Virus record (IMG/VR): IMGVR_UViG_3300047491_001507 | Direction: 5' to 3' (one strand) | DNA: 64,000 bases | DNA from: a virus | Part shown: positions 1 through 64,000 of the stretch, one piece after another | Position numbering within the stretch: the stretch's first letter is position 1 | Layout: each line of letters opens with the position of its first letter | Translations under genes and position numbers: made by a program | Notes under the pieces: generated by a model | Told to the model about the DNA's origin: nothing | Database searches by the model: none | What the model saw: the letters and a program-made list of their open reading frames with translations, nothing else

Positions 1-1
1 T

Positions 2-268
2 TATTCTTTAACAACAATTGCAAGTCAAGTAGTAATTGCACAAGTAAAAGCCAATTTAACTTTATCTGGCACTGCCAATCACACAGTGACTCTTACTTAC
101 AATGGAGTAACCAAGGACACATTGACTGTAAAGGGAGCTAATGGCTATATTATTCCAGTTACGCTGCATTATACAGAAACACCTGGAGCAGCCACCGCAA
201 ATGTCGTCATTGCAACTTCCAATGGCACATTAGGTAACATTGTGCATATTATCCAGAAAATTTCCTAA
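2..268 (+). CDS. C-terminal fragment of a protein whose start lies upstream of the window; Thr/Val-rich, probably beta-rich
   Basis: Frame of ORF 86..268 stays open back to base 2 with no stop, so this is a 3' partial gene. Confidence 0.45.
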   Translation, partial: YSLTTIASQVVIAQVKANLTLSGTANHTVTLTYNGVTKDTLTVKGANGYIIPVTLHYTETPGAATANVVIATSNGTLGNIVHIIQKIS

Positions 269-326
269 AAACACTTTCCAAAAATTGTTTTTGTGGTACA
301 ATTTGGTATGATTTGTATTCAAAATT

Positions 327-398
327 GGGGCGTTAGTTTAACGGATAGAACAAAAGTCTTCTAAACTTTAGATAGAGGTCCGATTCCTCTACGCCCTA
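327..398 (+). tRNA. tRNA-Arg (anticodon UCU)
   Basis: Cloverleaf folded by hand: acceptor GGGGCGT/ACGCCCT, D-stem GTTT/GAAC, anticodon stem AAAGT/ACTTT with loop CTTCTAA, T-arm AGAGG-TCCGATT-CCTCT. Confidence 0.8.
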
Positions 399-404
399 TT
401 TTTC

Positions 405-479
405 GAGACCATAGCTCAAATTGGATAGAGCAACGGACTTTTAATCCGTAGGTTGCGGGTCCGAATCCCGCTGGTCTCA
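405..479 (+). tRNA. tRNA-Lys (anticodon UUU)
   Basis: Acceptor GAGACCA/TGGTCTC, D-arm GCTC..GAGC, anticodon stem ACGGA/TCCGT with loop CTTTTAA, T-arm GCGGG-TCCGAAT-CCCGC. Confidence 0.85.
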
Positions 480-492
480 TTAGGAAATTCTT

Positions 493-669
493 ATGAATAA
501 TGAATATTGGAAAAATCCTGTAAAAGTCACAATTACTACAAAATGTCCACAATGTCACGAATTGTTTAGTCGTCTTGTCTATTCTATAGAAATTGCACCA
601 TATCAAGCATTGACATTGTGTCCAAAATGCGAAATCAACCCCGTTATTATGGTCAGTAAAACATATTAA
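493..669 (+). CDS. 58-aa C4 zinc-ribbon mini-protein (CPQC...CPKC)
   Basis: ATG to TAA ORF below the track cutoff, with two CxxC pairs, in the gap between the tRNAs and the HD gene. Confidence 0.45.
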   Translation: MNNEYWKNPVKVTITTKCPQCHELFSRLVYSIEIAPYQALTLCPKCEINPVIMVSKTY

Positions 670-682
670 TGAAAGGCTCGAA

Positions 683-1654
683 ATGACCGATCAAGAAATG
701 CTAGAAATTGCTCAATTGATGGTTGAATATTACACGGACAAAATTAACACAAAGCCATTTGTACTTCAATATCGTTTTCGTTCCCAAAATGAACGTGAAG
801 CTTGGTATGATAATGGAGAATGGCTTCCTAGTTGGGATTATGAAACAATTGAATATCGCAGAAAACCAGCAAATGAGGACTTTTATCAAAAAACACTGGA
901 AAGAACATTGGAAGAAATGTTATCCGCTTCCAAATTGATGGTCGAGTACTATCAAAATAAAATTAGTGGCACTCCCATTGAAGTTCAGTGTTGTCTTCGC
1001 ACTCCTACATTTGATAACAACTGGGAAGATGTTTCTTGTTCGGGTTGGGATATAGTAAAATACAAATATCGCAAGAAGCCTAAATTTTCAGACGATTTAG
1101 AATTTGCAATAGTAGTTGACTTTGTAGCAAATGCTCACAAAGGACAATTGCGTAAAGGCAGTAAATTGCCTTTTGTAATTCATCCATGTTCTGTTCTTAA
1201 AATCATCCGTAGTTGGGAAATTTCTGACAATACAATGCTAAAAGCTGTTTTGGCTCATGATGTTATTGAGGATTGTGAAATTTCTTATGACAAAGTTGAA
1301 GAAATTATTGGAACAGAAGCAGCAATAATTGTCAAAGAATTGACTTTTATCCCCAACAAACTTCGTTTAGTATCTGTTTCAAAGCAAAAAGCAGAATATC
1401 TTAGTAGTTTTAGCAAAAGATCATTGCAAGCATTAGTCATTAAATTGGCTGATCGTATTGATAATACTATGGATTTTTATTTGGATAATGACGCATATGC
1501 TTTGAAATATTGGGAAAAAGCAGAAGTTCTTTTTTATGCTTTTTATTCCAGAAAAAAAGAAATCGTAGAAGCATTTGGAGAAAGAACATATAAATTAATT
1601 GAAGAAAGTATTAAACAGGTGGAAGATCGGATTTATGTTAAAAAAATGGCGTAG
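683..1654 (+). CDS. HD-domain phosphohydrolase, SpoT/RelA-hydrolase-like (possible (p)ppGpp or small-alarmone hydrolase), with a duplicated N-terminal domain
   Basis: Motifs AHKGQLRKGSKLPFVIHP and LAHDVIED match the HD hydrolase domain of RelA/SpoT/Mesh1; N-terminus holds two ~65-aa internal repeats (LMVEYY..KI...WD..Y.YRKKP). Confidence 0.7.
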   Translation: MTDQEMLEIAQLMVEYYTDKINTKPFVLQYRFRSQNEREAWYDNGEWLPSWDYETIEYRRKPANEDFYQKTLERTLEEMLSASKLMVEYYQNKISGTPIEVQCCLRTPTFDNNWEDVSCSGWDIVKYKYRKKPKFSDDLEFAIVVDFVANAHKGQLRKGSKLPFVIHPCSVLKIIRSWEISDNTMLKAVLAHDVIEDCEISYDKVEEIIGTEAAIIVKELTFIPNKLRLVSVSKQKAEYLSSFSKRSLQALVIKLADRIDNTMDFYLDNDAYALKYWEKAEVLFYAFYSRKKEIVEAFGERTYKLIEESIKQVEDRIYVKKMA

Positions 1655-1988
1655 AATAATTTCTGAGGCAGGAAAGCCTAAACACGAATTTAATTTAGAA
1701 ACAAATAATTCTACTTGTGAAAATTGCAAACATTGGGAAGAGTACCCCAAAGAACCTTATGGGTTTCGGGGTCGTTGTCATCGATTTCCTCCATTTTCCT
1801 CTCACGATGAAATCTCTCGCAGAGTCACAGAGTATGGGTATTTTGGATATCAGCCCATCACAAATCACAACGATTGGTGTGGCGAATTTAGAAACAAAAA
1901 TTACAAAAATTGGCTCTGGAATACACTAAATGCTCTAGGTCTTGGAATTTTCTTTTATGTGGCTTTGAGACTTTTTCTGAATGTGTAA
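1635..1988 (+). CDS. hypothetical Cys/His-rich protein with C-terminal TM helix
   Basis: ORF 1599..1988 trimmed to the internal ATG at 1635 to limit overlap with the HD gene; CENCKHW...CHRF motifs, hydrophobic C-terminus. Confidence 0.45.
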   Translation: MLKKWRRIISEAGKPKHEFNLETNNSTCENCKHWEEYPKEPYGFRGRCHRFPPFSSHDEISRRVTEYGYFGYQPITNHNDWCGEFRNKNYKNWLWNTLNALGLGIFFYVALRLFLNV

Positions 1989-2083
1989 AGTGTTACCCAG
2001 CAACCACTTACGTCAAATTTTCATAGTTATATAGTCAATGTGGGCGGTTATGGGGTATAATATAGCAGAATTAGGAGATTAAA

Positions 2084-2551
2084 ATGCATTCGCCAACAGT
2101 AAATCATGAAATGCCAGAAGGTCCGTGGATGAGACGGTTGCAAAAAGACTCGTGGATTTGGCTCTGCAAGGAACAGCAGTATGCCAAGACAGTGTTTCCT
2201 TGGCAACCACCGCCACCAGGACGTAGATGGGGAGAATTAGCGTTATCGAGGATCGATGAACAATATGATAAAATACAAATTTGGTATGTTGGTCCACGAG
2301 GCGAAGGATTTGATGGAACACAATTGATTCTTCCTTGTGAGGGACATTTGTCAGAAACATTGGCAGAGATTATTGACAAAAAAGAAACAGATCTGTTTAT
2401 AATTTTGGAACGAATTCAAAACCGTTTAGACTTACACCATATAGCTTTATCGCAAATGAACGCAGAAATGCTGTTTCTTCTTAAAAAAATAGAAGAATTG
2501 GAAGAAGTACAAAAAAAGCAAATTTTGCCGTTGCGTTTTCCTTTTAACTAA
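2084..2551 (+). CDS. hypothetical protein
   Basis: 155-aa ORF; GGAG Shine-Dalgarno 8 nt upstream. Confidence 0.5.
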   Translation: MHSPTVNHEMPEGPWMRRLQKDSWIWLCKEQQYAKTVFPWQPPPPGRRWGELALSRIDEQYDKIQIWYVGPRGEGFDGTQLILPCEGHLSETLAEIIDKKETDLFIILERIQNRLDLHHIALSQMNAEMLFLLKKIEELEEVQKKQILPLRFPFN

Positions 2552-2561
2552 GGAGAGAAAG

Positions 2562-2879
2562 ATGGAGAAAGAAGTAGCTAAATGTGGATTGTGTGGTGAG
2601 CCAATGCCACCTGGGGAAGAAATGTTCAAATACCATGGTTATAGTGGAAATTGTCCAAAACCTCCTCTGCAAAAACCGAAAGTTCCTCGTCAAAACAGCT
2701 TGGTAGAAGCTAATAAAGAATCTCCCCACGTAGAAGGAGAACAATATATTTTTCTTGGGGAAATTCCCAATGTGCCAGGACGTTGTGTTATAGCTGATTT
2801 GACGGGGCGAATTTGTACAGGTCGCACAGAACACTTTGTTGAAGTGCCAGAAAATAAAGAGGAAACTTCCAATGGGTAA
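2562..2879 (+). CDS. small zinc-ribbon protein
   Basis: AGGAG SD upstream; CGLCGE...NCP motif. Confidence 0.5.
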   Translation: MEKEVAKCGLCGEPMPPGEEMFKYHGYSGNCPKPPLQKPKVPRQNSLVEANKESPHVEGEQYIFLGEIPNVPGRCVIADLTGRICTGRTEHFVEVPENKEETSNG

Positions 2880-3069
2880 GCTTGACGAAATGTTCGGCCA
2901 GATAATGTCTGCTCCATGGCTTACTGAAAAAAACAAAAGAAGCCTTCAAAAACTACTCGATAGAGCTAAGCGAGAGGTGGAAGAATCAGGAAAAACTGAA
3001 GACGAAGTAATAGAAACGATGACAAAAATGGTATTGTACGAATCATCCCGAAGAAGGGAGTTGAATTGA
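2872..3069 (+). CDS. hypothetical small protein
   Basis: ORF 2836..3069 trimmed to the ATG at 2872 preceded by a GAGGAAAC SD. Confidence 0.4.
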   Translation: MGKLDEMFGQIMSAPWLTEKNKRSLQKLLDRAKREVEESGKTEDEVIETMTKMVLYESSRRRELN

Positions 3070-3578
3070 TGAACAAACCAATTAAAGATGATGAAATCGT
3101 TGCTAAACTTGAAGAGTTTCAGCAATTGGAACGAGATACTAAGGACTATTTTCGTCTTCATTCGCCTCTTTGGAAAGCGATTGTTAATTACATTACAGAT
3201 TCTAAGCCACATAAGTGTGTATTGGGAGATAAAAAACTTCCTGTCCGAATTTTTAAAGGAAGTGGAGCAGGAGTCCATATCAAAAAAATCTATGCAAAGC
3301 CACCTGGAGCTTTTCCTGATCACGAAACTACGTTACGATTTGTTGTTGATGTGAATTTCGTTGATGTAGACGACGATGAAAGAGATTATGCAAGCATTTG
3401 GGGAATCGATGTTCCAATTTCCCTGGTCGAGCATTTTACAAAAGAGGGATTTAATAAATGGATTGCTGAAAAGGAAGCAGAGCATCTTAAGAAAGAAAAT
3501 GAAAAAGATCTCAAGGAATTAAAGGCAATTATTAAACGAAACCCAGATATTTTAAAGCTTTTGAAGGATAAAGGATGA
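3066..3578 (+). CDS. hypothetical protein
   Basis: 170-aa ORF; GGGAG SD; ATGA overlap with the neighbouring gene. Confidence 0.5.
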   Translation: MMNKPIKDDEIVAKLEEFQQLERDTKDYFRLHSPLWKAIVNYITDSKPHKCVLGDKKLPVRIFKGSGAGVHIKKIYAKPPGAFPDHETTLRFVVDVNFVDVDDDERDYASIWGIDVPISLVEHFTKEGFNKWIAEKEAEHLKKENEKDLKELKAIIKRNPDILKLLKDKG

Positions 3579-3766
3579 AAACAGTTCCAGATGATCTATG
3601 CGTTAAATATCAAAGGATTGATGGCGTACTCACGGTAATACTTCCAAAACTTATCTCGAAACAGGATTTTTTAGATTGGTTAAATGACAAGCCAAATAAA
3701 AAGCCATTGAAAGTTAAAGAATTGCCAGACACATGGACTTCAGCGGAGGATCAAAATGACGCATAA
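3575..3766 (+). CDS. hypothetical protein
   Basis: 63-aa ORF; AAGGA SD; overlaps the previous gene's stop. Confidence 0.45.
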   Translation: MKTVPDDLCVKYQRIDGVLTVILPKLISKQDFLDWLNDKPNKKPLKVKELPDTWTSAEDQNDA

Positions 3767-3986
3767 CGAAATTATTCAAGATTTTTTAGAATGCACAAGA
3801 TCCTTAGATAAAGCAATTACCGATGCTGGCGGGAGTAAGCTGGATATAGATGATTTGGAAAGAATGACCGCATTGGAACTTATTTCTTTGATTTGTACCA
3901 ATGGGATTCGTTTTCATGTTAAGCAAACAGTGAGTGCCAAGGTATTGAAAAAAACAGATCTTATTATTGAAAGCTGTAGAACATGA
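3756..3986 (+). CDS. hypothetical protein
   Basis: 76-aa ORF; GGAGG SD. Confidence 0.45.
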   Translation: MTHNEIIQDFLECTRSLDKAITDAGGSKLDIDDLERMTALELISLICTNGIRFHVKQTVSAKVLKKTDLIIESCRT

Positions 3987-4522
3987 AAGAAGATATATTT
4001 GATATACCTGATGAAATCTCGATAGATTTGCCAAAATTTTGTAAATTAGGCGGTAAAAACTTCGCTATCAAGGTGCTTTCTCGCAAAGACGCTGCAAACT
4101 TTACATGTGAAGTGCCATGGGCTGCAATTAGTATTGCATCTTTTCCTAATGAATGGCCAAATTTATCGGAAGACAACAGAGTAAATCTGCTTCAGTTGTA
4201 CTTTTTCGATCAAACAGTGCCAGGGGAACATGCTTTTACAGAAAATCATGCTAAAGAAATTATTCGATTTGTCGGAGAAGCATGGGGAAAAATCGATTGT
4301 TTGTTAGTTCATTGCGAGGCAGGACTTTCCAGATCGCCTGGAGTAGCTGCTGCTATTGCTAGGATTTTTCAAGGTGAAGGTCAGGATGCAGCTTATTTTA
4401 AGCAGTATTATCCAAATTATCTGGTTTACAAGATTTTGTTGGAAACTTACTTTGGAAAAAATGTGAATTTACATCCACAAAATGAAGAAACATATTGGGA
4501 CGACAATGATTTTATAGGTTAG
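3983..4522 (+). CDS. Cys-based phosphatase of the dual-specificity/PTP superfamily (could be a protein or an RNA 5'-phosphatase)
   Basis: Active-site signature VHCEAGLSRSPGV, i.e. the HCx5R(S/T) P-loop of PTP/DUSP enzymes. Confidence 0.7.
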   Translation: MKEDIFDIPDEISIDLPKFCKLGGKNFAIKVLSRKDAANFTCEVPWAAISIASFPNEWPNLSEDNRVNLLQLYFFDQTVPGEHAFTENHAKEIIRFVGEAWGKIDCLLVHCEAGLSRSPGVAAAIARIFQGEGQDAAYFKQYYPNYLVYKILLETYFGKNVNLHPQNEETYWDDNDFIG

Positions 4523-4530
4523 GATGTACA

Positions 4531-4788
4531 ATGTATGATCCTGAATTAGCATTGCAAAAAGAACAAGATCTAATTAGAGATAAAGTCCTGTTGGAAAGAG
4601 TTTCCAAAAGACTTGGAAGTGATCATCCTTGGACAAAACGAATCAAGTTGATGACAGATATCTTTCAAACTTTGTCTCAAAAAGAAGATGATCTAGACAA
4701 CTGTTTTGATCCAGATGTACAATATCGTCTTGAAAACGAAATAGACGAACTAATTCGTATTGCACGAGAAGTATTAAAAAAGAGCTAA
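4531..4788 (+). CDS. hypothetical protein
   Basis: 85-aa ORF in the co-oriented gene chain. Confidence 0.5.
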   Translation: MYDPELALQKEQDLIRDKVLLERVSKRLGSDHPWTKRIKLMTDIFQTLSQKEDDLDNCFDPDVQYRLENEIDELIRIAREVLKKS

Positions 4789-4790
4789 AA

Positions 4791-5057
4791 ATGTTTACTA
4801 TAGAATGGATTACTCCTAATGAGGATATTGGCGTAAAAGGAATTGTTATTTGTGAAACGCAGTTTAAAGTAGAGACTCGTTTTTGTAATGCTGAAACCAT
4901 GAATGGATTTAAAGAAATTGGGCTTTTAATGATGCCAGAGGCAACACGGCTCAGTGTTTTGCTTGGTGATACAAGATTCATTTTGAAAGATGGAGTTGGG
5001 TTTAATTGGGAAATTTCAACTAAAAAAGAGAACTCGTTTTTCTTACAAAAGGATTAA
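4791..5057 (+). CDS. hypothetical protein, paralog of the C-terminal domain of 5060..5398
   Basis: GIVICETQFKVE...MPEATRLSV matches GIVICETPSTFKFE...LPEATRISV of the next gene. Confidence 0.5.
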   Translation: MFTIEWITPNEDIGVKGIVICETQFKVETRFCNAETMNGFKEIGLLMMPEATRLSVLLGDTRFILKDGVGFNWEISTKKENSFFLQKD

Positions 5058-5059
5058 AA

Positions 5060-5398
5060 ATGCTGACACGACGAAACGTTCTGAAATGGGCTGCTGGATT
5101 ATTTGCATCATTTCCTTTTATGAAAGGAATGACAAAGGAAGCAGTTTCTAATAAGAACTATGGCATGGCAGGAATTGTTATTTGCGAAACACCATCTACA
5201 TTTAAATTTGAGGTTCGCAAAGCTCAAACCATGAATGAGTTTACTAAAATTGGACATCAGATTTTGCCAGAAGCAACACGAATTAGTGTTGTATTTTCTG
5301 AAACAAGATATAATGCTCCTAACAGATATATTTTATACGTTTTATTGGATGGGCCTGGGACGGAATGGAAAGTTCTCAACGGAGTAGCCATATCATGA
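5060..5398 (+). CDS. putative Tat-secreted protein
   Basis: N-terminal TRRNVLKWAAGLFA resembles a twin-arginine signal; C-terminal domain paralogous to 4791..5057. Confidence 0.5.
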   Translation: MLTRRNVLKWAAGLFASFPFMKGMTKEAVSNKNYGMAGIVICETPSTFKFEVRKAQTMNEFTKIGHQILPEATRISVVFSETRYNAPNRYILYVLLDGPGTEWKVLNGVAIS

Positions 5399-6225
5399 GC
5401 AAAGACAGTTTAGGCGATAGAATGAAGTTTTTTGAACAGAGATTTTCCATCTCTGTCATGCCCAAAACCCCTATTCTTGCGAGAATAGATGGACGTTCCT
5501 TCCACAGCTTTACCAGAGGTTTGGAAAGACCTTACGACATTCGGCTTTCCAACCTAATGATAGCAACTACTAAATTTCTGGTTGCCGAAACCAATGCACG
5601 TTGTGGATATACACAAAGTGACGAGATTTCTTTGGTTTGGCTAACAGAAGACGATCATGAAGAGACGTTTTTTGGCGGAAAACTCTCTAAATTAACTTCT
5701 GTGATAGGCTCGTTAGCAACAGCATATTTCAATAAGCATTTATCTGCTTATATCCCAGAAAAGGCAGATGCGATGCCGGTTTTTGATAATCGGGTCTGGG
5801 AATTGCCTACTTACGAAGAAGTAGCAAATTATTTCATCTGGCGGGAACAGGATGCTGTAAGAAATAGCATTCAAATGTCGGCCAGATCAGTATTTAGTCA
5901 CAGTGAATGCCACAAAAAGAACACATCTCAATTACAAGAGATGTTGTTTTCTAAGGGAATTAACTGGAATGATTATCCTCGATTTTTCCGTCGAGGCACC
6001 TATATTCGTCGTAGGGTGGTGGAACGGGAATTTACTCCAGAAGAATTAGCTAATTTGCCACCGAAGCACAATGCTTTGAAAGACCCAAATCTTCCTATTC
6101 GTCGTACAGTGATTATGGAGGAGGACTTTCCGATTTTGACGAAGGTTCAGAATCGGTCTGGAGTAATTTTGTTTGGTGCTGATCCCATAGTACAAAACGA
6201 TGTATTGGTGATTGATGAAGCATGA
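5395..6225 (+). CDS. Thg1-like protein (tRNA-His guanylyltransferase family, 3'-5' nucleotidyltransferase)
   Basis: RIDGRSFHSFTRGL and GYTQSDEISLVW match conserved Thg1/TLP motifs; start set at the ATG at 5395 (ATGA overlap). Confidence 0.7.
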   Translation: MSKDSLGDRMKFFEQRFSISVMPKTPILARIDGRSFHSFTRGLERPYDIRLSNLMIATTKFLVAETNARCGYTQSDEISLVWLTEDDHEETFFGGKLSKLTSVIGSLATAYFNKHLSAYIPEKADAMPVFDNRVWELPTYEEVANYFIWREQDAVRNSIQMSARSVFSHSECHKKNTSQLQEMLFSKGINWNDYPRFFRRGTYIRRRVVEREFTPEELANLPPKHNALKDPNLPIRRTVIMEEDFPILTKVQNRSGVILFGADPIVQNDVLVIDEA

Positions 6226-6422
6226 GTAACAAAGATAGAATCGGCATGACAGAAGTCATGAAAGATTGTTTGTCTGTATTACTTGATGCTGGCTTAACAG
6301 CAAACCAACTTAAGATTGCACAAGAGTGTTTGGCTAACTATGCACTATGTGCCTGTATGGACTCTAAAGTACATGAAGAATCTTTAGAGATTCTAAATTA
6401 TAGGAAAATTAAATCATTATAG
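6222..6422 (+). CDS. hypothetical protein
   Basis: 66-aa ORF; ATGA overlap with the Thg1-like gene. Confidence 0.45.
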   Translation: MSNKDRIGMTEVMKDCLSVLLDAGLTANQLKIAQECLANYALCACMDSKVHEESLEILNYRKIKSL

Positions 6423-6443
6423 TCGAAAGTCTCTAGGTGCTCA

Positions 6444-6653
6444 ATGAATAAATGGAAAATCGTTCAATATTATGGATGGACTGAAAATGGCAAACCGCTC
6501 TTGCCCAGTATGGACAATAAGGCGATTGCCACGTTTAAGTCATATTGGCGTGCATGGATTTACAAGTTTTTCCATTACGATTTTGCAGCGGAATCTGCTT
6601 ACAAAACGTCATTTATTTGGAAGATTGAGAAAGCAAAGGAGATCAAAAGATGA
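6444..6653 (+). CDS. hypothetical Trp-rich small protein
   Basis: 69-aa ORF ending in an ATGA overlap with the next gene; preferred over the overlapping 6472..6657 frame. Confidence 0.45.
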   Translation: MNKWKIVQYYGWTENGKPLLPSMDNKAIATFKSYWRAWIYKFFHYDFAAESAYKTSFIWKIEKAKEIKR

Positions 6654-6946
6654 TTAAGTTATTTCACAACACTCTTTCTGAGGACGAATATGCTGGTTGG
6701 TACATTTGTGAGGCTAGAGATCTTTCATTTCAAGTTGAAGATAATAAGTCTTGTTACGAATTGATTCAAAAAGCCTTAGAGCAAGAAATTCTAGATGTTT
6801 GTTTGCAATTAAAATTGGATGTAGGAGAAGAAGACGGTTTTACTCCAATTCTAGATGAAGAAAACGGAAAGAAATTGACTGAAGAATTATTGCGTCGAGA
6901 TTGGAAAAAAGAGTTTATTCCTATTGAGGGCCATGAAAATGATTAA
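6650..6946 (+). CDS. hypothetical protein, tandem duplicate pair (copy 1)
   Basis: MIKLFHNTLSEDEYAGWYI...EILDVCLQLKL is almost identical to the next gene. Confidence 0.5.
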   Translation: MIKLFHNTLSEDEYAGWYICEARDLSFQVEDNKSCYELIQKALEQEILDVCLQLKLDVGEEDGFTPILDEENGKKLTEELLRRDWKKEFIPIEGHEND

Positions 6947-7238
6947 GTTATTTTACAACGCCCTTTCTTACGACGAATATGCTGGCTGGTACATTAGTGA
7001 GCCTAGAGAACTTCCGTTTAAATCAGAAGGGCTAAAAGATGATGAATTTTATGCCAAATTGGCAATCATTCGAAAACATCTAGAGCAAGAAATTTTAGAT
7101 GTTTGTTTGTATTTAAAATTAGAAGTTGAAGAGGTAGGTGGTTATACTCCAGTTTTAGATGAAGAAAACGGGAAGAAATTGACTGAAGAGTTATTGCGTC
7201 GAGGTTGGAAAAAAGAGTTTATTCCTATTGGACCATGA
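6939..7238 (+). CDS. hypothetical protein, tandem duplicate pair (copy 2)
   Basis: Starts MIKLFYNALSYDEYAGWYI; paralog of 6650..6946. Confidence 0.5.
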   Translation: MIKLFYNALSYDEYAGWYISEPRELPFKSEGLKDDEFYAKLAIIRKHLEQEILDVCLYLKLEVEEVGGYTPVLDEENGKKLTEELLRRGWKKEFIPIGP

Positions 7239-7960
7239 AAATGAAAATCTTGATCACATCTGGCGGAACAAAAGTCCCAATCGATAAGGTTAGAGACATC
7301 ACAAACATGAGTCATGGAACCTTTGGCTCCAGAATTGCTTCTGTTGCATTGGAAGAAGGGCATGAAGTTTGTTTCTTGTGTGCCAAAGGATCTCGTACTC
7401 CATTCCGAAACGACTTCGATTTCTATAATAATAGCAAAGCAATCAATAAAGCAATGGAGTACTTTTTGTTTTGCGAAGAATATTGCGAACAATATTCCGA
7501 AACAGAATTTAGAAATTATGATGATTATGAAAAATTGCTTAGATTGCATTTAGATTGGAAGCCCGATGTGGTGATTTTGGCGGCTGCTGTAAGCGATTAT
7601 GGCGTTGCCAATTATGTGGATGGCAAAATCCGTACTCAAGATAATCTCCAAATTAATCTGGAACCGTTGCCTAAAATCATCGCTACAGTTAAGGAACGTC
7701 TTCCTGATTGTTTTTTGGTGGGATTTAAACTGTTGGTTTATGCTTCAGAGACAGAATTGATTGAGGAAGCTAACAAGAGCATCATGAATAATCGTTGCGA
7801 TTTGGTGGTTGCTAATGATTTAGCGTCACTTCAAGCCGACAATCATCGGTTATTTTTGGTTCGTCCTGATCAAGTTCCAGTGAGGTTTTGCAAGAATGAT
7901 GCACTGGAAGATCCTTACTATTTGGCACGCAAAGTGATTGAAGCAGCTACAGAAAGGTAA
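7235..7960 (+). CDS. coaB: phosphopantothenate-cysteine ligase (CoaB / PPCS)
   Basis: MKILITSGGTKVPIDKVRDITNMSHGTFG at the N-terminus and LVGFKLLVYASETE...CDLVVANDL, matching the CoaB nucleotide-binding and GFxAET motifs. Confidence 0.8.
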   Translation: MKMKILITSGGTKVPIDKVRDITNMSHGTFGSRIASVALEEGHEVCFLCAKGSRTPFRNDFDFYNNSKAINKAMEYFLFCEEYCEQYSETEFRNYDDYEKLLRLHLDWKPDVVILAAAVSDYGVANYVDGKIRTQDNLQINLEPLPKIIATVKERLPDCFLVGFKLLVYASETELIEEANKSIMNNRCDLVVANDLASLQADNHRLFLVRPDQVPVRFCKNDALEDPYYLARKVIEAATER

Positions 7961-7964
7961 CGAG

Positions 7965-8798
7965 ATGATAAATATTACGCCACAACGGGCCTTTCAATGT
8001 GCATTAAATCAAGGAAAGCGTTTTCCTGAAATGGAACCAGCTATCCTTGCCGATCCATATTGCGCTTATTGTTATGTTTTACATATTTTAAATAAACGTG
8101 TACGCAAAAAACCTAAACGTTGGGCAGAAGCAGAGAAGGTAATTATTGATGAAAAAAGAGCAGAATTGGCTTTCAATTATGCCAAAGAAATAATCCAAGG
8201 TCGTTGGGAAGAAGCAGAAGAGGTAATTGCTGCCAGCCCAAGATTTGCTTATTTATATGCTAATTATATAATTCAGGGACGTTGGCCTAAAGGTGAACTG
8301 GTAATTGCACAAAGTCCACATTATGCATATTGTTATGCAAAAGATGTGCTAAAATCTCGTTGGTCTGAAGCGGAGAAAACAATTGCAAAAGATCCAGAGT
8401 ATGCTTATAAGTACGCTTACTACGTAATTAAAGGTCGCTTTTCTGAAGCGGAGAAAACAATTGCAAAAGATCCAGAGTATGCTTATAAGTACGCTTGTGA
8501 CGTAGTTTGTGGCCGCTTTCCTGAAGCAGAAGCAACACTTGCAAAAAGCGATTATTATGCTTACAGATATGCTAGTGACGTAGTTCGTGGTCGTTGGGCT
8601 AAAGGCGAAAGAGCAATAATTACTGATCGAAATTGTGCCTGTTCATATGCTAAGGATGTGCTAAAATCCCGCTGGCGTAAAGCAGAGCCATTAATTGCTC
8701 AAAATCACTATCTCGCTTATGAATATGCAAGCCATTTTAAGTTAGAAATGTTTATTACTTTTAAATCCAAGAAACAAAAAAAAGGTGTCAAAAAATGA
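7965..8798 (+). CDS. 33-aa repeat family protein (YAxxYAxxVIKGRWPEGExAIA repeats)
   Basis: About seven tandem copies of the ~33-aa repeat; paralog of 25121.., 27273.., 32708.. and the - strand copies. Confidence 0.6.
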   Translation: MINITPQRAFQCALNQGKRFPEMEPAILADPYCAYCYVLHILNKRVRKKPKRWAEAEKVIIDEKRAELAFNYAKEIIQGRWEEAEEVIAASPRFAYLYANYIIQGRWPKGELVIAQSPHYAYCYAKDVLKSRWSEAEKTIAKDPEYAYKYAYYVIKGRFSEAEKTIAKDPEYAYKYACDVVCGRFPEAEATLAKSDYYAYRYASDVVRGRWAKGERAIITDRNCACSYAKDVLKSRWRKAEPLIAQNHYLAYEYASHFKLEMFITFKSKKQKKGVKK

Positions 8799-9148
8799 TC
8801 GTTGACAGACGAGAATTTGATTTTTTTACCGTAGAGGCAAAGAAAAATACTAACCATGTAGATTTTATAATTTACGAGGGAATAGGATATCTGGAAGCTT
8901 TTGAAAAACAAATAGAACTAGGCATCGATCCAGCACTTGGTCCTAATTATGACGACGGGCCATTGGTTAAAGGCTATGTTAAATGGGATGGATGTTCAAA
9001 TTGGGACTTCCCTCATGAGGCCAATACAACTCATCCATTGCATTTTTGTGGTAAACTAGAAGCAGCATGTTTTGGCAAAATGATTGTTGAACTTTATGAG
9101 TGGGCGGCTGAATTGATGCCAGAACATAAAAGCATGATATTAGAATAA
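8795..9148 (+). CDS. hypothetical protein
   Basis: 117-aa ORF; ATGA overlap. Confidence 0.5.
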   Translation: MIVDRREFDFFTVEAKKNTNHVDFIIYEGIGYLEAFEKQIELGIDPALGPNYDDGPLVKGYVKWDGCSNWDFPHEANTTHPLHFCGKLEAACFGKMIVELYEWAAELMPEHKSMILE

Positions 9149-9156
9149 ACACACTT

Positions 9157-9471
9157 ATGAAAGGGTTGAAAATGTACGTTTTTGTATCGTTTAGCAATGT
9201 AGATACTAAGAAAAATCTTGGCTGTTGTATTGTTCGGAGCAATGAAGAAAATTGGCTTGATGATTGTGATAGATTAGGTCTAAGACCAAATGGAGCAAAT
9301 AATATTATAGGCTATCCATTAAACGAAGAAGAATTTCAAGCACAAGGAATAGAATTGAATCGTTTTTATACTCGTGAAGAAATGCTTCAAGAAGGCTTTG
9401 AAAAAATAAGTCCAAACAATGAAACGCATAGCGTTCACCGATTCGTTTGTGTCAAAGAAAGAACAACATGA
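9157..9471 (+). CDS. hypothetical protein
   Basis: 104-aa ORF in the + gene chain. Confidence 0.45.
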   Translation: MKGLKMYVFVSFSNVDTKKNLGCCIVRSNEENWLDDCDRLGLRPNGANNIIGYPLNEEEFQAQGIELNRFYTREEMLQEGFEKISPNNETHSVHRFVCVKERTT

Positions 9472-10022
9472 TTATACCAATCTGGACTGATGTGGATGGC
9501 AAAGACTGGGAAGAATGCCTGTCTGATCTAAATCTTATTGATTTACTTATCGAGGCTTATGCTAAACAATTAAAGAATGATGTTTTTCAGTATTTACAGG
9601 ATCAAGGACATCAGCCTGTTCCCGTAATGCCACAACGTATGTCAGCGGACGTTGCTCAGTTTATTGGGAATAATGAGATTTTGGCTGAAGCCATCAAAGT
9701 CTGCAAGGAAAAAATCAAGATACAAAATGAAAAGGATGCATGTGAAGCTTGGGCTAGACATGAAGCATGGATTGATGGTCCATATAAGAAAAATTGTCAA
9801 AAAGCCCGCAATCTTGGCATACAAGCCAGAAAAGATGGATTGCCAAGGATTTGTAATATTACTGATGATCCTGAACTTTGCCATAACGGTACGATTTTCA
9901 GATGTTATGCTGATGCTTGGTGTTCTGGTTGGGATGGATTTACTATTCCTAAAGAATTTCTTCAAGTAGAACAAAATTTAGCCAAATTGCCAACAAGACC
10001 AATGACCGAAGAGGATTTCTAA
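9468..10022 (+). CDS. hypothetical Cys-rich protein
   Basis: ORF 9447..10022 trimmed to the ATG at 9468; TAATG junction with coaC. Confidence 0.5.
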   Translation: MIIPIWTDVDGKDWEECLSDLNLIDLLIEAYAKQLKNDVFQYLQDQGHQPVPVMPQRMSADVAQFIGNNEILAEAIKVCKEKIKIQNEKDACEAWARHEAWIDGPYKKNCQKARNLGIQARKDGLPRICNITDDPELCHNGTIFRCYADAWCSGWDGFTIPKEFLQVEQNLAKLPTRPMTEEDF

Positions 10023-11131
10023 TGTACAACATTCTTCTAGGCGTCACAGGTAGCGTAGCTTCCACCCTGACAGTAAAAATTGTTAAAGCTTTGCAAAGCT
10101 TAGGAGAAGTACGGGTTATTGCCACTAAATGTGGGGAACAATTCCTACGTCCCGAAGACAAAATTGAAATTGGCAAAGTTTATCTGGAAGAAGATGAATG
10201 GCCTGATTTCTATTGGGAAAAAGATGATCCCGTCATGCACATTGAACTGCGTAAGTGGGCAAGTGCTTTAGTAATTGCTCCATTATCCGCCAATACAATG
10301 GCAAAAATGGTTCATGGAATTTGCGATAATTTGCTAACAAGTGTTTTTCGTGCTTGGGATCACCAAAGACCCGTAATTGTGGCTCCTGCCATGAATTCCA
10401 TTATGTGGGAGAATAATCCTACAGGAAATCAAGTAGAAATTTTGAAGAATTGGGGTATTAAGGTTGTGTCTCCACAATCTAAAGTTTTAGCCTGTGGAGA
10501 CGAGGGCATAGGTGCTATGGCAGATATTTCTAAAATAGTGGAAGTAACTGCCGCTAGTTTGGTTTGGGATTTCCCGTTAAAAACTATCTATGGAGTTCCA
10601 ACTTGCAATGGAATTCCTATCAATCATCATCCAGGGGCTTTTGGGTTTCACCGAAAACACAATTTCCATACAGGCGTTGACCTTTATACTGAAGACAAGG
10701 CTTCAGTGAGTGCGGTAGAAAATGGCAGAATAGTAAAATTGGAGCAATTTACTGGCCCAGAAGTAGGTCATGAATGGTGGGAGAAAACCTGGGGATTGAT
10801 GATTGAAGGACCGTCTGGAGTAGTAAATTATGGCGAAATCAGCATGCCGCCTTCGTGGATTAATGTAGGTGATAAAGTCATCAAAGGACAATATATTGGT
10901 AGTGTGAAACGGGTTTTGTTTCCTGATCGGTTACGTCCTGATATCCCAGGTCATTCATGCAGTATGCTACATATAGAATTGTATAAGCATGGGGTTAGGG
11001 ATTTTACAGGTTGGGAAGATCCTGCCAAAAATCCTGATTTGCTTGATCCTACGCCTTATTTGATTAAGGCAAGATATGCACCAAATAAGACATTAACTTG
11101 GGATAATCCAGAGGGAAAGGAAGTAGGATAA
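10022..11131 (+). CDS. coaC: phosphopantothenoylcysteine decarboxylase (CoaC flavoprotein) fused to a C-terminal M23 (LytM-type) peptidase domain
   Basis: N-terminal half has LLGVTGSVAS, APAMNSIMW (PxMNxxMW) and VLACGDEGIGAM (the ACGD catalytic Cys of PPC-DC); C-terminal half has HTGVDLY...NGRIV and HSCSMLHIELY (HxxxD / HxH M23 motifs). Confidence 0.75.
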   Translation: MYNILLGVTGSVASTLTVKIVKALQSLGEVRVIATKCGEQFLRPEDKIEIGKVYLEEDEWPDFYWEKDDPVMHIELRKWASALVIAPLSANTMAKMVHGICDNLLTSVFRAWDHQRPVIVAPAMNSIMWENNPTGNQVEILKNWGIKVVSPQSKVLACGDEGIGAMADISKIVEVTAASLVWDFPLKTIYGVPTCNGIPINHHPGAFGFHRKHNFHTGVDLYTEDKASVSAVENGRIVKLEQFTGPEVGHEWWEKTWGLMIEGPSGVVNYGEISMPPSWINVGDKVIKGQYIGSVKRVLFPDRLRPDIPGHSCSMLHIELYKHGVRDFTGWEDPAKNPDLLDPTPYLIKARYAPNKTLTWDNPEGKEVG

Positions 11132-11132
11132 T

Positions 11133-11324
11133 ATGCTTAAAATTACACTCAGCAATGGAGCAGAATTTACAGTTGATAAAGAACGATGGACTGAAAATGG
11201 TCTTGTAGGTCACTTTATCATGCCTGATGGCGAACTCACATGTGGAGAATGTGTGTTTTTTCATAAAAATTCTGCCAAAAGAAAATCTGATACACCATAC
11301 ATTGTAATGTTAGTGGAGAAATAA
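11133..11324 (+). CDS. hypothetical small protein
   Basis: 63-aa ORF immediately after coaC. Confidence 0.45.
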   Translation: MLKITLSNGAEFTVDKERWTENGLVGHFIMPDGELTCGECVFFHKNSAKRKSDTPYIVMLVEK

Positions 11325-11626
11325 TGACAGAAGAAAACGAAATTATCAAACAATATCTTGTGGATAATCCTTATGATCCAAACGACCCAAGTACTTTGCC
11401 GCCAGGATGGGAAGTTAGATTTAACCGAAGAGGTCGTTTTTATCAATATAAAACCATTGAAGAGGTAGAGCGAAGGAATAACTTGTCGTTTAGCGATGAG
11501 TGGGAAAAAATGAAGGCAAGTATGCAAGAAGGAGACGAGGTTTGGTTGTATGGCAATGATGTAGAAATACTTTGTTTAGTACGAAATAATGAAATCATTA
11601 AAGAAATATGTTTTACGTGTTTATAA
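11324..11626 (+). CDS. hypothetical protein
   Basis: 100-aa ORF. Confidence 0.5.
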   Translation: MTEENEIIKQYLVDNPYDPNDPSTLPPGWEVRFNRRGRFYQYKTIEEVERRNNLSFSDEWEKMKASMQEGDEVWLYGNDVEILCLVRNNEIIKEICFTCL

Positions 11627-11636
11627 GGAGATTTAC

Positions 11637-11918
11637 ATGATTACTGGAGAAGGGGGGTTTATCAGTAGGATGATGCCGCCTACTGATTGGAATCATGGTC
11701 CGATACCGGTAGAGTGTTTTGATAAGTCACTAAGTAAACAACAGATATTTGAAATGCTAAAATCTGTCTATCTTGAGCCAGATCGTGTTAGGAAATTGGC
11801 AGCAAGTGATGATGAAACAGAAATTTGGCGTACAAAATTTGCTATAGAAATTGTAGCAGAAATGGATGCTGATACGATTTGGTTTTTCAATTTGCAGAAT
11901 GAGAAGGAATCGGGATAA
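11637..11918 (+). CDS. hypothetical protein
   Basis: ORF 11589.. trimmed to the ATG at 11637 preceded by an AAGGAG SD. Confidence 0.5.
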   Translation: MITGEGGFISRMMPPTDWNHGPIPVECFDKSLSKQQIFEMLKSVYLEPDRVRKLAASDDETEIWRTKFAIEIVAEMDADTIWFFNLQNEKESG

Positions 11919-12196
11919 TGCGTATTTTTGACTGTGACCAAGACCAAGAAAAGATGAAAGGAACGCATGGTTTTGGCTATGATACAGAGTTTGGCACAGG
12001 CACAGGTTATGGCCGAGGCAATGGCGGCGGTCCTTGTGATGGAATATTGTCAGATTGCAATGGGCTTGGTGACGTATGTGGCCGTGGACATGGAAACGGC
12101 ATGTATGAAACTAATTATGGATTTCCCGAAAGTTGCAATAAAATCTTTGAAATTCCCAAATTGGCTGGAACTTTCGGTTTAGAAGTATATGATTGA
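11918..12196 (+). CDS. Gly-rich GxGxG small protein family member
   Basis: GFGYDTEFGTGTGYGRGNGGGPCDG...GHGNG low-complexity, like the 55-62 kb array. Confidence 0.5.
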   Translation: MRIFDCDQDQEKMKGTHGFGYDTEFGTGTGYGRGNGGGPCDGILSDCNGLGDVCGRGHGNGMYETNYGFPESCNKIFEIPKLAGTFGLEVYD

Positions 12197-12205
12197 GGAA
12201 AAATA

Positions 12206-12541
12206 ATGAAAGAAAAATTATTCAAAGAATGTTATGATTCTGTTGTTGCCAGAGGCAAAACAATAAAAAAATTAGAGAAACGGATTAGCAAACTTCGCCG
12301 TAAAAGTGCTAGTCAGCATCGTTATTTGAGCAAACCAAGAGTTAAAGTAACAATTGCCAATGCAGAAGAAGAAAATGTTGTTTTGCAAATGCAAATTGCA
12401 CAATTGGAAAATGCCAATAAAGTTTTGAAAAAACAGGTCGAAGAACTGAAAAGTCATCGCATGAGTAAAATGGATCTATATTTGATTAGATTCTGTATGA
12501 TATCCTTGGTTGCAGTTGCAGTATACATTTGTTGTCGATAA
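12206..12541 (+). CDS. RKSASQH-motif family protein with coiled coil and C-terminal TM
   Basis: GKTIKKLEKRISKLRRKSASQHRYL is shared with 13666.., 29587.. and 29751.. Confidence 0.5.
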   Translation: MKEKLFKECYDSVVARGKTIKKLEKRISKLRRKSASQHRYLSKPRVKVTIANAEEENVVLQMQIAQLENANKVLKKQVEELKSHRMSKMDLYLIRFCMISLVAVAVYICCR

Positions 12542-12551
12542 AGGAAAAAAT

Positions 12552-13187
12552 ATGCCTAGATTTGAATTTGATGCAACTTGGAAAATGTCTGGGAACGTCT
12601 CAGTAGAAGCAGAAAATCTAGAAGATGCTTTAGGAAAAGTAAGGACTGAAGTGCCGGTTTTTGAAAATGGCAATTTTGTTCTTGGTTCGCTAGAGCCAAA
12701 TTTAGAAATTTTGACAAATCTTTTGATTCAAAATATTAATCAAAATTTAGAAGAATTAACTCGATTAAAAGCCACCACAAAAGATGCGGTTTATAACGAA
12801 TTAAGAAAACTGCTTTTCCCTCATACGTATTTGTTATTGTGGCCTGAAATGAAAGCTGAATGTACTGTTGCAGATGCTTTTGTGGAGAAAATGAAAGCTG
12901 ACGACAAGATAGATCCAGATGAAGCTTTTTGTCAGGCAATAGATGCCATAAGAGAATATATGAGTCAAAATTACCTCTCAACATTTGAGGTTATTAAACA
13001 ATTTGGAGATTATTTTGTAGGCGATTGTACGGCAAAAACAAATTACGAATGTGGAAGTCTTTATAAAACTTGTAAGTGTGCCTTTCACAGAGCACTAAAT
13101 GCTTTTGTGAAATATATAGAAATCACTGGGAAGAAGCCATCTGAAGCCTTGGGAGAAGTTAGGGTTTTTTTGCTCAATAAGGGTTGA
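12552..13187 (+). CDS. hypothetical protein
   Basis: ORF 12510.. trimmed to the ATG at 12552 with an AAGGAAAA SD. Confidence 0.55.
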   Translation: MPRFEFDATWKMSGNVSVEAENLEDALGKVRTEVPVFENGNFVLGSLEPNLEILTNLLIQNINQNLEELTRLKATTKDAVYNELRKLLFPHTYLLLWPEMKAECTVADAFVEKMKADDKIDPDEAFCQAIDAIREYMSQNYLSTFEVIKQFGDYFVGDCTAKTNYECGSLYKTCKCAFHRALNAFVKYIEITGKKPSEALGEVRVFLLNKG

Positions 13188-13278
13188 AAAATCGCCAAAT
13201 TAGTATTGCCTTGAAAATTGCATTCTGGTATTATCTTTGAAATCGATTTTGGTTCACAATTTTTAGGAAGGAGCCATT

Positions 13279-13593
13279 ATGGCTAAAAAAGTTGCGTCGA
13301 AGAAAGTTGCGAAGCGTTATGTCATCGTCCGCACCTACTCTGCTGGAGTATTTGCAGGCATTCTAGAATCTCGTTCAGGACGAGAAGTCGTGATGACAAA
13401 TGCCAGGAGAATTTGGTACTGGGAAGGTGCTGCTTCTCTTTCTGAATTGGCCCAGAGAGGCACGAGCAAGCCTGACAAGTGTAAGTTTCCCTGTCCAGTA
13501 GACAGAGTGGAACTTCTGGAAGCAATTGAAATTCTGGATTGCACTCCTGAGGCTCGTGCTAATATTGAGAGCGTGCCAGTTTGGTCTGCATGA
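13279..13593 (+). CDS. hypothetical protein on a GC-rich island
   Basis: AGGAG SD; local GC is clearly above that of the surroundings; a hairpin follows. Confidence 0.5.
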   Translation: MAKKVASKKVAKRYVIVRTYSAGVFAGILESRSGREVVMTNARRIWYWEGAASLSELAQRGTSKPDKCKFPCPVDRVELLEAIEILDCTPEARANIESVPVWSA

Positions 13594-13609
13594 TTTTCGG
13601 TTTGTCTCT

Positions 13610-13655
13610 GGCGGATTTGTTCTTTTTTGGGGGCAAATCCGCCACTTCGTTTTTG
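13610..13655 (+). terminator. possible intrinsic terminator hairpin
   Basis: GGCGGATTT...AAATCCGCC 9-bp stem followed by a TTTTT run downstream. Confidence 0.3.
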
Positions 13656-13665
13656 GAGTGAAAAA

Positions 13666-13884
13666 ATGAGTCTTTATGAAAAATTGGAAGTGGCTCAAGC
13701 AGGCTTAGACGAATCCAAAAAAGATACAAAATCCACAGAAATAAAACGGTTAGGTAAATTAATCAATAGACTTCAGAGGAAGCTTTCAAAGAAAAACAGG
13801 AAAAGTGCATCCCAGCATCGAACTCTTGTTAAATTGCATAGAACAATTGAAGATCAAGTAGACTTTCAAGGAAAAAAATTATGA
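13666..13884 (+). CDS. RKSASQH-motif family small protein
   Basis: LINRLQRKLSKKNRKSASQHRTL; GGAGTGAAAAA SD before the ATG at 13666. Confidence 0.45.
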   Translation: MSLYEKLEVAQAGLDESKKDTKSTEIKRLGKLINRLQRKLSKKNRKSASQHRTLVKLHRTIEDQVDFQGKKL

Positions 13885-14120
13885 AAAAATGGATATTTGG
13901 CATTTTGCCGTTACTAGCGTTTGTATTAATTCCATTGACATTTACTAGTTGTGATTTTACTGAGACATCATACGAAAATAATATTGAAGTCTTGGAATTT
14001 TCCCATAATGGACATCAATATCTGAAGTTTTATTTTCCAGAACATCTTGCCGACACAGGTACAGTTCATAATCCTGATTGTCCTTGTTTTAAGGAAAAAT
14101 CAAATGGGAAAACACCATGA
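13881..14120 (+). CDS. putative lipoprotein or secreted small protein
   Basis: Signal peptide with a lipobox-like LTFTSC. Confidence 0.5.
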   Translation: MKKWIFGILPLLAFVLIPLTFTSCDFTETSYENNIEVLEFSHNGHQYLKFYFPEHLADTGTVHNPDCPCFKEKSNGKTP

Positions 14121-14359
14121 GTCAACCAATAAAATCCGATGATCCAGCAATACGATTATTAAAAGATGATTTTATTTCAATTCCTACTGTTTTTCGAAAA
14201 GGATGTTATATCTGCGAAGATCCAGAGTATGCTCGGATGGGACTGCCATTATGCAGATCTTGTCCAAAATGTGGACATCGTGGTGGTGGGCATATTCCTG
14301 CTGATGATTCTATTTGTGATGAATGTGGGTATGATGAGGAACATGAAAGTGAACAATGA
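14117..14359 (+). CDS. zinc-finger small protein
   Basis: CYIC...CRSCPKCGH...CDECGY. Confidence 0.5.
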   Translation: MSQPIKSDDPAIRLLKDDFISIPTVFRKGCYICEDPEYARMGLPLCRSCPKCGHRGGGHIPADDSICDECGYDEEHESEQ

Positions 14360-14537
14360 GCGTTCCCAGGTGGTTAAATTGACATTTCGAGTCAGAGACA
14401 CTAATCGTTGTGGGAATTGTTCTCATTATTATGTGGATTGGTCGGCACAATCGCCACGATGCAGATTATGTGATCGAATTACGCCAGATCCTCAATTCGG
14501 CATTTGTGATGAGTGGGAAATGGAATCAGGAGGTTAA
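14344..14537 (+). CDS. zinc-ribbon small protein
   Basis: C-terminal part of ORF 14166..14537 starting at the ATG at 14344; CGNC...CRLC. Confidence 0.4.
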
Positions 14538-14538
14538 C

Positions 14539-14817
14539 ATGAAATTCCCTATTCACGTTCTGAAACAGACTGATGACAATTGGGGACCTTCATTTAAAGT
14601 TGAAGGTGCCCACCTTAAATTCGTGGAAGTCAGTCTGCTTAAAGGTCCACACAAATCTGGTTTTCGAGTTTGTGCTTGGGGAGATGATGATTATGGGTTG
14701 GAAAAAGATTTTACATATGCCGAAAGAGGACATGCTGTACAACACTTTATTCAAATCATTTCTCTAGAAAAAGTGAATGTAGATATTTTGAAAAAAATGG
14801 GATTTCGTCAAGCTTGA
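14539..14817 (+). CDS. hypothetical protein
   Basis: GGAGG SD before the ATG at 14539 (ORF 14410.. trimmed). Confidence 0.5.
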   Translation: MKFPIHVLKQTDDNWGPSFKVEGAHLKFVEVSLLKGPHKSGFRVCAWGDDDYGLEKDFTYAERGHAVQHFIQIISLEKVNVDILKKMGFRQA

Positions 14818-14824
14818 GGTAAAA

Positions 14825-15178
14825 ATGAATCAGAGTATTGAACTTTTAACAAAATTTATTGAAGAAAAACAACGCAAAAAGAATGACACCAACGCTGTGT
14901 TGGATGGAATTATTAAATTTCTTGACGAAGTTAGTCATTTGCGTATAAAAAGTAAAAGAGTTAAAGATTATGTAAAGTTTTCAGCAGGCAATATAAGGAT
15001 TGATATACTTACAATAATATTAGATTTTGCTGCTGTTTGTGACGATGATGGAAACTCGTATATCGTTCAACGACATGCAAATCGTTTGCTTGATTTGGAG
15101 ACTATGGCAAAGGTCTCTGAAGAAGAAGCAATTAAATCTATTATGGAATTGCTTTATAGAAGCGGAGTTGAACTGTAA
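14825..15178 (+). CDS. hypothetical protein, paralog pair with 15178..15615
   Basis: IELLTKFIEEKQRKK...GIIKFLDEV..LRI matches IELLKQHKQRKK...GIIDFLKDVAGLRI. Confidence 0.5.
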   Translation: MNQSIELLTKFIEEKQRKKNDTNAVLDGIIKFLDEVSHLRIKSKRVKDYVKFSAGNIRIDILTIILDFAAVCDDDGNSYIVQRHANRLLDLETMAKVSEEEAIKSIMELLYRSGVEL

Positions 15179-15615
15179 TGGCCGCTTGTCTTGAATGCGG
15201 AACAAATTTGCCCCCTTTGAGGACTAGTGTTTACCATTGTCAAAAGTGTGATGATAAATTTTGGAAAGAGGATGAAAGCATGACCAACAAAAGCATTGAA
15301 CTTCTAAAACAACACAAACAAAGAAAAAAAGAAGACTTAGAAAGACAAAAGGCAGCTTTAAAAGGAATTATAGATTTTCTTAAAGATGTTGCTGGATTGC
15401 GTATACATAAAGGAACGGTGAGAGATTTTTTCTCTATCGACACAGACAGAGTTACAATTTCTGTTGATAGCATTGCAAAGCCTTTAATTTTTTATAGCAC
15501 TTGGTCTTATCCAAATCACTATCAAATTACTAATGGAAAAGGAACAGTAACCGAAGAAGAAGCTATAAAACAAATTATGGATGTACTTTTGAAGCATCAT
15601 GTAGTAATCCCTTAG
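15178..15615 (+). CDS. hypothetical protein with N-terminal zinc ribbon, paralog of 14825..15178
   Basis: CLECG...CQKC, then the shared domain. Confidence 0.5.
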   Translation: MAACLECGTNLPPLRTSVYHCQKCDDKFWKEDESMTNKSIELLKQHKQRKKEDLERQKAALKGIIDFLKDVAGLRIHKGTVRDFFSIDTDRVTISVDSIAKPLIFYSTWSYPNHYQITNGKGTVTEEEAIKQIMDVLLKHHVVIP

Positions 15616-15619
15616 AAAA

Positions 15620-15874
15620 ATGACGTACATTACTCCTCAAGATATATTTGCTCGTTTAGTTCGCCGTCATCCTCATTGGTTTGAAGGTTCGCCAAAAGTA
15701 GAATTAGTGGGCGAAAATCATGATTTTGGTACTTTGAGCTTTGATTTTGGCGACGAAATAGTTGAATATCGACTTTATATCGATGATCGAGATGAAATAC
15801 TGGCTACTGCTCAGTATTTTATAGAACATTACCAACAAATGTGTAAAGAAGAATGGAATGAATACAAGCATTGA
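15620..15874 (+). CDS. hypothetical protein
   Basis: 84-aa ORF. Confidence 0.5.
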   Translation: MTYITPQDIFARLVRRHPHWFEGSPKVELVGENHDFGTLSFDFGDEIVEYRLYIDDRDEILATAQYFIEHYQQMCKEEWNEYKH

Positions 15875-15892
15875 CCCAGGAGATGGAGCAGC

Positions 15893-16267
15893 ATGAAAAC
15901 TGCTAATCTGTTTCAAAGCGTGTGGTATATATGCCCTCAGTGTGGTGTGGAAAATACTGTTTGCTGTACAGATCCGCTTTTTAACAAAGGATTTAAATGC
16001 TCTGGCTGTCAATCGACTTGGACTTGTGATGGGCTTTTTACCTTGTGTTATGATGGCACTCCAGTTCCACCAAAAGATAAAATGGCAGTGGCTGGGATAT
16101 GGTACTGTGAATGTGGACGCAAAAATTTAATTTTACCCCGAACAGAAAAAATTGTAAAATATAGCGATAGTGACAGATGCTGCATTGAATACGTGGAAAT
16201 TCCAAAATACGGTTTGTGTGAAGACTGTTTTGCTGAATATGATTTAACTACAAGTGAGGAAAAATGA
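15893..16267 (+). CDS. Cys-rich zinc-binding protein (intact copy of a duplicated gene)
   Basis: CPQCGVENTV...GFKCSGCQSTW...YCECGRKNLILPR...GLCEDC. Confidence 0.5.
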   Translation: MKTANLFQSVWYICPQCGVENTVCCTDPLFNKGFKCSGCQSTWTCDGLFTLCYDGTPVPPKDKMAVAGIWYCECGRKNLILPRTEKIVKYSDSDRCCIEYVEIPKYGLCEDCFAEYDLTTSEEK

Positions 16268-16684
16268 AAACTACAACATCGTTTAATTGCCTATGGTATG
16301 TGTGTCCAGAATGCGGCACAGAAAACACAGTAAACATTTTAAATAATCCTGCGTTGTGCTCAGGATTTAAATGTTAGTGGTTGTGAGTCAGTTTGGACTT
16401 ATATCAAGTTGTGCCGTGAATATTTTGATGGCACTCCAGTTCCGCCAAGAGACAAATTGTTTGCAGGAGCATTGGAGTGGCATTGTGAATGTGGACGAAA
16501 AAATATCATTTTGCCAAGAATAACAAAAGTAGAGACTGTAAAAGTAGATGAAGACCTGAATCGACAAACAGAACATATAGAAGACTCAAAATTTGGTTTG
16601 TGTGAAGATTGTCATGCTGAATATGAATTAGAAAATGAACATTCTAAGATCATTTCATGTATGTTCAATTCGGAGGAAGAATGA
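16264..16684 (+). pseudogene. frameshifted tandem paralog of 15893..16267
   Basis: The N-terminal 38 codons (CPECGTEN...GFKC) run into a TAG at 16375; homology resumes in the +1 frame (SGCESVW...ECGRKNIILPR...GLCEDC = ORF 16409..16684). Confidence 0.5.
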
Positions 16685-16845
16685 GCATTGCCAAAGATCT
16701 TCTTGAAGGATTGGAAGAATTTCTGGATAAATTGAAGAGTGGCAAACCCATCAAGACCACTCGTGTCACTCGCAAAATGACACCAGACGGTCCCATGCAT
16801 GAGTTTTCCGAATCGGAAATCAAGCCAAAAGAAAAGAAGCAATAA
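16681..16845 (+). CDS. hypothetical small protein
   Basis: ORF 16657.. trimmed to the ATG at 16681 with a GGAGG SD. Confidence 0.4.
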   Translation: MSIAKDLLEGLEEFLDKLKSGKPIKTTRVTRKMTPDGPMHEFSESEIKPKEKKQ

Positions 16846-17175
16846 ATGACCAAATTAAAAATGGAAGATTTGTTGAAAAAACATGGACATGATTTTACTT
16901 GTAGATCAGGTTTTGGTTTTGGTGATGATTCTGCTTGTGGTGGCGATAAAAAGGGTACTGGTAAAGGATGTGGTTTTGCTGTAGGTGCTGGCACAATATC
17001 TGATCAAAATTCTGCCACTTTCAGAGATGATATTTATAATGGAGGAGGTTATGGAGGAGGTTATGGAGGAATTGAAGGGTTTGGAAACCACAATGGTCAA
17101 GACTCATTTGATTATTTTGGCTATGGACAGAGAACAGGACTTTTCGGAACGGAAGATGGCAGAGGCATAGGATGA
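16846..17175 (+). CDS. Gly-rich GxGxG small protein family member
   Basis: GFGFGDDSACGGDKKGTGKGCGFAVGAG...GGGYGGGYGG. Confidence 0.5.
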   Translation: MTKLKMEDLLKKHGHDFTCRSGFGFGDDSACGGDKKGTGKGCGFAVGAGTISDQNSATFRDDIYNGGGYGGGYGGIEGFGNHNGQDSFDYFGYGQRTGLFGTEDGRGIG

Positions 17176-17462
17176 TTTACAGAGATTTTGGTAGCGGCTG
17201 TCTTTCTGGTAGGGGCGATCTGGAAGGAAGAGGTTATGATGCAAGTGGGGATATAATTTCTTATGGTTATTCCCATGGTGTTCCGCTTGGAAGCGAGAAT
17301 GGACATGGGCATGGTTCAGGTGATGATTGGTTTGTAGGTAAATCTTGGTTTATAGATAAAAAAGGCATTGGCAGTGGCGAAGCTTTTGGTAGTGGAGATA
17401 ATAATGGCAGGGGAGATGGGTCGGGTGGTTTGGGTTTGTCTATAGGCACAGGTCATTCTTAA
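17172..17462 (+). CDS. Gly-rich GxGxG small protein family member
   Basis: GRGDLEGRGYDASGD...GHGHGSGDD...GSGEAFGSGDNNGRGDGSGG. Confidence 0.5.
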   Translation: MIYRDFGSGCLSGRGDLEGRGYDASGDIISYGYSHGVPLGSENGHGHGSGDDWFVGKSWFIDKKGIGSGEAFGSGDNNGRGDGSGGLGLSIGTGHS

Positions 17463-17476
17463 ACAAGGAAACAGAA

Positions 17477-17926
17477 ATGTTTTCACGAAGACAATTTTTG
17501 ACAACAACAGCGTTGGGCGTAACATCCTTAGGCACAACATCTTTAGCGTCTACACAAAATTTGGATGATAAGACTTATCTCCGTAATAGAACTGTTTGGC
17601 TTGTTGTGGAGAGTTGCCAGGACATGGTTTTCACTGGGGCAATTGTTGGATATGACATTATAGATAAAATAATTAAAGCTACTACTATGTTTAATTCTGT
17701 CTATAAGCTTATCCGTTATCCTTTTGTTACTGATATTTCAAAGATAAAGTCCGAAAATAGTCAAAATGTATATTATCTTTGGGCTATGCATGATCTTAGT
17801 CTTCGTCCTGCATTAGTGCTGATGGATATGATGTCGGGAGATTTCCAATCAGTACTTGAACATGCTTTAAAAACATATCCAAAACAATTTGTTTTGATCC
17901 GTCGCTCTTGGAAGGAAAGGGAATGA
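17477..17926 (+). CDS. putative Tat-secreted protein (paralog of 30346..30786)
   Basis: MFSRRQFLTTTALGVTSLG is a twin-arginine signal (SRRxFL); C-terminal ALKTYPKQFVLIRRSW is shared with its paralog. Confidence 0.55.
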   Translation: MFSRRQFLTTTALGVTSLGTTSLASTQNLDDKTYLRNRTVWLVVESCQDMVFTGAIVGYDIIDKIIKATTMFNSVYKLIRYPFVTDISKIKSENSQNVYYLWAMHDLSLRPALVLMDMMSGDFQSVLEHALKTYPKQFVLIRRSWKERE

Positions 17927-18360
17927 TCAACAGACCTGTTGTTGGCGTAGCATTAATCGTTCGAAAAAATTATCAGATTTTGCTCCATAAGCGAATAGGA
18001 AAACATGCTCCTGGCACTTGGTCTTGCCCAGGTGGTCATCTGGAAATGTGGGAAGAATTTGCAGAAGCCGCTTTGAGAGAATTGAAAGAAGAAGCTGGTC
18101 CCGTAGAAGTTACGGAACCAGTTTTACTTACTGTGTGTAATACCATGTTTAAGTCCGAAGACAAACATAGTATTACCATCTTTTTGGTATCTGATTGGAT
18201 AAGCGGAGAGCCAAAAGTTACTGAGCCAGATAAATGTGAGGAATGGCTATGGTTTGATTATGACAATCTTCCTGAGCCACTTATGTTGGGCATTCAGAAG
18301 ATTAAGGAGCAGAAATTATTGAAAGTGGTTATGACTAAACCATATGATTTGTTAGTTTAG
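17923..18360 (+). CDS. Nudix hydrolase
   Basis: Nudix box GGHLEMWEEFAEAALRELKEEAG (Gx5Ex7REUxEExGU). Confidence 0.75.
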   Translation: MINRPVVGVALIVRKNYQILLHKRIGKHAPGTWSCPGGHLEMWEEFAEAALRELKEEAGPVEVTEPVLLTVCNTMFKSEDKHSITIFLVSDWISGEPKVTEPDKCEEWLWFDYDNLPEPLMLGIQKIKEQKLLKVVMTKPYDLLV

Positions 18361-18383
18361 TAGATTGGATGTGGAATCAATGA

Positions 18384-18728
18384 GTGGGAACAACCATGAA
18401 CGATAGTTTTCTCAAAGAATTAGACAAATTGTTCGATTTAGTAGAATCAGGAGTGCTGCCTGAATCTGCTATACCTCGTATGTTTTATTTTGGTCATACT
18501 GCACTTCATTCAACTTATAAAAAAGTGAGAAGTTATAAATGCATAAGTTGTATGAATGTTTGGGAGTCAGAAACTTCCGATGTATGCCCAACATGTTTAA
18601 CACATGAAAATGTGTACGACATTACTGGCGATAGCCAAATGTCTTTTTGGGAATGCAAAGCTTGTAAACATCAATTTGAAGCAAAAGATGGGACTGTATG
18701 TCCAAAATGCGGAGATGTTCGTAAGTAG
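18384..18728 (+). CDS. double zinc-ribbon protein
   Basis: CISC...CPTC and CKAC...CPKC. Confidence 0.5.
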   Translation: MGTTMNDSFLKELDKLFDLVESGVLPESAIPRMFYFGHTALHSTYKKVRSYKCISCMNVWESETSDVCPTCLTHENVYDITGDSQMSFWECKACKHQFEAKDGTVCPKCGDVRK

Positions 18729-18773
18729 CTCAGGATCTGGATTAGAATTTCAATCAATTTACAGGAATGACAA

Positions 18774-19037
18774 ATGAAAATCTATGGCTGGCATGAAATG
18801 AACACCATTTCATGGTGCATTGTCTCAAAAGATGTCAAACCGAAAAATATCAATAAGATTGATGAAGAAGGCAGAGTCTTTTTGCTTTATAATAGCGAGG
18901 ATGATGAGACTGATGGCTGTTGGTGGACAACATTTAGCCAAGCTAAACGTGAAGCGATTGCATATTGGCGAGAACAGAAAGACATTGCAATAGAAGCTTT
19001 GAAGTATGTAAAACGTATAAAGAAATCACAAGTCTGA
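18774..19037 (+). CDS. hypothetical protein
   Basis: 87-aa ORF. Confidence 0.5.
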   Translation: MKIYGWHEMNTISWCIVSKDVKPKNINKIDEEGRVFLLYNSEDDETDGCWWTTFSQAKREAIAYWREQKDIAIEALKYVKRIKKSQV

Positions 19038-19041
19038 AGGA

Positions 19042-19260
19042 ATGCCAATTATGAATCCATTATGGCTACTGCTGATAATTCCAGTTGCAGTGATATTTGG
19101 GATTGCTATTGCATCAGGATTTTTTTATATTTTGTTGCTGGTAATTTCCAAAGGTGGTATAATTGCTATGTCGGAAGACACGGAGAATTGTGATTCCAAA
19201 AATTGCAAATGTGAAAAATCTCCGTGGATTAACCCATGGGAAAAAAATTCAGAAAATTGA
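19042..19260 (+). CDS. small membrane protein
   Basis: Two hydrophobic helices, Cys-rich tail. Confidence 0.45.
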   Translation: MPIMNPLWLLLIIPVAVIFGIAIASGFFYILLLVISKGGIIAMSEDTENCDSKNCKCEKSPWINPWEKNSEN

Positions 19261-19270
19261 AAGGTTTAAA

Positions 19271-20344
19271 ATGGTTAAGATGCGTAGTTTGATGTATGTC
19301 TTTTTGATGGCAAGTATGGTCTTTTTGACCGATACTCCACAAATTTTTGCAAAAGGCGGATCGGGCGGTCGATCTTTCTCCTCAGGAGGTAGTCGATCTT
19401 TCTCCTCAGGTCGATCATCGTTTTCTTCAGGAAGTAGTGGTCGATCATTTTCTTCAGGAAGTAGTGGTCGATCATCGTTTTCTTCAGGAAGTAGTGGTCG
19501 ATCATCGTTTTCTTCAGGAAGTAGTGGTCGATCATCGTTTTCTTCAGGAAGTAAGCCATCGGGTAGTAGTGGAAAATCATTTTCTTCAGGAAGTGGAAAA
19601 TCATTTTCTTCAGGTAGTTCAAGCTCGACAAAAAGTTCTGGCAGCAAGACATATTCTTCTAGTTCAGGATCATCTGCCAGCAATAGCAGAAAACCAATTA
19701 GCAGTGGATTTAATAGCTCTATGAGCAATTCTGCAAAACGTGCAGAAAGTCAGAAAATATTTAAAGCAGCGACGACGCCAAAATCCACTTATACCTCCAA
19801 AGGTTCAGACGGTAAAGTTGTTCAACAGACAATTAAACCAGACTCACCTTCGGTTCAAACGGTGCGAAAATACGTTACCCATGAGCGATATGTCACCTAT
19901 GATAACCGTGCTAGCACTTTTTATGGTGGATTTTATGGGTCGCCAGTTTATTATCACGACCCATTTTCGCCATTTTTGATGGGCTGGTTGTTTTCGGATG
20001 CCATTAATACTCACCAGCGGGCATTATGGATGTACAATCATCAGAGTGACATGGATGCAGCAAGATATAAAGAGATGCTTGCCAAGGATGCAAAACTTCA
20101 GGCAGAAATTGATCAGCTAAAAGCCAAAAATACGCCTCAAGATGCAAGCTATGTTCCACCTGAAATGGCTAGTAATCCAGATTTGATGTATAATAAAGAA
20201 TTCGTTAATGCCTCGTACAATCCTGTAGAAGTGCCAAATGATGCCCAAGAAAGAGCCAACATAGCAGGCACAATCATATTCTGGGCAATTATTCTATTTT
20301 TCTTGGGTGGTATGGCTTATCTCTTCTTTATTAAGGAATATTGA
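19271..20344 (+). CDS. secreted/membrane-anchored Ser/Gly-rich tandem-repeat protein
   Basis: Signal peptide; about 9 repeats of SGSSGRSSFSS, encoded by a ~33-bp DNA tandem repeat at 19390-19560; C-terminal TM helix. Confidence 0.6.
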   Translation: MVKMRSLMYVFLMASMVFLTDTPQIFAKGGSGGRSFSSGGSRSFSSGRSSFSSGSSGRSFSSGSSGRSSFSSGSSGRSSFSSGSSGRSSFSSGSKPSGSSGKSFSSGSGKSFSSGSSSSTKSSGSKTYSSSSGSSASNSRKPISSGFNSSMSNSAKRAESQKIFKAATTPKSTYTSKGSDGKVVQQTIKPDSPSVQTVRKYVTHERYVTYDNRASTFYGGFYGSPVYYHDPFSPFLMGWLFSDAINTHQRALWMYNHQSDMDAARYKEMLAKDAKLQAEIDQLKAKNTPQDASYVPPEMASNPDLMYNKEFVNASYNPVEVPNDAQERANIAGTIIFWAIILFFLGGMAYLFFIKEY

Positions 20345-21030
20345 AAATGAAGTTGTATGAAGTTCTTCTGAGGAAGATTGGTTTGTGGAAAGATCCTGCT
20401 GATAAACCAGAGAAACCACAAGAAGATATGATTTATAATCCAATTGGATGTAAAGTCGGGGATGTATTAAAGATAGGTGTTTTGGATCTGAGAGATTGCC
20501 GCTTCACAGTGAGAGAAATTCTGGAATATTCGATTGTCCTTTGTGGCAATAAACATCGGATGGTCGATTATATTTTGGATATAAATCATGCTGACAAGCG
20601 TAAGCTTCGTATTGCTCCCGATCCAGACAGTAAAAGTCAAGCAATTTATGGAGCTTTGTTACTATCATTATATGATGAATTTGTTTATAATGAAGATCTA
20701 CACGCTGTAGTTCAAGATGATACAAAAAAGCTCGTTATTGATGACGAGACCAACCCTGATAATGCTATTCATGAAGAATTTTGGCGAGTAAATGATGTAG
20801 GTTCTTCTTATAAAGCCGATGTTAAAAAACTTGTTGATATTGATGGCGATGGCAAAATAAGCGAAGAAGAGGTAAAAGCATCTTCAGTTGAATTTTGGGA
20901 TTATTCCCGAATGACTAACGTAGAGGGTGTGGAAATTGAAGAGTTTATGATAGTTGAGATGGATGAAACGGGATATTTTACTCTGTGGCGAGGTTCAGAA
21001 GTTAACCCTGAACGGATTAGTGTATTTTAG
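20341..21030 (+). CDS. EF-hand-containing protein
   Basis: DIDGDGKISEEE is a canonical EF-hand Ca-binding loop. Confidence 0.55.
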   Translation: MKMKLYEVLLRKIGLWKDPADKPEKPQEDMIYNPIGCKVGDVLKIGVLDLRDCRFTVREILEYSIVLCGNKHRMVDYILDINHADKRKLRIAPDPDSKSQAIYGALLLSLYDEFVYNEDLHAVVQDDTKKLVIDDETNPDNAIHEEFWRVNDVGSSYKADVKKLVDIDGDGKISEEEVKASSVEFWDYSRMTNVEGVEIEEFMIVEMDETGYFTLWRGSEVNPERISVF

Positions 21031-21054
21031 TTCTTTAACTTGAGAGAGGGAATT

Positions 21055-21804
21055 ATGTTTACGACAATTTTGATTGCTGTGGTTGTGGTGGTTTGTTTGG
21101 CTGCGATTAGTCCTCCTGCTCGTCGTTTTTTCAAGGCAATTGGACTATGGGGTGGGGCACAAGCGGATAAAGGAGCAGAGGCAGTTCTGAATGCTGATCC
21201 TCTTGGCGTCCTAAAAACCCAAATCAAAAATGCTGCTGAAAATGGCAAGCAAGCTAATGCTGTGGTAGTGGCTGCTGCTAAACAGTTGGTTTCTTTGGAA
21301 AATCAAATTGCCGATGACCTAAAGGAACAGCAACGACTTACCACTCGTATTGAATCGGTTTTGGCTAAAGGCGATCCCAATAAGAATGCCGCAAAGTACG
21401 CTGCTGATTTGGCTCGGGTTGAAGAAAATCTGAAAGCCAATGAAGAACAGAAGGCAATCGCTCAACAGCAATATGATGACAATCTGAAGTTGGTTGAACG
21501 ATTTGAACGGGAGATTCAAGAAGCCCGAAAGGATGCGGCTGCTCTTGGGGCTCAATTGCAGCAATCTGAGGCAGAAAAGAATTTGAATCAAATGTCTGCT
21601 GCCCTCAAGGATCGGCTTAATGTTGGCGATTTGGCTGCGGCACGCCAGAGAGTTAAGGACCAAATTAATGAGAATCGAGGAGCCTCCAAGGCATCTCGTG
21701 ATCTAAATCGAGTTGCTCTGGCTGAAGAAGAAGATGAGGAATTGGAGCGATCTGCTGCGGCAGAAGCTGTTCTGGCTAGGTTCCAAAAACCCGTAACAGA
21801 ATAA
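21055..21804 (+). CDS. PspA/IM30/Vipp1-family protein (ESCRT-III-like membrane remodelling) with hydrophobic N-terminus
   Basis: Long coiled-coil with PspA-like segments (...LENQIADDLKEQQRLTTRIE...); GAGGGAA SD; higher-GC codon usage than the surroundings. Confidence 0.65.
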   Translation: MFTTILIAVVVVVCLAAISPPARRFFKAIGLWGGAQADKGAEAVLNADPLGVLKTQIKNAAENGKQANAVVVAAAKQLVSLENQIADDLKEQQRLTTRIESVLAKGDPNKNAAKYAADLARVEENLKANEEQKAIAQQQYDDNLKLVERFEREIQEARKDAAALGAQLQQSEAEKNLNQMSAALKDRLNVGDLAAARQRVKDQINENRGASKASRDLNRVALAEEEDEELERSAAAEAVLARFQKPVTE

Positions 21805-21816
21805 GGTCTTTATAAA

Positions 21817-21856
21817 CCCTACCCCAGAAGTGGGGTAGGGTTTTTTTATTTTTTGG
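21817..21856 (+). terminator. rho-independent terminator
   Basis: CCCTACCCC-agaagt-GGGGTAGGG 9-bp GC stem followed by TTTTTTTATTTTTT. Confidence 0.75.
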
Positions 21857-21863
21857 TGAATAA

Positions 21864-22148
21864 ATGAGATGTTTTGATTTTTGTGCTAATATGATGCTTC
21901 GCTGGAAGAATGGTCAATTAAAATCGAGATTAGCTGTAGTAGAAGCTAAAATTGAAGATTTGCAAGCAGAAAATGTGAAATTGAAAGAACAGGTGCAAAA
22001 ATTGCAGTGGGGGGAGATCACAGGAACTATCGTTGCAACCGCTGGTGATAGAGTTCCCGCAGAAATTGAATACAAAGATTGTAAAGGTAATGTGATTGGG
22101 TATTGGGCGTATGGCTATTTTCATCCAGGCTATCCCTTCCAAGGTTGA
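21864..22148 (+). CDS. hypothetical protein
   Basis: 94-aa ORF with a coiled-coil N-terminus. Confidence 0.45.
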   Translation: MRCFDFCANMMLRWKNGQLKSRLAVVEAKIEDLQAENVKLKEQVQKLQWGEITGTIVATAGDRVPAEIEYKDCKGNVIGYWAYGYFHPGYPFQG

Positions 22149-22159
22149 AAGGCAGATCC

Positions 22160-22474
22160 ATGAATCCAGTCCGTTCAATTCTTTATAATGGCAAAACTGT
22201 TTCTATTAGAGCCATTGAAGACAGCGAGAAATTCATCCAGAGCAGGATTCGGATTTTTGGCAAAAAAGACATTTGTCCATTATGCCGACAACATATTGAT
22301 TCTGGCGATATTACTTTGATAGTCTCCAATCAAGCAAACATTCCCAACAGGATTGCACACAATGCTTGTTTTGCAGATAAGACAGACGAATATGCTTTTC
22401 GTTTAATTGCCGAAGATTATCAGCGATTTCAACAATTTGAGAAGGATTACGAAGGTTGGATGGAGATGCATTGA
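22160..22474 (+). CDS. hypothetical zinc-finger protein
   Basis: ORF 22103.. trimmed to the ATG at 22160; CPLCRQH...HNAC. Confidence 0.45.
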   Translation: MNPVRSILYNGKTVSIRAIEDSEKFIQSRIRIFGKKDICPLCRQHIDSGDITLIVSNQANIPNRIAHNACFADKTDEYAFRLIAEDYQRFQQFEKDYEGWMEMH

Positions 22475-22899
22475 TGATTGTCAAAAAGACTGAGTGGCTT
22501 GAGTTGCGAGTGCGACATAAAAACCTGTATTTTATCAATAAAAAAAATACTCTTTTAATATGTTTCGGTGGCGTTGTAGCTTTTTTTGATCTTCCCAAGG
22601 ATGTTAAGAGAATCAGGTTTATTGTTTACAATAAGCCTACCAAGATTAGTCATGAAATATATCTGGGCAGAACACAGGTGTATTCAGGCGGAAATGATGG
22701 ATATATGATTACTTCTGCCAATTATGCTGTTGAAATAGACAAATATCTGTCTGATAAGACATTGCGACAATTAGGAGGCAAAAATTATCACATTGAATGT
22801 GAGTACGAATGTTATTCTGAGCGGGAATACGAAATTTTTCAGATTTTCTTTTTAAAGCTATTTAACTCGGTTTTTGAACATGATGCTAATTCAATTTGA
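22474..22899 (+). CDS. hypothetical protein, paralog of 23121..23573
   Basis: MIVKKTEWLELRV...FINKK matches MLIKKTDWLELRD..FINKK. Confidence 0.5.
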   Translation: MIVKKTEWLELRVRHKNLYFINKKNTLLICFGGVVAFFDLPKDVKRIRFIVYNKPTKISHEIYLGRTQVYSGGNDGYMITSANYAVEIDKYLSDKTLRQLGGKNYHIECEYECYSEREYEIFQIFFLKLFNSVFEHDANSI

Positions 22900-23131
22900 C
22901 GCAGATCCTCAACAGGTTTTATTGGGAAATTTACAAACAGGAATGCAAATAGTAGCAACTGTTAACGTGGAAAATATTATTGATGGAATTGCAATAAACG
23001 GAAGAGCATTTATGGCTTCTGCTCTTGGCGAGGAATTGTTGAAATTGCTGGCCAATAAAGGAAGCTTGGTCAATACCATTGATCCATCAATACATATTGC
23101 AAATATACGGGCACACAAAAATGTTAATTAA
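22874..23131 (+). CDS. hypothetical protein
   Basis: 85-aa ORF between the two paralogs. Confidence 0.4.
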   Translation: MNMMLIQFDADPQQVLLGNLQTGMQIVATVNVENIIDGIAINGRAFMASALGEELLKLLANKGSLVNTIDPSIHIANIRAHKNVN

Positions 23132-23573
23132 AAAAACTGACTGGCTTGAATTAAGAGATATAAATTTCATCAATAAAAAAGAAAATTTCTGGGTATGTGC
23201 TGACGGTCCCAGGAAAATATTTAGACTTCCAGAAAATACTAGAAAAATTAGATTTTACATCTATGATGAGCCTACTGCAAAAAGCACAAGAATTAAAATT
23301 GTTGAAAATATAAATTTGCGTTATTGGGAAATCGCTATTGGCAATATGCGTATTTCCGCAGATCATCATTTTATGTCCCAAGAAAGATTGCAAGAATTAG
23401 CTAAAAGACAAAGATTCTATTATGCCGAATGCGAATATCAATGTTTCACAAAACATGAATATGAAGTTTGGTTGTTAAAATCTAGAATTAAAGAACTTGA
23501 GGAAAAAAATCAAGATCTGAGAGATCAATGCTATTATTTAAGAGCACATTATGTGTGGAGTAAATCATGCTAA
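23121..23573 (+). CDS. hypothetical protein, paralog of 22474..22899
   Basis: Shared N-terminal motif and ECEY...EYE segment. Confidence 0.5.
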   Translation: MLIKKTDWLELRDINFINKKENFWVCADGPRKIFRLPENTRKIRFYIYDEPTAKSTRIKIVENINLRYWEIAIGNMRISADHHFMSQERLQELAKRQRFYYAECEYQCFTKHEYEVWLLKSRIKELEEKNQDLRDQCYYLRAHYVWSKSC

Positions 23574-24148
23574 AAATTGGCTTTGATATTGGCGGTGTTT
23601 TAAGTAAATATCCCGATACATTTGAACAATTAATCTCATCTTTAAGTGCTTGTAGTATTTTTTGCATTACAGATCAACACCCTAAAGAAGAAGTCATTAA
23701 AACATTACGAGAGAATAAATTTGATCGTTGGTTTGGAGTGAATAATGTTTTCTGTGCCAATTATGAACAGCATGGAAACATGTGCAAGTCTATTTTGATC
23801 AAAGAATTAGGATTGGATATATTCATAGATGATTTTGATGGGTATTTACAATGGGATTCAAGTTTAGGCAGACAGCCAATTTTGTTGAAAGTTATGCCAG
23901 ATGCCTTTTTGCCATATTGGGCGAATAATTGGTTTTGTGAAGGTGGGGAATTTGGCCGAAGAAAATTTGACTCAAAAGAAGATATTTCGGAACAATTACG
24001 AGTACTGTCTGAATCGCTAATGGATTGTGAGTGGAATCACCCCATCACAGCCGTGGAAGATTGTTTGTCAGCGGGAATTGAGCTTAAATTGCTTAGGGAA
24101 GAAAATGTTAAATTAAAAAAAGAACTCGAAAAATTCAGGAAAGGTTGA
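23567..24148 (+). CDS. possible divergent HAD-like hydrolase
   Basis: N-terminal GFDIGGVL (a DxDG-like motif I lacking the second Asp) and DIFIDDF (motif IV-like); weak. Confidence 0.4.
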   Translation: MLKIGFDIGGVLSKYPDTFEQLISSLSACSIFCITDQHPKEEVIKTLRENKFDRWFGVNNVFCANYEQHGNMCKSILIKELGLDIFIDDFDGYLQWDSSLGRQPILLKVMPDAFLPYWANNWFCEGGEFGRRKFDSKEDISEQLRVLSESLMDCEWNHPITAVEDCLSAGIELKLLREENVKLKKELEKFRKG

Positions 24149-24154
24149 ATTTTT

Positions 24155-24355
24155 ATGTTCAAAGTTGAACATTGGGAAGATGAGGATTTTGTCGTAACTG
24201 GAAAATGTGGTATAATCCATGAAGGGGTTTTGTCCAAGTCGAACGCCAAAGCACTGTGCGATTGGCTGAATGAGTTGGTTCCCAAGTTGCAAAACATTCA
24301 ATTTGAAGAAATCAAGTCAATTGTCAAAACCCTCCTTGGAAAAAGAAAGAATTAA
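24155..24355 (+). CDS. hypothetical small protein
   Basis: 66-aa ORF. Confidence 0.45.
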   Translation: MFKVEHWEDEDFVVTGKCGIIHEGVLSKSNAKALCDWLNELVPKLQNIQFEEIKSIVKTLLGKRKN

Positions 24356-24358
24356 ATT

Positions 24359-24955
24359 ATGCATCACTTAGTATCAAAATTGTTCTGGGCTGTGGCTTCA
24401 TGTGATCGTGATCCCTATGAGGCGTTGGACTATTCTCATGATATCACTCTTGAGCCGACGACTGTGGGATCGATTCTGGAAACATTAAATGCTTATGATT
24501 TATCTTTGCATGGACTAATTAAGGTTGATCCTAAAGGCTTGAGCAAAGAAAGCATTGATGCATTGAAGGAAATGGGCTGGGTTCATCCTAGCACAGTTAA
24601 AAGCCGTAATGAACGTAAAGAATTAGAACAGCATTTTTGGCTTTTGGTTGCAAGTGGCAATTATGGTTCTTATCCGACATTTGAAAAGTTAGATTTAGAC
24701 AACATTTCTGATTATCAGATTGAAAAATTAGTAGAACGAAATGGAGATATTGTTCAAAAAGTGTCAGTAAAAAGTGTTTTGCCTGAAAAGGCATACAAGC
24801 GATATTTGGCTGCTAAAAAGAAGAAAGAGGAAAAGGATCTGAAGAAAAAATTGTCTGCGGAGAAAAAGAAAGCTGAGAAAAAAGCCAAGGAAGTAGCTCA
24901 AGCTAAACAGCTTTTAATTGAAGCAGGAGAATTGACACCGGAGGAAGAGTCATGA
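24359..24955 (+). CDS. hypothetical protein with Lys/Glu-rich C-terminus
   Basis: 198-aa ORF; KKKKEEKDLKKKLSAEKKKAEKKAKE tail. Confidence 0.5.
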   Translation: MHHLVSKLFWAVASCDRDPYEALDYSHDITLEPTTVGSILETLNAYDLSLHGLIKVDPKGLSKESIDALKEMGWVHPSTVKSRNERKELEQHFWLLVASGNYGSYPTFEKLDLDNISDYQIEKLVERNGDIVQKVSVKSVLPEKAYKRYLAAKKKKEEKDLKKKLSAEKKKAEKKAKEVAQAKQLLIEAGELTPEEES

Positions 24956-25119
24956 TGATCAGTGATATTATCGTCTTGTTAGTCGAAAGACTCGCTAACG
25001 ATGGTAATCAAGATGTTAAATTTTTGAGATTAGAAGACACAATAAGCGAAAATAATATTCCAAAGCGGGATATTATTTTTGAGTATGAGCCTAAAAAATT
25101 GACACCAAAGGGGAACTGA
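24952..25119 (+). CDS. small protein resembling the N-terminal module of repeat-family protein 46407..47009
   Basis: MMISDIIVLLVERLANDGNQDVKF matches MKISEVIALLVKRLAEDGDQDLGR; ATGA overlap upstream; immediately precedes repeat protein 25121.. Confidence 0.35.
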   Translation: MMISDIIVLLVERLANDGNQDVKFLRLEDTISENNIPKRDIIFEYEPKKLTPKGN

Positions 25120-25120
25120 A

Positions 25121-26881
25121 ATGGAATTTACAAGTGCATCTGAAGCTCTTAAGTATGTGATGAAAAATGGAACAGGCGGTCGTGATGGAACTGACGCACT
25201 CAATGAAATTGCAACAAGTGCAGAATGTTCTTATCTTTGTGCTGCGAATGATTTTAAGGGACGTTTTCCTTTGGGAGAACCAGCAATTGCCACCGATGCA
25301 TATTATGCTTATATGTATGCCAATCATGTAATTAAAGGCAGATTTCCTGAAGCCGAAGCAACAATTGCTAAAAGTCCAATCTACGCTTTTTATTATACCA
25401 GAGATATAATTAAGCGTAGATTCCCTGAATGTGAAAAAGCAATGGTGTCTAATTCGTACTATTTAGGCCAGTATGTTGATTTTTTGGGATTGGATATTGC
25501 AATTGTGGAAAAACCAACAATGACTGCCAAGGATGTAATTAAGGGCAGATTTCGAGAGGAGGTAATTGCACAGGACGCACAATATGCTTATATGTATGCC
25601 AATGAAGTAATTCATGGTCGTTTTGCTGAAGGCGAAGCAGCAATTGCCACCGATGCACAATGTGCTTATATGTATGCCAATGAAGTAATAAAAGGGCGTT
25701 TTGCTGAAGGTGAAGCAGCAATTGCTCAAATTGCCAATTATTCTTATATGTATGCTAAAAATGTAATCAAAGCTCGTTGGCCTGAGGGCGAAAAAGCAAT
25801 TGCACAGCACGGATATCTTTCTTATTTGTATGCCAAGGATGTAATAAAAGGTAGATTTCCTGCTGGAGAACCGGCAATTCTTAAAGGTGATTCAGAATGG
25901 ATAAAAGGATATATAAAAACTTTCAAATTAAATCTTGTTAGTAGTTTTCTAGAAGATGATTGTTCTTTCGAGGAACAGCAGATTGTTGCAGAAAAACCAC
26001 GTTTCACAACTGCTGAAGAAGCTTATAGTTATGCTTTGAGTAAAAACCAGCCATCTCCTGAGTGTGAAGCGGTAATTGCTCAAGATGCCAAATGGTCGCA
26101 TTTGTATGCTTATGATATTATTCATGGACGATTTCCCGCTGGAGAACCAGTAATTGCTCAAAGTGCCAGTTATTCTTACGCATATGCAATAAATGTAATA
26201 AAAGGGCGTTTTGCTGAAGGTGAACCAGCAATTGCTAAAAATACTGATCATGCTTACAAATATGCCAAATATGTAATAAAAGGGCGTTGGCCAGAAGGCG
26301 AACCAGCTATTGCTAAAAATGTATTATGTTCCTTTGAATACGCTAGAGACGTAATTCATGATCGTTTTCCTGCTGGTGAACCAATCATTATGGGAAACCT
26401 CTGGTATTCTAGGGAATATCGAAACGTTTTCAAATTAAAGCTTGGTTTTCTAGAAGACGAACAGCAGATCCCAGCCGAAGCTTTTTCATCTCCTGAAAAA
26501 GCATATAGGCATGCTCGTGAAGTAGCTAAAGTACGTTGTCCGAAATTAGAGCCAATAATCAAAGAAGATGCGGAATGGGCTTACAAATACGCCAATGAAG
26601 TAATAAAAGGGCGTTTTGCTGAAGGCGAAGCAGCAATTGCCAAAAGTCCACTATATGCATGTTATTATGCTTGCGATGTACTCAATGGACCATTTCCAGC
26701 AGGAGAGCAGGCAATTCTTGGAAGTGTGGAATACATCTACAAATATGCCTTGAATGCACTAAAGGGGCGTTGGAGAAAAGCAGAGCCAATGATTGTTAAG
26801 GATCGTTATTTTGCACTAGGCTATGCTCGATTTTTCAATTTGGAAGTTACCACTGGTTTTACAGAGAAAGAATCGAAATGA
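25121..26881 (+). CDS. 33-aa repeat family protein (about 16 repeats)
   Basis: Iterated ...AIAxDAxYAYMYANEVIKGRFAEGE... units. Confidence 0.65.
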   Translation: MEFTSASEALKYVMKNGTGGRDGTDALNEIATSAECSYLCAANDFKGRFPLGEPAIATDAYYAYMYANHVIKGRFPEAEATIAKSPIYAFYYTRDIIKRRFPECEKAMVSNSYYLGQYVDFLGLDIAIVEKPTMTAKDVIKGRFREEVIAQDAQYAYMYANEVIHGRFAEGEAAIATDAQCAYMYANEVIKGRFAEGEAAIAQIANYSYMYAKNVIKARWPEGEKAIAQHGYLSYLYAKDVIKGRFPAGEPAILKGDSEWIKGYIKTFKLNLVSSFLEDDCSFEEQQIVAEKPRFTTAEEAYSYALSKNQPSPECEAVIAQDAKWSHLYAYDIIHGRFPAGEPVIAQSASYSYAYAINVIKGRFAEGEPAIAKNTDHAYKYAKYVIKGRWPEGEPAIAKNVLCSFEYARDVIHDRFPAGEPIIMGNLWYSREYRNVFKLKLGFLEDEQQIPAEAFSSPEKAYRHAREVAKVRCPKLEPIIKEDAEWAYKYANEVIKGRFAEGEAAIAKSPLYACYYACDVLNGPFPAGEQAILGSVEYIYKYALNALKGRWRKAEPMIVKDRYFALGYARFFNLEVTTGFTEKESK

Positions 26882-27270
26882 CACTGACACTGACGCCAGC
26901 AGAAGCTTTTAGGATTGCCAAATCTAGGATGCAACCTTGTCCAGAATTAGCAGATATTATCGCTACTGATGCCTACTTTTCTTATGAATATGCCGCAGAA
27001 GTTCTTGGTGAACGTTTTCCCAAGGGCGAACCGGCAATTGCTAAGACACAATATGCTTATGATTATGCTTGTGGAATAATCAAAGGAAGATTTCCTGAAG
27101 GCGAGGAGGCTATTTCCAGTGACGCATATCTTGCCTGTTATTACGCTTTAAACGCCCTTGGGGAAAGATTTTTGGCAGGAGAACCAACGATTATTCGCAA
27201 TCCTGAATTTGCTCAGATTTATGCAGATGCGTTTGGTTTGGAAATGATTTTTATTGAGAAAGGAAAATAA
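26878..27270 (+). CDS. 33-aa repeat family protein (short, ~3 repeats)
   Basis: ATGA overlap with 25121..26881; same repeat. Confidence 0.6.
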   Translation: MTLTLTPAEAFRIAKSRMQPCPELADIIATDAYFSYEYAAEVLGERFPKGEPAIAKTQYAYDYACGIIKGRFPEGEEAISSDAYLACYYALNALGERFLAGEPTIIRNPEFAQIYADAFGLEMIFIEKGK

Positions 27271-27272
27271 AC

Positions 27273-29504
27273 ATGAACGTGAATCCTGAAATAGTACGAA
27301 AAGCTTACAATTGTGCTGTGAGTTCTGACAATCGTTGTCCTGAATGGGAAGCAATCATTGCTACTGATGCATCTCACTCTTATAAATATGCTCTTAATCA
27401 TCTTGAAGGTCGTCGTTTTCTAGAAGGCGAAGCGGTAATTGCAAAAGACGCACAATGTGCCTTTTTTTATGCTAGAGATGTGATTGGTGGACGCTGGCCT
27501 GAAGCAGAAGAGGCAATTGCTACAGATGTACAATATGCCTTTTATTATGCTCGTAATGTGATTAAGGGTAGATTTCCAGAAGGCGAAAAGGCAATTGCCA
27601 CTGATGGTCATCTTGCTTTTTTATATGCTAAATTCACAGGAATGGATATTACTTTTGTTGAAAAACTTAAGTTTGCTAATCCAGCAGATGCTTATCGTTA
27701 TGCTTTCAATCATCCAGATAAGCGTTATCCTGAAGCGGAAGAGGTAATAGTAACAAATGCATATGTATCATATCTTTATGTCTGCAATGTTCTGAAAAGG
27801 CGTTGGGCAGAAGGTGAAGCGGTAATTGCAAAAAACGCACAAAATGCCTTTTTTTATGCTAGAGATGTGATTGGCGGACGCTGGCCTGAAGCAGAAGAGG
27901 CAATTGCTACAGATGCAAAATACGCCTGTTTGTATGCTATGGATGTAATTAAAGGGCGTTTTGCTGAAGGCGAACCAGCTATTGCTCAGAGTGCAGATTG
28001 GGCTTGGCTTTATGCTAAGAGCGTAATTAAGAGAAGATTTCCTGAAGCAGAAAAAGCAATTGCTCAGGTTAAATCTATTAATAGGGAATATTGTGATAAA
28101 TTCCCGTTGAAATTTGATAGTCCATCAAGTGCTTATCGTTATGCTATTGCCCACCCAAAGCAATGTTGTCCTGAAGTAGAAGATAAAATAGCAGAAAATG
28201 CCTACATGTCATATCTTTATGCTCTTCATGTTTTAAAATCTCGATTTCTTAAGGGAGAGAAAGCAATTGCTCAAGCAGCACCAACTGCTTATATTTATGC
28301 CAAAGACATTATTAAAGGTAGGTTTCCTGAGGCAGAACCTGCTATTGCTAAAGATGCATATTATGCATTTCTTTATGCTTTGCAGATAATTAAAGGACGT
28401 TGGCCCGAAGCAGAGCCAACAATTATCAAAAATGCGGAATGGGCTTATCGTTATGCCGAAAAAATAATAAAGGCACGTTGGCCTGAGGCAGAAGCAGTAA
28501 TTGCTAAAAGCTCACCTTGGGCTTATAATTATGCCGTAGATATGATTAAGGATCGTTGGCCTGAGGCAGAATCTACGATCCTAGCATCAGCAGATGCATC
28601 CAAATATGCCAATAACTTTAAATTAACAATTACGCTGGAAAAACCGAAATTTACAACGCCAGTAGAAGCTTATGGCTATGCTAGAGATATAGTGAAAGGT
28701 CGTTGTCCTGAAGCAGAGCCGATGATTGCTCAGGATGCACAGTTTGCTGCTCTTTATGCCAAGAGCATAATTCAGGGTCGTTGGCCTGAAGGCGAAAAGG
28801 TGATTGCTCAGGATGCACATTGGGCTTGTTTTTATGCTATAAATGTAATCAAAGCTCGTTGGCCTGAGGGCGAAAAAGCAATTGCTCAGGATGCACATTA
28901 TGCTTATAGATATATTAAATATGTGATAAAAGATCGTTGGCCTGAAGCAGAGCCGATGATTGCTCAGGATGCATATTACGCTTGTTTTTATGCTATGAAT
29001 ACAATCAAAAGCCGTTGGCCTGAAGGTGAAGAGGCAATTGCTACAGATTCGTATCTTTACAAGAAATATTGCAAGGAATTTTCAATAGCAGAAGGTTATA
29101 ACCCGAAATTAATGACTCCAGTAGAAGCTTATAGTTACGCTAAAGATGTGTTAAAAGGTCGTTGTTCCGAATGCGAAGCAACAATTATTCAAAGTCCAAT
29201 TTTTGCATATCGTTATGCTCAAGATGTGTTAAAAGGTCGCTGGATTGAGGCAGAACCAGTAATCGCTACTGATCCTGGCATTGCATATCTCTATGCAGAC
29301 AAGATAATTAGAGGAAGATTTCCTGAGGCAGAAGTAGAAATTTCACGATCTGTATTTGCCTCCAAATATGCTGCTCTTTTTGGATTGGAATTTGCTGGTT
29401 TTAAACCAGAATTGACAAAAAGTAAAGAATCTGTTACTTTGGATGAAATTCTGACAAGACTTGAAAATTTGGAATCAAAATTGCACAATATGTTTTTATG
29501 CTAA
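27273..29504 (+). CDS. 33-aa repeat family protein (about 20 repeats) with C-terminal coiled coil
   Basis: Iterated VIKGRWPEAEExIA units over 743 aa. Confidence 0.65.
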   Translation: MNVNPEIVRKAYNCAVSSDNRCPEWEAIIATDASHSYKYALNHLEGRRFLEGEAVIAKDAQCAFFYARDVIGGRWPEAEEAIATDVQYAFYYARNVIKGRFPEGEKAIATDGHLAFLYAKFTGMDITFVEKLKFANPADAYRYAFNHPDKRYPEAEEVIVTNAYVSYLYVCNVLKRRWAEGEAVIAKNAQNAFFYARDVIGGRWPEAEEAIATDAKYACLYAMDVIKGRFAEGEPAIAQSADWAWLYAKSVIKRRFPEAEKAIAQVKSINREYCDKFPLKFDSPSSAYRYAIAHPKQCCPEVEDKIAENAYMSYLYALHVLKSRFLKGEKAIAQAAPTAYIYAKDIIKGRFPEAEPAIAKDAYYAFLYALQIIKGRWPEAEPTIIKNAEWAYRYAEKIIKARWPEAEAVIAKSSPWAYNYAVDMIKDRWPEAESTILASADASKYANNFKLTITLEKPKFTTPVEAYGYARDIVKGRCPEAEPMIAQDAQFAALYAKSIIQGRWPEGEKVIAQDAHWACFYAINVIKARWPEGEKAIAQDAHYAYRYIKYVIKDRWPEAEPMIAQDAYYACFYAMNTIKSRWPEGEEAIATDSYLYKKYCKEFSIAEGYNPKLMTPVEAYSYAKDVLKGRCSECEATIIQSPIFAYRYAQDVLKGRWIEAEPVIATDPGIAYLYADKIIRGRFPEAEVEISRSVFASKYAALFGLEFAGFKPELTKSKESVTLDEILTRLENLESKLHNMFLC

Positions 29505-29510
29505 ATCTTT

Positions 29511-29576
29511 AAATGAAGGTTGCAACTAGAAATGAAGGTTGCAACTAGAAATGAAGGTTGCAACTAGAAATCAAGG
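29511..29576. repeat. 19-bp direct repeat x3 (plus a degenerate fourth), each carrying the 8-bp palindrome GTTGCAAC; candidate operator or iteron
   Basis: AAATGAAGGTTGCAACTAG appears 3 times head-to-tail, then AAATCAAGG; lies between 27273..29504 and the next gene. Confidence 0.6.
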
Positions 29577-29586
29577 TAGGAGTAAA

Positions 29587-29754
29587 ATGACTTTATCTGA
29601 TCAAGAATACATCGAATGTCTGAATAAAGAAGTTAAAGGTTTGTGTGAATGGGTTACCAGTCGAGGTAAAACCATTCACAAATTAGAAAAACAGATCCGA
29701 AGAATGCGAAAAAAGATCAGAAATCTACGTCAAAATTTGAAGGATAAAACATGA
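29587..29754 (+). CDS. small RKSASQH-family-related protein
   Basis: AGGAG SD; GKTIHKLEKQIRRMRKKIRNLRQNL resembles the family N-terminal motif. Confidence 0.4.
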   Translation: MTLSDQEYIECLNKEVKGLCEWVTSRGKTIHKLEKQIRRMRKKIRNLRQNLKDKT

Positions 29755-30305
29755 AAACATTAGCACTTACTTGGCAGCAATTAAATATCGAAATTAAAAC
29801 TATCTATGCTAAATTATTAGCCAGAGGTAAAACTATCGACAAATTGGAACGGAAACTCAAAAAACTGCGAAGAAAAAGTGCTAGCCAACATCAATATCTG
29901 GGCAAATATTCAAAATTTGAAGATGAGAATTCTGAATTAAAAACCAAAAATATAAAATTGGAGGATGCATGCAGTGAATTAGTTAGACGATTAAATGAAC
30001 TGACAAACAAAAATGAAGGACTTGTGGCTGAAAATGAAGAACTAAGACGATCAAATGCGAATTTGGCGGAAATTAATTTTAAATTTGAAAGATTTGAATC
30101 CAAAACAGCATCGAAAAAAAGATGGTTGCCAGATCACTATCAGTGGAGTCTTTTCAATAGTAAATTAGATTTTTTTCTAAAAAATATAGTCGAGACCACT
30201 TTTTCCGTAGTGTGTATCTTAATTGCTTTGGCCATATTGGGTTTTAGTTTAGGCTGCTTCGGTTATGGAGTCTATTTTTGTCTTGGTTATTTAGGTTTAA
30301 GATAA
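29751..30305 (+). CDS. RKSASQH-motif family protein with coiled coil and C-terminal TM helices
   Basis: GKTIDKLERKLKKLRRKSASQHQYL; hydrophobic C-terminus. Confidence 0.55.
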   Translation: MKTLALTWQQLNIEIKTIYAKLLARGKTIDKLERKLKKLRRKSASQHQYLGKYSKFEDENSELKTKNIKLEDACSELVRRLNELTNKNEGLVAENEELRRSNANLAEINFKFERFESKTASKKRWLPDHYQWSLFNSKLDFFLKNIVETTFSVVCILIALAILGFSLGCFGYGVYFCLGYLGLR

Positions 30306-30345
30306 TATGTTATATATTCCAGGCACTACAAGGGAAAGGGCACGG

Positions 30346-30786
30346 ATGATTTCACGAAGAGAATTTTTGGTAACAACCGCTTTGGGTGCAACTTTAGGCG
30401 TAACAGGTTTAAATGCCCAAAAAACTGACAGTCGGCATGTGTGTTATGTTGTTTACAAGGGAGACTATATTGGGGCAATTGTTGGATATAATCCAAATGA
30501 AGCGTGGAAAATCGCTTTGAAGCAATTTCCAGACTTCCATTTCTTAAGTCATTGTTGTCCACTTGATTCACAAAACAATAAGGACAATGGTCAAAAAGGC
30601 GAAGAGATTTTCTATAATCTTTGGACAGAAGATGGAAGTGAATTTTTTGGATCTGTTCTTACTTCAAAGGGTTTTGTGCCAGCACTTCGACACGCTTTGA
30701 AGACTTGGCCTGATCGACAATTTGTATTTGCAGATTGGGATCAGATGAATCCTTGTAAAAAACTTTCTTGGGGAGACATTTCATGA
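30346..30786 (+). CDS. putative Tat-secreted protein (paralog of 17477..17926)
   Basis: MISRREFLVTTALGATLGVTG is a twin-arginine motif. Confidence 0.55.
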   Translation: MISRREFLVTTALGATLGVTGLNAQKTDSRHVCYVVYKGDYIGAIVGYNPNEAWKIALKQFPDFHFLSHCCPLDSQNNKDNGQKGEEIFYNLWTEDGSEFFGSVLTSKGFVPALRHALKTWPDRQFVFADWDQMNPCKKLSWGDIS

Positions 30787-31046
30787 CACCAGACGAACGA
30801 ATTGCTGAACTTGAAGCACAAGTCGAAAAGTTAACTCGTGAAAATGAGAAATACACCCTTTTCTTCAAAGACTTGAGTAAAAAATACGAAGAATGTACCG
30901 AAGGTCTGAATTTTGAAGAAGAAGATTTGCTGCAAGCACAGGCTCTATTATCTCTGGCTACACTTGGGATGGTGGATTCCGAAATGATTGCTTTGGCACT
31001 TGCTTCTGCCAGATTGAGGGAAAAGTTGAAATCAGCGGAAAGGTAA
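30783..31046 (+). CDS. hypothetical coiled-coil protein
   Basis: ATGA overlap at the ATG at 30783. Confidence 0.45.
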   Translation: MTPDERIAELEAQVEKLTRENEKYTLFFKDLSKKYEECTEGLNFEEEDLLQAQALLSLATLGMVDSEMIALALASARLREKLKSAER

Positions 31047-31049
31047 ACA

Positions 31050-31217
31050 ATGTGTTTATTTCATAAATGGGATAATAATGATTGTCGCTGGCCTAGTTTA
31101 AGCGTATCACTTGAACCAGAAAATAAAGAAAGAACCTGCTTGAAATGTGGCGAAAAACAGGAATGGATACAATATCCTCTGCATATCGGTTTTATGACTG
31201 ATCAGCCTTGGGGTGTT
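31050..31217 (+). CDS. zinc-ribbon-like N-terminal portion of the 160-codon ORF 31050..31532 (no stop before the tRNA-like element)
   Basis: CRWPS...CLKCGEKQEW; the reading frame continues through the tRNA-like sequence, so the gene boundaries are uncertain. Confidence 0.3.
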
Positions 31218-31233
31218 TGGAGAAGAAAAATAA

Positions 31234-31308
31234 GCCAGTGTAGCTCAAATGGAAGAGTCTCGTGTCATTGTGGCATGGGAGATGTTGGTTCGAATCCAAC
31301 CACTGGCT
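31234..31308 (+). tRNA. tRNA-like element (possible degenerate tRNA or tRNA remnant); anticodon arm non-canonical
   Basis: Exact 7-bp acceptor GCCAGTG/CACTGGC, D-arm TAGCTCAAATGGAAGAGT and T-arm GTTGG-TTCGAAT-CCAAC at correct tRNA spacing (75 nt), but the middle 25 nt fold into an 8-bp hairpin with a 5-nt loop. Confidence 0.45.
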
Positions 31309-31319
31309 TGGAGGAAAAA

Positions 31320-31532
31320 ATGAAAAAATTTGATTCAAAAGAGGAATTAGACTTATTTTTGAGATCTAAACATCGTCCTTATGATGTTGATACCCATTGG
31401 CAAATGGAAGATATGGAATATCAGTTTCCCATTTGGACAGAATTTTTAGGGACCACCCATCTGGGGGCTGCATTCAAAGTAAGAAATCGTGAACAAATGT
31501 TGGCTCTTAAACAAATTTTTATGGATTTATAA
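31320..31532 (+). CDS. hypothetical protein (C-terminal portion of ORF 31050..31532, or an independent gene)
   Basis: ATG at 31320 preceded by GGAGGAAAAAA; in frame with the upstream ORF. Confidence 0.4.
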   Translation: MKKFDSKEELDLFLRSKHRPYDVDTHWQMEDMEYQFPIWTEFLGTTHLGAAFKVRNREQMLALKQIFMDL

Positions 31533-31534
31533 AC

Positions 31535-31768
31535 ATGGCGGCATCCACTGGAATTGACGGCCTGATCGAGGCATTGAAAATCTTTCGAAAGTATGGGAAC
31601 CCACCGTATCCAACCGCCTGCCGATTCGATGAGTTGATCATCGTTGGCATTACGCCTGAGCAGGTTAGTGATGAGGACAAGGCTAGTCTCGATAAACTAG
31701 GGTTCATTGTCAGCAATGAGGATGACGAGTGCGAGTGTTTCAAATCGTTCAGATATGGATCGGCGTAG
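31535..31768 (+). CDS. hypothetical small protein on a GC-rich island
   Basis: 77-aa ORF with ~50% GC against ~36% background. Confidence 0.5.
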   Translation: MAASTGIDGLIEALKIFRKYGNPPYPTACRFDELIIVGITPEQVSDEDKASLDKLGFIVSNEDDECECFKSFRYGSA

Positions 31769-31769
31769 A

Positions 31770-32012
31770 ATGGCTGAAAAAGAAATTGAAATTACCATTA
31801 TAGTTGAAAAAAATCATGAAAATTATAATGGCGGTTACGACGAATATCGAAGTGTTATTAGAGATCCTAAATCTACATCTGACATTTGGCAGTCAGATTG
31901 GTGCGATTCACCTATGACGGTATTTAAAAAAGCTGCCAAGATTCTAGCGAAAATGCCCACAGATTTTCTCTATGCAGCTAAACATAATATCCAAATAAAG
32001 GACGAGGAATGA
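31770..32012 (+). CDS. hypothetical protein
   Basis: ORF 31707.. trimmed to the ATG at 31770 directly after the upstream stop. Confidence 0.45.
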   Translation: MAEKEIEITIIVEKNHENYNGGYDEYRSVIRDPKSTSDIWQSDWCDSPMTVFKKAAKILAKMPTDFLYAAKHNIQIKDEE

Positions 32013-32287
32013 TTGGCGAAAGGGTTTGTTGGTTTCAGCTTCATCTTAATTCATCAACCGACTACGGCTATACTGTTTTTTATGGCACATGTGTTGGAGA
32101 ATCTCCTTTAGAAGATGGCTATATTTGTGAGCCTGATAACGGGAAAGTCACCAGATGGGTTCCCAAGGCAGATGTAAAAATTGATCCTAAAGAACTAAAA
32201 CAAGCAGCATTAGATCGGCTTGAATGGCTGCGTAGAGAATATAATGCTGGGTTGGATAATTTATTCGACTCAATTAGTCAATGGTGA
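32009..32287 (+). CDS. hypothetical protein
   Basis: 92-aa ORF; ATGA overlap. Confidence 0.5.
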   Translation: MIGERVCWFQLHLNSSTDYGYTVFYGTCVGESPLEDGYICEPDNGKVTRWVPKADVKIDPKELKQAALDRLEWLRREYNAGLDNLFDSISQW

Positions 32288-32290
32288 TTT

Positions 32291-32512
32291 ATGAGAGAGA
32301 CTGTGCATAGAAGATGGAAAGATTTTACTGATCGATTTGTATTTAGACGAAATATTAAGCGAGATATTGCTTATCGTTTAATGAGAGAGGGAGAGGAAGC
32401 TAGACAAAAAGCCAGGGAAGAAGCGGAAGACGCTAAAAGAAGAGAGCGTATTCGTGAATATGAATACCAACAAGCATTAAGACTTTTTAGTATATATCAG
32501 GGTGGTGATTGA
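32291..32512 (+). CDS. hypothetical basic coiled-coil protein
   Basis: 73-aa ORF, Arg/Glu-rich. Confidence 0.45.
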   Translation: MRETVHRRWKDFTDRFVFRRNIKRDIAYRLMREGEEARQKAREEAEDAKRRERIREYEYQQALRLFSIYQGGD

Positions 32513-32694
32513 TGTCCAAAGAAAAGAAATGGTTGGAATACGCCCATCTTCATCCTGTAGAATGGAAATCCTACTTAGGTAGCTGTAATTGTTATGTTTG
32601 TGTGAAATATCGAGCAGATTTTGAACAGTGGCTAAAAAAACAAGACATTTCTCAAATTAATTCCATGAAATGGAAGGGAAATCGTGTCATCTAA
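32509..32694 (+). CDS. hypothetical small Cys-containing protein
   Basis: 61-aa ORF; ATGA overlap. Confidence 0.45.
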   Translation: MMSKEKKWLEYAHLHPVEWKSYLGSCNCYVCVKYRADFEQWLKKQDISQINSMKWKGNRVI

Positions 32695-32707
32695 AGGAGT
32701 TGAAGTC

Positions 32708-34048
32708 ATGAAATTTAAATCACTACAAGAAGCTTATAATCATGTTCTTGTTTATGGGCCTTCTCCTGAAGCAGAATCTGTCATTGCTACAAATTCAGCA
32801 TGGTCTTATGTTTATGCTCGTGATATAATTAAAGGCAGATTCCCTTTGGGCGAGGCAGCGATTGCCACAGATACAATCAGATCTTATGAATACGCTCTCA
32901 ATGTGCTTAAAGGTAGATTTCCTGAAGGCGAGAAAATAATTGCCACAAATCCACGGTGGTCATATGAATATGCTCTCAATGTGATTAAAGGCAGATTTCC
33001 TGAAGGCGAACCGGAAATTGCTGCAAGTAGTGTTTATGCTTGGCTTTATTCTAGAAGTGTTGGCTTGCTCAAACCGGAATTGAAATTTATGAAACCAGCA
33101 GAAGCTTACGATCATGCTAAAGATGTGGTAAAAGGTCGTTGTCCTGAAGCAGAAGTAGAAATTATTAAAAGTGCAGAATATTCTTATTATTATGCAACAA
33201 ATGTTTTGAAGTCTCGCTTTCCTGAAGGCGAAGCAACAATTGCTCAGGATGCACAATGGTCTTATCATTATGCTCTTTATGTTTTGAATGGGCGATTTCC
33301 GTTGGGCGAAGCAGTAATTATTCAAGATCCATTTTATGCATGTTACTATGCAGTAAATGTTATGAAAGATCGTTGGCCTGAAGCAGAGGCGACGATTTCA
33401 AGGTCTACTAACCTTGTCAGTAAATATGCAGATCAGTTTAAATTGGCGGTGACACTTGCTGACACACCGTTGAAATTTGCAACAATAAAAGAAGCTTATA
33501 GTTATGCTCAGAATCATCCAAGAGAACATTGTCCTGAAGCAGAAAAGATGATCGCTCAAGATGCTTCAACTTCTTATTTGTATGCTAGATATGTGATTAG
33601 AAAGCGTTTTCCAGAAGGCGAAGTAACAATTGCAAGAAACCCCTCTTCTGCTTATTATTATGCCAACGAAGTGATTGGTGGACGTTGGCCTGAATGTGAA
33701 GCAGAACTTGCTAAAAATGTACAATATGCTTATCTTTATGTTGTAAATATAATCAAGGGTCGTTGGTTTGAAGCTGAAGCAGCGATTGTTCAAAACCCAG
33801 AATATGCTTGCCTATATGCGATAAATGTTCTAAAGGCTCGTTGGCCTGAAGCAGAAGAAGGAATTTTGAAACATTCTGATCCTGTTCATGCTTATAAATA
33901 TGCTGAACATTTTAAATTGACATTCTCTAGTTTCATGCCGAAACCGAAATCCGAATTGACACTAAGTTCTGCAATTGATAAAATTGACACCATAGAAAAA
34001 CAAATAGCAAGTTTGGAAAAAAGACTTTCTAATTTGGAAGAACAATAA
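32708..34048 (+). CDS. 33-aa repeat family protein with C-terminal coiled coil
   Basis: AAGGAG SD before the ATG at 32708 (the track start at 32684 is a GTG); iterated VIKGRFPEGE units. Confidence 0.65.
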   Translation: MKFKSLQEAYNHVLVYGPSPEAESVIATNSAWSYVYARDIIKGRFPLGEAAIATDTIRSYEYALNVLKGRFPEGEKIIATNPRWSYEYALNVIKGRFPEGEPEIAASSVYAWLYSRSVGLLKPELKFMKPAEAYDHAKDVVKGRCPEAEVEIIKSAEYSYYYATNVLKSRFPEGEATIAQDAQWSYHYALYVLNGRFPLGEAVIIQDPFYACYYAVNVMKDRWPEAEATISRSTNLVSKYADQFKLAVTLADTPLKFATIKEAYSYAQNHPREHCPEAEKMIAQDASTSYLYARYVIRKRFPEGEVTIARNPSSAYYYANEVIGGRWPECEAELAKNVQYAYLYVVNIIKGRWFEAEAAIVQNPEYACLYAINVLKARWPEAEEGILKHSDPVHAYKYAEHFKLTFSSFMPKPKSELTLSSAIDKIDTIEKQIASLEKRLSNLEEQ

Positions 34049-34246
34049 ATGACGACAAAACAAGAAAATACTTTGCAATTTTTTGAAATTTTTTCAAAAC
34101 TGATAGACGAGCCAGAGGAATTTGATCTCAAACTGATGATTGAATTACTTGACGGCAAAAATCCTGATGATGATTACGCACTGATAGCAATAGAAGAACT
34201 TTCCATATATGCAGAGACTAAAAATCACGAGCTAACTGGAGACTAA
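34049..34246 (+). CDS. hypothetical acidic small protein
   Basis: 65-aa ORF; TAAATG junction. Confidence 0.45.
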   Translation: MTTKQENTLQFFEIFSKLIDEPEEFDLKLMIELLDGKNPDDDYALIAIEELSIYAETKNHELTGD

Positions 34247-34247
34247 A

Positions 34248-34499
34248 ATGTCACCTAAAGTGTTTTCAGCATTGAAGTTTCTTCATGTTGTGGATTATTG
34301 TCCTAATTGCGACAGTGCCTGGACAGGAGGCAACCCTGATCCTGCAAATCGCACTTTTTGTATGGTTTGTGGAGATAGAAAAGGTAAAATTACTGGTTGG
34401 GTCTGGGGCAAGGCAATCGATCCGTTTTGTTGGATCGGTCGATTAATTGTTGATAGAAATTTTGAATACTATCAAAGGAATAAACAAAATGCCAAATGA
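34248..34499 (+). CDS. zinc-ribbon small protein
   Basis: CPNCDSAW...CMVCGD. Confidence 0.5.
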   Translation: MSPKVFSALKFLHVVDYCPNCDSAWTGGNPDPANRTFCMVCGDRKGKITGWVWGKAIDPFCWIGRLIVDRNFEYYQRNKQNAK

Positions 34500-34782
34500 T
34501 CCAAAACGACCTTATCCCGAAGGTATAGCCTGGGATGAAGCATGGAGACAAAGACAAAGAGCAGATTTGCTGGAGAAACAATTGAAACGATTAAAACCTT
34601 TAGAGTTTGAGAATTATGTCTGTAAGTATGGACAATTGTACGAATTTTTAATCGCTGATGCACTTTCTTTCTTAGATGAAAGAGAAACAAGTTGGTGTTT
34701 GGATGAGCCCATAGATCGTGATGAATACATTGAAGGTCTTATCAAAGCAGCAAAGAAGGGAAGAGAAAATGGGAAGTGCTGA
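34489..34782 (+). CDS. hypothetical protein
   Basis: ORF 34447.. (TTG start in the track) trimmed to the ATG at 34489. Confidence 0.45.
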   Translation: MPNDPKRPYPEGIAWDEAWRQRQRADLLEKQLKRLKPLEFENYVCKYGQLYEFLIADALSFLDERETSWCLDEPIDRDEYIEGLIKAAKKGRENGKC

Positions 34783-35068
34783 GTACAAGGCTTTTAACAA
34801 TTTTATCAAAAATACTTGTGGATTGAATAAGGCTGAAATTCATGAAATGGTCAAGACAATCATCCAAAGTATGGTTGAAGAAGAAATACGAAACTATTTT
34901 AAATCTCGTTCATTTCTCGGCCAAATTACGGCAACACTTGCCAAATATCGCTCCAGTACATTTGAGGATGTAATTCGGGCTGATATCACCAAAGCAGTTG
35001 AAACAGTGATAAGAGAAAAGATGGATGAGTTGGGATTTAAGTTTGTTTTCGAAAAAAAGGAAAAATAA
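34769..35068 (+). CDS. hypothetical protein
   Basis: ORF 34718.. trimmed to the ATG at 34769 with a GAAGGGAAGAG SD. Confidence 0.45.
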   Translation: MGSAEYKAFNNFIKNTCGLNKAEIHEMVKTIIQSMVEEEIRNYFKSRSFLGQITATLAKYRSSTFEDVIRADITKAVETVIREKMDELGFKFVFEKKEK

Positions 35069-35412
35069 TGATTACTGTAAAGATTGATGTGGAACCGACT
35101 AAAAGTTATTCTTTAAGGGAATTGCTTGGGAAAAGTTCTGATAAGAATGCATTTATTGGTCGATGCGGCAATGGTCCAGCCAGTCTTTATATTATTGGAC
35201 TTACTGGAATATTTCTTGCTGAAGATCCCAGGCGTTTTTGGAACTCTCCCAATTGCTCAGTTGTTGTTACTAAATTTGTAGATCTGGTTATTACTGTCAA
35301 AGATGACTCAATACCGAGCGATGATGTGGATGTTATTCGATGTAATTTAGAGGGCATGGGGGTCGATCTTTCGGATTTTTTCGGCTGCGATTTTGTAGAA
35401 AGAAAAGAATAA
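35068..35412 (+). CDS. hypothetical protein
   Basis: 114-aa ORF; TAATG junction. Confidence 0.5.
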   Translation: MITVKIDVEPTKSYSLRELLGKSSDKNAFIGRCGNGPASLYIIGLTGIFLAEDPRRFWNSPNCSVVVTKFVDLVITVKDDSIPSDDVDVIRCNLEGMGVDLSDFFGCDFVERKE

Positions 35413-35413
35413 C

Positions 35414-35695
35414 ATGAAATACGCATCACCTTTTAAACGAGATTTGTTATGTTTGGTATTATTTGTATTGGGATTGTTATGGGGAAGTTATATAATGGCT
35501 AAAATAATACCAATAATATATTCAAAAAAACATTCAGAACAACAAAAATCAATTGCTGTTCAAGCACTTGAAGAACACATGAAAACATGTCCAGAGTGTA
35601 ATAAAGAAGTAGATAACGGTCCTCCCCCAATATGTGAAAAAGGCTTTGAATTACTTAAAAAAGCCATGAAAGAGGAAAAAGATGCTAAAACTTAA
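35414..35695 (+). CDS. small membrane protein with zinc ribbon
   Basis: N-terminal TM helix; CPECNKE...PPICEKG. Confidence 0.5.
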   Translation: MKYASPFKRDLLCLVLFVLGLLWGSYIMAKIIPIIYSKKHSEQQKSIAVQALEEHMKTCPECNKEVDNGPPPICEKGFELLKKAMKEEKDAKT

Positions 35696-35819
35696 GTGGT
35701 GGGAACGATTATGGCTTAAACATACTTGGCTGCGACCGTATTGGATTACTGGAGAACTGATTGGCCTTGTTATACTAGTAATTTTTTGTTTACTTTGTAT
35801 TTTTAGCTTTTGAAAGGAA

Positions 35820-36383
35820 ATGAAAATGGAAATGTTGAAATCTGACTTGTTGAAAGTCGTAAGTCTAATGGCCCAAAAAGGCACGGTAATGACACCAGAT
35901 GAGGTGGTGAGCATCTTGCAGGAAGTTAAACCCGATCTTGAAATTATAGAAGATATTGTGGAAGATGAGGATGATGCAAAGCCTGAATTGGTTAAGCTTT
36001 CTGATGAGCAAATTGAAACAAAGAATGAGATTGCAAAAAATCTAGAAAAAGCTTGTGGAGAATTAAGGGAATCTGTTAAAAAATTTAATGAAATTGTTGT
36101 GGAATTAGAGAGCAAACAGGAAGCTGTGAATGTATTGATTTGGGATGTTAATAATTGGTTAGATAGTGTTACAGATGAACTTAATGATTGTTATAGAAGT
36201 AGCTCAAGAACATGGAGGGGAAGTGAAGAAGGAGCAAAATACATCAATTGGATAGAAAATATTGAAAATACATTTGATGATGTGGGCATAGATGTTCCTG
36301 ATACAATTGATGATTGGGAAATCAGTGACTCTGAAGAAGCTGCTATTTTTCTAAAAAATCTGCCCGAAAGTCCCGAGGTTTAA
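35820..36383 (+). CDS. hypothetical acidic protein
   Basis: 187-aa ORF, Asp/Glu-rich. Confidence 0.5.
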   Translation: MKMEMLKSDLLKVVSLMAQKGTVMTPDEVVSILQEVKPDLEIIEDIVEDEDDAKPELVKLSDEQIETKNEIAKNLEKACGELRESVKKFNEIVVELESKQEAVNVLIWDVNNWLDSVTDELNDCYRSSSRTWRGSEEGAKYINWIENIENTFDDVGIDVPDTIDDWEISDSEEAAIFLKNLPESPEV

Positions 36384-36386
36384 ACA

Positions 36387-36713
36387 ATGCAAATTCGCTT
36401 AGGTAAAGACTGGTTTGAAACCAACATCACTTTGGAAAAAGAGGAAGTTTCTCGTGGGATGTTCTGTCCGTTAGAAGACGAACATAACAAAGAAGCGGCA
36501 ATTAAACATGAATTGTTGAAGATTATCGCAGAACTTGTTGTGCAATATGATGCACTTCTAGGGGGACATCCTGAAAATTGCTATGAAGGATTAAGTTTTT
36601 ATAAATTTGTTTGTGAAAAGCTAGATGTTGAAAATGCATTAGGTGTTATCCCAAATGACTTAGTAAACATGCACCAAAAAACCTATTCCTGGTTGTTTGG
36701 AAAAGACGAATGA
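36387..36713 (+). CDS. hypothetical protein, paralog of 37021..37326
   Basis: QYDALLGGHPENCYEGLSFYKFVCEKLD matches QYDSLGPSFPEGLCFYEFVCNVLD. Confidence 0.5.
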   Translation: MQIRLGKDWFETNITLEKEEVSRGMFCPLEDEHNKEAAIKHELLKIIAELVVQYDALLGGHPENCYEGLSFYKFVCEKLDVENALGVIPNDLVNMHQKTYSWLFGKDE

Positions 36714-36886
36714 GTGAAAATTGGAGTGTTTCTTGTAGTCCATATGCTCAAAAAGTTCTTTTGCAGATGGCTGAAGATCTGAAAAAAGAACGCACTAAAC
36801 ATCCTGAAATGAATGATCAAGAATGGGGCGAATGGGTTAAATCACAGATAGAATGGACAGAATTAAATGAAGTGCGAGAAATGTGA
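36710..36886 (+). CDS. hypothetical small protein (58 aa)
   Basis: ATGA overlap; below the track cutoff. Confidence 0.4.
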   Translation: MSENWSVSCSPYAQKVLLQMAEDLKKERTKHPEMNDQEWGEWVKSQIEWTELNEVREM

Positions 36887-37031
36887 TTTGTATGATGAAC
36901 TGTCCTATGGGATGAATTTGGGCTGGGGTGAGATATATTTGTGCAAAAATTGCCATCCAACTAAAACCCCAGAAGAAATCATAGAAGAAATATCCAATTT
37001 CATGTTTCCAGTAAAGGAAAATGATGACTAA
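36867..37031 (+). CDS. zinc-ribbon mini-protein (54 aa)
   Basis: MKCEKCDL...CKNCHP; below the track cutoff. Confidence 0.4.
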   Translation: MKCEKCDLYDELSYGMNLGWGEIYLCKNCHPTKTPEEIIEEISNFMFPVKENDD

Positions 37032-37326
37032 CACACAATTTCTGGATTTAATTAAAAAACTTGCTTTGCAATATGATTCGTTAGGGCCTTCCTTCCCAGA
37101 AGGTCTTTGTTTTTATGAGTTTGTATGTAACGTTCTAGATTTTCCGCCAGAAGATTTGCAAAACACACATAAAGAAGTTTATGATAGATTTCGTGATGTG
37201 TCAAAAGTTGTCGGAATATCTCCAGAGGAAATAAACGAACAACAGGAAAAACAGGAAAAACGTAGACGTTTATACGAACAATTTAAACAAGATTTTAAAT
37301 TAATGTTGCAGGAGCATCAAAAATGA
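37021..37326 (+). CDS. hypothetical protein, paralog of 36387..36713
   Basis: Shared QYDxL...FYxFVC motif. Confidence 0.5.
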   Translation: MMTNTQFLDLIKKLALQYDSLGPSFPEGLCFYEFVCNVLDFPPEDLQNTHKEVYDRFRDVSKVVGISPEEINEQQEKQEKRRRLYEQFKQDFKLMLQEHQK

Positions 37327-37823
37327 ATTGGAGAATTGGAAGCATTTCTGATAAATGCCATGAAGCATTTTTGGAATTGGTAGAAGTTCTTAAAAATTGG
37401 AAACCTCCTAAAGAAGAGCCCGTTCAAGAAATGAACGCAGGGCTTGAGCTTTTAAAGGAAAGCATGGAAGAAAGACAGCGAAATAAAGAAAGTACAGAAA
37501 GGGTTTTAGCTGGAATTTTTGAATTTATTAAACAGGTGGGAGATGTAACCATATATTCCAAGATGGCAGTACACCCCATGGCAACAAAGCCTGATACAGG
37601 AAAGAAATTCAAGCATTGTGTTACTTATGATCCAGATACAGCCACTATCTCTTTAAATGATGGATACTATAGCTTGCAATTTTGCGGCATGACTTTTAAT
37701 GATGGAAATACTTATATTACTCGATACCGTGTTAAAATAACAGAAAAACAAGCCATTGAAGCAATTATTGATTGGCTTATTGAACGAAAGGCTCAACTCC
37801 CTAAAGTAAAGGAAAATGTATGA
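37323..37823 (+). CDS. hypothetical protein
   Basis: 166-aa ORF; ATGA overlap. Confidence 0.5.
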   Translation: MNWRIGSISDKCHEAFLELVEVLKNWKPPKEEPVQEMNAGLELLKESMEERQRNKESTERVLAGIFEFIKQVGDVTIYSKMAVHPMATKPDTGKKFKHCVTYDPDTATISLNDGYYSLQFCGMTFNDGNTYITRYRVKITEKQAIEAIIDWLIERKAQLPKVKENV

Positions 37824-38044
37824 AACAGTTTACGGCCAAAGAAGCTAGAGAAATGGATGAAACTTTTGCTTATAAGTTCGGAAATATTATGGGACGTATT
37901 GAAAAAGCAGCAACAAAAGGGGATCGTAAAATCAAATTGGAGGATTTTGATCAAAATGCATACAGGACAATGATCAGAGAAAAACTTGAAGAACTAGGAT
38001 TCGTGGTTCAAGAAGCTTTTAGTGATGCTGAAATTTCTTGGTAG
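37820..38044 (+). CDS. hypothetical small protein
   Basis: 74-aa ORF; ATGA overlap. Confidence 0.45.
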   Translation: MKQFTAKEAREMDETFAYKFGNIMGRIEKAATKGDRKIKLEDFDQNAYRTMIREKLEELGFVVQEAFSDAEISW

Positions 38045-38053
38045 GAAAACAAT

Positions 38054-38326
38054 ATGATTACAGGAAAACAAGCCAGAGAATTGGCTCAAAGAACATTTGA
38101 CCAGATAATTAACGATATTCTTCTAGCCATTGAAGAAGAAGCAAAAAATGGCAATTTTGAACTGCAAACTGAAAGAGATTACAAAAAAGACAGAGGCTTT
38201 TGGTCCGAGACAACAAGCCGTGAATGGAAAAAAGCTCGTGATCATCTTTCAAATTTAGGTTTTGCCGTCGATTTTAACGAATGCAGCTTTGCTAATTCGA
38301 AGTCGTATACCGTAATTTACTGGTGA
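38054..38326 (+). CDS. hypothetical small protein
   Basis: 90-aa ORF; similar theme to 37820..38044 (FVVQEAF / GFAVDFNE). Confidence 0.45.
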   Translation: MITGKQARELAQRTFDQIINDILLAIEEEAKNGNFELQTERDYKKDRGFWSETTSREWKKARDHLSNLGFAVDFNECSFANSKSYTVIYW

Positions 38327-38329
38327 ACT

Positions 38330-38509
38330 ATGAGTACTGAGTTTATCGTAGGGATTCAAGTCGTTTTTGCCTTTTTTGCCACTATAGGCACTGTATGGTG
38401 TATTGGTTGTATTTTTAGAACAACCGATGAACTGAACAAATGTGCCCATGAACTGAACAAACTGAACAAACTGAACAAATACGCTGCAAAACAAAAGGAA
38501 AGCAAATAA
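38330..38509 (+). CDS. small membrane protein with ELNK heptad-like repeats (59 aa)
   Basis: TM helix then ELNKCAHELNKLNKLNK, encoded by a GAACTGAACAAA DNA repeat; TAAATG junction with the next gene. Confidence 0.4.
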   Translation: MSTEFIVGIQVVFAFFATIGTVWCIGCIFRTTDELNKCAHELNKLNKLNKYAAKQKESK

Positions 38510-38776
38510 ATGTCGCCTGTTACAAGATTGTGTGGAAAATGCAAGCAACGTATTGATGAAGATCTGGTTCAAAATACCAGACTTGGATATTTCTGCTCAT
38601 CATGTATGGCTGAACATCTAGAAAAAGCTGTTGGATTATTGGCAGATGCAGCAAATGTTATTAAGCCCACTGGATGGGTTGCGGGTTGGTATGCGATATT
38701 TACAGATGAAATTTGGAAAAATGATACTCTCACTTTCCTCAAAGAACTAGAAGCACAAGGCAAAAAGGAAAAATAA
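38510..38776 (+). CDS. zinc-ribbon protein
   Basis: CGKCKQ...CSSC. Confidence 0.5.
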   Translation: MSPVTRLCGKCKQRIDEDLVQNTRLGYFCSSCMAEHLEKAVGLLADAANVIKPTGWVAGWYAIFTDEIWKNDTLTFLKELEAQGKKEK

Positions 38777-38778
38777 AC

Positions 38779-38961
38779 ATGGGCGGTCCCTCAAAGGAAA
38801 ATCCCTTTTGGAAAGATTGTCAAGATTATTTGCCATCTAGAGAATCATTGTTAGGATATGTTATTCCTGAACCAATTGAGGAAGAAGAATGTCTATCAGA
38901 AGATGAATTGAAAATTGAAACAGAAAGGAAATTGAAGGATGATCACGAAAGAACAATTTGA
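38779..38961 (+). CDS. hypothetical small protein
   Basis: 60-aa ORF. Confidence 0.4.
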   Translation: MGGPSKENPFWKDCQDYLPSRESLLGYVIPEPIEEEECLSEDELKIETERKLKDDHERTI

Positions 38962-39418
38962 GTCACTGTACAGTGATGATATTACTAAAAAACAATATGA
39001 CGCCATCATTGAATTAATCGATGAGCGATTTGGAGAAATTTGCAGTAAATTTCTTGTAAATAAAAATGCTAATTTTTGGTTCTCTTATGGCAATGCAAGT
39101 TGGGACGATCAAGATGATGAAGGGTATTTTGATCCTGAAGAATATAGAGAAAACATTAGAATAGGTTGTGATTGTGATTGCACAAATCCTCCTGCTGGTT
39201 ATGATTATGAATTTCCCACTCGTTGGTTGTGGGAAGAAAACTGGCAAGAAGAAATGCAAAAAGTAAGCAAAGAATACACAGAAGCTCTTGAATTAAAGAA
39301 AAAGAAAGCCAAAGAAAAGAAAGAAACACGAAAAAAAGAAGTAGAAGCCTTGAAGGCCAGTATTAAGAGCAAATTAACACCAAAGGAACTTAAAATCGTT
39401 AAATTCACAGGAAAATAA
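38939..39418 (+). CDS. hypothetical protein with Lys-rich C-terminus
   Basis: 159-aa ORF. Confidence 0.5.
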   Translation: MITKEQFESLYSDDITKKQYDAIIELIDERFGEICSKFLVNKNANFWFSYGNASWDDQDDEGYFDPEEYRENIRIGCDCDCTNPPAGYDYEFPTRWLWEENWQEEMQKVSKEYTEALELKKKKAKEKKETRKKEVEALKASIKSKLTPKELKIVKFTGK

Positions 39419-39419
39419 T

Positions 39420-39668
39420 ATGAGAGAATCTGGATTTTATTGGGTGAAAATTCATGAACATTGGTCAATAGGCGAATTTTTCGATGATACAGAACATTGG
39501 CTTATTATTGGTGATGATTGTGCTTGGAGCGATCAGCACTTAGATGCTATTGGCGATAAAATAGAAGATCCTGAAACAAAAATGACATTGCCAAATACAG
39601 GATATTTCTATGAACGTGCCATGAAAAGATCTGCGGAAATTAAAGCAGGAATAAATACTGATACATAA
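39420..39668 (+). CDS. hypothetical protein
   Basis: 82-aa ORF; last gene of the + block. Confidence 0.5.
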   Translation: MRESGFYWVKIHEHWSIGEFFDDTEHWLIIGDDCAWSDQHLDAIGDKIEDPETKMTLPNTGYFYERAMKRSAEIKAGINTDT

Positions 39669-39706
39669 ATAAACTGACCTATCCGCCATGTGTGGAAAAG
39701 GATCTT

Positions 39707-39735
39707 TCGCCGTTCCTTGGAGCGGCGATTGTTAT
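39707..39735. terminator. possible bidirectional terminator at the convergent strand switch
   Basis: TCGCCG-ttccttggag-CGGCGA hairpin flanked by T-runs on both strands, between the last + gene and the first - gene. Confidence 0.35.
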
Positions 39736-41213
39736 TTTAATACCACAAATGTTACATCTTTGCCCTGCATGTCCTCTTGAGCATCCTCATAACTGTTACA
39801 AATCGGCTTTCCTGCTCGATTTAAAGAAGTGTTGATAAAACACTCATGTCCAGTTAATTTGCCGTATTCAACCAAAAGTTCATGTAGCCAAGGGTCTTTT
39901 TCTTTATAAACGACCTGTGGCCTTGATGAAAAATCACGATGCACTATGGCTGGTAAATATTGCTTGGCCATATCAGTACAAATACAACGATATTGCATGT
40001 ATTCGCCTTTGGGACCAATGAAATATTGATCAAAAGCTTCTGATGTCACTACAGGAGCCAAAGGACGATAAAACTCTCTCCCTTTTATGCCTTCTGAAAC
40101 AATTTTGAGGTTTTCTGCCTTGGCAGAAGCGAAAATAGATCTAAATCCCAAAGCTCTTGGCCCTGCTTCGCTTTTACCCCTCATTAAAGCTACAATTTTG
40201 CCCCTAGCAATGAGTTTGGCGATCTCTTGGGGTTCCTGTGCCCCTATTTGAGGCAAAGGCGTCTGAAGGGCATTAATGGCCGCAGAATTGATTTTGGGCC
40301 ACTTCTTATAAACATGGAAATAAGCAAGAGCAGCAGCACCTAAAGCAAGACCACTATCATTAATTGGCGGTCCAAAGACCAAGTCTTGAGTCATATTGTA
40401 AATCCTGGTGTTTAGCTCCAAAGCTAATGCAGTACCTCCACCAACAACCACTCCACGATTGCTGCCAAATTTTTCTATGTTTTCTTTGATATTGACCCAG
40501 ATTTGCTCAATAAGGAACTTGTAAAAACCAGCAATAAACTCCATATCGTTTGAATTTGGATTTTTGAACTCAATATAACACGGAACTATACTGTTCCAAT
40601 CATAAGAAACATTCAATAACTTCATGACATTTTTTGCATCCCACTCAATTGGGGGGATGTGTGGCAAATAACCAGCCAATCCCATGGCTTTTCCTGCCGA
40701 ATTATGTCCTAGAAGAGTGCAAATTGGAACACTTGAAGGGACAGGAAGGGCATCTTCTATTTTGTAAAAGCCTTTTTTGTTTATTACGCCTACAAGAGAA
40801 GCTTTATTGGGTTGAGTAGGATCGATGCCATATCCACAGCCATCATAGGCTAAAAAAAGCCTTTCTTTGTCATCTGGTCGATAAAGCCAAGAAGAAACAG
40901 CATGTGCTAGATGATGATCTACGACAAGATTGAATTTGGAGTCAGGAAAAAGATGGTGAGGAGATTTTAGGTATCTAATTAAAGATGGATCGTATTTAGG
41001 AGTTGGATAATTCTCTTCGCCTAAAGAAGTGATAGCAGTAACATAGTTTCCGTTTAATAAATCTGGAAAAGCGTTGAGAATGGGATCGGGGGTATGGTAA
41101 TGGTTTTTATTTCTTGGAAAGAATCTTTCAGCTTGAGCGTAAAATTCTAACTCCGAATCGTTAAAAATAGCAATGGAAACGTCATGTTTACCGTGATATC
41201 CTATAAATCTCAT
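39732..41213 (-). CDS. carbamoyltransferase of the NodU/CmcH/TobZ family
   Basis: VVDHHLAHAVSSWLY (the DHHLAHAASAF motif) and C-terminal GPRALGFRSIFAS (GPRALGNRSIL motif). Confidence 0.75.
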   Translation of the reverse strand: MRFIGYHGKHDVSIAIFNDSELEFYAQAERFFPRNKNHYHTPDPILNAFPDLLNGNYVTAITSLGEENYPTPKYDPSLIRYLKSPHHLFPDSKFNLVVDHHLAHAVSSWLYRPDDKERLFLAYDGCGYGIDPTQPNKASLVGVINKKGFYKIEDALPVPSSVPICTLLGHNSAGKAMGLAGYLPHIPPIEWDAKNVMKLLNVSYDWNSIVPCYIEFKNPNSNDMEFIAGFYKFLIEQIWVNIKENIEKFGSNRGVVVGGGTALALELNTRIYNMTQDLVFGPPINDSGLALGAAALAYFHVYKKWPKINSAAINALQTPLPQIGAQEPQEIAKLIARGKIVALMRGKSEAGPRALGFRSIFASAKAENLKIVSEGIKGREFYRPLAPVVTSEAFDQYFIGPKGEYMQYRCICTDMAKQYLPAIVHRDFSSRPQVVYKEKDPWLHELLVEYGKLTGHECFINTSLNRAGKPICNSYEDAQEDMQGKDVTFVVLK

Positions 41214-42019
41214 AGCAGTTCGTCAGCTTGTTTGTTGTCTAATGTAAATTTCTTCATTAAATGGCCTTTGATGGCTTGGTCAGATAGTCCTTGTTTTCTA
41301 AGCAATTGAATGAATTCTTGTGGTGTAAACTCTTGTTTTGGTTTAGACAGTGGTTTGCTTGCCTGTTTTTTGGCAGAATCTACAATTCTCTGAGTTGTTT
41401 GGGCGATATTTGCCTCAACATGATCTTGATGTCTTCCAGATTGATCTGCCCACATAATAATCAGAAGCAGCTTAATTCTTTGATTATTGATAATCTTTCC
41501 ATTGACAAAAAAGTCTTTAAGGAACTTTTTGGAGAAAATATTGCCACAAAGATGCATGTGGTTTTCTACTAGCCAATCAATTAGGGCTTCATGCTGGTGA
41601 TAAATTTGCTTGACCGCTGGATCAAAATCCTCTGAAACATACGCAATAAGAGGCTTGAAATGCTTAGATTCTTGATGTCCATAAGAGGTAATTTTGCCAT
41701 CTCGTTCTTCTGTACGAGTAGCTTTGGCAATATCATGCAAGAAAGCAGCCAGGGTCAATATGTCTTTTTCTTCATCAGATATATTGAAGTCTATATCTGA
41801 AATAACAGGACACAATGGATGATTGGGGTCTTTTTGAATATTTTGCAGCTTCAACCTTACTGGCTCTAAAGCAGCAACAACCATTTTGGTGTGGGTGAGT
41901 ACATCCCCTTCTTTATGGTGTTTTGCGTCTTGTTTGATATTGTCCAACAATTGGAGAAATTTACCCCCCAATTGGGAAATATCAATACTTTCTTGTAATA
42001 GCCAGTTTTTAAATTTCAT
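41210..42019 (-). CDS. HD-domain phosphohydrolase
   Basis: HHKEGDVLTHT...LAAFLHDIAKA, an H...HD metal-binding pattern. Confidence 0.6.
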   Translation of the reverse strand: MKFKNWLLQESIDISQLGGKFLQLLDNIKQDAKHHKEGDVLTHTKMVVAALEPVRLKLQNIQKDPNHPLCPVISDIDFNISDEEKDILTLAAFLHDIAKATRTEERDGKITSYGHQESKHFKPLIAYVSEDFDPAVKQIYHQHEALIDWLVENHMHLCGNIFSKKFLKDFFVNGKIINNQRIKLLLIIMWADQSGRHQDHVEANIAQTTQRIVDSAKKQASKPLSKPKQEFTPQEFIQLLRKQGLSDQAIKGHLMKKFTLDNKQADELL

Positions 42020-42035
42020 ATGTAATATATAGAGT

Positions 42036-43019
42036 ATGGAAGTTCAAAAACTCACATGTCGTTGGGTAAGAAGCGGATTGACCTTCGGAATAGATAAACT
42101 ACATGTTTGCTGTATAACTCATCATACAAATCTAGGTTTTGTTCCGATTTGCGAATATCATGGTGGAGATTTGCCAATTGACAAAATAATGCTTAAAAGA
42201 CAAGAATTATTGGTGCAAAACGTAATTGATGGATATGATTCCTGTAAGGGATGTATTTTTCAAAATGCTGAGCCATTCAAGTCAGAATATCTATTTGATC
42301 AGTTGAATTTTTCTCATTATACGCTTTGCAATCTTAGATGCAAGTACTGCTACATAGGGATTGACTGGAATAAAGGTGGAAACCTTGGGTTGAGGAAAAA
42401 CTATTACGATGTAATGCCAGCTTTAGAACAATTGACAAAAAACAACTGGTTGGACCCTCGATCTGCTATTTATTGGGGTGGTGGAGAGCCAACATTATTG
42501 CGTAGATTTGATGAGATTCTGGGTCTTCTTTTGGATTATGGAACATACAACTTCTTGAACACCAATGGAACGGTATTTTCTCAAGCAATATTTGATAAAT
42601 TAGGACAAGACAATCTGCACATAATATATGGAATTGACAGTGGACTAAATGAGACATACAAACAAATGAAAGGCAAAGACTTTCTAGATCAAGTGTTTGA
42701 GAATTTAAAAAGATATGTTAGTGTACATGGCGATTCAATCATTGTAGCGAAATATATTATAACAGATATTAATCATAGCATTCCTGAACTAGAAGAATTT
42801 TTTAGAAGAGTTTTGGAGACAGGGGTCAAAAATCTTTATATCGATTTAGATTCAACAATAAATGCAACCCAAGAGCATATAGATGCAATGGAATATTTGA
42901 GAGATTTATTTAAAGAGACAGATGTTGATGTAAAGTTTTGTGGCTGTGGAGTAAATGCTCTACACAACCAATCTATTCATTACCATGGCGACAAAATCTT
43001 ACCTAGCTTAATTGTGTAA
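42036..43019 (+). CDS. radical SAM enzyme with Cys-rich N-terminal extension
   Basis: CNLRCKYCY (CX3CX2C) and YWGGGEPTLL; the only sizeable + strand gene inside the - block. Confidence 0.7.
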   Translation: MEVQKLTCRWVRSGLTFGIDKLHVCCITHHTNLGFVPICEYHGGDLPIDKIMLKRQELLVQNVIDGYDSCKGCIFQNAEPFKSEYLFDQLNFSHYTLCNLRCKYCYIGIDWNKGGNLGLRKNYYDVMPALEQLTKNNWLDPRSAIYWGGGEPTLLRRFDEILGLLLDYGTYNFLNTNGTVFSQAIFDKLGQDNLHIIYGIDSGLNETYKQMKGKDFLDQVFENLKRYVSVHGDSIIVAKYIITDINHSIPELEEFFRRVLETGVKNLYIDLDSTINATQEHIDAMEYLRDLFKETDVDVKFCGCGVNALHNQSIHYHGDKILPSLIV

Positions 43020-43470
43020 ACAATTCTTTCAAATAGCCTTTTGCTGCTTCGTAACTGCCAGGAGCAGTTTTTTCAGAGTTTCCTGCGACATTTAGTGTTT
43101 TAATGTTGTTTTCGTTTAGCCAGTTGACCACATCTTCTACAGGTCTGGGATTTGCCAGATCTACATCAATGTAAGGTTTTTTATAGTATTTAATGGCTTC
43201 AAATGTGCAGATTTCTCCAGGGCTTGAGAAATCAAAAGCCAAACGGATTGTTCCATCACTATTTTTAACATTTAGCTTTGTTCTAGGAACATAGCTGCTG
43301 GATGTATGGGTGGTGCATCCGAATAGGTCTTTGTATTCTGGTTTACAACCATCTAAGGTTTTAAAACCATAAGGCATTAATCCTCCGGTTCTAAATCCAA
43401 ATTCTTTGGCTGTTTCTAATCCAGCAAAATCACTGCCTGTCTGACCGCCTGATATTACTTTTTTCAACAT
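43003..43470 (-). CDS. SLOG-superfamily / MoCo-carrier-like (YpsA-like) protein
   Basis: ISGGQTGSDFAGLETA...GG..P and LNVAGNSEKTAPG match the MoCo-carrier/SLOG signature. Confidence 0.55.
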   Translation of the reverse strand: MLKKVISGGQTGSDFAGLETAKEFGFRTGGLMPYGFKTLDGCKPEYKDLFGCTTHTSSSYVPRTKLNVKNSDGTIRLAFDFSSPGEICTFEAIKYYKKPYIDVDLANPRPVEDVVNWLNENNIKTLNVAGNSEKTAPGSYEAAKGYLKELFTQLS

Positions 43471-44183
43471 TATTTTTCCTCACATTTTAATAATTCATTT
43501 AGTAGCACTTTGTAAACATGTTCATTGCCAGGAGCACATTTCGGTTCTTTTGACCCATAACCATAAAATTCACAGATTGCTCTAGCAACTCCCAGCGAAA
43601 CGTTAAGGAAAGCATGAGTTATTAGCAAAACATCGATTTTTTCCCAGTTTTTGTCCAAGAATTTTTTGATTAGGGATGCATGATGTTCAGAAAACGGATT
43701 CGGTCCAGCGAATTCTCTGGCACCAGTAACACAAAACTTTAGTGTATCAAAATTATTATCTGCACTTAAATTGTAACCAAAATATATTCTTGCTACCTCG
43801 TGCGGATCTGCATCCTCATGCCAAAATCGCATATTGATGTGTGCCCAAGGTTTATCACATTTAAATTCTTTGGTTTGTTTTGGAGTCAAACACAGAGTTT
43901 TGTGAATGACAGGTGTTCCCACATATCGTTCCACTGGCACAATTATTTGATTGCCAGACTCGTCAGCAACACAAATTTGATCATGTTCTGCCATGTGTGT
44001 CAATAAATCATTTTCAAAAATTTCATCCATATTGGTCTCTTTTTTTCTTCTTTGATATTGATGATGAAAGGGACAATGATATCCGCTGACATGGTCCGAT
44101 AAAAGACAAATCGATTCATCTGGCTTAGTGGTTTTAATTGTTATTTTTTTTGGTGTTTCAGCCGACATATCATTCTTTCTCAT
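43470..44183 (-). CDS. hypothetical protein (several His/Cys clusters)
   Basis: 237-aa ORF; an alternative ATG 15 nt inside the track start. Confidence 0.5.
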   Translation of the reverse strand: MRKNDMSAETPKKITIKTTKPDESICLLSDHVSGYHCPFHHQYQRRKKETNMDEIFENDLLTHMAEHDQICVADESGNQIIVPVERYVGTPVIHKTLCLTPKQTKEFKCDKPWAHINMRFWHEDADPHEVARIYFGYNLSADNNFDTLKFCVTGAREFAGPNPFSEHHASLIKKFLDKNWEKIDVLLITHAFLNVSLGVARAICEFYGYGSKEPKCAPGNEHVYKVLLNELLKCEEK

Positions 44184-44685
44184 CCCACCAACGTTTTCCA
44201 GAGTAATATCCTGCCTCGTCCATCGCTTTTGCTACAATCTTGCACTCTTCACAACGACAAGTTTCTCCTGGCATTATACCCGATTCAAGAACCACATGAG
44301 CATTTGCATGCATATCCATCTGTGTTTTTTCAAGTTGTTCTCGCAATTGTTTATTATCCTCTGCCATTTGTTTCATAGTTGCCCGATTGCCAGCAACTAT
44401 TGACCACAATCGATGATGGGGTTGTGGTTCGGATATTTCTTCTTCGCCGTCTAGCTTTTCCGCAACTTCAATAATATGTTCTAGTTGTTTAATGTAGTCT
44501 TCGACATAAATCTTTTCTTCTCTATTGTATTTGACTGATATTACTTCTAAGTCTAGACATTTGGCTAATTTTTTAATAGCCCATCTGGCTCTGGCAAAGG
44601 AACCCTGTCCTGCATAGTCCTGATAGTCATATTCAAACCAAGCATTAAGCAAATCTAAACATTCTTTATATTCTTCAGGGTTCAC
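44170..44685 (-). CDS. hypothetical protein with C-terminal CRCEEC motif
   Basis: 171-aa ORF. Confidence 0.5.
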   Translation of the reverse strand: MNPEEYKECLDLLNAWFEYDYQDYAGQGSFARARWAIKKLAKCLDLEVISVKYNREEKIYVEDYIKQLEHIIEVAEKLDGEEEISEPQPHHRLWSIVAGNRATMKQMAEDNKQLREQLEKTQMDMHANAHVVLESGIMPGETCRCEECKIVAKAMDEAGYYSGKRWWDEKE

Positions 44686-44700
44686 TATTCCGCTCTCTTT

Positions 44701-44910
44701 CTAAGGCACAAAAACAATAAAATCGTAATAAGTCAACATACTAACAAATATAATTGTAGCCGATATAATAAAAACTGCGATTGTGTGTTTGGTTCTTGGA
44801 TGATACGGATATGCAATAACTGCTGTAACTAACATCATTACTACAAAAAGCACTACAAATAGTAGTAGCCAGAAAATGACAGAGAGAATTGGTTGAGTAT
44901 GAATAACCAT
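44701..44910 (-). CDS. small membrane protein (2-3 TM)
   Basis: Highly hydrophobic 69-aa ORF. Confidence 0.45.
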   Translation of the reverse strand: MVIHTQPILSVIFWLLLFVVLFVVMMLVTAVIAYPYHPRTKHTIAVFIISATIIFVSMLTYYDFIVFVP

Positions 44911-45002
44911 TTTTAAGAACGCTCCTTGGAACCTCTACTTTTAAATATTAACAAAAACACGATTGCCACCATCATCAAAACATTCAACTCGTTGATAACA
45001 TC

Positions 45003-45191
45003 TCAAAACCCTTCTACTCTGATCTTGAAATCGTAAACCGGTCCCAGTTGATCAGGAATATCAGTCGATTTATACACTGGCACTTCTACTGTTTTAGTTG
45101 TGCCATCTGCATTTTTAACTTCAATTTTCATAAATCTTACCGGAGCAACTGTTTTAGTTGCGTCATCTGCATTTTTAACTTCAATTTTCAT
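45003..45191 (-). CDS. small protein with an internal tandem duplication
   Basis: MKIEVKNADDATKTV...MKIEVKNADGTTKTV, from a ~57-bp DNA tandem repeat. Confidence 0.4.
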   Translation of the reverse strand: MKIEVKNADDATKTVAPVRFMKIEVKNADGTTKTVEVPVYKSTDIPDQLGPVYDFKIRVEGF

Positions 45192-45219
45192 AATTAATTC
45201 CTTTCATTTTCAAACATTC

Positions 45220-46008
45220 TCATATATCTGTTCCTGCTTCGGTTGCCAATGGCAAGCCAAGGACTGATTTGAACGATTCTTTCCATCTTATCTTAGGTTC
45301 GTCCTTGAGAATATTGTAAATCTCATGAACACGTTCGTCAGTCTGTCCCATTTCAATACGAGCAATTTCTTGAGGATCAGTGTCTGGTTGTACTCTGGTT
45401 CGAACATGGTTCATTTTGCCGATCCAGAAAGTGCCTGTAATCCATGGTTCTAGTTTGTGAAACAATTCAACGACATTCTTGCTGTCTAGCATTGGTTCCA
45501 CGCTGACACTTGTCTGAAACCCCTGCTCCCAAGCATATTTTAGACAATTGAAACGTTCAGCATAAGTAGGTGCCCCTGGCTCCCAATAGGCTAAAATATT
45601 ATCATCATAAGCTCCGATGGTGAATCGGAATTGAATTTGATCTTTTTGTTCAGCGAATTTTTCACAAATAGCTTTAATCACTTCCATGTACGGTTTAGAA
45701 ACTAACAGGATGTTATTGCCTGCTTTTGTTAATCGCTGAATGGCTTCTAGAGTTTCGGGCAGTATGTCTGGTGTAAGATCATGGGCCGTGGGAAACATTA
45801 CCACGCCATCATATTTTTTACTGAATCCAGTAAAAGGTCTTTCCTTGAGTTGATTATAAGTTGTTCCCCATGTTTCTGAATCACATTTGCCTAATCGAAC
45901 TGTACGTTCACGAGCATAGCAGTATCGACAACGATGAACGCACCCCAAATGAATGTTGAGTGAAACTTTTGCCCACTCCAAGGTGCCACTGATTTTTTTC
46001 TTTGTCAT
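45220..46008 (-). CDS. radical SAM protein, SplB/COG1533-like (spore-photoproduct-lyase-type DNA repair fold)
   Basis: GCVHRCRYCYAR (CX3CX2C followed by Y-A). Confidence 0.65.
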   Translation of the reverse strand: MTKKKISGTLEWAKVSLNIHLGCVHRCRYCYARERTVRLGKCDSETWGTTYNQLKERPFTGFSKKYDGVVMFPTAHDLTPDILPETLEAIQRLTKAGNNILLVSKPYMEVIKAICEKFAEQKDQIQFRFTIGAYDDNILAYWEPGAPTYAERFNCLKYAWEQGFQTSVSVEPMLDSKNVVELFHKLEPWITGTFWIGKMNHVRTRVQPDTDPQEIARIEMGQTDERVHEIYNILKDEPKIRWKESFKSVLGLPLATEAGTDI

Positions 46009-46163
46009 GATTGTTTCCTAAGACTTTTTTCCATTACAATGATGGTCAAAATAGCAATTATTGCTGTAATCCAGGCTAAGGTTTCGTGAAAGCGACCTTT
46101 TGATATGCTTATGCTTAAACATATTAGGCCGCATACAACACTAATATAATATAATATCATCAT
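46005..46163 (-). CDS. small membrane protein (53 aa)
   Basis: ATGA overlap with the radical SAM gene; hydrophobic; below the track cutoff. Confidence 0.35.
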   Translation of the reverse strand: MMILYYISVVCGLICLSISISKGRFHETLAWITAIIAILTIIVMEKSLRKQS

Positions 46164-46186
46164 CTTTAATCTGCAATTTCTAGTAC

Positions 46187-46384
46187 TTAATTCCTTTCCT
46201 TAAACTTTCTAATAATATCTAAGTTGAATATATCAGCATAATTTTGTGAAGGTATTGAATCCGAAAGAATCGTTGCTTCAGCTTCAAGCCAACGTCTTTT
46301 AAGTGTGTTTTTAGCATACAGATAAGCATAAGTTGGACTTGAAGCAATTATCGCTTCACCTTCAGGAAATCTGCCAAACAACAC
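46187..46384 (-). CDS. 33-aa repeat family, short or truncated copy
   Basis: Two repeats plus the family C-terminal ADIFNLDIIRKFKERN motif, downstream of the full-length copy. Confidence 0.45.
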   Translation of the reverse strand: MLFGRFPEGEAIIASSPTYAYLYAKNTLKRRWLEAEATILSDSIPSQNYADIFNLDIIRKFKERN

Positions 46385-46406
46385 ATCTCTAGCGTAAAAA
46401 ATTCTG

Positions 46407-47009
46407 TCATGTTGTTATTCTTTCCGCAAACTTCCTGATAACATCCAAGTTAAATTGCTTGGCGTAACAACGAGTACAATCATCACTTGTAAAAATTACC
46501 TTTTCTGCTTCAGGCCAACGTGCTTTAATTATTTCTTTGGCATATCTGACGGCACAATGTGGATCTTTCGCAATTGCCGCTTCGCCTTCAGGAAATCGAT
46601 CTTTTATTATCTTAATCGCATATTCACAAGCATAATATGCACTGGTGGCAATTACTGCTTCGCACTTAGGCAAACGTTCTTGAACTACTTCTTTGACGTA
46701 ATTATAACACCATTCTGGATTTTTTAGGATTGCTGGTTCGCCTGTGAGCCAACGTCCTCGCACAATATTCTTGGCATAAAAAAAAGCATATTGCGGATTT
46801 TTCGCAATAAGCTCTTCTGCTTCAATAATTTCACGAAAATGAGTGCCATTTTTGATTATGTAATTATAAGCCTCATATGCCGTTGCAAATTCAATTCTAC
46901 TGACACCGAGTATATCACCGAGTATATTATCGAACTGCCGACCCAGATCCTGATCTCCATCTTCAGCAAGCCTCTTAACCAGAAGAGCAATCACTTCGCT
47001 AATTTTCAT
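46407..47009 (-). CDS. 33-aa repeat family protein with N-terminal ISEVIALLVKRLAEDGD module
   Basis: 200-aa ORF with 4-5 repeats. Confidence 0.6.
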   Translation of the reverse strand: MKISEVIALLVKRLAEDGDQDLGRQFDNILGDILGVSRIEFATAYEAYNYIIKNGTHFREIIEAEELIAKNPQYAFFYAKNIVRGRWLTGEPAILKNPEWCYNYVKEVVQERLPKCEAVIATSAYYACEYAIKIIKDRFPEGEAAIAKDPHCAVRYAKEIIKARWPEAEKVIFTSDDCTRCYAKQFNLDVIRKFAERITT

Positions 47010-47038
47010 GTTGTTGTCCCTTTCAAGGATAAACTCAC

Positions 47039-47362
47039 TTATTTGTACAAATCGCCACTATCAATAAGATCTTGAAGTTCTTGAGATTTTTTGGATACGT
47101 ATTTTATATCGACCGCCACTAGGCAATTTTGTCTATAATCCAGAATGAATACTATGCCATTGCCATGGTTTACAATATATCCCAAACAAACTTTTGGGTA
47201 TTGCAGATCAATATAATAATAAGATAATCCTATTACATCTTCCCCATCTTCTATAAGATCCCCTAAAGAAGGCTCTTTGTATTTTTCTGCTTTTGGTGTT
47301 TTAATTGGCTTTGCTTGTTTTGCTTTAATCTTAGCCATGATTTGACTCTTTTCTAAATACAT
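47039..47362 (-). CDS. hypothetical protein
   Basis: 107-aa ORF; overlaps the radical SAM gene's stop. Confidence 0.5.
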   Translation of the reverse strand: MYLEKSQIMAKIKAKQAKPIKTPKAEKYKEPSLGDLIEDGEDVIGLSYYYIDLQYPKVCLGYIVNHGNGIVFILDYRQNCLVAVDIKYVSKKSQELQDLIDSGDLYK

Positions 47363-48351
47363 TCTTCAATAGGAATTGTGTCAAACGGACGGGTTCCAGA
47401 AAGAAGTGCATTCCCACAGGTAATTCTTCCTTCATCTTCAGCACGAGAAGCAATAAATACTAATACATCGTATCCTGCCTTTTTCAGTGCTTCCTCATGT
47501 TCTGTGTACGGATGGTATGTTGTATAATCTCCACATGTTTCAATACCCCATGAATTACATGAAAATGTCTTGTGCATGGGAGTTAATTTGCAAATAAACT
47601 TATCAGGATCAAAGTATTTCAGTAGGATATATGGATCAATTTCATAACCCGCAACTGCAAAATTCAAGGTAATCTTGCGGCCAAGAACGTCCAAATCTTC
47701 AACAATCTTGGCTATGTCTTCTAGACTACAAGCGTTTCCGTTAAACATCTCCTCTCGTTCTTTTTCATTCGTGGAATTGATGCTTAATTGCAATCCTGCA
47801 TCGCCACTCATGACAGTATTCTTAAACTGCATCCACTCGTGAATAAAAGAACTGAGGTTGCGATTGTTCTTTGGCATCATCGTAGATACCACTTGGTGAA
47901 CTACATCGAATTTGTAGCTCAACATTACATTCATATGTTTGGCTACAGCAAGCACTGATGGATTAAAGGTGGGCTCCCCCATTCTGGCATAATGAATGTT
48001 GAGCCGTTTTCCATGATTTACATCAGGATGTAAACTAAGACCAGCACTCACTTGTTCGATCATATCAGAACCAGTGGCATTTCTTCCTGGCCCGACATGT
48101 GGAACGTCACAAAATCTACAACCAATTGAGCATCCATATTGTGTGCTAATGGTCACGACCCATTTCTCTTCCAAAGGAAGCATTTGGGTGTGCAAAACAG
48201 GTTTTGGGCTACGAGTTAGGCCCATAGCGTCACACTTCAGATTGACTTCTTTGCCATAATCACCAATTGACAGGCACTCCAATAGACCATACTTTCCTTG
48301 AATGACAAGAATATCGCCAGTGGGAACACTAAATTGTTCGTGAATTTTCAC
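47353..48351 (-). CDS. radical SAM enzyme of the RlmN/Cfr family (rRNA/tRNA adenosine C-methyltransferase-like)
   Basis: STQYGCSIGCRFC (SxQxGCxxxCxFC), YARMGEPTFN (MGMGEPLxN) and C-terminal RITCGNAL (the DIDAACGQL Cys). Confidence 0.65.
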   Translation of the reverse strand: MKIHEQFSVPTGDILVIQGKYGLLECLSIGDYGKEVNLKCDAMGLTRSPKPVLHTQMLPLEEKWVVTISTQYGCSIGCRFCDVPHVGPGRNATGSDMIEQVSAGLSLHPDVNHGKRLNIHYARMGEPTFNPSVLAVAKHMNVMLSYKFDVVHQVVSTMMPKNNRNLSSFIHEWMQFKNTVMSGDAGLQLSINSTNEKEREEMFNGNACSLEDIAKIVEDLDVLGRKITLNFAVAGYEIDPYILLKYFDPDKFICKLTPMHKTFSCNSWGIETCGDYTTYHPYTEHEEALKKAGYDVLVFIASRAEDEGRITCGNALLSGTRPFDTIPIEECI

Positions 48352-48640
48352 AATTTAATCCTTGCTGTCCAAAATAATAAGTTCTTCCATGATGACTTTT
48401 CTCGTTTATTACAATCTTGTATGTTCTGGCGTAAGGATGAAGAGCAATGGCTTCTTTGTAAAATGATATAAGATCTTTTTGAACAGAATCATACACAACA
48501 GCATAATTACATAAATAAGCGGTTACTGTTGCTCTTAAAAGCGTTGCTTCTTCTAAGACCTTTGCCTGCGTAAACTTGACTGGTAGTAACAAAGATGCCA
48601 AACCGCCCAACACTGTTTTCAGAAGATTTCTACGATTCAT
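48329..48640 (-). CDS. putative Tat-secreted protein (paralog of 50354..50833)
   Basis: MNRRNLLKTVLGGLASLLLPVKFTQA is a twin-arginine signal; ORF trimmed to this Met. Confidence 0.55.
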   Translation of the reverse strand: MNRRNLLKTVLGGLASLLLPVKFTQAKVLEEATLLRATVTAYLCNYAVVYDSVQKDLISFYKEAIALHPYARTYKIVINEKSHHGRTYYFGQQGLNCENSRTI

Positions 48641-48881
48641 TTGATTTTTTTCTTTCTGAAAATTTGATGTTGATATCCAGATTGAATTCTTCAGCATAAA
48701 GACCGGCATACATGTAAGGAAGCAATAATTCGCCTTCAGGCCAACGATCTTTGATTACATGTCTGGCATACATGTATATCCATCCTCTGTCCTCTAGAAT
48801 CATCTTTTCTGCTTCCGCACAACGTCCATACTTGTAAGCATAATCATAGGCTTCCATTGCTGTTTCAAATTTTTTTGTCAT
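48630..48881 (-). CDS. 33-aa repeat family, short copy
   Basis: 83 aa with ~1.5 repeats plus the EEFNLDINIKFSERK C-terminal motif. Confidence 0.5.
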   Translation of the reverse strand: MTKKFETAMEAYDYAYKYGRCAEAEKMILEDRGWIYMYARHVIKDRWPEGELLLPYMYAGLYAEEFNLDINIKFSERKKSNES

Positions 48882-49104
48882 TACTTAATATTCTTTCTAC
48901 GGTACATTTTTGACAAATCAAGCCACGAGGTTTTCCACCAGTTAAATGGCGGATTCTCAACTTGCCTTCCTTGATCGGCTTATCTTTGGTATACCAGCCA
49001 GGAAGAGGTTCGTTTGTTGTCGTCACTTGTCCGACAAATGTTGCTTGTCCTTCAATTTTTTCTTTACAGATCAGACAAATTTCACTTACTTGTGTAACAG
49101 CCAT
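48865..49104 (-). CDS. zinc-ribbon protein (possibly a degenerate HNH-like finger)
   Basis: CLICKEK...RHLTGGKP...LICQKC. Confidence 0.45.
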   Translation of the reverse strand: MAVTQVSEICLICKEKIEGQATFVGQVTTTNEPLPGWYTKDKPIKEGKLRIRHLTGGKPRGLICQKCTVERILSNDKKI

Positions 49105-49217
49105 TGATTATTTTTTCTGCTCTTAGAAAACGACTTAGAAAACGAGCATCAAGAACATTTATAGCATACTCACAAGCATGTCTTGCATTAGTCGCAATAA
49201 CTGCTTCCCAGCAAGAG
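49105..49217 (-). pseudogene. degraded fragment of a 33-aa repeat family gene, interrupted by an inverted-repeat element
   Basis: The reverse strand translates to ...CWEAVIATNARHACEYAINVLDARFLSRFLRAEKI* with no start codon. Confidence 0.35.
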
Positions 49218-49323
49218 AATTGTATCACGAGGGAGATTTCGTTACAACTGCATCCGACAGAGGTTTCCCCGTGTACTTAGGGGGCGTGACGGCGTTCCCT
49301 AATATCTCCCTCGTGATACAATT
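49218..49323. mobile_element. MITE-like inverted-repeat element (20-bp perfect terminal inverted repeats around a 66-bp GC-rich core)
   Basis: AATTGTATCACGAGGGAGAT ... ATCTCCCTCGTGATACAATT; the core is ~58% GC in an AT-rich context and sits at the break point of the degraded repeat gene. Confidence 0.5.
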
Positions 49324-49348
49324 TTTGTATTTTCATCAGAAAATTCCT

Positions 49349-49570
49349 TTAGTAGTAATCGAAGTAATATGTTCCAAGTTCTACTCGTTCACCAAGTAAT
49401 GTAAGTTTTTTCTTGAGATTTGCTATCTCATTTTCCAGGCAGATGATTCGACATTTTTCCGATTGTGTCACCCTACCAGAAGTAGTATACCGCTTGGTTT
49501 TACATTTGTAAACACAAAATTTTTCGTTTACGAGTACAGAATTACTACCGCATTTAGGACATTTTCCCAT
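49349..49570 (-). CDS. C4 zinc-ribbon protein
   Basis: CPKCGS...CVYKC...CRIIC. Confidence 0.5.
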   Translation of the reverse strand: MGKCPKCGSNSVLVNEKFCVYKCKTKRYTTSGRVTQSEKCRIICLENEIANLKKKLTLLGERVELGTYYFDYY

Positions 49571-49850
49571 CGGATTGCCTCAATTCTGACAGTAATTGTT
49601 TGCCGCTTTCGGTTAATTTCCAGTGACATGCCCATTTGTCGTTTCTAGGATCAGGAAATTGTTCAATGAAACCATGTTTTTCTGCTTCTGTTAATTGATG
49701 TTCCTGCATGGCAAAAGCATCAATTTGGTCTTGTTCACAGAACCATACATCGTAACTGCCACGATAAATGTCTTTGCGTCCGCTACTTTTTCCTTCTAAG
49801 GATTCAATTTTTTCTAAAACCCAATACATCCAATAAAATTCAGAAGTCAT
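49554..49850 (-). CDS. hypothetical protein
   Basis: 98-aa ORF. Confidence 0.5.
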   Translation of the reverse strand: MTSEFYWMYWVLEKIESLEGKSSGRKDIYRGSYDVWFCEQDQIDAFAMQEHQLTEAEKHGFIEQFPDPRNDKWACHWKLTESGKQLLSELRQSDGKMS

Positions 49851-50353
49851 TTACTGACCCAACCCCTTAAAAGATCTACTTCTATACGAAGAGAATTTAT
49901 ATCCATAATAAGTTCCTTGGTTTTTTCATGAACCTCATTACGAATATTATTTATTTGAGTGTTTAAATCTCTATGTAATAAGAGAGTGTATCTGGCAACA
50001 AAATTAAATTGTCCATGTTTGAGAATTGCCTCCTCCCCTTCTGGCCAACGTCCTTTTATTACTTCTATTGCGTATAGACAAGAATAATCTGGATGAGTGG
50101 CAATTACTGCCTCGCCTTCAGGGAATCGGCCTTTAAGTATTTTTTTTGCATAATAATAAGCAAGCACAACATTTTGAGCAATCGCTGCTTCGCCTTCAGG
50201 GAATCGGCCTTTAAGTATTTCACCTGCATATCGAAAGGAGTATTCTGGATCAGTGGCAATTTTGGACTCAAGTTCGGGACAACATCCCTTAACTTCATTT
50301 AAAACGTATATGTAAGCTTCTTTTGCTGTTTCAAATTCAGGTACTTCGCTCAT
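49847..50353 (-). CDS. 33-aa repeat family protein with C-terminal coiled coil
   Basis: 3 repeats, then a DLNTQINNIRNEVHEK coiled coil. Confidence 0.6.
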   Translation of the reverse strand: MSEVPEFETAKEAYIYVLNEVKGCCPELESKIATDPEYSFRYAGEILKGRFPEGEAAIAQNVVLAYYYAKKILKGRFPEGEAVIATHPDYSCLYAIEVIKGRWPEGEEAILKHGQFNFVARYTLLLHRDLNTQINNIRNEVHEKTKELIMDINSLRIEVDLLRGWVSK

Positions 50354-50833
50354 TTAAATTGCCCCATTAGTTTGTTTTGGCCATTCATACATCCTGCCTG
50401 GATGTGTGAACCGTGCAGCTTCTTGAAATTCTACACGACGACAGTTTTCGTTTTTCTTTGTAAATGTGATGGACTGTTGTTGTGAAAGCTGGGCATCAAA
50501 ACAATCAGTTTTTAGATTTTTTCCTTCTTCTTTTAATCTATTCACCTGATTTAAAGGTACTTCCAGTATTACAACACGAAACGTATGGGCAAGATAGCAG
50601 TCTTCCATGGCTTTTTTAAAGAATGATGCGAGATCATTATGTGTGCAATCACTTATTACATGAAAATCTTTAGCACACCAGACTACCTCGCCGTCCTTAA
50701 GATAATGTCCTTGAGAATAATAGCATATTATTCTTCCTTTTAAAGCTACTGGTCTTGCCTGTGCGAACTTGATCGGCAACAACAAAGATGCCAAACCACC
50801 CAATACTGTTTTCAGAAGATTTCTACGATTCAT
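50354..50833 (-). CDS. putative Tat-secreted protein (paralog of 48329..48640)
   Basis: MNRRNLLKTVLGGLASLLLPIKFAQA. Confidence 0.55.
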   Translation of the reverse strand: MNRRNLLKTVLGGLASLLLPIKFAQARPVALKGRIICYYSQGHYLKDGEVVWCAKDFHVISDCTHNDLASFFKKAMEDCYLAHTFRVVILEVPLNQVNRLKEEGKNLKTDCFDAQLSQQQSITFTKKNENCRRVEFQEAARFTHPGRMYEWPKQTNGAI

Positions 50834-50835
50834 TT

Positions 50836-51390
50836 TTACCCCCATCTAACATGAACATTGTCACGAAGATAATTAATTTCTTCATGAATTCTCTCTATAT
50901 CATTTTGAAAATCGTTCATTTGATCACATAAAATCCGCAGCAAAAACAACGAATATTTAGCAGCTAAATCTGGTTCCGTATTAATTGCTGCTTCGCCTTC
51001 AGGAAAACGTCTCTTTGTAATTTCGGTCGCATATGCATAACTCTTCCCTGCATCTTTAGCAATTGCGTTTTCGCCTTCTGGGAAGTGTCCTCTCATTATT
51101 TCTATAGCATAACAGTAAGCATACCAAGCATCTTGGCCAATTGCATATTCGCCTTCATAATATCTGCCTTTAATTATGTCAACGGCATACCAATAAGCAT
51201 ATTGTGGGTCTTTAGCAATTGCCTTTTCGCCCTTAGGAAATCTACCTTTAAGTATATTCTTGGCATACTCATAAGCACTTTTAGCATCTCTAGCAATTTT
51301 TGACTCAAGTTCAGGACAACGTCCCTTGACTTCATATAAAACGTGTGTGTAAGCTTCCCATGCTGTTTTAAATTGAGACGATTTAGTCAT
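50836..51390 (-). CDS. 33-aa repeat family protein
   Basis: 4 repeats plus a C-terminal coiled coil; near-duplicate arrangement of 49847..50353. Confidence 0.6.
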   Translation of the reverse strand: MTKSSQFKTAWEAYTHVLYEVKGRCPELESKIARDAKSAYEYAKNILKGRFPKGEKAIAKDPQYAYWYAVDIIKGRYYEGEYAIGQDAWYAYCYAIEIMRGHFPEGENAIAKDAGKSYAYATEITKRRFPEGEAAINTEPDLAAKYSLFLLRILCDQMNDFQNDIERIHEEINYLRDNVHVRWG

Positions 51391-51565
51391 TTAAATTTTC
51401 CTTAGCTCTTTTCATCTCTGACAACCAAGATTTTAGACGTTCAAGAATAGTTGGATCATGTTCATACTCGCTGTGGATAAAAACACGCAAAATTGGAAAC
51501 ATGTCCTCGTCTTTATAATCTTGAAGGTACTGAAATTCAAATATTTCTTTGGAGGTTTTGCTCAT
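51383..51565 (-). CDS. hypothetical small protein
   Basis: 60-aa ORF. Confidence 0.4.
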   Translation of the reverse strand: MSKTSKEIFEFQYLQDYKDEDMFPILRVFIHSEYEHDPTILERLKSWLSEMKRAKENLND

Positions 51566-51722
51566 TTATAATTCTTCTTTTTATTTCTTTTTGCAACCTC
51601 TCATTTTGTTCCAGCAAAATTAAATTGACTTTATATTGACAGTTAATTCTGATCATATTGACCAGAAAATTGACCATGCCCATCAAAATAACGCCAGTCC
51701 ACATGCCAAACAAGTAATCCAT
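51537..51722 (-). CDS. small membrane protein
   Basis: One TM helix, then a coiled tail. Confidence 0.4.
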   Translation of the reverse strand: MDYLFGMWTGVILMGMVNFLVNMIRINCQYKVNLILLEQNERLQKEIKRRIINEQNLQRNI

Positions 51723-51731
51723 GACTACCTT

Positions 51732-51950
51732 TCAGTTGCACAATGTCTTTTGAGCTTCTTTGATCGTCTTTCTCAATTGAAAATTTTCATTTTCAAGTTT
51801 ACGCACATCGTCTCCAAGTCTGATGGTTTCGTCATAGTAATATTGCCTATTTTGTGTATGTCGAATATCTCTTTTGTGCAATATAAATGCATCAATAATT
51901 GCCATCACAGCACAACCAAGCATAAAACTTCCGCCCATAGCAATCCACAT
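51732..51950 (-). CDS. small TM-plus-coiled-coil protein, paralog of 51960..52190
   Basis: MWIAMGGSFMLGCAVMAI...EAQKTLCN matches MPVIIGGAFMLGCAITGI...EAQKTLLN. Confidence 0.45.
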   Translation of the reverse strand: MWIAMGGSFMLGCAVMAIIDAFILHKRDIRHTQNRQYYYDETIRLGDDVRKLENENFQLRKTIKEAQKTLCN

Positions 51951-51959
51951 AGCATCTCC

Positions 51960-52190
51960 TTAGTTTAATAGTGTTTTTTGAGCTTCGCTAATTTTCCGCT
52001 TTAATTTGCAGTTTTCTATTATAAATTCGCCTGCCTCACGTTGAAACCTAAAGGCTTCACAACGCTGATGCTCCAAATCACATGCATTTTGAACGGCTCT
52101 TCTGTGTATGATATACATACTCAGGGTTCCAATTGTTATTCCTGTTATGGCACACCCAAGCATGAACGCTCCACCAATAATCACTGGCAT
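51960..52190 (-). CDS. small TM-plus-coiled-coil protein, paralog of 51732..51950
   Basis: See the paralog alignment above. Confidence 0.45.
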   Translation of the reverse strand: MPVIIGGAFMLGCAITGITIGTLSMYIIHRRAVQNACDLEHQRCEAFRFQREAGEFIIENCKLKRKISEAQKTLLN

Positions 52191-52555
52191 TATTTCATTT
52201 CCTTTGACGTTCTGAGAAAATCTACTTCATCTTTCAAATCAACAACTGTTTCTGCTAATTGCCTTACCAATTCGGGAATTTTTAATCGTATTGGCGAGTC
52301 ATGTGTAAAGCCATCATCGCTTTTATATGCCTCTTCTTTTAAAACGCCAAGATTATTTGCACATTCATCGAGCAAACCCCTGTAAAAATCAGCATTTCTT
52401 TCATTTTGTGCAGCAATAGTCATCCAAGAATTGATTCTTTTAGCAATTGCTTCAGCTAAAACAGAATCCATTTCTATTTTAGAAGTTTCCTCATCACACC
52501 AACACTGTGCAGCGATTTGTCTAGCTAATTCCATCCACATAATTTTTCCTTTCAA
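52190..52555 (-). CDS. hypothetical protein
   Basis: 121-aa ORF. Confidence 0.5.
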   Translation of the reverse strand: MKGKIMWMELARQIAAQCWCDEETSKIEMDSVLAEAIAKRINSWMTIAAQNERNADFYRGLLDECANNLGVLKEEAYKSDDGFTHDSPIRLKIPELVRQLAETVVDLKDEVDFLRTSKEMK

Positions 52556-52803
52556 CAGTGATAAGTTCTATAAGATTGATCTAAGAAAATTACATTGCCA
52601 TCCTGATCCATGTATTCGCTACAAAAAGTATTATCGTCATTAGGACAAGACGGTACAAACTTCGAATAACATGTGACCGTCATTGTTTCGCTATGCCATC
52701 TATAAGGAGCATCTGGGCCTTCCCAGACCCATTTGCCAGGGAATTGTTTTCGTAATTGGTCGATTACTCGACGCATTTTGGGCTTTTTGCCATTCAATTT
52801 CAT
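52552..52803 (-). CDS. hypothetical protein
   Basis: 83-aa ORF; ATGA overlap. Confidence 0.5.
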   Translation of the reverse strand: MKLNGKKPKMRRVIDQLRKQFPGKWVWEGPDAPYRWHSETMTVTCYSKFVPSCPNDDNTFCSEYMDQDGNVIFLDQSYRTYHC

Positions 52804-53222
52804 GGCTTTTTTTCTTCCAAAGATTTGGCAATTTTATTTAAAGATTCCATTTGTATGGCAATTGCCTCCTGTTGTTTCTGAAGAGCAGAATAATCAATAG
52901 TAATTCCATGTTCGTGAATAAATGTCATTGCAGCTTCATCGTTGTCAAAAATCAAATACATAAAATCATCAGCATAAAGCAATTCAACTGTGTGATAATC
53001 ATAGACTATTTCTTTCCCAGATTTTTTTCGAATTCGTTTTTCACATGCCAAAAAATAATGTTCGTGACAACTTGGACAAAGCAATTCTTCCAATTGTGAG
53101 AAACCATTACGTCTAGCAGCCAACTTGAAAGTGCTGGCTCTTGGTAGTTCAATTCTACAATATGCCCAAGGACTTGCAGCTAAAAGTTGCTCTTCTTTAA
53201 TAATCTGGACAAATAAATCCAA
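52800..53222 (-). CDS. hypothetical protein with CPSCHEH motif
   Basis: 140-aa ORF. Confidence 0.5.
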   Translation of the reverse strand: MDLFVQIIKEEQLLAASPWAYCRIELPRASTFKLAARRNGFSQLEELLCPSCHEHYFLACEKRIRKKSGKEIVYDYHTVELLYADDFMYLIFDNDEAAMTFIHEHGITIDYSALQKQQEAIAIQMESLNKIAKSLEEKKP

Positions 53223-53469
53223 CTTTCTGACTCTTGTTTTTCCTGTTCTTTATATAATTGCTGTATTGACTTTTGTAAGTTGTCAATGCCTTTTTGGATT
53301 TTTGTTAATTGTTTACGAAGACTCATGATTTTCTCCTTCTTTCTCACAGCCTGCATTAAACATAGTTTTTAATTCACTGTAAATAGCAACCCAGGCTACA
53401 TCTGGGATTTCTACGCAATTTGATTTGCACCAATCACGAATACGCTGAAGACTTGCTGCAATGTATTTT

Positions 53470-53709
53470 TCACTCATCACAAATCCCTTTTATTAAAACT
53501 ATTTTGCCTGCTATGGGAATGCGAGTTTCGTCACACAAATTTCGTATTTCGAAAATTCGTTCTCGCAATGCGATGATATCAGAAGTTAAATCTTTTATAT
53601 TTTGATGTTGTTTGATTATTAAATCAAATTTTGATTCCAAAGAATGTATGTGGTATATCAATACGACAATCAAACCAAACAAAAAACTCAGTAAACATGG
53701 CAAAAACAT
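53470..53709 (-). CDS. small TM protein
   Basis: N-terminal TM helix and coiled region; theme similar to 53731..54072. Confidence 0.4.
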   Translation of the reverse strand: MFLPCLLSFLFGLIVVLIYHIHSLESKFDLIIKQHQNIKDLTSDIIALRERIFEIRNLCDETRIPIAGKIVLIKGICDE

Positions 53710-53730
53710 GATTATTCTTTCGTTATTTTT

Positions 53731-54072
53731 TCATTCATCATCGAAACAACCCCTGATTACTCGCCAAATTTCTTCCCTATCTCTATCACAAATTTGATCA
53801 AATTTAACATATCCTTGTAAGACCAAGGTTTGTGCTGCTTTGATACATTTTTTATCTAAATCCGAACGATGAATTGGTTGTTTGTCCAATAGTCTGATTC
53901 TTGATTCTAATGTTGTAGTTAATGCTTTGAGAGAATCTAGTTCTTGTCGAACTGTAAGGAAATGATCATTTTCCAAAAATAATTTTATAGTGCCGACATC
54001 ATTGTGCATGTACAAGAAAAACAATAACAAAAGTATAAAACCAATACTCAATAATAATACTGGAAACCACAT
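53731..54072 (-). CDS. TM protein with coiled coil
   Basis: 113-aa ORF with a hydrophobic N-terminus. Confidence 0.45.
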   Translation of the reverse strand: MWFPVLLLSIGFILLLLFFLYMHNDVGTIKLFLENDHFLTVRQELDSLKALTTTLESRIRLLDKQPIHRSDLDKKCIKAAQTLVLQGYVKFDQICDRDREEIWRVIRGCFDDE

Positions 54073-54190
54073 TAAATTATCCTTCTAAAAAGACTCTCTT
54101 TAGTATGTACAACAAGAGACACACATCAGCAAATATCAAAAAACTCACTATAATTGCCAGAGTTTTCCAAATTCGATCATGCATGTTAAA

Positions 54191-54454
54191 CTATTCCTCA
54201 AAGAATTCTATGTCAGTGACGCTTGTTTTAACTTCTGTCTTTACACATCCATCATCATCACTAAAACCACCAGCTTCAGTTAAAATTTCCGCAATATATT
54301 CTAAATTATCAATCTCCGAAGATAGCAATTGTTTAGCACTCAAGTTTTTTACGCCATAATCTGCTACTTCTGTTTCAAACCAACCAGTGATCGTTAAACT
54401 GGATTTAAATCTGACTTTCTTTGTCATTATTTTTGCCTTTTTCATCATTTCCAA
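54191..54454 (-). CDS. hypothetical acidic protein
   Basis: 87-aa ORF. Confidence 0.4.
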   Translation of the reverse strand: MEMMKKAKIMTKKVRFKSSLTITGWFETEVADYGVKNLSAKQLLSSEIDNLEYIAEILTEAGGFSDDDGCVKTEVKTSVTDIEFFEE

Positions 54455-54818
54455 TTGTGTACACCATGGCTATATAAGCACGTTTACTACTACTGGGAAT
54501 TTCCTTAATGATGTTTTCTTCATTCCTGACAAATTCAATAAATCTGTTGATGTCAGCGAATTCGGATTTCATACCGCCTCTTTTTTCGCTAACCCAATAC
54601 AAAATCCCGCACCAACCATATTTAAAGAATAAATCTCCTACCTCGCTTAATTCTTCATCAGAGACATATTCGCAATCAGCAAGTGCCCAACCCCAAGTAT
54701 CATTCATATTGAGGGTTTGCAACCACTTTGGCCCTTCATCTTCCAACAATTCTGATTCCTCATCGAAATAGAAAACTCCTGCTGCCCGTAACATCTGTCT
54801 TGCTTTTTCTGTATTCAT
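54405..54818 (-). CDS. hypothetical protein
   Basis: 137-aa ORF, Trp-rich. Confidence 0.5.
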   Translation of the reverse strand: MNTEKARQMLRAAGVFYFDEESELLEDEGPKWLQTLNMNDTWGWALADCEYVSDEELSEVGDLFFKYGWCGILYWVSEKRGGMKSEFADINRFIEFVRNEENIIKEIPSSSKRAYIAMVYTIGNDEKGKNNDKESQI

Positions 54819-55037
54819 TTACCATTCCTTTCCAATAGCATCATATACACACGTTGTTATCGCCAAAAAACCTACAGCATACAAAACAATTGCCGACCAG
54901 AAAGCCAATGTAGCTCCAGTAAATGCAGCTTTGCTTAGCCATTCTACCAAAAAAGGCCAAGCTACGAAAACTCCTACGATCTGAATTGAATTAAAAACTC
55001 TTAACATAAAAGACTCCTTTAGTATACAAAATTTCAA
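54819..55037 (-). CDS. small membrane protein (2 TM)
   Basis: 72-aa hydrophobic ORF just downstream (on the - strand) of a terminator hairpin. Confidence 0.45.
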   Translation of the reverse strand: MKFCILKESFMLRVFNSIQIVGVFVAWPFLVEWLSKAAFTGATLAFWSAIVLYAVGFLAITTCVYDAIGKEW

Positions 55038-55047
55038 CTATTTAAAA

Positions 55048-55092
55048 AAGCCCATTTCGAACAAAAACTATCGCTTGAAATGGGCTTTTTGG
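55048..55092. terminator. bidirectional rho-independent terminator
   Basis: AGCCCATTTC ... GAAATGGGCT 10-bp stem with T-runs on both strands. Confidence 0.55.
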
Positions 55093-55275
55093 AAAAATTT
55101 TTACTAAAAATCTTCTGTTTTTTCTTCTGGCTTTTCCTCTGGCTTTTCTTTAGGCTTTCCAAGCAAAAGCAAAAGGTCACGAATACTCACAACAGCAGAG
55201 CATCCAATGCCTTCTTTAGCCAAGTTTTCTTCCAAATCTTTACATCGCATGTCTTCTGGGATAGGCACATCCATT

Positions 55276-55659
55276 TCATTCCTCCAAATTCATAAAAGGG
55301 AAACCAAAAAAATCGTTTGTCATATATCCACAACCATATCCACGACCATCACCATCATAACTTCCTTGTCCTGAACCCAATTGATCAGAACTAAAATTTA
55401 ATCCATCGTGTCCAGGTATGCCACAGTATCCAGGCATGCCGCCATATCCAAACCCATGGCAATTTCCTAAACCAAACCCATTGCCACAACACACAGCGTC
55501 TTCGTTACGGCCAAGCCATTTGTCATTATATAATTTAATGCTTAGTATCTGAACATCATCATCGCCATGCCCATCTCCATTGTCAAAACCTCTCCCTGGA
55601 GTATTGCAGTTGTGATCTCCAAGCCCTTTGCCGTCACCGAAACCATCATTAGATTTCAT
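55276..55659 (-). CDS. Gly-rich GxGxG family protein
   Basis: GFGDGKGLGDHNC...GNGFGLGNCHGFGYGG...GDGRGYGCG. Confidence 0.55.
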   Translation of the reverse strand: MKSNDGFGDGKGLGDHNCNTPGRGFDNGDGHGDDDVQILSIKLYNDKWLGRNEDAVCCGNGFGLGNCHGFGYGGMPGYCGIPGHDGLNFSSDQLGSGQGSYDGDGRGYGCGYMTNDFFGFPFMNLEE

Positions 55660-55661
55660 AC

Positions 55662-55880
55662 CTAATTTACTCCAAATTTACAACCACAATTTGGACAACC
55701 TTCTATATATTCTGGGTCTTCTTTTGAAACAATCGTATCACAATGTTCATGGCAGTAAAAGCCTATTTCTCCAGCTTCTCTGTCATAAGCAATTGCTTCT
55801 ACAGGGTTTTGACAGTCATCATACTGACATCTATCTGGATATTCAAGCGGTTCATCTCGATTAACAATTTTAATTGTCAT
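55662..55880 (-). CDS. Cys-rich zinc-binding small protein
   Basis: CQYDDCQ...CHEHC...CPNCGC. Confidence 0.5.
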   Translation of the reverse strand: MTIKIVNRDEPLEYPDRCQYDDCQNPVEAIAYDREAGEIGFYCHEHCDTIVSKEDPEYIEGCPNCGCKFGVN

Positions 55881-56158
55881 ACTTTTACCTCCAAGCCATG
55901 TAATTCTGAATTTATTCCTTCGTACATGCTAGTTAGGTCATTGGCACGATGAGTGTCAATTTCATGTTGTTCAAACGGTAATGGCATGCATCTAAACCAA
56001 ACCGACACCACTTGTCCATTATAAGTTTCCACATCTAGATGTGTCGAACTATGGACTGTACCCCCATCACCGTAATATCGTGTGCCAGTTTTTGCGAATT
56101 CTTTTTGACGTTTTCTATAATTTCTGTCATGCCAGTAGTTTTTTAACCAGCCAAACAT
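55877..56158 (-). CDS. hypothetical protein
   Basis: 93-aa ORF; ATGA overlap. Confidence 0.5.
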   Translation of the reverse strand: MFGWLKNYWHDRNYRKRQKEFAKTGTRYYGDGGTVHSSTHLDVETYNGQVVSVWFRCMPLPFEQHEIDTHRANDLTSMYEGINSELHGLEVKV

Positions 56159-56418
56159 GTTAAATCACTTTCTATTTGAAGAAGAAAATAAACATAATTT
56201 ACAGCCTAATGCTACGGCTAGTCCTGTCTCTTGTATAAATTCAAAAAACGTACCGAAACTTGCAATACAAGAAATAAGAAATAAAAATGCCAAAATTAAA
56301 ATATGATTTTTATCCCAATTTAATAACATTTTTAACCTCTTGTGTAAGCTTTAAACTAGTTATGCTTGAAATGTATCAATTTTGAATACTAATTTCAATT
56401 CCAAAACGTAAATAATAC

Positions 56419-56700
56419 ATGAAATTCAAAGATTTTTTAATTGAAAGCTGCAAAGAGCCCGATTTCAACACCCTCAAGAAAAACAAAGTCAAATTAACAG
56501 ACGAAGAACGAAAAGAGGTGATGAAATCAGATGCAGTCTGGCATCATGGGTCGAATGGAGAACCGACTGCGGCTGTGTGGAAATCAGAAGTCGATGGTAA
56601 AATTTGGTACGTTACAAATACTCATCGAGCTTATAATGTTCGACCCACTCTAAAAGGTGCTATCAGCAGATATCACAAATTCATTAAAGGCACAGCTTAA
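56419..56700 (+). CDS. hypothetical protein (lone + strand gene in the - block)
   Basis: 93-aa ORF after an AT-rich gap (56160-56418) that may hold divergent promoters. Confidence 0.45.
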   Translation: MKFKDFLIESCKEPDFNTLKKNKVKLTDEERKEVMKSDAVWHHGSNGEPTAAVWKSEVDGKIWYVTNTHRAYNVRPTLKGAISRYHKFIKGTA

Positions 56701-57000
56701 TTACTTTGTTCTTACAAGTTTTGTCTCTATTAATTGGTTCTTTGGCCCTCTGACATAGAAATAATATCTAGAAACATATGTTTTATCCATATCTACATTG
56801 TGCCATTCCCCCATCCCCGTTCCACACCCTTCACCATTAATTACATCAAAAAACACATATCCGCTCCCGTCCTTGTGTCCTGAGCCATAACCACAGCCAA
56901 AACCTACTCCACTTACATCGCCACATATAATGTTTCCCTCTCCAAATCCACATCCTCTTTCGCTATCGAACTTAACACGACCGCTTAATATTGAATCCAT
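56701..57000 (-). CDS. Gly-rich GxGxG family protein
   Basis: GCGFGEGNIICGDVSGVGFGCGYGSGHKDGSGY. Confidence 0.5.
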   Translation of the reverse strand: MDSILSGRVKFDSERGCGFGEGNIICGDVSGVGFGCGYGSGHKDGSGYVFFDVINGEGCGTGMGEWHNVDMDKTYVSRYYFYVRGPKNQLIETKLVRTK

Positions 57001-57010
57001 AATTCTCCCA

Positions 57011-57286
57011 TTAATCTAAAAAAGGACATGTTCCACAACCATAAGCGTCATCCTCAATACATCCACAACCATAACCAGCTTCTAATCCACCACCTGAACC
57101 TGATCCATATCCTAGACCATGTCCGATGTCAGAATTAGGACCATATCCAGCATCCATGCCGCCACAAAATCCTGATTCGACGCCACGACCGCATCCAAAA
57201 CCAGTACTCCAGTTATTTCCCTGACCTGTAGCTGATCCACAGCCGTGACTTCCGCCAAGTAATTCATAAAGTTCAATATCATTCAT
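57011..57286 (-). CDS. Gly-rich GxGxG family protein
   Basis: ORF trimmed to MNDIELYELLGG...; ATGA overlap with the upstream gene. Confidence 0.5.
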   Translation of the reverse strand: MNDIELYELLGGSHGCGSATGQGNNWSTGFGCGRGVESGFCGGMDAGYGPNSDIGHGLGYGSGSGGGLEAGYGCGCIEDDAYGCGTCPFLD

Positions 57287-57579
57287 AAACAATCCTTTCC
57301 ATTCCCATTTCCCTCTCCAGCACCAATGCCACGCCCACACCACTCAATAGTATCTAAATCAATAATATCGTAATATTGTAATTCCTGAAGAATTCCTGCA
57401 CCAGAGCCATCTCCCCAAATATTTCCTGCACCAGAGCCATCTCCCCAATTGTATCCACAACCAGTAATACAATCGCAATAATCAAGATTTGATACACGGC
57501 CAAAAGCCCAACCATGATCTGAAGAATCTATTCCAGGGCTAATGCCATGACCCCAGCCACAACCATCAGGTTCGCTCAT
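57283..57579 (-). CDS. Gly-rich GxGxG family protein
   Basis: GCGWGHGISPG...NWGDGSGAGNIWGDGSGAG carries an internal duplication. Confidence 0.5.
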   Translation of the reverse strand: MSEPDGCGWGHGISPGIDSSDHGWAFGRVSNLDYCDCITGCGYNWGDGSGAGNIWGDGSGAGILQELQYYDIIDLDTIEWCGRGIGAGEGNGNGKDCL

Positions 57580-57851
57580 AAATCACCACCTCCAAATCCA
57601 GTTCCATCCTCATCACATCCAAATTCGCCATCTAGTCCATATTCACTTTCACTTCCACCGCCACGCCCATCATCTTGGTCACTTACATCGCTCTGATTGC
57701 CATAGCCACTACACAAAAACGTACCAGATCCATCTCCGTCTCCATAGCCATGACCTCGACCTGTTTCTGTTTCCATGTCAATACTAGGAATGCAGCCTGG
57801 ACCACTAGAAATACATTCAAGAAATGCATGGGTTTCCATTTCCGTCTCCAA
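57576..57851 (-). CDS. Gly-rich GxGxG family protein
   Basis: GRGHGYGDGDGSG...GRGGGSESEYG. Confidence 0.5.
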   Translation of the reverse strand: METEMETHAFLECISSGPGCIPSIDMETETGRGHGYGDGDGSGTFLCSGYGNQSDVSDQDDGRGGGSESEYGLDGEFGCDEDGTGFGGGDL

Positions 57852-57853
57852 AT

Positions 57854-58093
57854 CTATGGACCACTAGTTTCGTAGTTGTAATTCTGATTTCCATTTCCAG
57901 ATCCTTTTCCATAACCCCACCCGTCGCCACATCCTTCTCCATAACCTGTGCCTCTCATACTGCCAAATCCACAACAATCTTCATGGCCGCAGCCATGACC
58001 GCTTTTTGTGTAGATCCATAAATCGTCACCACCACCACAACCGGTGCCATCCTCTGAACCATGACCAGCAAAACTATTTAAACATTCTTCCAT
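57854..58093 (-). CDS. Gly-rich GxGxG family protein
   Basis: GHGSEDGTGCGGGDD...GHGCGHEDCCGFGSMRGTGYGEGCGDGWGYGKGSGNG. Confidence 0.5.
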   Translation of the reverse strand: MEECLNSFAGHGSEDGTGCGGGDDLWIYTKSGHGCGHEDCCGFGSMRGTGYGEGCGDGWGYGKGSGNGNQNYNYETSGP

Positions 58094-58404
58094 TAATATT
58101 CTCCAATTCCAATTGCAGTTTCATGACCTCTTTGGCCTAATCGAACCACTCGCTCAAGTTCAAGTCCATGTCCATAGCCATCATTATAATACGAACCAGA
58201 ACCAGTGCCTATTCCTGAGCCATGACCATCACTGCCATAACCGTACCCATCTGTACAGCCATTGCCATAGCCATTGCCGATATTATCACCTTCGCAATAT
58301 ATTCCAGCACCTTTTCCGCTGCCAATCTCTGTATCGCAACTGTGTTGGGCACATCCTGAACCATCGAGATAGCCCATTCCGCTTCCATTATTCATTAGAA
58401 TCAC
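58093..58404 (-). CDS. Gly-rich GxGxG family protein (close paralog of 61673..61966)
   Basis: GNGYGNGCTDGYGYGSDGHGSGIGTGSGSYY. Confidence 0.5.
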   Translation of the reverse strand: MILMNNGSGMGYLDGSGCAQHSCDTEIGSGKGAGIYCEGDNIGNGYGNGCTDGYGYGSDGHGSGIGTGSGSYYNDGYGHGLELERVVRLGQRGHETAIGIGEY

Positions 58405-58767
58405 CTATACAATTAATAATTCCTTTTTTCCATAACAATGATCGAAACAGTGTTCCTCTCCTGTCCCATCATGTTTACTATAAGTAAAACTGTCGCCTGA
58501 GCCATATCCTTTGCCAGAAAATACACCAGAACCAGAGCCAGGATTAATTCCAAAGCCTGTTCCACAACCTGTATAATCAAATCCAGTATGTCCTTCAGCA
58601 TTGCCTGTTCCTGCTTCAGAATCCATGTGGCCGTGAAGTCCATAGCCTGTTCCACTCACAGAACAAGAACCGCCAGCATGCCAGCCATCTCCAGAGCCCA
58701 CTCCTGCATTGAACATATAACCAAAACCTGAACTACGACCACAACCAAATTTACCATTAATCTTCAT
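58405..58767 (-). CDS. Gly-rich GxGxG family protein (close paralog of 58781..59134)
   Basis: MKINGKFGCGRSSGFGYMF...; GGTGAGGAAAAA SD. Confidence 0.55.
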   Translation of the reverse strand: MKINGKFGCGRSSGFGYMFNAGVGSGDGWHAGGSCSVSGTGYGLHGHMDSEAGTGNAEGHTGFDYTGCGTGFGINPGSGSGVFSGKGYGSGDSFTYSKHDGTGEEHCFDHCYGKKELLIV

Positions 58768-58780
58768 GATTTTTCCTCAC

Positions 58781-59134
58781 CTATACAATAAACAATTCAT
58801 TTCCATTACTATAGTCCCTTCCTGTTCCTGCTCCATCATGTTCGCTATAAAGATAACTTTCGCCATAACCATACCCATCGCCCTTACCAGTGCCAGAGCC
58901 TGTTCTTACTCCAGAACCTGTTCCACAACCTGAATAATTAAAACCAGTATGACCTACAGTATTACCTGTGCCTTTATCAGAATACCATCTGCTGGTAAGC
59001 CCATATCCTGTTCCCCTTTTAGAACAAAAACCGCTAACAAAAAACAAACCATCTCCATTGCCTGTTCCTGCCTCAGTAAACATATAGCCAGAACCCGAAC
59101 TACGACCACAACCAAATTTGCCAATATTATTCAT
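58781..59134 (-). CDS. Gly-rich GxGxG family protein
   Basis: Trimmed to MNNIGKFGCGRSSGSGYMF... Confidence 0.5.
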   Translation of the reverse strand: MNNIGKFGCGRSSGSGYMFTEAGTGNGDGLFFVSGFCSKRGTGYGLTSRWYSDKGTGNTVGHTGFNYSGCGTGSGVRTGSGTGKGDGYGYGESYLYSEHDGAGTGRDYSNGNELFIV

Positions 59135-59544
59135 GATTTTTTCACACAATAAGAAAAACTGCTGTAACTAGCTTTTTTATAAGAAACTATCCAGGTGGGT
59201 ATAATATTTCCCTCTTCAAAAATAGAATTCTCTCGATCTAATTCCATTTCAACATCTTCAAACTTCCATTCTTCAAGAAGATCTCCAATTCCATCATATA
59301 ATCTAAGAGTTGCCGTTATTGCCTGAGATGCATTGCTGAATTTATCAAATTCTTCTTTTGCTTTGTCTTTTTCTTCATACATCGTAAAATACTGTATTAT
59401 CTTGATTTTTCCGTCTAAAAACTTTAACTCGCCATTATTTTCTTCGGCAACTGGACGTTCATCCAGTCTTACAAAACTTTCTCGAAATACTATGTTGCTG
59501 TTTTTATCACTCGCTTCAAATGTCCATCGGAATTTACGCATCAA
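59131..59544 (-). CDS. hypothetical protein (not Gly-rich) embedded in the Gly-rich array
   Basis: 137-aa ORF. Confidence 0.5.
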   Translation of the reverse strand: MMRKFRWTFEASDKNSNIVFRESFVRLDERPVAEENNGELKFLDGKIKIIQYFTMYEEKDKAKEEFDKFSNASQAITATLRLYDGIGDLLEEWKFEDVEMELDRENSIFEEGNIIPTWIVSYKKASYSSFSYCVKKS

Positions 59545-59569
59545 TATTCTCCATTATTAAACAAAATTT

Positions 59570-59881
59570 TTATCCATTTCCAGTGCAATCTTGAATTACT
59601 CCCGCTCCCTCTCCACAAATTCCACGACCTAAATCAATATGTAAGCCTTCGCCATGGCCAGTGCCAGTGCCATATCCATCAGAGCATTCGCCGTAGCTAC
59701 AACTATGACCTACTCCTTCTTTTCGCCCAAAACCGCTTACTAAAAAAGATTCTCCAAAACCCTTGCCATCTTTATGTCCAAAACCACTTGCTATGCCAGA
59801 ACTAGCGGCAAGCATCTTCGGCAACGATGGTACAAATGCTAATTTTTCTTCCAACTGTTTCAGGTCAATTGTGTGTTTCAT
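59570..59881 (-). CDS. Gly-rich GxGxG family protein
   Basis: SGFGHKDGKGFGE...GYGTGTGHGEG. Confidence 0.5.
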   Translation of the reverse strand: MKHTIDLKQLEEKLAFVPSLPKMLAASSGIASGFGHKDGKGFGESFLVSGFGRKEGVGHSCSYGECSDGYGTGTGHGEGLHIDLGRGICGEGAGVIQDCTGNG

Positions 59882-60188
59882 TAATTAAATTCCTCTTGTG
59901 TAGAAGTCCATAGCCTGTTCCAATCATAGAACAAGTGAATCTTGGAGTGTCATAATGTAAATCTTGTACAAGATGTTTTTCATCATCATCACCATAACCA
60001 GACCCATCCTCTAAACCATGACTTGAAACATAGTCGCAAAAATTTCCACTTGACCCGCCACAATCTTCGCTCCCAAATCCATTGCCAATACCATATCCAA
60101 ATCCAAATTCATATTCTGATCCAAATCCACTACTAAAATCATCAATATCACTTAAACCACAACCAAATCCATTACTATCACTGTTCAT
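59865..60188 (-). CDS. Gly-rich GxGxG family protein (paralog of 60938..61222)
   Basis: Trimmed to MNSDSNGFGCGLSDIDDFSSGFGSEYEFGFGYGIGNGFGSED. Confidence 0.5.
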   Translation of the reverse strand: MNSDSNGFGCGLSDIDDFSSGFGSEYEFGFGYGIGNGFGSEDCGGSSGNFCDYVSSHGLEDGSGYGDDDEKHLVQDLHYDTPRFTCSMIGTGYGLLHKRNLINETHN

Positions 60189-60466
60189 GTATAATCTCCA
60201 TGACCACAACATTTATCTTTAGTACTTTCGCCACCAGAACCTGAAGGAATACCAAATCCATAACCATGATTTAGCAGGAAGTCTGCATATTCATCTCCTT
60301 CTCCATAACCTATGCCTAAATCGTAATTTTGTACATAATGAAGTCCATGGCCCGTTCCGTCTTTATAACCATAACCGTTTGCGAAAACGCCAATTCCATA
60401 GCCATATCCATTTCTATGACCGCTTTCTAGACCAACACTTTCAGGATAACCACAATTTTTCGTCAT
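60185..60466 (-). CDS. Gly-rich GxGxG family protein (paralog of 60463..60741)
   Basis: SGHRNGYGYGIGVFANGYGYKDGTGHG...HGYGFGIPSGSGGESTKDKCCGHGDY. Confidence 0.5.
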   Translation of the reverse strand: MTKNCGYPESVGLESGHRNGYGYGIGVFANGYGYKDGTGHGLHYVQNYDLGIGYGEGDEYADFLLNHGYGFGIPSGSGGESTKDKCCGHGDYT

Positions 60467-60741
60467 TCAATACTCCTTGTGCATTCATATTCATTATAAT
60501 CTCCATGACCACAACATTTATTTTTAGTACTTTCTAGACCAGAACCTTCAGGGTTACCAAATCCATAACCATGATTTAGCATTGATGCATCTGCATCTTC
60601 CTCTCCATGACCTATGGTTCCGTCATAATCCTCGATATTTCCATAACCTGACCCATCTCTATAACCATGACCATTTGCGAAAATGCCATTCCCATGACCA
60701 TTTCCATTTCTGTGACCACTTTCTAAATCAGAATAACTCAT
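60463..60741 (-). CDS. Gly-rich GxGxG family protein
   Basis: SGHRNGNGHGNGIFANGHGYRDGSGYG...KNKCCGHGDY. Confidence 0.5.
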   Translation of the reverse strand: MSYSDLESGHRNGNGHGNGIFANGHGYRDGSGYGNIEDYDGTIGHGEEDADASMLNHGYGFGNPEGSGLESTKNKCCGHGDYNEYECTRSIE

Positions 60742-60922
60742 GTGTGTATTCCTTATTTGAATTGTAAACTTCTACATGGCCTTCTTCGGTATACTTCCCA
60801 ATACTATATGATTTGCATAAACCTGATTCTTGCAAAGAAATAGCACAATTCTTAGCGTCTGCCAAACTTTTAAAAGAAGTTCCATAGCACGCAATTTGAG
60901 TAGTATCTGTTAAAGTAAACAT
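60728..60922 (-). CDS. hypothetical small protein
   Basis: 64-aa ORF. Confidence 0.45.
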   Translation of the reverse strand: MFTLTDTTQIACYGTSFKSLADAKNCAISLQESGLCKSYSIGKYTEEGHVEVYNSNKEYTHELF

Positions 60923-60937
60923 TGTAAATAATTCCTT

Positions 60938-61222
60938 TCATACCCACATATACTTTTTGGTGCTTCCATGACATCTACCACCGCATGGGGCACCTTGCCC
61001 CTGTGCCCATCCTTCATCACTACCATAACCAGACCCATTTTCTGAACCATTAGTAGAATGGTATTTATAAAAGTTTTCACTCGATCCATTGTAATTGTCA
61101 TTGCCATATCCTGAAGCAATGCCATACCCGAATCCGCAGCCACATTTTGATCCAAATCCACCACTAAAATCGTCAATATCTCCTAAACCACAACCAAATC
61201 CATCCACCTCAATTTCAGACAT
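60938..61222 (-). CDS. Gly-rich GxGxG family protein
   Basis: Trimmed to MSEIEVDGFGCGLGDIDDFSGGFGSKCGCGFGYGIASGYG with an AAGGTGG SD. Confidence 0.5.
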   Translation of the reverse strand: MSEIEVDGFGCGLGDIDDFSGGFGSKCGCGFGYGIASGYGNDNYNGSSENFYKYHSTNGSENGSGYGSDEGWAQGQGAPCGGRCHGSTKKYMWV

Positions 61223-61306
61223 AAATTTTTCCACCTTTACTCTATTATAACATAAAAAGCAATGAAAAAAGCTGAAGAACTCATGGAAAAACACAAAGGA
61301 GAAGGT

Positions 61307-61522
61307 TTAGATTTTTGATTTTTTAACCAAATCTAAACCAATTTTCACCACAGAAGTCATTGCACAACTTCTGTCAATGTAATGCCTGTTTCTTAATATA
61401 TTTCGCTCTGCACCTCCTTTGCTTATCCACCCCTCATTGCCACAAATGTCACAACGCATTTTAATCTTGTGTTGTGAACTGACTTTTTTGTGTTTTTCTC
61501 TAAATTCTTTAATGTTCATCAC
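61307..61522 (-). CDS. small Cys-containing protein
   Basis: CDICGNEGW...RSC. Confidence 0.45.
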   Translation of the reverse strand: MMNIKEFREKHKKVSSQHKIKMRCDICGNEGWISKGGAERNILRNRHYIDRSCAMTSVVKIGLDLVKKSKI

Positions 61523-61672
61523 TTCCTCTTAAACTTGGAAACGGTTTGTTCAATTCGGGCAAACATATCCTTTTAAGTATGTTCTGGCGACGAAAAATCA
61601 CTTCTTGCATTGAAAGAGTTGAAAACTTCTGCCTTCTTTGAACGCAAATCGAACACTGACATGGTTTGTATT

Positions 61673-61966
61673 TCATCGATATTTCCCCTCTCCATTTGGA
61701 GTTTCAAAACCATCTACTACGATGCCATTTGCATAATCACCACAGTAATAATACGAACCAGCACCGCTCCCGTCTCCTGAACCATGGCCACTAACACCAT
61801 AACCATAACCTTCCGCAGAACCATTGCCATAGCCGGTACAGAATTGATCTCCACAATATGTTCCACCGCCTTTTCCACGACCAGTATCTAATCCTGCTCC
61901 ATTGCAACATCCCTCTCCATGTCCATTGCCATATTCACCACATCCAGAACTGTATGTCCAACTCAT
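61673..61966 (-). CDS. Gly-rich GxGxG family protein
   Basis: SGCGEYGNGHGEGCCNGAGL...GYGNGSAEGYGYGVSGHGSGDGSGAGSYYY. Confidence 0.5.
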   Translation of the reverse strand: MSWTYSSGCGEYGNGHGEGCCNGAGLDTGRGKGGGTYCGDQFCTGYGNGSAEGYGYGVSGHGSGDGSGAGSYYYCGDYANGIVVDGFETPNGEGKYR

Positions 61967-62242
61967 TTAAATACTCCTAGCTAATCTGCCGCTCCCATCA
62001 CCATATTCTTGTGCCTCTATACAATAAAATGGCTCATCAAAAATTACTTTAACACCATCGTATCTTGTTACTTCAGTAACCAAATAAGTAGGAACGGTCA
62101 AAATCTTTGTTCTGTGGACATCCCATCCATTTTCTTTAATTATCTGTATTGCTTCATATTGTCCGTATCGTACTCGCTCCTCATGACCATCAGTATAGAT
62201 GTGAGTGCATGTCGTAGGTTTAGAAAATGTCAATTGTTTCAT
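61967..62242 (-). CDS. hypothetical protein
   Basis: 91-aa ORF contiguous with the upstream gene. Confidence 0.5.
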   Translation of the reverse strand: MKQLTFSKPTTCTHIYTDGHEERVRYGQYEAIQIIKENGWDVHRTKILTVPTYLVTEVTRYDGVKVIFDEPFYCIEAQEYGDGSGRLARSI

Positions 62243-62803
62243 TTACGCTCCACAATACTCTGATAAATGCTTAGGTTGTGGCAACATCTTCTGAAGAACT
62301 TTCCTCAATCTAAATCGATAAGGCTTTTCTTCAACATGTACTATTTCGCCATTTTCTATGCTTTCTTCCTGTACATTATCACATGTAAATCTGATAACTG
62401 CCCAACATAGACTGTCCCAAGGATTAGTGTGTTCTTTAGATAACCATTTCACTCCGCTATATTTAGTTTTTTTCTTTAATTGCCATTTATGATCATCATT
62501 ACAATCCAATTCCCAAGTTTCTGTTTCAAATTCCTCAGGAATTGTTGGAAATTGTACAATTGCCATATTGCCAGTAGAAGCCTCTCTTTCAGTAACAACA
62601 TGATCCAAAACTTGTTTGCCTTCAGTAAATGAAATCAAATCATTACATTGAAACAAATCGCTATTCATTGTGTAATAATCTGGATCATTATAAATGGTTA
62701 CGCCAAGAATTACATTGACATCAATTGGACCACCATGGAGTAACCCCGTCACAAAACTAAAATGTTCCACTTTTGCTCTTAAAAATGTAGCTGTAGTTTC
62801 CAT
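62243..62803 (-). CDS. hypothetical protein
   Basis: 186-aa ORF. Confidence 0.5.
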   Translation of the reverse strand: METTATFLRAKVEHFSFVTGLLHGGPIDVNVILGVTIYNDPDYYTMNSDLFQCNDLISFTEGKQVLDHVVTEREASTGNMAIVQFPTIPEEFETETWELDCNDDHKWQLKKKTKYSGVKWLSKEHTNPWDSLCWAVIRFTCDNVQEESIENGEIVHVEEKPYRFRLRKVLQKMLPQPKHLSEYCGA

Positions 62804-62804
62804 C

Positions 62805-63356
62805 TCAAAATCCCTCCTCTTTTTTTTGAGTTATACTCTTAATACCCCATCCAGCATAATCTCGTTCCTCAACCTTCACCACTATATCCCCTGAATTTTG
62901 TAAGATTTCAATCGCCTCTAACTTGGCCTCTTCAAGAGAATTAGCACAAATGTTCATCTCGACTTCCCGCACAACACCACGATTAATTTCGTCTTTAATT
63001 TTATCTATTTGTTCTTGTGAAAGCGGAGAATGCGTTATTTTACCATTCTCAATTTTTATGTTTTGCATACATGCAAGTGTAGCTGTTGTTTGTTTATAAT
63101 GAATCAACAAGTAGTATTCATTTTTTCTTGGTTCACGCCATGCTAAATATTGTTCGCCACTGTCGCTAATTTCAATCGGCAATCCAGTGCCTTCGCAACA
63201 ACGGCATGGCTCTCCAGCAATCGTTCTGTCACCACCACAAATTTTACAATTTTTCATAACTAACAAATCAGGGTTTTGAATAATAACTTGTAATTTAACA
63301 TCTTCCATAAACTGCTCACGACTAATGCCAAACAATATATCAAACATATCTTCCAT
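62805..63356 (-). CDS. protein with DnaJ-type CxxCxGxG zinc finger
   Basis: CKICGGDRTIAGEPCRCCEGTG. Confidence 0.5.
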   Translation of the reverse strand: MEDMFDILFGISREQFMEDVKLQVIIQNPDLLVMKNCKICGGDRTIAGEPCRCCEGTGLPIEISDSGEQYLAWREPRKNEYYLLIHYKQTTATLACMQNIKIENGKITHSPLSQEQIDKIKDEINRGVVREVEMNICANSLEEAKLEAIEILQNSGDIVVKVEERDYAGWGIKSITQKKEEGF

Positions 63357-63926
63357 TCAAAATCCCTCCTGATTAGCAAACATCACAGCCCAATGCCAAC
63401 CATTTTCAGTAGGCTCATATCGAGCAACAGGCGATCCCTCTTCCCCAAAATGAGGCTTAATTCTGGTATATGGCTCCTGAGGTGCAACATCATTACTAAA
63501 AACCATAATCTTGCTGCCTCTCGGACAATTTGGAAACAAAACCCAAAAGGCTGTAAAATAATGCCCTTTATATACCTTCAAAACCTCAAATACCTCTTCG
63601 TTATGCTCAATCATCTGTTCGTGACCCATAACAAGCTTTCCTTTAATTTTTAAAAAATTCATGTACATACGATAATAGAAAAAATTGCCCCGCATAATTG
63701 CTGGCTCTCCAAATGGAAATCGTGCCTTAAGCACATTAATGGCATACCAGCAAGAATATTGGTCATTCTGTGCAATTACCTTTTCGCCTTCATACCAACG
63801 ACCTTTAATTATATCCTTGGCATAATAATACGAAAGCCTTGCATCTTGAGCAATTTTCTCCTCTCCATCTAACCAACGACCTTTAACTACGTCTTTTGCA
63901 TGGAAATAAGCCTCTTCTGGAGTCAT
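63357..63926 (-). CDS. 33-aa repeat family protein (2-3 repeats) fused to an unrelated C-terminal domain
   Basis: MTPEEAYFHAKDVVKGRWLDGEEKIAQDARLSYYYAKDIIKGRWYEGEKVIAQ. Confidence 0.55.
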   Translation of the reverse strand: MTPEEAYFHAKDVVKGRWLDGEEKIAQDARLSYYYAKDIIKGRWYEGEKVIAQNDQYSCWYAINVLKARFPFGEPAIMRGNFFYYRMYMNFLKIKGKLVMGHEQMIEHNEEVFEVLKVYKGHYFTAFWVLFPNCPRGSKIMVFSNDVAPQEPYTRIKPHFGEEGSPVARYEPTENGWHWAVMFANQEGF

Positions 63927-63936
63927 AAATTCTCCT

Positions 63937-64000
63937 TCAATCCAAATAACGATCTATATCGTCTTCGCCTTGATTTCCATCCCCACAACCATCGCCATAT
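63937..64000 (-). CDS. C-terminal end of another Gly-rich family gene extending beyond the window
   Basis: The reverse strand reads ...YGDGCGDGNQGEDDIDRYLD*. Confidence 0.4.
   Translation of the reverse strand, partial: YGDGCGDGNQGEDDIDRYLD

Follow-up and report, generated by a model that had tools for sequence, protein, structure and literature searches.

Gene content of the locus

The DNA analysed is a 64,000-nucleotide stretch of the IMG/VR virus record IMGVR_UViG_3300047491_001507, referred to here in its entirety as the window; the contig, at least 306 kb long, is that of a very large phage. The original prediction had singled out four genes in it: a Thg1-like protein (TLP), a Cys phosphatase, an HD hydrolase and a Nudix hydrolase. 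All four exist at or near their predicted positions, with each assignment far beyond chance, and every gene given with coordinates below lies on the + strand. The TLP gene (5395..6225) encodes 276 aa. Its longest open reading frame (ORF) covers 5365..6225; the ATG at 5395 overlaps the stop codon of the preceding ORF as ATGA and is likely to be the true start, and gene calling on Logan contigs independently arrived at 276 aa. Upstream lies the gene for a 179-aa Cys phosphatase (3983..4522) with the P-loop HCEAGLSR, and a gap of 843–873 bp separates its stop at 4522 from the TLP start, in agreement with the roughly 900 bp that had been predicted between a phosphatase with an HCx5R motif and the TLP.

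Three small ORFs with no Pfam or PHROG match lie in this gap. The 85-aa ORF 4531..4788, which was also called as a gene on the Logan contig L165, has no homologue in 80 TLP loci. ORFs 4791..5057 (88 aa) and 5060..5398 (112 aa) are paralogues, with GIVICET...MN.F..IG...PEATR.SV in both translations, and the latter has a Tat-signal-like N-terminus (TRRNVLK). A promoter and terminator scan of positions 1..12000 stayed at shuffle level and is therefore uninformative on operon structure.

The TLP belongs to the bacterial type

Profile searches assigned the 276-aa protein to the Thg1 family: Pfam Thg1 (PF04446) matched at 108.3 bits (cutoff 29.2; E = 3.4e-31) over profile positions 2–130 of 130, and PHROG 4717, labelled "tRNA-His guanylyltransferase", matched at 6.2e-83; no NCBIfam model matched. 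Among solved structures, the best relative was the TLP of Bacillus thuringiensis (BtTLP; PDB 4KGK/4KGM), with 41% identity over 205 aa to 4kgk (2.9e-42), whereas similarity to eukaryotic Thg1 (Candida, yeast-type and human) was far weaker (1.5e-17 to 1e-9). The Thg1 C-terminal domain (PF14413) scored 20.0 bits against a cutoff of 26.3, and the BtTLP alignment runs through residue 209 of 245. A reading of the protein as a GGDEF/Cas10/mCpol-like cyclase, based on the common palm fold, was dropped, as the protein is 41% identical to BtTLP.

Both stretches named in the original prediction, RIDGRSFHSF and YTQSDEISLVW, are present. The metal-binding carboxylates D32 (RIDG) and D76-E77 (SDE) align with the catalytic motifs of BtTLP and Candida Thg1, with hThg1 D29, D76 and E77 as the reference. 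Eukaryotic Thg1 (Candida albicans, 3WBZ; human, 3OTB) likewise shares the palm-like fold family and these carboxylates, and the three-step 3'-5' addition chemistry would, by analogy, be common to Thg1 and the TLP family. The HINNLYN motif separates the two: in this motif, H154 stacks on the anticodon base G36 and reads the tRNA-His anticodon (PMC6471195). A check for these recognition residues found AVRNSIQ at the HINNLYN position of the phage protein, and the corresponding BtTLP segment, ASKNSIS, is also non-HINNLYN. As the motif is missing, the enzyme is not expected to be dedicated to adding G-1 to tRNA-His without a template. By family, ORF 5395..6225 is a bacterial-type TLP, a predicted template-dependent 3'-5' nucleotidyltransferase; AVRNSIQ and the much closer match to BtTLP point to the repair (TLP) type rather than the tRNA-His-specific Thg1, in line with the repair role that had been suggested for it.

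We infer the substrate and in vivo role of the phage enzyme from BtTLP. According to PMC3061083, BtTLP favours 5'-truncated tRNAs of several identities, which it extends by Watson-Crick templating, over -1 addition by 5-160-fold. The same paper describes templated N-1 addition to tRNA-His with weak complementation of yeast thg1, and states that G-1 is genome-encoded in most bacteria.

Phage TLPs are a known family, and the window gene adds little beyond one more member. GenBank contains 164 phage records with one, mostly from jumbo phages, and IMG/VR at least 247 such stretches; a jumbo-phage survey of 2021 already lists these proteins as RNA-repair nucleotidyltransferases (PMC7824862). The literature searched contained no biochemical characterisation of any phage TLP. 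Members of the PHROG 4717 jumbo-phage family, such as the putative Thg1 of Pseudomonas phage 201phi2-1 and the proteins of Caulobacter phage CcrPW and Burkholderia phage BcepSaruman, are 40–54% identical to the window TLP, but the window is not syntenic with any of these phages. Megablast of positions 3000..9000 against GenBank phages returned zero matches, indicating that there is no close cultured relative. The window TLP differs from BtTLP in being encoded by a phage and in having ~60 additional aa at its C-terminus, an extension common to most of its metagenomic relatives.

The Cys phosphatase is a divergent DSP-type enzyme

The product of 3983..4522 is a divergent member of the Cys-based PTP/DSP superfamily, of the dual-specificity (DSP) type, and belongs to the PHROG 5614 family. 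Its P-loop, H110-C111-EAGLS-R117-S118, conforms to HCx5R(S/T), and neither C111 nor R117 varies in 29 homologues or in 11 divergent ones. The general-acid Asp is D76 in F-x-D, 35 residues before C111, invariant in set A2 and conserved in 90% or more of set A1. The DSP fold is present; the Pfam DSPc model scored 23.1 bits, below its cutoff of 33.5, and all 29 homologues match it weakly. No NCBIfam model matched the protein, and a Pfam Rit1 DUSP-like domain in 20 of the 29 homologues (best E = 0.003) was too weak for use.

Structural comparison placed the phosphatase nearer to protein DUSPs than to the RNA 5'-phosphatases BVP, PIR1 and Mce1, and no specific affinity to the RNA 5'-tri/diphosphatase branch (BVP, PIR1/DUSP11, Mce1) was found. 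It shares the DSP fold, the HCx5R P-loop and the general-acid Asp with the atypical DUSPs DUSP28, STYX, DUSP5 and vaccinia VH1; the DSP fold, HCx5R and an acid Asp ~35 residues before the Cys are also listed in common with baculovirus BVP (1YN9) and PIR1 (4MBB). To our knowledge, the RNA triphosphatase branch of Cys phosphatases is without the general-acid Asp.

The family is rare, with 5 of 50,697 GenBank phage records carrying a member. Its closest relatives (48–56% identity) lie in PolA-DnaB-Ogg-gp32-RecA replication modules, between DnaB/Ogg and gp32/RecA; phosphatase loci most often contain RecA, PolA, DnaB and Ogg as neighbours, and no TLP occurs in 80 such loci. A second set of neighbours concerns RNA: the family adjoins an Rnl5-type RNA ligase in six of the six lineages having one, always within 0.9 kb (p about 1e-5), and a CCA-adding enzyme in L112, and in phage Phosso a homologue lies in a block with an RNA ligase, an aaRS, Pth and tRNA genes. 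In L044/L063, a very divergent lineage, the homologue overlaps the TLP start codon and is translationally coupled to the TLP; such linkage occurs in 2 of 60 TLP lineages and is missing from L075, which is closely related to L044. Nothing could be learned from the genes around a Pirellulaceae homologue. The proposal that the phosphatase is a partner at RNA 5' ends is consistent with the TLP coupling and the six Rnl5 adjacencies, and is opposed by the 80 loci with no TLP, the kin in DNA-replication modules, the structural proximity to protein DUSPs and the retained acid Asp.

The HD hydrolase, the tRNA genes and the Nudix hydrolase

A SpoT-like HD hydrolase had been predicted beside two tRNA genes, and this arrangement was confirmed. 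ARAGORN and Rfam identified tRNA-Arg (UCU; 326..399; Rfam tRNA 65.5 bits) and tRNA-Lys (UUU; 405..479; 71 bits) directly upstream of ORF 683..1654, which encodes a small alarmone hydrolase (SAH)-like HD protein of the Mesh1/SpoT hydrolase type. HD_4 (PF13328) matched at 41.1 bits (cutoff 27.2; 1.9e-10), and the PDB matches were Mesh1 (3nqw; 8e-13), an SAH (7qoc; 5.8e-10) and Rel/SpoT hydrolase domains. In the Mesh1 alignment, HP..., AHDVIED and KLADRIDN represent the catalytic HD/ED/ADR motifs, and there is no synthetase domain: TIGR00691 matched in its hydrolase part alone (positions 4–119 of 687). The HD_4 domain, the HD...ED...KLADR..N pattern and the lack of a synthetase domain are shared with Mesh1 and with PaSpo of phage SSU5; unlike these, the window protein has a duplicated N-terminal region of ~60 aa. 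PaSpo is an SAH that counteracts toxSAS toxins (PMC9712102). By analogy, if the window protein acts on tRNA, its chemistry is expected at the 3' CCA end or on alarmones rather than at 5' ends.

Rfam detected nothing in the window beyond three tRNAs, none of which is a tRNA-His, and exact-pattern scans of IMG/VR and JGI metagenomes for upstream tRNAs or a tRNA-His beyond the window were empty; contig look-ups lengthened the sequence by only ~230 nt. No acceptor-stem mismatch was found in the three tRNAs, the sole oddity being a G1-U72 wobble in tRNA-Arg; their acceptor stems are fully paired, and nothing here therefore calls for 5' editing.

The predicted Nudix hydrolase gene is present at 17923..18360. 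PF00293 matched at 76.4 bits (cutoff 21.1; 2.8e-21) with an intact Nudix box, and the best PDB relatives, led by 4kyx (1.7e-25), are of the MutT/NUDX1/NUDT15 type. Scores against the NCBIfam decapping models fell far below their cutoffs (RppH, 30.7 bits against 116; NudC, 19.2 bits against 158). The gene lies 12 kb from the TLP, and none of the 80 TLP loci contains a homologue. These results argue against its predicted membership in an RNA 5'-end toolkit; it is most likely unrelated nucleotide housekeeping.

Phage TLP genes lie among RNA-repair genes

We compared the 10-kb neighbourhoods of 60 phage TLP lineages and searched 80 TLP loci for homologues of the window genes. In agreement with the tRNA-repair context that had been proposed, the TLPs of other phages sit among RNA- and tRNA-repair genes. 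Nine lineages have an Rnl5-type RNA ligase no further than 10 kb from the TLP, and in six of these nine the distance is at most 1.5 kb (p about 6e-4 versus uniform placement). Within the same 10 kb, NAMPT was found in 13 lineages, NADAR in 9, HAD_SAK_2 in 8, a CCA-adding enzyme in 7 and RlaP in 6. The HAD_SAK_2 phosphatase was rejected as the usual direct neighbour of the TLP, lying within 1.5 kb in merely two of its eight lineages. The TLP is located inside tRNA gene arrays in L046, L066, L026 and L008, and two relatives (P0177 and P0066) are fusions of an AAA_33 (PNK-like) kinase with the TLP. No tRNA-His occurs within 10 kb of the TLP in the 60 loci scanned, a 30-tRNA array among them.

Only three window genes, encoding the TLP, the HD hydrolase and the phosphatase, have a homologue in any of the 80 TLP loci. 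HD_4-like homologues of the window protein lie within 10 kb of the TLP in 7 of the 60 lineages, never within 1.5 kb, so that the HD hydrolase recurs as a neighbour but not as an adjacent gene. The 64-kb window contains no RNA ligase, CCA-adding enzyme, RlaP, PNK or HAD_SAK; in place of the ligase, CCA-adding, RlaP and NAD-salvage neighbours of other phage TLPs, it has the DSP phosphatase 0.85 kb upstream. It likewise lacks any component of the T4 Pnkp-Rnl1 system, which represents the same concept of a phage enzyme set restoring tRNAs damaged by host defences (PMC7824862). T4 Pnkp-Rnl1 mends anticodon-loop breaks, whereas the TLP would, by analogy, use templated synthesis to mend the 5' strand of the acceptor stem.

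A probable tRNA-maintenance role and its alternatives

In the reading that we consider probable, the gene for a bacterial-type TLP belongs to a loose cluster of accessory genes whose products maintain a functional tRNA pool in the infected cell. By analogy with its family, the TLP would activate a tRNA 5'-monophosphate with ATP or GTP, or take an existing 5'-triphosphate, and would then add Watson-Crick-templated nucleotides in the 3'-5' direction, with the 3' strand of the acceptor stem as the template, restoring 5'-truncated tRNAs of any identity. Its companions in tRNA upkeep may be the two phage tRNAs and the SpoT/Mesh1-type hydrolase, which could break down alarmones or remove the 3'-pyrophosphate put on tRNA by toxSAS defence enzymes. 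The upstream DSP-type phosphatase may be an end-processing partner, which is the weakest step of this scheme. What the analysis shows are the family assignments, the catalytic residues and the comparative neighbourhoods; any such cooperation between the genes is something that we infer. The published jumbo-phage survey reads phage TLPs in the same way (PMC7824862). Weighing against this account are the fully paired acceptor stems of the window tRNAs, the lack of other tRNA-repair enzymes in the window, the rarity of phosphatase–TLP linkage, the replication-module kin of the phosphatase and the distance of the HD hydrolase from the TLP in every lineage.

A serious competitor, to which we give somewhat less than even chances, is that these are independent accessory genes that do no more than occupy the same crowded early or accessory region. 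On this view the TLP assignment stands, the phosphatase is either a protein (Ser/Thr/Tyr) phosphatase that targets host signalling or one that acts on DNA ends within the replication/repair module, the Nudix enzyme sanitises the nucleotide pool, and the HD protein degrades only (p)ppGpp or (pp)pApp. The HC-x-AG-x-SRS P-loop with its invariant acid Asp, typical of protein and lipid DUSPs, fits this account, as do the position of the phosphatase kin between DnaB/Ogg and gp32/RecA, the 80 phosphatase loci with no TLP, the recurrence of just three window genes in TLP loci and the MutT-like character of the Nudix enzyme. It is at odds with the six independent arrangements in which the phosphatase adjoins Rnl5-type ligases within 0.9 kb, and with its contacts with a CCA-adding enzyme and a TLP start codon; as the family is so rare, chance is an unlikely source of these linkages. 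Maintenance of tRNA-His identity, in which the TLP would supply G-1, opposite C73, where phage or host tRNA-His lacks it and so enable charging by HisRS, is improbable. The label given to the family by phage databases and the tRNA-His activity of BtTLP (PMC3061083) speak for it; the missing anticodon-reading HINNLYN motif, the BtTLP preference for truncated tRNAs, the genome-encoded G-1 of most bacteria (PMC3061083) and the lack of tRNA-His genes in the window and within 10 kb of the TLP in 60 loci speak against it.

Marginally less probable still is the integrated RNA 5'-end toolkit of the original prediction, in which the phosphatase would be an RNA 5'-tri/diphosphatase and the Nudix hydrolase a decapping enzyme, both acting with the TLP on the same RNA 5' ends. 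TLP products carry a 5'-triphosphate and mature tRNA a 5'-monophosphate (mechanism in PMC6471195), so that an enzyme trimming ppp to p would make sense, and the phosphatase–TLP coupling in L044/L063 is in keeping with this. However, Thg1 enzymes can themselves take off the 5'-pyrophosphate (PMC6471195), the phosphatase is structurally nearer to protein DUSPs and keeps its general-acid Asp, and the distant, MutT-like Nudix enzyme is absent from TLP loci. What stands of the toolkit is the repair-type TLP and, in part, the neighbourhoods of the phosphatase and the HD hydrolase, the latter of a type whose documented chemistry, if it acts on tRNA at all, would be at 3' CCA ends or on alarmones; the Nudix hydrolase drops out.

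Implications for phage tRNA repair

A bolder and rather unlikely reading is that PHROG 5614 phosphatases are unrecognised RNA end-processing enzymes of phage tRNA repair. They would trim the 5'-polyphosphate left by the TLP, or remove a 3'- or 2'-phosphate, and so provide a ligatable end for a nick-sealing Rnl5-type ligase; TLP, phosphatase and ligase together would then carry out acceptor-stem gap repair, of which the window would hold a reduced version with TLP and phosphatase. The recurring linkage of this family, currently labelled "unknown function", with Rnl5-type ligases or a TLP offers RNA-repair enzymology a new lead of modest weight.

The tRNA-targeting defences known to us act by cleaving anticodon loops or by modification of the 3' CCA end, and we know of no host defence that trims tRNA 5' ends, which counts against the tRNA-maintenance reading. 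Phage TLPs lie beside RNA ligases, are fused to PNK-like kinases in some relatives and occur inside tRNA arrays, and the phage copies are therefore a tractable setting for finding the damage that these enzymes repair. A possible gain from their study would be the discovery that hosts attack tRNA 5' ends in a way so far unrecognised.

A repair-type Thg1-like protein is encoded in the window

The ORF at 5395..6225 (+ strand) had been read as a Thg1-like protein (TLP), and database searches bore this out. Its product scores 108 bits against the Pfam Thg1 model (cutoff 29) and is matched by PHROG 4717 ('tRNA-His guanylyltransferase') at 6e-83. Among solved structures the best match is the Bacillus thuringiensis TLP (BtTLP, PDB 4kgk; 2.9e-42, 41% identity, 205 residues), whereas eukaryotic Thg1 proteins give far weaker matches (1.5e-17 to 1e-9). 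D32 (RIDG) and D76-E77 (SDE) supply the metal-binding carboxylates, and the assignment to the Thg1-like family is secure. The longest ORF opens at 5365; the ATG at 5395 forms an ATGA overlap with the upstream stop, is preceded by GGAG, and was also picked by an independent gene call, giving a protein of 276 aa.

A check for tRNA-His recognition residues gave a negative answer. The HINNLYN motif found in eukaryotes, in which H154 stacks against the anticodon of tRNA-His (PMC6471195), is absent; AVRNSIQ stands in its place, where BtTLP has ASKNSIS. BtTLP prefers restoring missing nucleotides of 5'-truncated tRNAs by 5-160-fold, repairs with no G bias and accepts tRNAs other than tRNA-His (PMC3061083). 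The missing motif and the much greater similarity to BtTLP than to eukaryotic Thg1 argue that the window protein is a repair-type TLP, not a dedicated tRNA-His G-1 enzyme.

TLPs are not new for phages, and the window gene adds a member to a catalogued family. An exhaustive search clustered at 50% identity yielded 6,147 clusters with E up to 0.001, of which 1,554 had E up to 1e-30; the nearest representatives are 52-54% identical to the window TLP. By tblastn, the family occurs in 164 GenBank phage records, mostly of jumbo phages, including 201phi2-1 ('putative Thg1'), CcrPW, BcepSaruman, GAP32, CBB and many Bacillus phages. A 635-kb uncultured phage gives the best match (54% identity), and IMG/VR holds at least 247 TLP-encoding stretches. 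A 2021 comparative jumbo-phage survey described Thg1 as a sporadic RNA-repair nucleotidyltransferase restoring 5' nucleotides (PMC7824862); we found no report in the literature on the biochemistry of any phage TLP.

Neighbourhoods of phage TLPs support a proposed role in RNA or tRNA repair

We compared 80 TLP loci with 10-kb flanks, representing 60 lineages at 85% TLP identity; their ORFs were clustered and recurrent neighbours were named by Pfam. Within 10 kb of the TLP lie NAMPT (13/60 lineages), NADAR and an RNA ligase with PF09414 plus a PHA02142 OB domain (9/60 each), HAD_SAK_2 (8/60), CCA-adding/PolyA_pol enzymes and an HD family homologous to the window ORF 683..1654 (7/60 each), and RlaP (6/60). 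A match to Naegleria RNA ligase (5cot, 5.9e-39) places this ligase in the Rnl5 type. It is the tight partner, lying within 1.5 kb of the TLP in six of the nine lineages that have it (binomial p ~6e-4 relative to a uniform distribution over ±10 kb). Some TLP genes sit inside tRNA arrays, with 30 tRNAs in locus L046 and 9 in L066. In two close metagenomic relatives, P0177 and P0066, an N-terminal PNK-like AAA_33 kinase is fused to a C-terminal Thg1 domain, which suggests that 5'-phosphorylation is coupled to 3'-5' extension; such a fusion is expected for an end-healing role because a 5'-kinase supplies the 5'-monophosphate that a TLP activates. Together, ligase proximity, recurrent neighbours, tRNA arrays and kinase fusions support an RNA/tRNA-repair reading of the phage TLP family.

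The 30-tRNA array of L046 (1..11000 of IMGVR_UViG_3300014204_000109) does not include tRNA-His, and no tRNA-His gene was seen across 60 scanned TLP loci. When representatives of each neighbour family were searched against the 64-kb window by tblastn, no ligase, CCA-adding enzyme, RlaP, HAD_SAK, NADAR, NAMPT, Macro or AAA_33 kinase was found; the HD protein is the sole recurrent TLP neighbour present there.

Other proposed members of an RNA 5'-end toolkit

The original prediction joined the TLP to a Cys phosphatase, a Nudix hydrolase and this HD protein in an RNA 5'-end toolkit. The HD protein (683..1654, +) is indeed SpoT-like: its HD_4 domain is of the Mesh1/SpoT-hydrolase type (Mesh1 3nqw, 8e-13), other matches are to Rel/SpoT hydrolase domains and small alarmone hydrolases (SAHs), and it keeps the catalytic motifs and has no synthetase domain. 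Ahead of this domain, 683..1100 carries an internal ~60-aa duplication (residues ~5-62 and ~80-135), visible in translation and as a tblastn self-match. Homologues lie within 10 kb in 7/60 TLP lineages versus 0/60 phosphatase lineages (Fisher p 0.013), never within 1.5 kb of a TLP among the 60. The SAH PaSpo of phage SSU5 neutralises toxSAS toxins. Hydrolase antitoxins can undo the pyrophosphorylation that toxSAS enzymes catalyse, also on tRNA CCA ends, an activity on which the CapRel anti-phage system relies (PMC9712102). By analogy, the window protein could plausibly protect tRNAs. Its targets would then, however, be alarmones or 3' ends rather than 5' ends.

No reason was seen to connect the Nudix protein (17923..18360, +) with the TLP. 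Its Nudix box is intact, but it most resembles MutT/NUDX1/NUDT15-type enzymes (4kyx, 1.7e-25), falls far under RppH and NudC thresholds, lies 12 kb from the TLP, and has no homologue in the TLP loci.

The phosphatase (3983..4522, +) belongs to a compact family (core ~138 aa) found in phages (PHROG 5614, no assigned function) and some bacteria, labelled 'predicted protein tyrosine phosphatase' by JGI. Within its P-loop region (HCEAGLSRS), C111 and R117 are invariant across 29 close homologues and 11 very divergent ones; D76 of its F-x-D motif is invariant in the divergent set and kept in at least 90% of the close one. This family thus keeps a general-acid Asp, which the RNA triphosphatase branch is not known to have. 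Given the retained Asp, the P-loop and a confident AF2 model (pLDDT 88.5), neither sequence nor predicted structure points to an RNA 5'-phosphatase.

Context evidence for an RNA-repair link is mixed. In loci L044 and L063, a phosphatase homologue (29% identity) overlaps the TLP start codon (ATGAGTAA), with a CCA-adding enzyme 5 kb upstream; the TLP there is merely 36% identical to that of the window, and L075, a close relative of L044, has no phosphatase. Across 80 phosphatase loci, which form 60 lineages, six lineages have an Rnl5-type ligase within 10 kb, and in all six it is found within 0.9 kb of the phosphatase, in several different arrangements (p ~1e-5). In L112 the phosphatase adjoins a CCA-adding enzyme, and in Sinorhizobium phage Phosso (PV764938, 167.5-182 kb) a homologue shares a block annotated with RNA ligase, ATP-grasp protein, CysRS, a SerRS-like gene, tRNA, Pth and metallophosphatase. 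Against an RNA-repair link, none of the 80 phosphatase loci contains a TLP, and the window protein's nearest relatives (48-56% identity) are encoded inside a conserved PolA-DnaB-Ogg-...-gp32-RecA replication module. A polynucleotide-end role is thus a reasonable but tentative lead. Of the steps in the proposed chain, the pairing of phosphatase and TLP is the weakest, and we consider it unlikely that the PHROG 5614 phosphatase processes RNA ends together with TLPs and Rnl5 ligases.

Locus layout and other window genes

The window is AT-rich (GC 35-41%), with short, densely packed ORFs on the + strand to ~39.7 kb and on the - strand beyond. Megablast against 50,697 GenBank phage records gave no match. 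The identical phosphatase is recorded on a 306-kb contig and on two Logan contigs of other samples, so that the window derives from a very large phage that is uncultured. From phosphatase to TLP, five tightly packed ORFs run in one direction (+), the intervening ones (4531..4788, 4791..5057 and 5060..5398) being small and without assigned function. The last two are tandem paralogues with no family match and no homologue in other TLP loci; the N-terminus of 5060..5398 resembles a twin-arginine (Tat) signal, MLTRRNVLKWAAGLFASFPF. Both members of a second tandem pair of paralogues (6650..6946 and 6924/6933..7238) begin MIKLF.N.LS.DEYAGWYI and end ...EELLRR.WKKEFIPI.

A CoaB-like phosphopantothenate-cysteine ligase (7205/7235..7960; PF04127 112 bits; NCBIfam PRK06732 137 bits, under cutoff) and a CoaC-like flavoprotein (10022..11131; PF02441 106 bits, TIGR02113 127 bits), the latter with a weakly M23-peptidase-like C-terminal part, look like a split CoaBC, that is, CoA-biosynthesis-type auxiliary genes. 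Large proteins at 7938..8798, 25121..26881, 27273..29504 and 32708..34048 show weak, repeated Phage_FRD3 and HTH_35 matches and visible AEK/AE...YAY-type repeats, and look like a paralogous repeat-protein family. The + block also encodes a PspA/IM30-like protein (21055..21804; PF04012 32.9 bits, slightly short of the 33.9 cutoff). At the strand switch (39732..48225), modification-type enzymes comprise a NodU/CmcH-type carbamoyltransferase (39732..41213, -), an HD protein (41210..42019, -) and radical SAM proteins (42036..43019, +; 45220..46008, -; 47353..48225, -), and may form a pathway that modifies nucleosides, DNA or peptides.

Proposed mechanism and implications

By homology, the TLP would activate a 5'-monophosphate with ATP or GTP, or use a 5'-triphosphate, and would then add templated nucleotides 3'-5' on the acceptor stem. 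The window's tRNA genes, tRNA-Arg UCU and tRNA-Lys UUU (326..479, 5 nt apart) and tRNA-Gln UUG (31233..31309), all have fully paired acceptor stems, and 0/3 encode CCA. All three read A-ending codons, as suits an AT-rich genome, and anticodon nucleases are known to target tRNAs for Lys and Arg.

The anti-phage attacks on tRNA that are known are aimed at the CCA end or at anticodon loops. The source of any damage to tRNA 5' ends in infected cells is the question of interest, and it concerns the phage TLP family as a whole, not the window locus. Overall, the original observation was confirmed, and its interpretation was supported in part.

Follow-up and report, generated by a model that had tools for sequence, protein, structure and literature searches.

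The window, the whole 64,000-nucleotide stretch of the IMG/VR virus record IMGVR_UViG_3300047491_001507, derives from a very large phage and carries a gene for a CoaB-type phosphopantothenate-cysteine ligase and, further downstream, a gene in which a predicted CoaC is fused to a C-terminal domain of the M23/LytM fold (Table 1). Separate encoding of CoaB and CoaC, as in the original prediction, was confirmed: both ORFs lie on the plus strand, match PF04127 and PF02441, respectively, and keep the key residues, and the motifs quoted for them (SGGTKVPIDKVRDITN and VGFKLLVYASE in CoaB, PAMNSIMW and LACGD in CoaC) were all found in the translations. The fusion gene is one unbroken ORF of 369 codons. 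The repeat-family gene and small ORFs expected between the two genes were also found, as four ORFs. The first belongs to a family with further copies at 25.1–29.5, 32.7–34.0, 46.2–46.9, 50.0–51.4, and 63.6–63.9 kb of the window (tblastn); its Pfam matches were weak, all below cut-off, and it matched no PHROG family. The other three gave no Pfam match, and among them ORF 8795–9148 alone matched a PHROG (phrog_33479, function unknown). At the end of the last one, the sequence reads TAATG, the stop codon overlapping the start of the fusion gene.

Table 1. Features of the CoaB and CoaC-M23-like locus (positions in the window).
Feature	Position	Strand	Remarks
CoaB-type phosphopantothenate-cysteine ligase	7235..7960	+	241 aa; alternative start ATG 7241
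CoaB landmarks	GGT 7262; ITN(M)S Asn ~7298-7306; AAAVSDY 7580; GKIRT Lys ~7625		
Inserted gene 1	7938..8798	+	multi-copy repeat-protein family of the window; likely start 7965
Inserted genes 2-4	8795-9148, 9157-9471, 9447-10022	+	small ORFs without assigned function
CoaC domain, FMN-dependent phosphopantothenoylcysteine decarboxylase (predicted)	10022..10552	+	aa 1-177
CoaC catalytic codons	H73 10238-10240; N125 10394-10396; C158 10493-10495		
M23/LytM-fold domain, remodelled active site	10553..11131	+	aa 178-369; core ~195-350 plus clade-specific tail
M23-like domain residues	R211 10652; H216 10667; D220 10679; Y270 10829; E272 10835		
M23-like domain residues, C-terminal part	M315 10964; H317 10970; E319 10976		

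CoaB matched PF04127 (DFP/CoaB) with an E-value of 3.5e-32 and a score of 112 bits (cut-off 22). Its closest solved relative was 2gk4 from S. pneumoniae (E 2e-28), a structure deposited under the name 'conserved hypothetical protein'. Like the monofunctional CoaB of Streptococcus and Enterococcus (coaB_strep; 2gk4), a separate ligase of ~230 aa that provided the best NCBIfam models, the phage protein is encoded on its own, but its scores were about half the equivalog cut-offs, which were not reached (125 bits against 217 for coaB_strep; 137 against 265 for PRK06732). In E. coli CoaB, catalysis and nucleotide binding involve the GGT loop, Asn210, Asp279, and Lys289. The GGT loop and the equivalents of E. 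coli Dfp N210, D279, and K289 are retained in the window protein, as seen from the alignment of SGGT...ITNMS with GPT...ISNHS, AAAVSDY with AAVADY, and GKIRT with EKIKK. Compared with E. coli CoaB, the phage protein contains an inserted segment at aa ~60–105.

The N-terminal part of the fusion protein (aa 3–177) matched PF02441 (Flavoprotein) with an E-value of 2.5e-30, and its solved relatives included human PPCDC (1qzu, E 1e-44) and AtHAL3a (1e20, E 7e-43). The score was 156 bits against human PPCDC, compared with 46–59 for EpiD, 42 for MrsD, and 48–60 for bacterial CoaBC. By these scores, the domain is not closer to the LanD-type peptidyl-cysteine decarboxylases (EpiD, MrsD) than to PPCDC. 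H73, N125, and C158 align with H75, N125, and C158 of E. coli Dfp and are invariant among 38 homologues, and the ACGDxGxGAM substrate clamp with its reducing Cys, which separates PPCDC from EpiD-type enzymes, is present. Monofunctional PPCDCs (human 1qzu; Arabidopsis AtHAL3a 1e20/1mvl) are stand-alone flavoproteins of ~180 aa, with ~50% identity to phage CoaC over aa 2–183 and with the His of HIELR, the Asn of PAMN, and ACGDxGxGAM in common; phage CoaC differs in its extra C-terminal M23-fold domain of ~190 aa, its location in a phage genome, and its linkage to CoaB. E. coli Dfp/CoaBC carries out the same two reactions and all six key residues align, but identity is only 31–34%, and in E. coli the two enzymes form a single fused protein, whereas the phage CoaB is a separate gene and the phage CoaC is fused to the M23-like domain. 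The equivalog cut-offs were again not reached (127 bits against 261 for coaC_strep; 126 against 220 for coaBC_dfp). As this holds for both proteins, we infer their substrates from the retained residues and the closest solved relatives, which make 4'-phosphopantetheine very probably the product of CoaB and CoaC.

The C-terminal domain has the M23/LytM fold; the window protein scored below the gathering threshold of Pfam PF01551 (23.7 against 28.7 bits); 136 of the 150 representatives of this M23-like family matched PF01551 at E<1e-3. In M23 peptidases, the HxH motif and a third His are the defining catalytic features, this additional His lying ~30 residues ahead of HxH (His260 in LytM). The first His of HxH activates water and the second binds zinc (PMC9662197). 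Of the two M23 motifs originally read in the domain, HxGxD is present as HTGVD (residues 216–220), aligned with HRGVD of MepM and with H216 and D220 invariant. HxH is absent: M315-L-H317 stands where E. coli MepM has HLH (hhalign), SMLHIE aligning with PHLHYE so that the first His is Met315, and MLH occurs in all 150 representatives. The third catalytic His (YxH) is replaced by Glu272, kept in 147 of the 150, the YGE of the window aligning with YAH of zoocin A, YGH of the phage 2638A enzyme, and YMH of MepM. The predicted zinc ligands H216, D220, and H317 are retained and are invariant or nearly so family-wide; together with E272, M315, R211, and Y270, they show the strongest invariance anywhere in the family. 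Alignment with M23 catalytic residues therefore gave a mixed outcome, with the zinc triad kept and two water-activating His lost. Invariance of the metal site speaks for its use, and replacement of both water-activating His throughout the family marks the domain as a distinct family. Judged by these residues, the domain is probably something other than a classical peptidoglycan endopeptidase; Glu could serve as general base in place of His. The description as CoaC fused to an M23 metallopeptidase holds for the fusion, which is conserved, while the domain itself is non-canonical. In an AF2 model of the full-length fusion (pTM 0.89), the junction was modelled confidently, which suggests that the CoaC and M23-like domains are held in a fixed mutual arrangement.

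A search for the same fusion in other genomes, as originally proposed, returned more than 120 full-length homologue clusters with both Pfam domains, 47–91% identical to the window fusion, of the same fused length (~360–400 aa), and independently derived from JGI, ENA, Logan, and NCBI. Some of the contigs bearing it are 200–620 kb, the largest 622 kb. The architecture had been called unusual, and the searchable literature contained no report of a CoaC-M23-like fusion or of its PPCS linkage in huge phages, but the fusion is common among huge-phage metagenomic contigs. The M23-like family as a whole comprises 842 clusters at 50% identity, almost solely on phage contigs, in which the domain stands alone (as in PA5oct gp441), is joined to CoaC in either order, or is fused to a MutT-like NUDIX domain, a methyltransferase, or MORN-like repeats. 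Its occurrence alone and with other partners indicates a module in its own right. The searchable literature also held no account of an M23-fold family with the metal triad intact and Glu and Met in place of the catalytic His.

The ~2-kb separation of CoaB and CoaC, part of the original prediction, is real in the window but secondary. CoaB lies 0–1 kb from the fusion in at least 18 related loci, and the two are neighbors in almost every related locus; loci with adjacent CoaB are L001, L003, L004, L007, L008, L013–L024, L040, and L093. No homologues of the four inserted ORFs were found in the related loci compared. The ancestral state is contiguous, with CoaB beside CoaC-M23, and the split in the window is an insertion of four lineage-specific ORFs. 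Gene order varies, while the linkage persists: the fusion precedes CoaB in LR756501; in L011, a fusion with its domains in reverse order (M23-CoaC) comes after CoaB; L010 encodes CoaB, CoaC, and the M23-like domain in three separate neighboring genes, with overlapping CoaC and M23-like ORFs; and L048 and L055 show further orders of the set. Of the gene families found up to 5 kb from the M23-like gene, CoaB alone recurred, in 21 of 80 IMG/VR loci. About three quarters of the IMG/VR M23-like loci lack both CoaB and CoaC at distances of up to 10 kb, and in some loci (L030, L071, and L080) the M23-like gene has as its neighbor, in place of CoaC, a divergent DFP-like ligase joined to a class II aldolase-like or another enzyme.

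Among the closest known proteins are gp441 of Pseudomonas phage PA5oct and ORF423 of Xanthomonas phage XacN1, true members of this domain family at 39–43% identity that share YGE and MLHxE. Both are stand-alone proteins of ~160 aa, located amid small genes of unknown function with no CoaB or CoaC nearby, and the PDIPGHS loop seen in fused members is missing from them. Both are annotated as 'peptidase M23'. The top structural match in BFVD, A0A5E4A1D4, has 164 aa, the length of gp441, is 41% identical, and carries no name in the database; it is probably gp441 itself. PA5oct, XacN1, and the Stenotrophomonas jumbo phages were absent from the CoaB matches in the phage collection and from the CoaC matches listed (40 of 52 records). 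Lack of such matches in these phages argues that the core function of the domain cannot depend on phage-made 4'-phosphopantetheine. The gp441 protein was undetected in virions (PMC7318152).

On balance, we favor a three-part phage module in which two enzymes that make 4'-phosphopantetheine are coupled to a zinc domain with a remodelled site, distinct from classical cell-wall peptidases. CoaB would ligate L-cysteine to 4'-phosphopantothenate via an acyl-nucleotidyl intermediate, and the CoaC domain would oxidatively decarboxylate the product, which would then be re-reduced by Cys158 to 4'-phosphopantetheine. The M23-like domain would be a cytoplasmic metal-dependent module serving the pathway and not the cell wall. 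Its most plausible role, a tentative assignment, would be the binding or processing of the pantetheine-type product of CoaC, at its side-chain-free amide or its thiol; alternatively, it may hold CoaC in a particular assembly. The conserved fusion, the persistent CoaB linkage, and the failure to detect gp441 in virions speak for this reading. Against it count the many M23-like loci far from any CoaB or CoaC and the other fusion partners of the domain; moreover, CoaBC is not known to limit the overall rate at which CoA is made.

A possible though less likely reading is that the domain is a degenerate LytM-type protein-interaction module of the EnvC, NlpD, or LECT2 kind, with no chemistry at the metal site, which tethers or regulates CoaC, or which uses the CoaC oligomer as a platform for binding some protein of the host or phage. 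Yeast Hal3 and Vhs3, PPCDC subunits moonlighting as phosphatase inhibitors, offer a loose analogy. The non-catalytic M23 folds (EnvC, NlpD, DipM, SpoIIQ, and mammalian LECT2) have an incomplete catalytic set, as does the phage domain, and the LECT2 profile match spans the GxFxxxRxxxHxGVD segment. EnvC/NlpD-type domains have lost the metal ligands, a loss not matched by the phage family, in which these ligands are invariant or nearly so alongside its own Glu and Met signature; in a review, EnvC/NlpD-type domains are described only as lacking catalytic motifs and/or zinc. The ranking of H216, D220, H317, E272, M315, R211, and Y270 as the most invariant positions is a pattern commonly seen at working active or ligand sites, and no partner gene recurs nearby save CoaB and CoaC.

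It is improbable that the C-terminal domain is a true peptidoglycan hydrolase, an endolysin-like or lysis-accessory enzyme released via holin lesions with Glu272 as general base, the fusion to CoaC being an incidental outcome of gene packing in huge phages. Endolysins too lack signal peptides, so cytoplasmic origin alone is compatible with action on the cell wall. However, HxH and the third His are both altered: compared with the active M23B peptidases (LytM, lysostaphin, zoocin A, and MepM), the phage domain has Met315 and Glu272 for His, and, unlike them, the fusion has no secretion signal or cell-wall-binding domain and a cytoplasmic partner. Incidental fusion does not predict joining to CoaC in both orders or a CoaB linkage that persists through rearrangements. 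The fusion partners are cytoplasmic metabolic enzymes, and genes for holins, spanins, or other lysis functions do not recur beside the M23-like gene.

Quite improbable is a pair that couples cysteine to a carboxylate other than phosphopantothenate (at the C-terminus of a peptide or protein, or in a different metabolite) and then decarboxylates the product to an aminoethanethiol group, with the M23-like domain recognizing a glycine-rich peptide substrate in a RiPP-like or tagging pathway. The sub-equivalog scores of CoaB and CoaC are in keeping with such a route, peptidyl-cysteine is indeed decarboxylated by EpiD/MrsD-type members of the HFCD enzymes, and the ligases of L030, L071, and L080 suggest a variable small-molecule pathway around ligase and M23-like domain. 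Against it, CoaC is far nearer to PPCDC (156 bits) than to EpiD/MrsD (42–59 bits) and keeps the reducing Cys and clamp, CoaB keeps the PPCS residues N210, D279, and K289, and no conserved precursor-peptide gene lies nearby. A sequencing or assembly frameshift merging two genes, to which the separate, overlapping ORFs of L010 might point, is virtually ruled out by the uninterrupted ORF, the same fused length in more than 120 independent clusters, and the confident AF2 junction.

A more novel and rather speculative proposal treats the Glu/Met-remodelled M23 fold as a previously undescribed cytoplasmic metallo-amidohydrolase, or as an enzyme that binds thiols or pantetheine. It would act on the side-chain-free amides found in 4'-phosphopantetheine or a similar compound. 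CoaB, CoaC, and the M23-like domain would together form a phage pathway from cysteine to cysteamine or another pantetheine-derived thiol, a purpose beyond topping up CoA, and the stand-alone and NUDIX-fused forms would use host 4'-phosphopantetheine or CoA.

The M23 fold is familiar, as are the enzymes that catalyze steps 2 and 3 in the synthesis of CoA; apparently new are a phage M23-fold family with the Glu/Met signature and the recurrence, among huge phages, of its fusion and linkage to PPCDC and PPCS. PA5oct gp441 and many metagenomic 'peptidase M23' or 'phosphopantothenoylcysteine decarboxylase' calls are probably mis- or under-annotated. An active CoaB/CoaC pair would mean that huge phages rewire host 4'-phosphopantetheine and CoA supply, an auxiliary function at the level of cofactors. 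Catalysis by the M23-like domain would widen the known chemistry of a fold now seen as a peptidoglycan hydrolase or protein-interaction hub. Should the cysteamine or thiol proposal prove true, this would be the first non-peptidoglycan catalytic function of the M23 fold and a previously unrecognized small-molecule pathway in huge phages.

Taken together, the domain matches, solved relatives and retained catalytic residues indicate that the CoaB gene and the CoaC part of the fusion gene (table) most likely encode a pair catalyzing steps 2 and 3 of the pathway from pantothenate to CoA (the PPCS and PPCDC reactions), yielding 4'-phosphopantetheine. The top matches of the two genes were NCBIfam equivalog models for CoaB and CoaC, respectively, with scores about half of the cut-offs, and the motifs cited for the two enzymes in the original prediction were found in both ORFs. 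Among PDB sequences, the nearest relatives of the CoaC domain were eukaryotic enzymes of the monofunctional type (human PPCDC 1qzu, 156 bits, E 1e-44; AtHAL3a, 150 bits), while bacterial CoaBC and the peptide-modifying EpiD and MrsD reached just 42–60 bits; the HIELR histidine, PAMN, and the ACGDxGxGAM clamp, including its cysteine, were all visible in the alignment. By the residue roles established for AtHAL3a and Dfp, the clamp cysteine is the residue that reduces the enethiol intermediate in PPCDC. Compared with E. coli Dfp (the bifunctional CoaBC enzyme; K-12 genome), CoaC retained H75, N125, and C158, and CoaB, whose nearest relative was the S. pneumoniae protein 2gk4 (E 2e-28), retained the GGT loop, N210, D279, and K289. 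Neither CoaD nor CoaE was found in the 64-kb window; CoaD-like or CoaE-like genes were present in some huge phages elsewhere. Many "phage" matches in the collection appear to be host contamination, such as those in the Campylobacter phage A11a and A18a records, whose CoaD matches the E. coli one at 100% identity. The CoaBC/CoaD matches H11, H12, H63, H64, and H45/H46 appear to derive from contaminating host DNA or from host flanking sequence, and the CoaBC match of the psiM100 record lay at its very start.

Features of the window discussed in the text
Feature	Coordinates	Strand	Remarks
HD_4 (RelA/SpoT-type hydrolase-like) protein	683-1654	+	
Weak dual-specificity-phosphatase-like protein	3983-4522	+	
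Thg1-like tRNA-His guanylyltransferase	5365-6225	+	PF04446, E 3e-31; weak Thg1C match besides
Tandem paralogous small genes	6650-6946; 6924-7238	+	68% identical; directly upstream of CoaB
CoaB	7235-7960	+	241 aa; PF04127 DFP/CoaB, E 3.5e-32
Repeat-family gene	7965-8798	+	repeat of roughly 30-35 aa; part of the insert between CoaB and CoaC-M23
CoaC-M23 fusion	10022-11131	+	369 aa; CoaC part: PF02441 Flavoprotein, aa 3-177, E 2.5e-30
PspA/IM30-like protein	21040-21804	+	
Repeat-family genes	25121-26881; 27273-29504; 32684-34048	+	repeat of roughly 30-35 aa
Carbamoyltransferase	39732-41213	-	strand-switch cluster
HD-domain protein	41210-42019	-	strand-switch cluster
Radical SAM protein	42036-43019	+	strand-switch cluster
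Radical SAM proteins, two	45220-46008; 47353-48351	-	strand-switch cluster
Repeat-family genes	46.2-46.9, 48.7, 50.0-51.4, 63.6-63.9 kb	-	repeat of roughly 30-35 aa

The fusion of CoaC to a C-terminal M23-like domain proved to be genuine and recurrent. Searching 5.8 billion proteins yielded more than 120 full-length homologs (47–91% identity, 340–405 aa), almost all of which contained both Pfam domains. They stem from assemblies in JGI, ENA, Logan, and NCBI, with contigs up to 622 kb; these homologs and the unbroken ORF in the window ruled out an assembly frameshift as the cause of the fusion. AF2 models based on 38 homologs were confident, with a pLDDT of 93.3 and a pTM of 0.89 for the full-length protein, and a pLDDT of 94.7 for aa 178–369.

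The PF01551 Peptidase_M23 match of the fusion was weak (aa 215–297, 23.7 bits against a cut-off of 28.7). A phmmer search with the C-terminal domain alone returned nothing from PDB sequences even at E 10, and detection of PDB relatives required a family profile; among PHROGs, there were weak endolysin matches and no dedicated family. The M23 family is defined by the motifs H(x)nD and HxH, in which the His and Asp of the former and the second His of the latter are the zinc ligands, and water is activated by the first HxH His together with a further His about 30 residues upstream, His260 in LytM (PMC9662197). In alignments of the family profile with PDB sequences and E. coli MepM, HTGVD paired with HRGVD, YGE with YAH, YGH, and YMH, and SMLHIE with PHLHYE. 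By these correspondences, the zinc triad (H216, D220, and H317) is kept, and Glu272 and Met315 replace the two water-activating histidines. The original prediction of an M23 metallopeptidase domain thus holds for the fold, the zinc triad, and the HxGxD motif (present as HTGVD), but not for the water-activating histidines, both replaced, or the HxH motif, which is absent from the C-terminal half. The zinc-triad, Glu272, and Met315 positions were invariant in 38 fusion homologs, and MLH and Y[GA]E occurred in 150 and 147, respectively, of 150 representatives (50% identity clusters, best 150 of 842); the replacement is not drift. M23 folds that lack part of the catalytic set have precedents. An EnvC/NlpD-type domain, purely degenerate and serving in interactions, would be an imperfect fit here, because the metal site is the best-conserved part of the family.

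To examine the distribution of the domain, aa 178–369 were searched with phmmer against 1.84 billion cluster representatives, giving 842 clusters at a threshold of E<=1e-3, of which 575 also passed E<=1e-10. The best 150 of the 842 clusters comprised 52 CoaC-M23 fusions, 2 in the reversed order M23-CoaC (e.g. protein P0168), 51 stand-alone proteins of about 155–260 aa, and 45 with other extensions, including MutT-like NUDIX domains (fused in both orders, P0206 and P0264; also P0249), a SAM methyltransferase (locus L030), and MORN-like repeats (P0196, by inspection). The NUDIX partners were considered as CoA pyrophosphatases, a would-be link to 4'-phosphopantetheine, and rejected, as they look like generic MutT/CTP-pyrophosphohydrolase types. 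Stand-alone members occurred in cultured jumbo phages (PA5oct gp441, XacN1 ORF423, and Stenotrophomonas phages CM1 and RAS14; 39–44% identity), where their neighbors are small genes of unknown function. In the phage collection, these four phages were absent from the CoaB matches and from the listed CoaC matches, and genuine phage-borne CoaB/CoaC seems confined to huge uncultured phages. The sole close structural match in BFVD was a 164-aa protein with 41% identity, which is probably PA5oct gp441; ordinary phage M23 lysins were much more distant. The annotation of PA5oct gp441 as a murein hydrolase was purely bioinformatic, and the protein was undetected in virions by mass spectrometry (PMC7318152); on the latter ground, we rejected a virion-associated entry peptidase for the family. 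When 185,579 species genomes of bacteria and archaea were scanned with a pattern tuned to close relatives of the window domain, no clear case of a cellular copy was seen. The one match, an 11.5-kb MAG contig labelled Neisseriaceae and bearing the same CoaB/CoaC-M23 module, probably represents phage sequence binned with the MAG and is too weak a basis for assigning a host. The M23-like domain constitutes a family of its own.

Among 80 IMG/VR loci with an M23-like gene, CoaC was fused to it or within about 1.3 kb in 18, 17 of which also had CoaB within 2.5 kb; the others lacked both CoaB and CoaC within 10 kb, save for a few with a divergent DFP-like gene. When every ORF lying no more than 5 kb from the M23-like gene was clustered, CoaB emerged as the only recurrent neighbor family (21 loci, against 6 for the next commonest real family), and there was no second conserved partner such as a holin, precursor peptide, or carrier protein. 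The three components occurred in at least six arrangements (CoaB, CoaC-M23; CoaC-M23, CoaB; CoaB, M23-CoaC; CoaB, CoaC, M23 as three genes; CoaC, CoaB, M23; and CoaC-M23, CoaB with a spacer), and a neighbor-joining ordering of 149 domains placed the CoaC-fused and two reversed forms in one half of the tree. Survival of the linkage through rearrangement and domain-order permutation argues for functional coupling of the domain and CoaB/CoaC within the CoaC-linked clade, and the many unlinked members argue that its core activity does not strictly need phage CoaBC. In L030:8834-11104, L071:9992-12515, and L080:8426-10459, the M23-like gene had divergent DFP/CoaB-like ligases as neighbors, either carrying a fused class II aldolase-like domain or preceding a semialdehyde-dehydrogenase-like gene; those of L071 and L080 are probably not PPCS, since the Asn210 equivalent is missing. 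An ADP-ribosylglycohydrolase gene immediately adjoined the CoaB/CoaC-M23 module on two unrelated contigs (L004:8111-9046 and L068:10713-11597).

Separate CoaB and CoaC genes are known in streptococci, enterococci, and eukaryotes. The two had been described as split in the window, and they are indeed separate genes about 2 kb apart, but the separation is secondary. In related viral loci, a DFP gene of 237–270 aa lay immediately upstream of the fusion (L001, L003, L007, and L008) or was separated from it by a single small ORF (L004); in LR756501 the fusion comes first and CoaB begins three bases after; and a tblastn survey of all fetched loci placed CoaB 0–1 kb from CoaC-M23 in L013–L024, L040, L046, and L093. 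The gap was widest in the window (2.07 kb, four ORFs), and none of the four ORFs had homologs in the related loci searched, which makes the separation a later insertion into a module that was ancestrally contiguous. CoaB, the insert ORFs, and the fusion gene are all on the plus strand, each abutting or overlapping the next, and the stop of the last insert ORF overlaps the fusion gene start (TAATG). One insert ORF is a member of an expanded repeat-protein family, of which at least eight copies lie elsewhere in the window. This family (repeat AEKxIAKDPxYAYxYA..., at least eight genes in the window) had weak Pfam matches below cut-off (FRD3 and HTH_35) and no member in any related locus examined. 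Unrelated small ORFs (0.2–1 kb), differing by lineage, lay between CoaB and the fusion in L014, L019, L024, and L004, and their recurrence suggests that the junction is a tolerated insertion site. The tandem small genes upstream of CoaB had no Pfam or PHROG match.

The window has a GC content of 37% and closely packed short ORFs, with genes on the plus strand in the first 42 kb or so and on the minus strand beyond. No nucleotide relatives of 7000-11500 were found by blastn against 50,697 phage records, and a promoter and terminator scan of 6400-12300 revealed nothing exceeding shuffled expectation. Protein relatives of the studied genes sit on metagenomic viral contigs of 100–735 kb (the 735-kb LR756501 genome and many IMG/VR contigs), which identifies the source of the window as a huge or jumbo phage. 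A copy of the Thg1-like gene (67% identical) lay about 8 kb from CoaB/CoaC-M23 in L007, and a 40% copy was present in L028. The strand-switch cluster (39732-48351) might encode a nucleoside or cofactor modification pathway.

With respect to function, a classical peptidoglycan endopeptidase is unlikely, because the domain lacks the defining catalytic features, its fusion partners are cytoplasmic metabolic enzymes, and lysis genes do not co-occur, even though endolysins too are made without signal peptides and Glu is able to serve as a general base. We infer instead, as our preferred reading, a cytoplasmic metal-dependent module acting on or alongside the CoaC product. The supported part of the picture is that CoaB and CoaC most likely supply 4'-phosphopantetheine inside the infected cell and that CoaC bears a rigidly attached M23-fold domain (AF2 pTM 0.89) with the metal site kept and the canonical catalytic dyad missing; in the preferred reading, this domain may serve in ligand binding or hydrolysis. 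The M23 groove is suited to glycine-like peptides without side chains; by chemical reasoning, the beta-alanyl-cysteamine arm of pantetheine would be a side-chain-free chain fitting this groove, with a terminal thiol that has zinc affinity. A literature search found no description of phage CoaB/CoaC modules, the CoaC-M23 architecture, or the Glu/Met M23 subfamily, nor are they mentioned in the main text of the huge-phage survey. The sequence-level facts on the module and the domain are solid and widespread, and the putative role of the third component lends itself to direct tests in PA5oct or XacN1.

Follow-up and report, generated by a model that had tools for sequence, protein, structure and literature searches.

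The question raised by this locus is whether a 249-aa protein encoded in a phage-like genome is a true member of the PspA/Vipp1 (IM30) family and, if so, whether its gene was acquired singly from a host or belongs to a larger unit. The window, that is, the whole 64,000-nt stretch analysed here, is from IMG/VR virus record IMGVR_UViG_3300047491_001507. The initial annotation described a PspA/IM30-like protein with a strongly hydrophobic N-terminal segment, encoded on a GC-rich island with its own strong terminator, and took the arrangement to be that of a moron whose product could protect the host envelope or counter envelope-targeting defences. The features discussed below are located in Table 1.

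Table 1. Positions of the features of the X-Y-PspA locus within the window
Feature	Position	Strand	Basis or remark
Gene X, 357 aa	19271..20344	+	translation
Tandem repeats encoding the SSGRSSFSSG-type low-complexity region of X	19409..19618	+	Tandem Repeats Finder
Gene Y, 227 aa	20347..21030	+	2 nt past the X stop codon
Putative EF-hand-like Ca2+-binding loop DIDGDGKISEEE in Y	20836..20871	+	Pfam, motif
PspA/Vipp1-family gene, 249 aa	21055..21804	+	ATG 21055, TAA 21802-21804
Predicted N-terminal transmembrane helix of PspA, residues 2-19	21058..21111	+	hydropathy 3.02, conservation
α0-equivalent region (SPPARRFFKAIGLWGGAQ...), then DP motif (D48, P49) opening helix α1	21112..21192	+	family-profile alignment, conservation
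Pfam PspA_IM30 match, residues 37-245	21163..21789	+	
Intrinsic terminator: 13-bp stem AAACCCTACCCCA / TGGGGTAGGGTTT (21814-21843), GAAG loop, T7-A-T6 tail	21814..21854	+	

The PspA reading frame is preceded by a Shine-Dalgarno-like sequence (GAGAGAGGGA). Pfam PspA_IM30 matched the single protein sequence with E = 6.2e-8 (32.9 bits, just under the cut-off of 33.9), and the match was co-linear over profile positions 14-216 of 220. The same family (PF04012) was matched by 20 of the 29 close homologs and by 35 of 40 members of the wider family, with a best E-value of 1.2e-15. When the PDB was searched with a profile of the 29 close homologs, keratin-type coiled coils (E of at least 0.14) were the sole matches and PspA was missing, and hhalign of that profile with a single E. 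coli PspA sequence gave a probability of 1.5%. This profile drew on too little sequence diversity, and the identity was settled with the wider alignment (A5). The wider-family profile retrieved nine Vipp1/PspA sequences from the PDB over their full length, with E-values of 1e-9 to 1e-6, and the next-best matches were generic coiled coils with E-values of at least 0.005. The AlphaFold2 (AF2) model, of moderate overall confidence (pLDDT 74), has a long helical hairpin (residues 49-104 and 112-163, pLDDT 84-93) followed by three shorter helices. When the PDB was searched with this model in Foldseek, the top nine matches were all Vipp1, at weak E-values (0.01-0.1) and TM-scores of 0.4-0.55, and the best match in BFVD was a phage 'PspA/IM30 family protein'. 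Profile matches to PF04012 and to Vipp1/PspA sequences of the PDB, together with the fold ranking, bear out the family assignment first proposed; judged by these comparisons, the protein is a remote but real PspA/Vipp1 (IM30) homolog of the ESCRT-III superfamily. As modelled, it also has the long α1/α2-3 hairpin and shorter helices of the ESCRT-III fold.

The N-terminus of the protein (MFTTILIAVVVVVCLAAI) is as hydrophobic as had been described, with a mean Kyte-Doolittle value of 3.02 over 17 residues, and this character is kept in all 29 close homologs. It is followed by P21-x-R23-R24, which is invariant or near-invariant among the same sequences. Positive charges (R23, R24 and K27) lie after the predicted transmembrane helix and none lie before it, so the positive-inside rule, on which the topology rests, predicts an N-terminus outside and a cytoplasmic PspA domain. 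The family profile from position 23 onward aligned with Vipp1 from residue 3 onward, and 'naDP' of the profile aligned with the 'EDPEK' motif of Vipp1; D48 and P49 are nearly invariant among the PspA homologs. The segment that aligns with Vipp1 residues 3-24 is kept, behind the added hydrophobic helix. An alternative reading of this segment as a Tat signal (ARRFFKAIGLWGGAQA/D, resembling RRxFLK, an h-region and AxA) was rejected, since the segment lies behind the hydrophobic helix and not ahead of it. Across the wider family it is charged and amphipathic, and it aligns with Vipp1 α0. A hydrophobic helix ahead of the amphipathic α0 was present in 142 of 164 full-length family members, and the weakest family matches carry a canonical α0 (MGIFG/MILGKLW) in place of the hydrophobic helix. 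The anchored PspA subfamily has thus gained a hydrophobic helix and retained a segment equivalent to α0.

The anchored subfamily comprises 269 representatives among 1.84 billion proteins. Searches with blastn and tblastn, using the region, PspA and Y as queries, matched none of 50,697 deposited phage genomes, and no match to anchored PspA or Y was present in the INPHARED phage records. A scan of 185,579 species-representative genomes of GTDB with close-family PspA patterns likewise returned zero relatives. The PspA gene is under strong purifying selection (dN/dS 0.07-0.2), and dS is saturated against even the nearest relatives. Two minus-strand ORFs were noted inside the gene (21319-21663 and 21027-21248); they look 'conserved' in tblastn because the sense strand is conserved.

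PspA is the last of three genes. The spacers are 2 nt between X and Y and 24 nt between Y and PspA, and the trio begins 11 nt past the previous ORF. X starts with a signal peptide or N-terminal hydrophobic segment, which leads into a long Ser/Gly-rich low-complexity region whose coding repeats consist of a 30-nt unit in 4.9 copies and a 24-nt unit in 2.1 copies. The protein also has a conserved aromatic-rich domain and a short coiled coil, and it ends in a transmembrane helix with a 3-residue cytoplasmic tail (KEY). It matched no Pfam entry and no PHROG family. Y is cytoplasmic, two-lobed and rich in β-strands, with a conserved N-terminal helix (MKLYEVLLRKIGLW), and no match to a known fold was found. 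Pfam EF-hand_1 gave a sub-threshold hit to Y (17.4 bits against a cut-off of 25.4). The loop motif D-x-[DN]-x-[DNS]-G-x-[ILV]-x3-[DE] occurs in 31 of the 42 homologs of Y, whereas the other 11 have a deletion there, so Ca2+ sensing cannot be essential. The modelled Y has a single loop set between β-strands, whereas a canonical EF-hand is a helix-loop-helix and usually paired. Pfam domains of the classical Psp/Lia partners (PspB/C/F, LiaI/F, PspM/N and Band-7) were sought in X and Y, and none was found.

The complete trio was found in L002, L003, L005, L006, L008, L009, L012 and L021; X is conserved in the first seven of these, and profile matches to it were obtained in L019, L021, L022, L010 and L013. 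All relatives examined carry the trio, and its conservation on many contigs of huge phages ranges from 48% to 100% identity. Y and PspA are still found together when PspA identity has fallen to about 25-30%, with an hhalign probability for Y of 99.9-100%. Some sequences encode natural X-TM-Y fusion proteins. X, Y and PspA thus form a conserved, tightly packed gene trio with PspA at its end, in which X and Y can be fused. X and Y also occur in Planctomycetes MAG contigs with no PspA beside them, which indicates that they can work without a neighbouring anchored PspA.

The assignment of the gene to a phage-like genome held up. The ORFs of the window are dense, small and unidirectional, and among them are strong PHROG matches (E = 3e-91, 6e-83 and 2e-71); three tRNAs are present, and no phage structural genes were found within the window. 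Anchored PspA is also carried by a viral relative of 340 kb in IMG/VR. Other trio contigs, of 300-673 kb, are phage-like and contain genes for ribosomal protein S21, peptide deformylase, IF3 and DnaJ.

How the gene came to lie here was considered next to what the protein might otherwise be. According to the moron interpretation, one host-derived pspA was recently inserted as a promoter-gene-terminator unit of foreign GC content and protects the envelope. The terminator is as strong as that view supposes: it directly follows the gene, its stem contains the 9-bp core that was first noted, and it is one of only two long-stem, plus-strand hairpins between 12000 and 31000. In L003, L005, L006 and L008, the corresponding position downstream of PspA is taken by a hairpin that is likewise strong and followed by a T-run but differs in sequence. 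The terminator ends the X-Y-PspA unit and probably also a longer transcription unit from upstream. A promoter of the gene's own, the other half of the proposed architecture, did not hold up, since the 24-nt spacer leaves no room for one; a scan confined to σ70-like promoters gave 60 sites, no more than the 57.5 +/- 6.5 that chance would supply. The GC-richer composition is real for the gene as a whole, which has a GC content of 0.463 where the mean over genes is 0.376 (z = 2.3, rank 3 of 120). At the level of codon usage it is only weakly so, with a GC3 of 0.348 that ranks 12 of 120 (z = 1.25). First codon positions account for most of the excess (GC1 of 0.664, ranking 1 of 120), which makes it chiefly an effect of amino-acid composition. 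Correction for that composition leaves a residual of about 0.04 for total GC (z about 2) and a small one for GC3 (z = 1.6); the GC3 residual and the uncorrected GC difference speak for a foreign origin. An offset of similar size (+0.06 to +0.10) recurs in all relatives, in seven genomes with backgrounds of 0.31 to 0.52. The neighbourhood of the trio in the window is unrelated to the one common to its relatives, which does indicate mobility, of a three-gene cassette moved or exchanged over evolutionary time and not of a single inserted gene. With a conserved three-gene unit, a saturated dS against the nearest relatives and no match to the close-family patterns among the GTDB species representatives, the idea of a GC-rich moron-like island is largely refuted, and we give the moron interpretation very little credence. 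Mobility of the cassette survives from it; foreign composition does not.

It could also be argued that the protein is a generic coiled-coil membrane protein, such as an i-spanin-like lysis protein or a scaffold, and that its likeness to PspA is compositional. An N-terminal helix followed by a long coiled coil does superficially resemble Rz-type i-spanins, a 94-aa ORF downstream has a match to an Rz-like PHROG, though not a significant one (E = 0.089), and the keratin-type matches of the close-family profile and the weak Foldseek E-values point the same way. The PspA_IM30/Vipp1 match, however, is co-linear and full-length and takes in the DP motif with which α1 opens; the E-values of generic coiled coils are worse by over three orders of magnitude, and the family grades into members with the canonical PspA α0. 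From the charges after the helix, the coiled coil is predicted to lie in the cytoplasm, whereas that of an i-spanin (N-in/C-out) is periplasmic; no o-spanin lipoprotein partner was found, X and Y are not lysis-like, and the PspA protein itself has no PHROG spanin match. We therefore regard a compositional resemblance as very unlikely. Somewhat less remote, and still improbable in our view, is that the trio is a cellular (e.g., planctomycetal) envelope system in a window that is not viral, or that the module serves the bacterium through lysogenic conversion. X and Y do occur beside DUF1549, DUF1553, DUF1501 and DUF1552, hallmark families of planctomycetes, on Gemmataceae and Planctomycetales MAG contigs of 60-70% GC; the X-Y fusion of L013 lies in a cellular-looking context, and several trio contigs were binned into MAGs. 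Against this, the contigs with the full trio share a gene block of huge-phage type, one of them is the IMG/VR viral genome, and cellular core genes are absent from the stretches of them that were seen. The L021 MAG contig itself carries the phage-type IDO-X-Y-PspA block and a GIY-YIG/NUMOD3 homing endonuclease, and the gene layout, PHROG matches and tRNAs of the window speak for a virus.

We favour, as reasonably likely, a reading in which an anchored PspA/Vipp1 protein, encoded by the last gene of an X-Y-PspA operon, forms a membrane-maintaining or membrane-remodelling polymer served by an X/Y adaptor. The transmembrane helix ahead of α0 would tether the helical, polymer-forming domain permanently to the cytoplasmic face of the host inner membrane. 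X, rich in Ser and Gly, would be exported and stay attached to the membrane through its C-terminal helix, and Y would be a cytoplasmic β-rich protein directly beneath it, usually with one EF-hand-like Ca2+ loop. Together they could act as a trans-membrane sensor or adaptor that starts or controls the assembly of anchored PspA into a polymer at the inner membrane. This polymer may then keep the membrane sealed and energised, or reshape it locally, through the long infection cycle of a huge phage. We infer the membrane topology, polymerisation, physical contact between Y and PspA, Ca2+ responsiveness and the benefit to the phage; stabilising or remodelling of the host inner membrane by the polymer is, in the same way, the presumed function of PspA.

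This anchored-polymer reading can be set beside known members of the family. Like PspA, Vipp1 and LiaH (PF04012), which have about 220-260 aa, the phage protein is all-helical, with an α1/α2-3 hairpin, a DP motif and an α0-equivalent. It differs from them in its extra N-terminal transmembrane helix, and its subfamily is small, separate and barely detected by the canonical profile. Published work describes α0/H0 as the element that anchors PspA/Vipp1/ESCRT-III polymers to the membrane, and PspA as being recruited by accessory membrane proteins (PMC7619361, PMC8581546, PMC11237479). In a survey of about 2,500 PspA homologs, more than 98% had the PspA_IM30 domain alone, and a transmembrane fusion was not described (PMC11237479). 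The partners also differ from those of the Psp and Lia systems, being none of PspB/C/F, LiaI/F, PspM/N, Band-7, CesT/Tir or TPM. YjfJ-type pspA operons encode an intracellular, β-strand-rich DUF4178 protein and a DUF1190 lipoprotein (Ravi et al. 2024, PMC11237479), and the phage trio resembles them in combining a pspA gene with an exported or lipoprotein-like envelope protein and an intracellular β-rich protein. In sequence comparison, however, Y (42 members) and X had no Pfam match to DUF4178, DUF2491 or DUF1190 at E <= 1, and the phage trio lacks CesT/Tir chaperone, DUF350 and polyamine genes.

PspA-family genes occur in other phage genomes of more than 200 kb. In the 'Jug' gut jumbo phages, a pspA-like gene lies in a highly transcribed operon adjoining one for TerD, a stress protein of Ca2+-binding type (PMC12880540). 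The Acinetobacter jumbo phage vB_AbaM_ME3 has a PspA/IM30 family gene (ME3_238), the product of which, unlike the protein studied here, has a canonical amphipathic α0 (MNFFKLLKKFF...) and no transmembrane helix. ME3_238 was missed by the anchored-PspA family profile, and ME3 has no Y homolog; the ME3 protein was rejected as a close relative, being canonical and of an unrelated lineage.

A more ambitious proposal, which we consider unlikely, is that X-Y-PspA is an undescribed, self-contained ESCRT-III-like machine of huge phages, shared with some Planctomycetes, in which a Ca2+-tuned X/Y unit would trigger polymerisation of anchored PspA, the tuning being exerted through the Y loop in most members. 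The polymer would reseal or insulate the inner membrane against damage, including that caused by membrane-depolarising abortive-infection effectors; alternatively, it might sculpt an intracellular membrane for phage replication or assembly. In the Ca2+-triggered membrane repair of eukaryotes, the EF-hand protein ALG-2 recruits ESCRT-III to wounds. If the proposal is true, the phage trio would be a prokaryotic and viral counterpart of this repair. The likeness is by analogy only and consists in an ESCRT-III-superfamily polymer that is encoded together with a protein bearing an EF-hand-type loop; in contrast to ALG-2, Y is non-homologous, has one loop in a β-rich fold, and in about a quarter of its homologs has none.

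PspA/Vipp1/ESCRT-III proteins are normally soluble and are brought to membranes by α0 or by other proteins that serve as anchors. With a transmembrane anchor of its own, the phage protein would need no recruitment, and as a natural "always on the membrane" variant it lends itself to work on the control of these polymers. X and Y are obligate partners without a known family or fold, and their linkage by natural fusion makes them concrete candidates for new regulators of bacterial ESCRT-III-like polymers. Planctomycetes are noted for their elaborate internal membranes, and the presence of X-Y in these bacteria points to a possible cellular origin and offers a second study system. For annotation, the lesson is that the GC-rich "island" here is an effect of amino-acid composition and not of horizontal transfer. 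For the phages, strong purifying selection on the module in genomes of 300-670 kb suggests that infection by huge phages does require the host inner membrane to be managed.

The PspA-like protein is a remote PspA/Vipp1 homolog, and its membership of the PspA/IM30 family, as proposed by the initial annotation, was borne out by Pfam, profile, and fold matches. The protein alone matched Pfam PspA_IM30 with E = 6.2e-8 over profile positions 14-216 of 220, at a score (32.9 bits) one bit below the curated cut-off; 20 of 29 close homologs matched as well. A profile of these close homologs did not find PspA in the PDB, and hhalign against one single E. coli PspA sequence gave no match. When the profile was built from a wider alignment of 40 subfamily members (A5), nine solved Vipp1/PspA sequences were recovered from the PDB over their full length (E = 1e-9 to 1e-6), and generic coiled coils started only at E = 0.005. 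PF04012 was matched by 35 of the 40 members (best E = 1.2e-15). The AlphaFold2 model is all-helical (pLDDT 74), with a confident hairpin of residues 49-104 and 112-163. Vipp1 accounted for every one of the top nine Foldseek matches in the PDB, whose statistics were weak (E 0.01-0.1, TM 0.41-0.55), and the top match among predicted viral structures was a 'PspA/IM30 family protein' of the Acinetobacter jumbo phage ME3. Across 1.84 billion representative proteins, an exhaustive HMM search gave only 269 matches at E <= 0.001, which indicates a small, separate subfamily.

The subfamily is set apart by its N terminus. The strongly hydrophobic segment recorded initially was confirmed, with a mean Kyte-Doolittle value of 3.02 over 17 residues within positions 2-19 (FTTILIAVVVVVCLAAIS). 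No charged residue precedes this helix, and P21, R23, R24, and K27, which follow it, vary little or not at all among 29 homologs; by the positive-inside rule, the N terminus is predicted to lie outside and the remainder in the cytoplasm. In the profile alignment, subfamily position 23 aligns with Vipp1 residue 3 and the near-invariant D48-P49 with the Vipp1 'EDPEK' motif at the opening of helix α1. Since the alignment holds from position 23 onward, an α0-equivalent segment is retained behind an additional predicted transmembrane helix. This helix occurs in 142 of 164 full-length members. Those lacking it are mostly the weakest matches and have canonical amphipathic α0 starts (e.g., MGIFG... 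or MILGKLW...), so that there is a gradual transition from the subfamily to ordinary PspA. A published survey of ~2,500 PspA homologs found the PspA_IM30 domain alone in >98%, and the exceptions it lists include no transmembrane fusion (PMC11237479); reviews name α0/H0 as the superfamily's membrane anchor (PMC7619361). The architecture, a transmembrane helix plus PspA, is new within the known family. We regard identity and architecture, taken together, as very probably correct.

On every larger contig bearing homologs (L002, 316 kb; L003, 119 kb; L005, 48 kb; L006, 673 kb; L008, 603 kb; L009, a 340-kb IMG/VR viral genome; L012, 70 kb; and L021), two genes that we call X (about 330-390 aa) and Y (about 210-235 aa) precede the PspA-like gene in identical order. 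X opens with a hydrophobic, signal-like segment; next come a low-complexity region rich in Ser and Gly and a conserved domain that is rich in aromatic residues and has a short coiled coil, and the C terminus consists of a transmembrane helix with a three-residue tail. The Ser/Gly-rich region is encoded by tandem repeats, and in two contigs X is called as two ORFs with the break within them, which points to frameshifts, misassembly, or repeats that vary in length. Y is without a transmembrane segment, and its N-terminal helix is nearly invariant; none of 139 homologs is named or has a Pfam domain. Its loop DIDGDGKISEEE is by sequence a textbook EF-hand-type Ca2+ loop (putative Ca2+ binding); 31 of 42 homologs have it, and the remaining ones show a clean deletion. 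Two distant PspA-like proteins (sharing about 25-30% identity with that of the window) have a Y homolog encoded immediately upstream (hhalign probability 99.9-100%). On contigs L010 and L013, X and Y form a single polypeptide in the order X domain, transmembrane helix, short linker, Y domain, with the N-terminal helix of Y lost. This natural fusion agrees with X being outside and Y inside, as predicted, and argues that X and Y may work as one trans-membrane unit.

The gene had also been read as a moron on a GC-rich island, and this proved wrong. Its GC content is raised (0.463 vs a mean of 0.376 for 120 window ORFs; z = 2.3, rank 3), but the claim of clearly GC-richer codon usage was only weakly borne out: the excess is mostly in GC1 (0.664, rank 1 among the 120 ORFs), whereas GC2 (0.376) is average and GC3 (0.348) has z = 1.25, rank 12. 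Under the window's codon usage, amino-acid composition by itself predicts 0.423. The homologous gene lies above local GC by 0.06-0.10 in the window and in six of six relatives examined, whose backgrounds are 0.31, 0.35, 0.42, 0.42, 0.45, and 0.52. This constancy across backgrounds is the decisive point: the offset reflects a protein rich in Ala, Glu, Gln, and Leu rather than a foreign origin. Comparison with the nearest relatives (82-88% amino-acid identity) gave dN of 0.10-0.13, saturated dS, and dN/dS of about 0.07, indicating old divergence under strong purifying selection. Elsewhere in the window, seven small ORFs in a row (79-120 aa) have a GC of 0.43-0.46 vs the window mean of 0.375; the five scanned against Pfam gave zero matches.

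The conserved trio and its predicted transcription also speak against a moron. The strong terminator noted behind the gene is present, its 9-bp G+C core sitting within a longer stem, and begins nine bases past the stop codon; only one other + strand hairpin with a long stem lies in 12000-31000. A strong hairpin and T-run of unrelated sequence lies directly 3' of the PspA gene in L003, L005, L006, and L008. Gaps of 11 nt (preceding ORF to X), 2 nt (X to Y), and 24 nt (Y to PspA gene) leave no room for a private promoter, and σ70-like sites showed no excess over chance frequency. Given this spacing, and as no strong + strand terminator was found between 13644 and 21814, the terminator closes a multi-gene unit. 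The region's other strong + strand terminator follows a DUF6948 gene, the second most GC-rich window ORF, which resembles a second compact unit of gene plus terminator and likely marks the start of the long unit ending after the PspA gene. An ORF just past the PspA terminator encodes a leucine-zipper-like coiled coil with non-significant matches only (GIT_CC, E = 1e-4; Rz-like spanin PHROG, E = 0.09), and is not conserved beside the trio in relatives.

Coordinates of features in the window and, where a contig is named, in related contigs
Feature	Coordinates	Strand	Remarks
tRNA-Arg(TCT), tRNA-Lys(TTT)	326-479		tandem
Thg1-like tRNA-His guanylyltransferase	5365-6225		
Flavoprotein fused to M23-peptidase-like region	10022-11131		
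DUF6948 gene with its terminator	13279-13644		104 aa; Pfam E = 6e-33; GC 0.479
Terminator of DUF6948 gene	13609-13644	+	16-bp stem
NUDIX hydrolase	17923-18360		
X	19271-20344	+	357 aa
Tandem repeats in X	19409-19618		30 nt and 24 nt
Y	20347-21030	+	227 aa
PspA-like gene	21055 (ATG)-21804 (TAA)	+	249 aa; good ribosome-binding site GAGAGAGGGA just 5'
Intrinsic terminator	21814-21854	+	13-bp stem AAACCCTACCCCA / TGGGGTAGGGTTT; loop GAAG; T7-A-T6 tail
Leucine-zipper-like ORF	21864-22148		94 aa
Large paralogous-looking protein	25121-26881		586 aa
Large paralogous-looking protein	27273-29504		743 aa
Mechanically called ORF	31050-31532		overlaps tRNA-Gln
tRNA-Gln(TTG)	31233-31309		
Large paralogous-looking protein	32708-34048		446 aa
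Carbamoyltransferase, HD protein, radical-SAM protein	39732-43019		
Second radical-SAM-like protein	47353-48225		51% identity to one from Bacteroides phage Versailles
Seven small ORFs	57011-58767	-	
X called as two ORFs, L002	8091-9223		
X called as two ORFs, L008	6885-7999		
X and Y, L022 (Gemmataceae MAG)	156-2118		
X and Y, L019 (Planctomycetales MAG)	3934-5693		
Fused X-Y, L013	158-1486		high-GC planctomycete-type contig

The window looks viral: its ORFs are dense, strand-blocked, and for the most part small, three tRNAs are present, and strong PHROG matches include phrog_24834 (E = 3e-91), a tRNA-His guanylyltransferase (6e-83), and a Nol-like carbamoyltransferase (2e-71). No phage structural genes were found within its 64 kb. 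The ORF at 31050-31532 may be spurious, as tRNA-Gln lies inside it. Short repeated motifs in the three large proteins match Pfam Phage_FRD3 and HTH_35 as well as phrog_28193. The guanylyltransferase, flavoprotein, NUDIX, carbamoyltransferase, HD, and radical-SAM genes form an auxiliary set. Relatives share a block comprising S21, an RHH protein, peptide deformylase, ..., IDO, X-Y-PspA, ..., dCMP deaminase, a TPP enzyme, IF3, and DnaJ, a gene content typical of huge phages. None of the flanking genes has a counterpart in the window; only the trio is shared, so the sole surviving part of the moron-like idea is that the whole cassette has moved or been swapped among the genomes of large phages. 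Two trio contigs carry bacterial labels, L012 (GCA_003962895.1, 'Neisseriaceae bacterium' MAG; S21, deformylase, X-Y-PspA, IF3, DnaJ) and L021 ('Chloracidobacterium sp.' MAG; IDO-X-Y-PspA and a GIY-YIG/NUMOD3 endonuclease), and probably derive from phages, having been placed in bacterial genome bins.

When Y was used to scan species-representative genomes, five MAG contigs were returned. In Gemmataceae (70% GC) and Planctomycetales (60% GC) contigs, X and Y adjoin the planctomycete hallmark families DUF1549, DUF1553, DUF1501, and DUF1552, and the PspA-like gene was not detected in the examined stretches of these contigs or of L013, with its fused X-Y. Planctomycete-type bacteria, known for complex internal membranes, therefore seem to have a cellular X-Y unit, which can occur apart from the anchored PspA.

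In YjfJ-type operons, too, pspA is accompanied by one envelope protein and one intracellular protein that is β-rich; Pfam gave no sequence link between the trio partners and DUF4178, DUF2491, or DUF1190. The PspA of phage ME3 (ME3_238) differs in having a canonical α0, and ME3 is without a Y homolog. In Jug gut phages, a pspA-like gene adjoins terD (PMC12880540). Phage-borne pspA-like genes are thus precedented yet rare: among 50,697 deposited phage records, an E. coli PspA query matched two, and subfamily PspA and Y matched none.

On stressed membranes, PspA, Vipp1, and LiaH form polymers; they stop protons from leaking and are able to remodel the bilayer. α0 is the membrane contact, and PspB/C, LiaI, and YdjG/H/I are accessory recruiters or regulators in the membrane (PMC8281802, PMC8581546, PMC11237479). 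A built-in anchor would make recruitment unnecessary, so that control would have to target polymerisation. A membrane-spanning X/Y unit would place Y beside the anchored PspA, which makes the unit an obvious candidate regulator or nucleator, and the putative Ca2+ loop of Y suggests a response to ion influx in most members. For huge phages with a long infection cycle, the benefit may be an inner membrane kept sealed and energised, or local membrane shaping. We give this model an even chance of being right. The real point of interest is the conserved X-Y-PspA module, whose partner set, X plus Y, is new for the PspA family and conserved.
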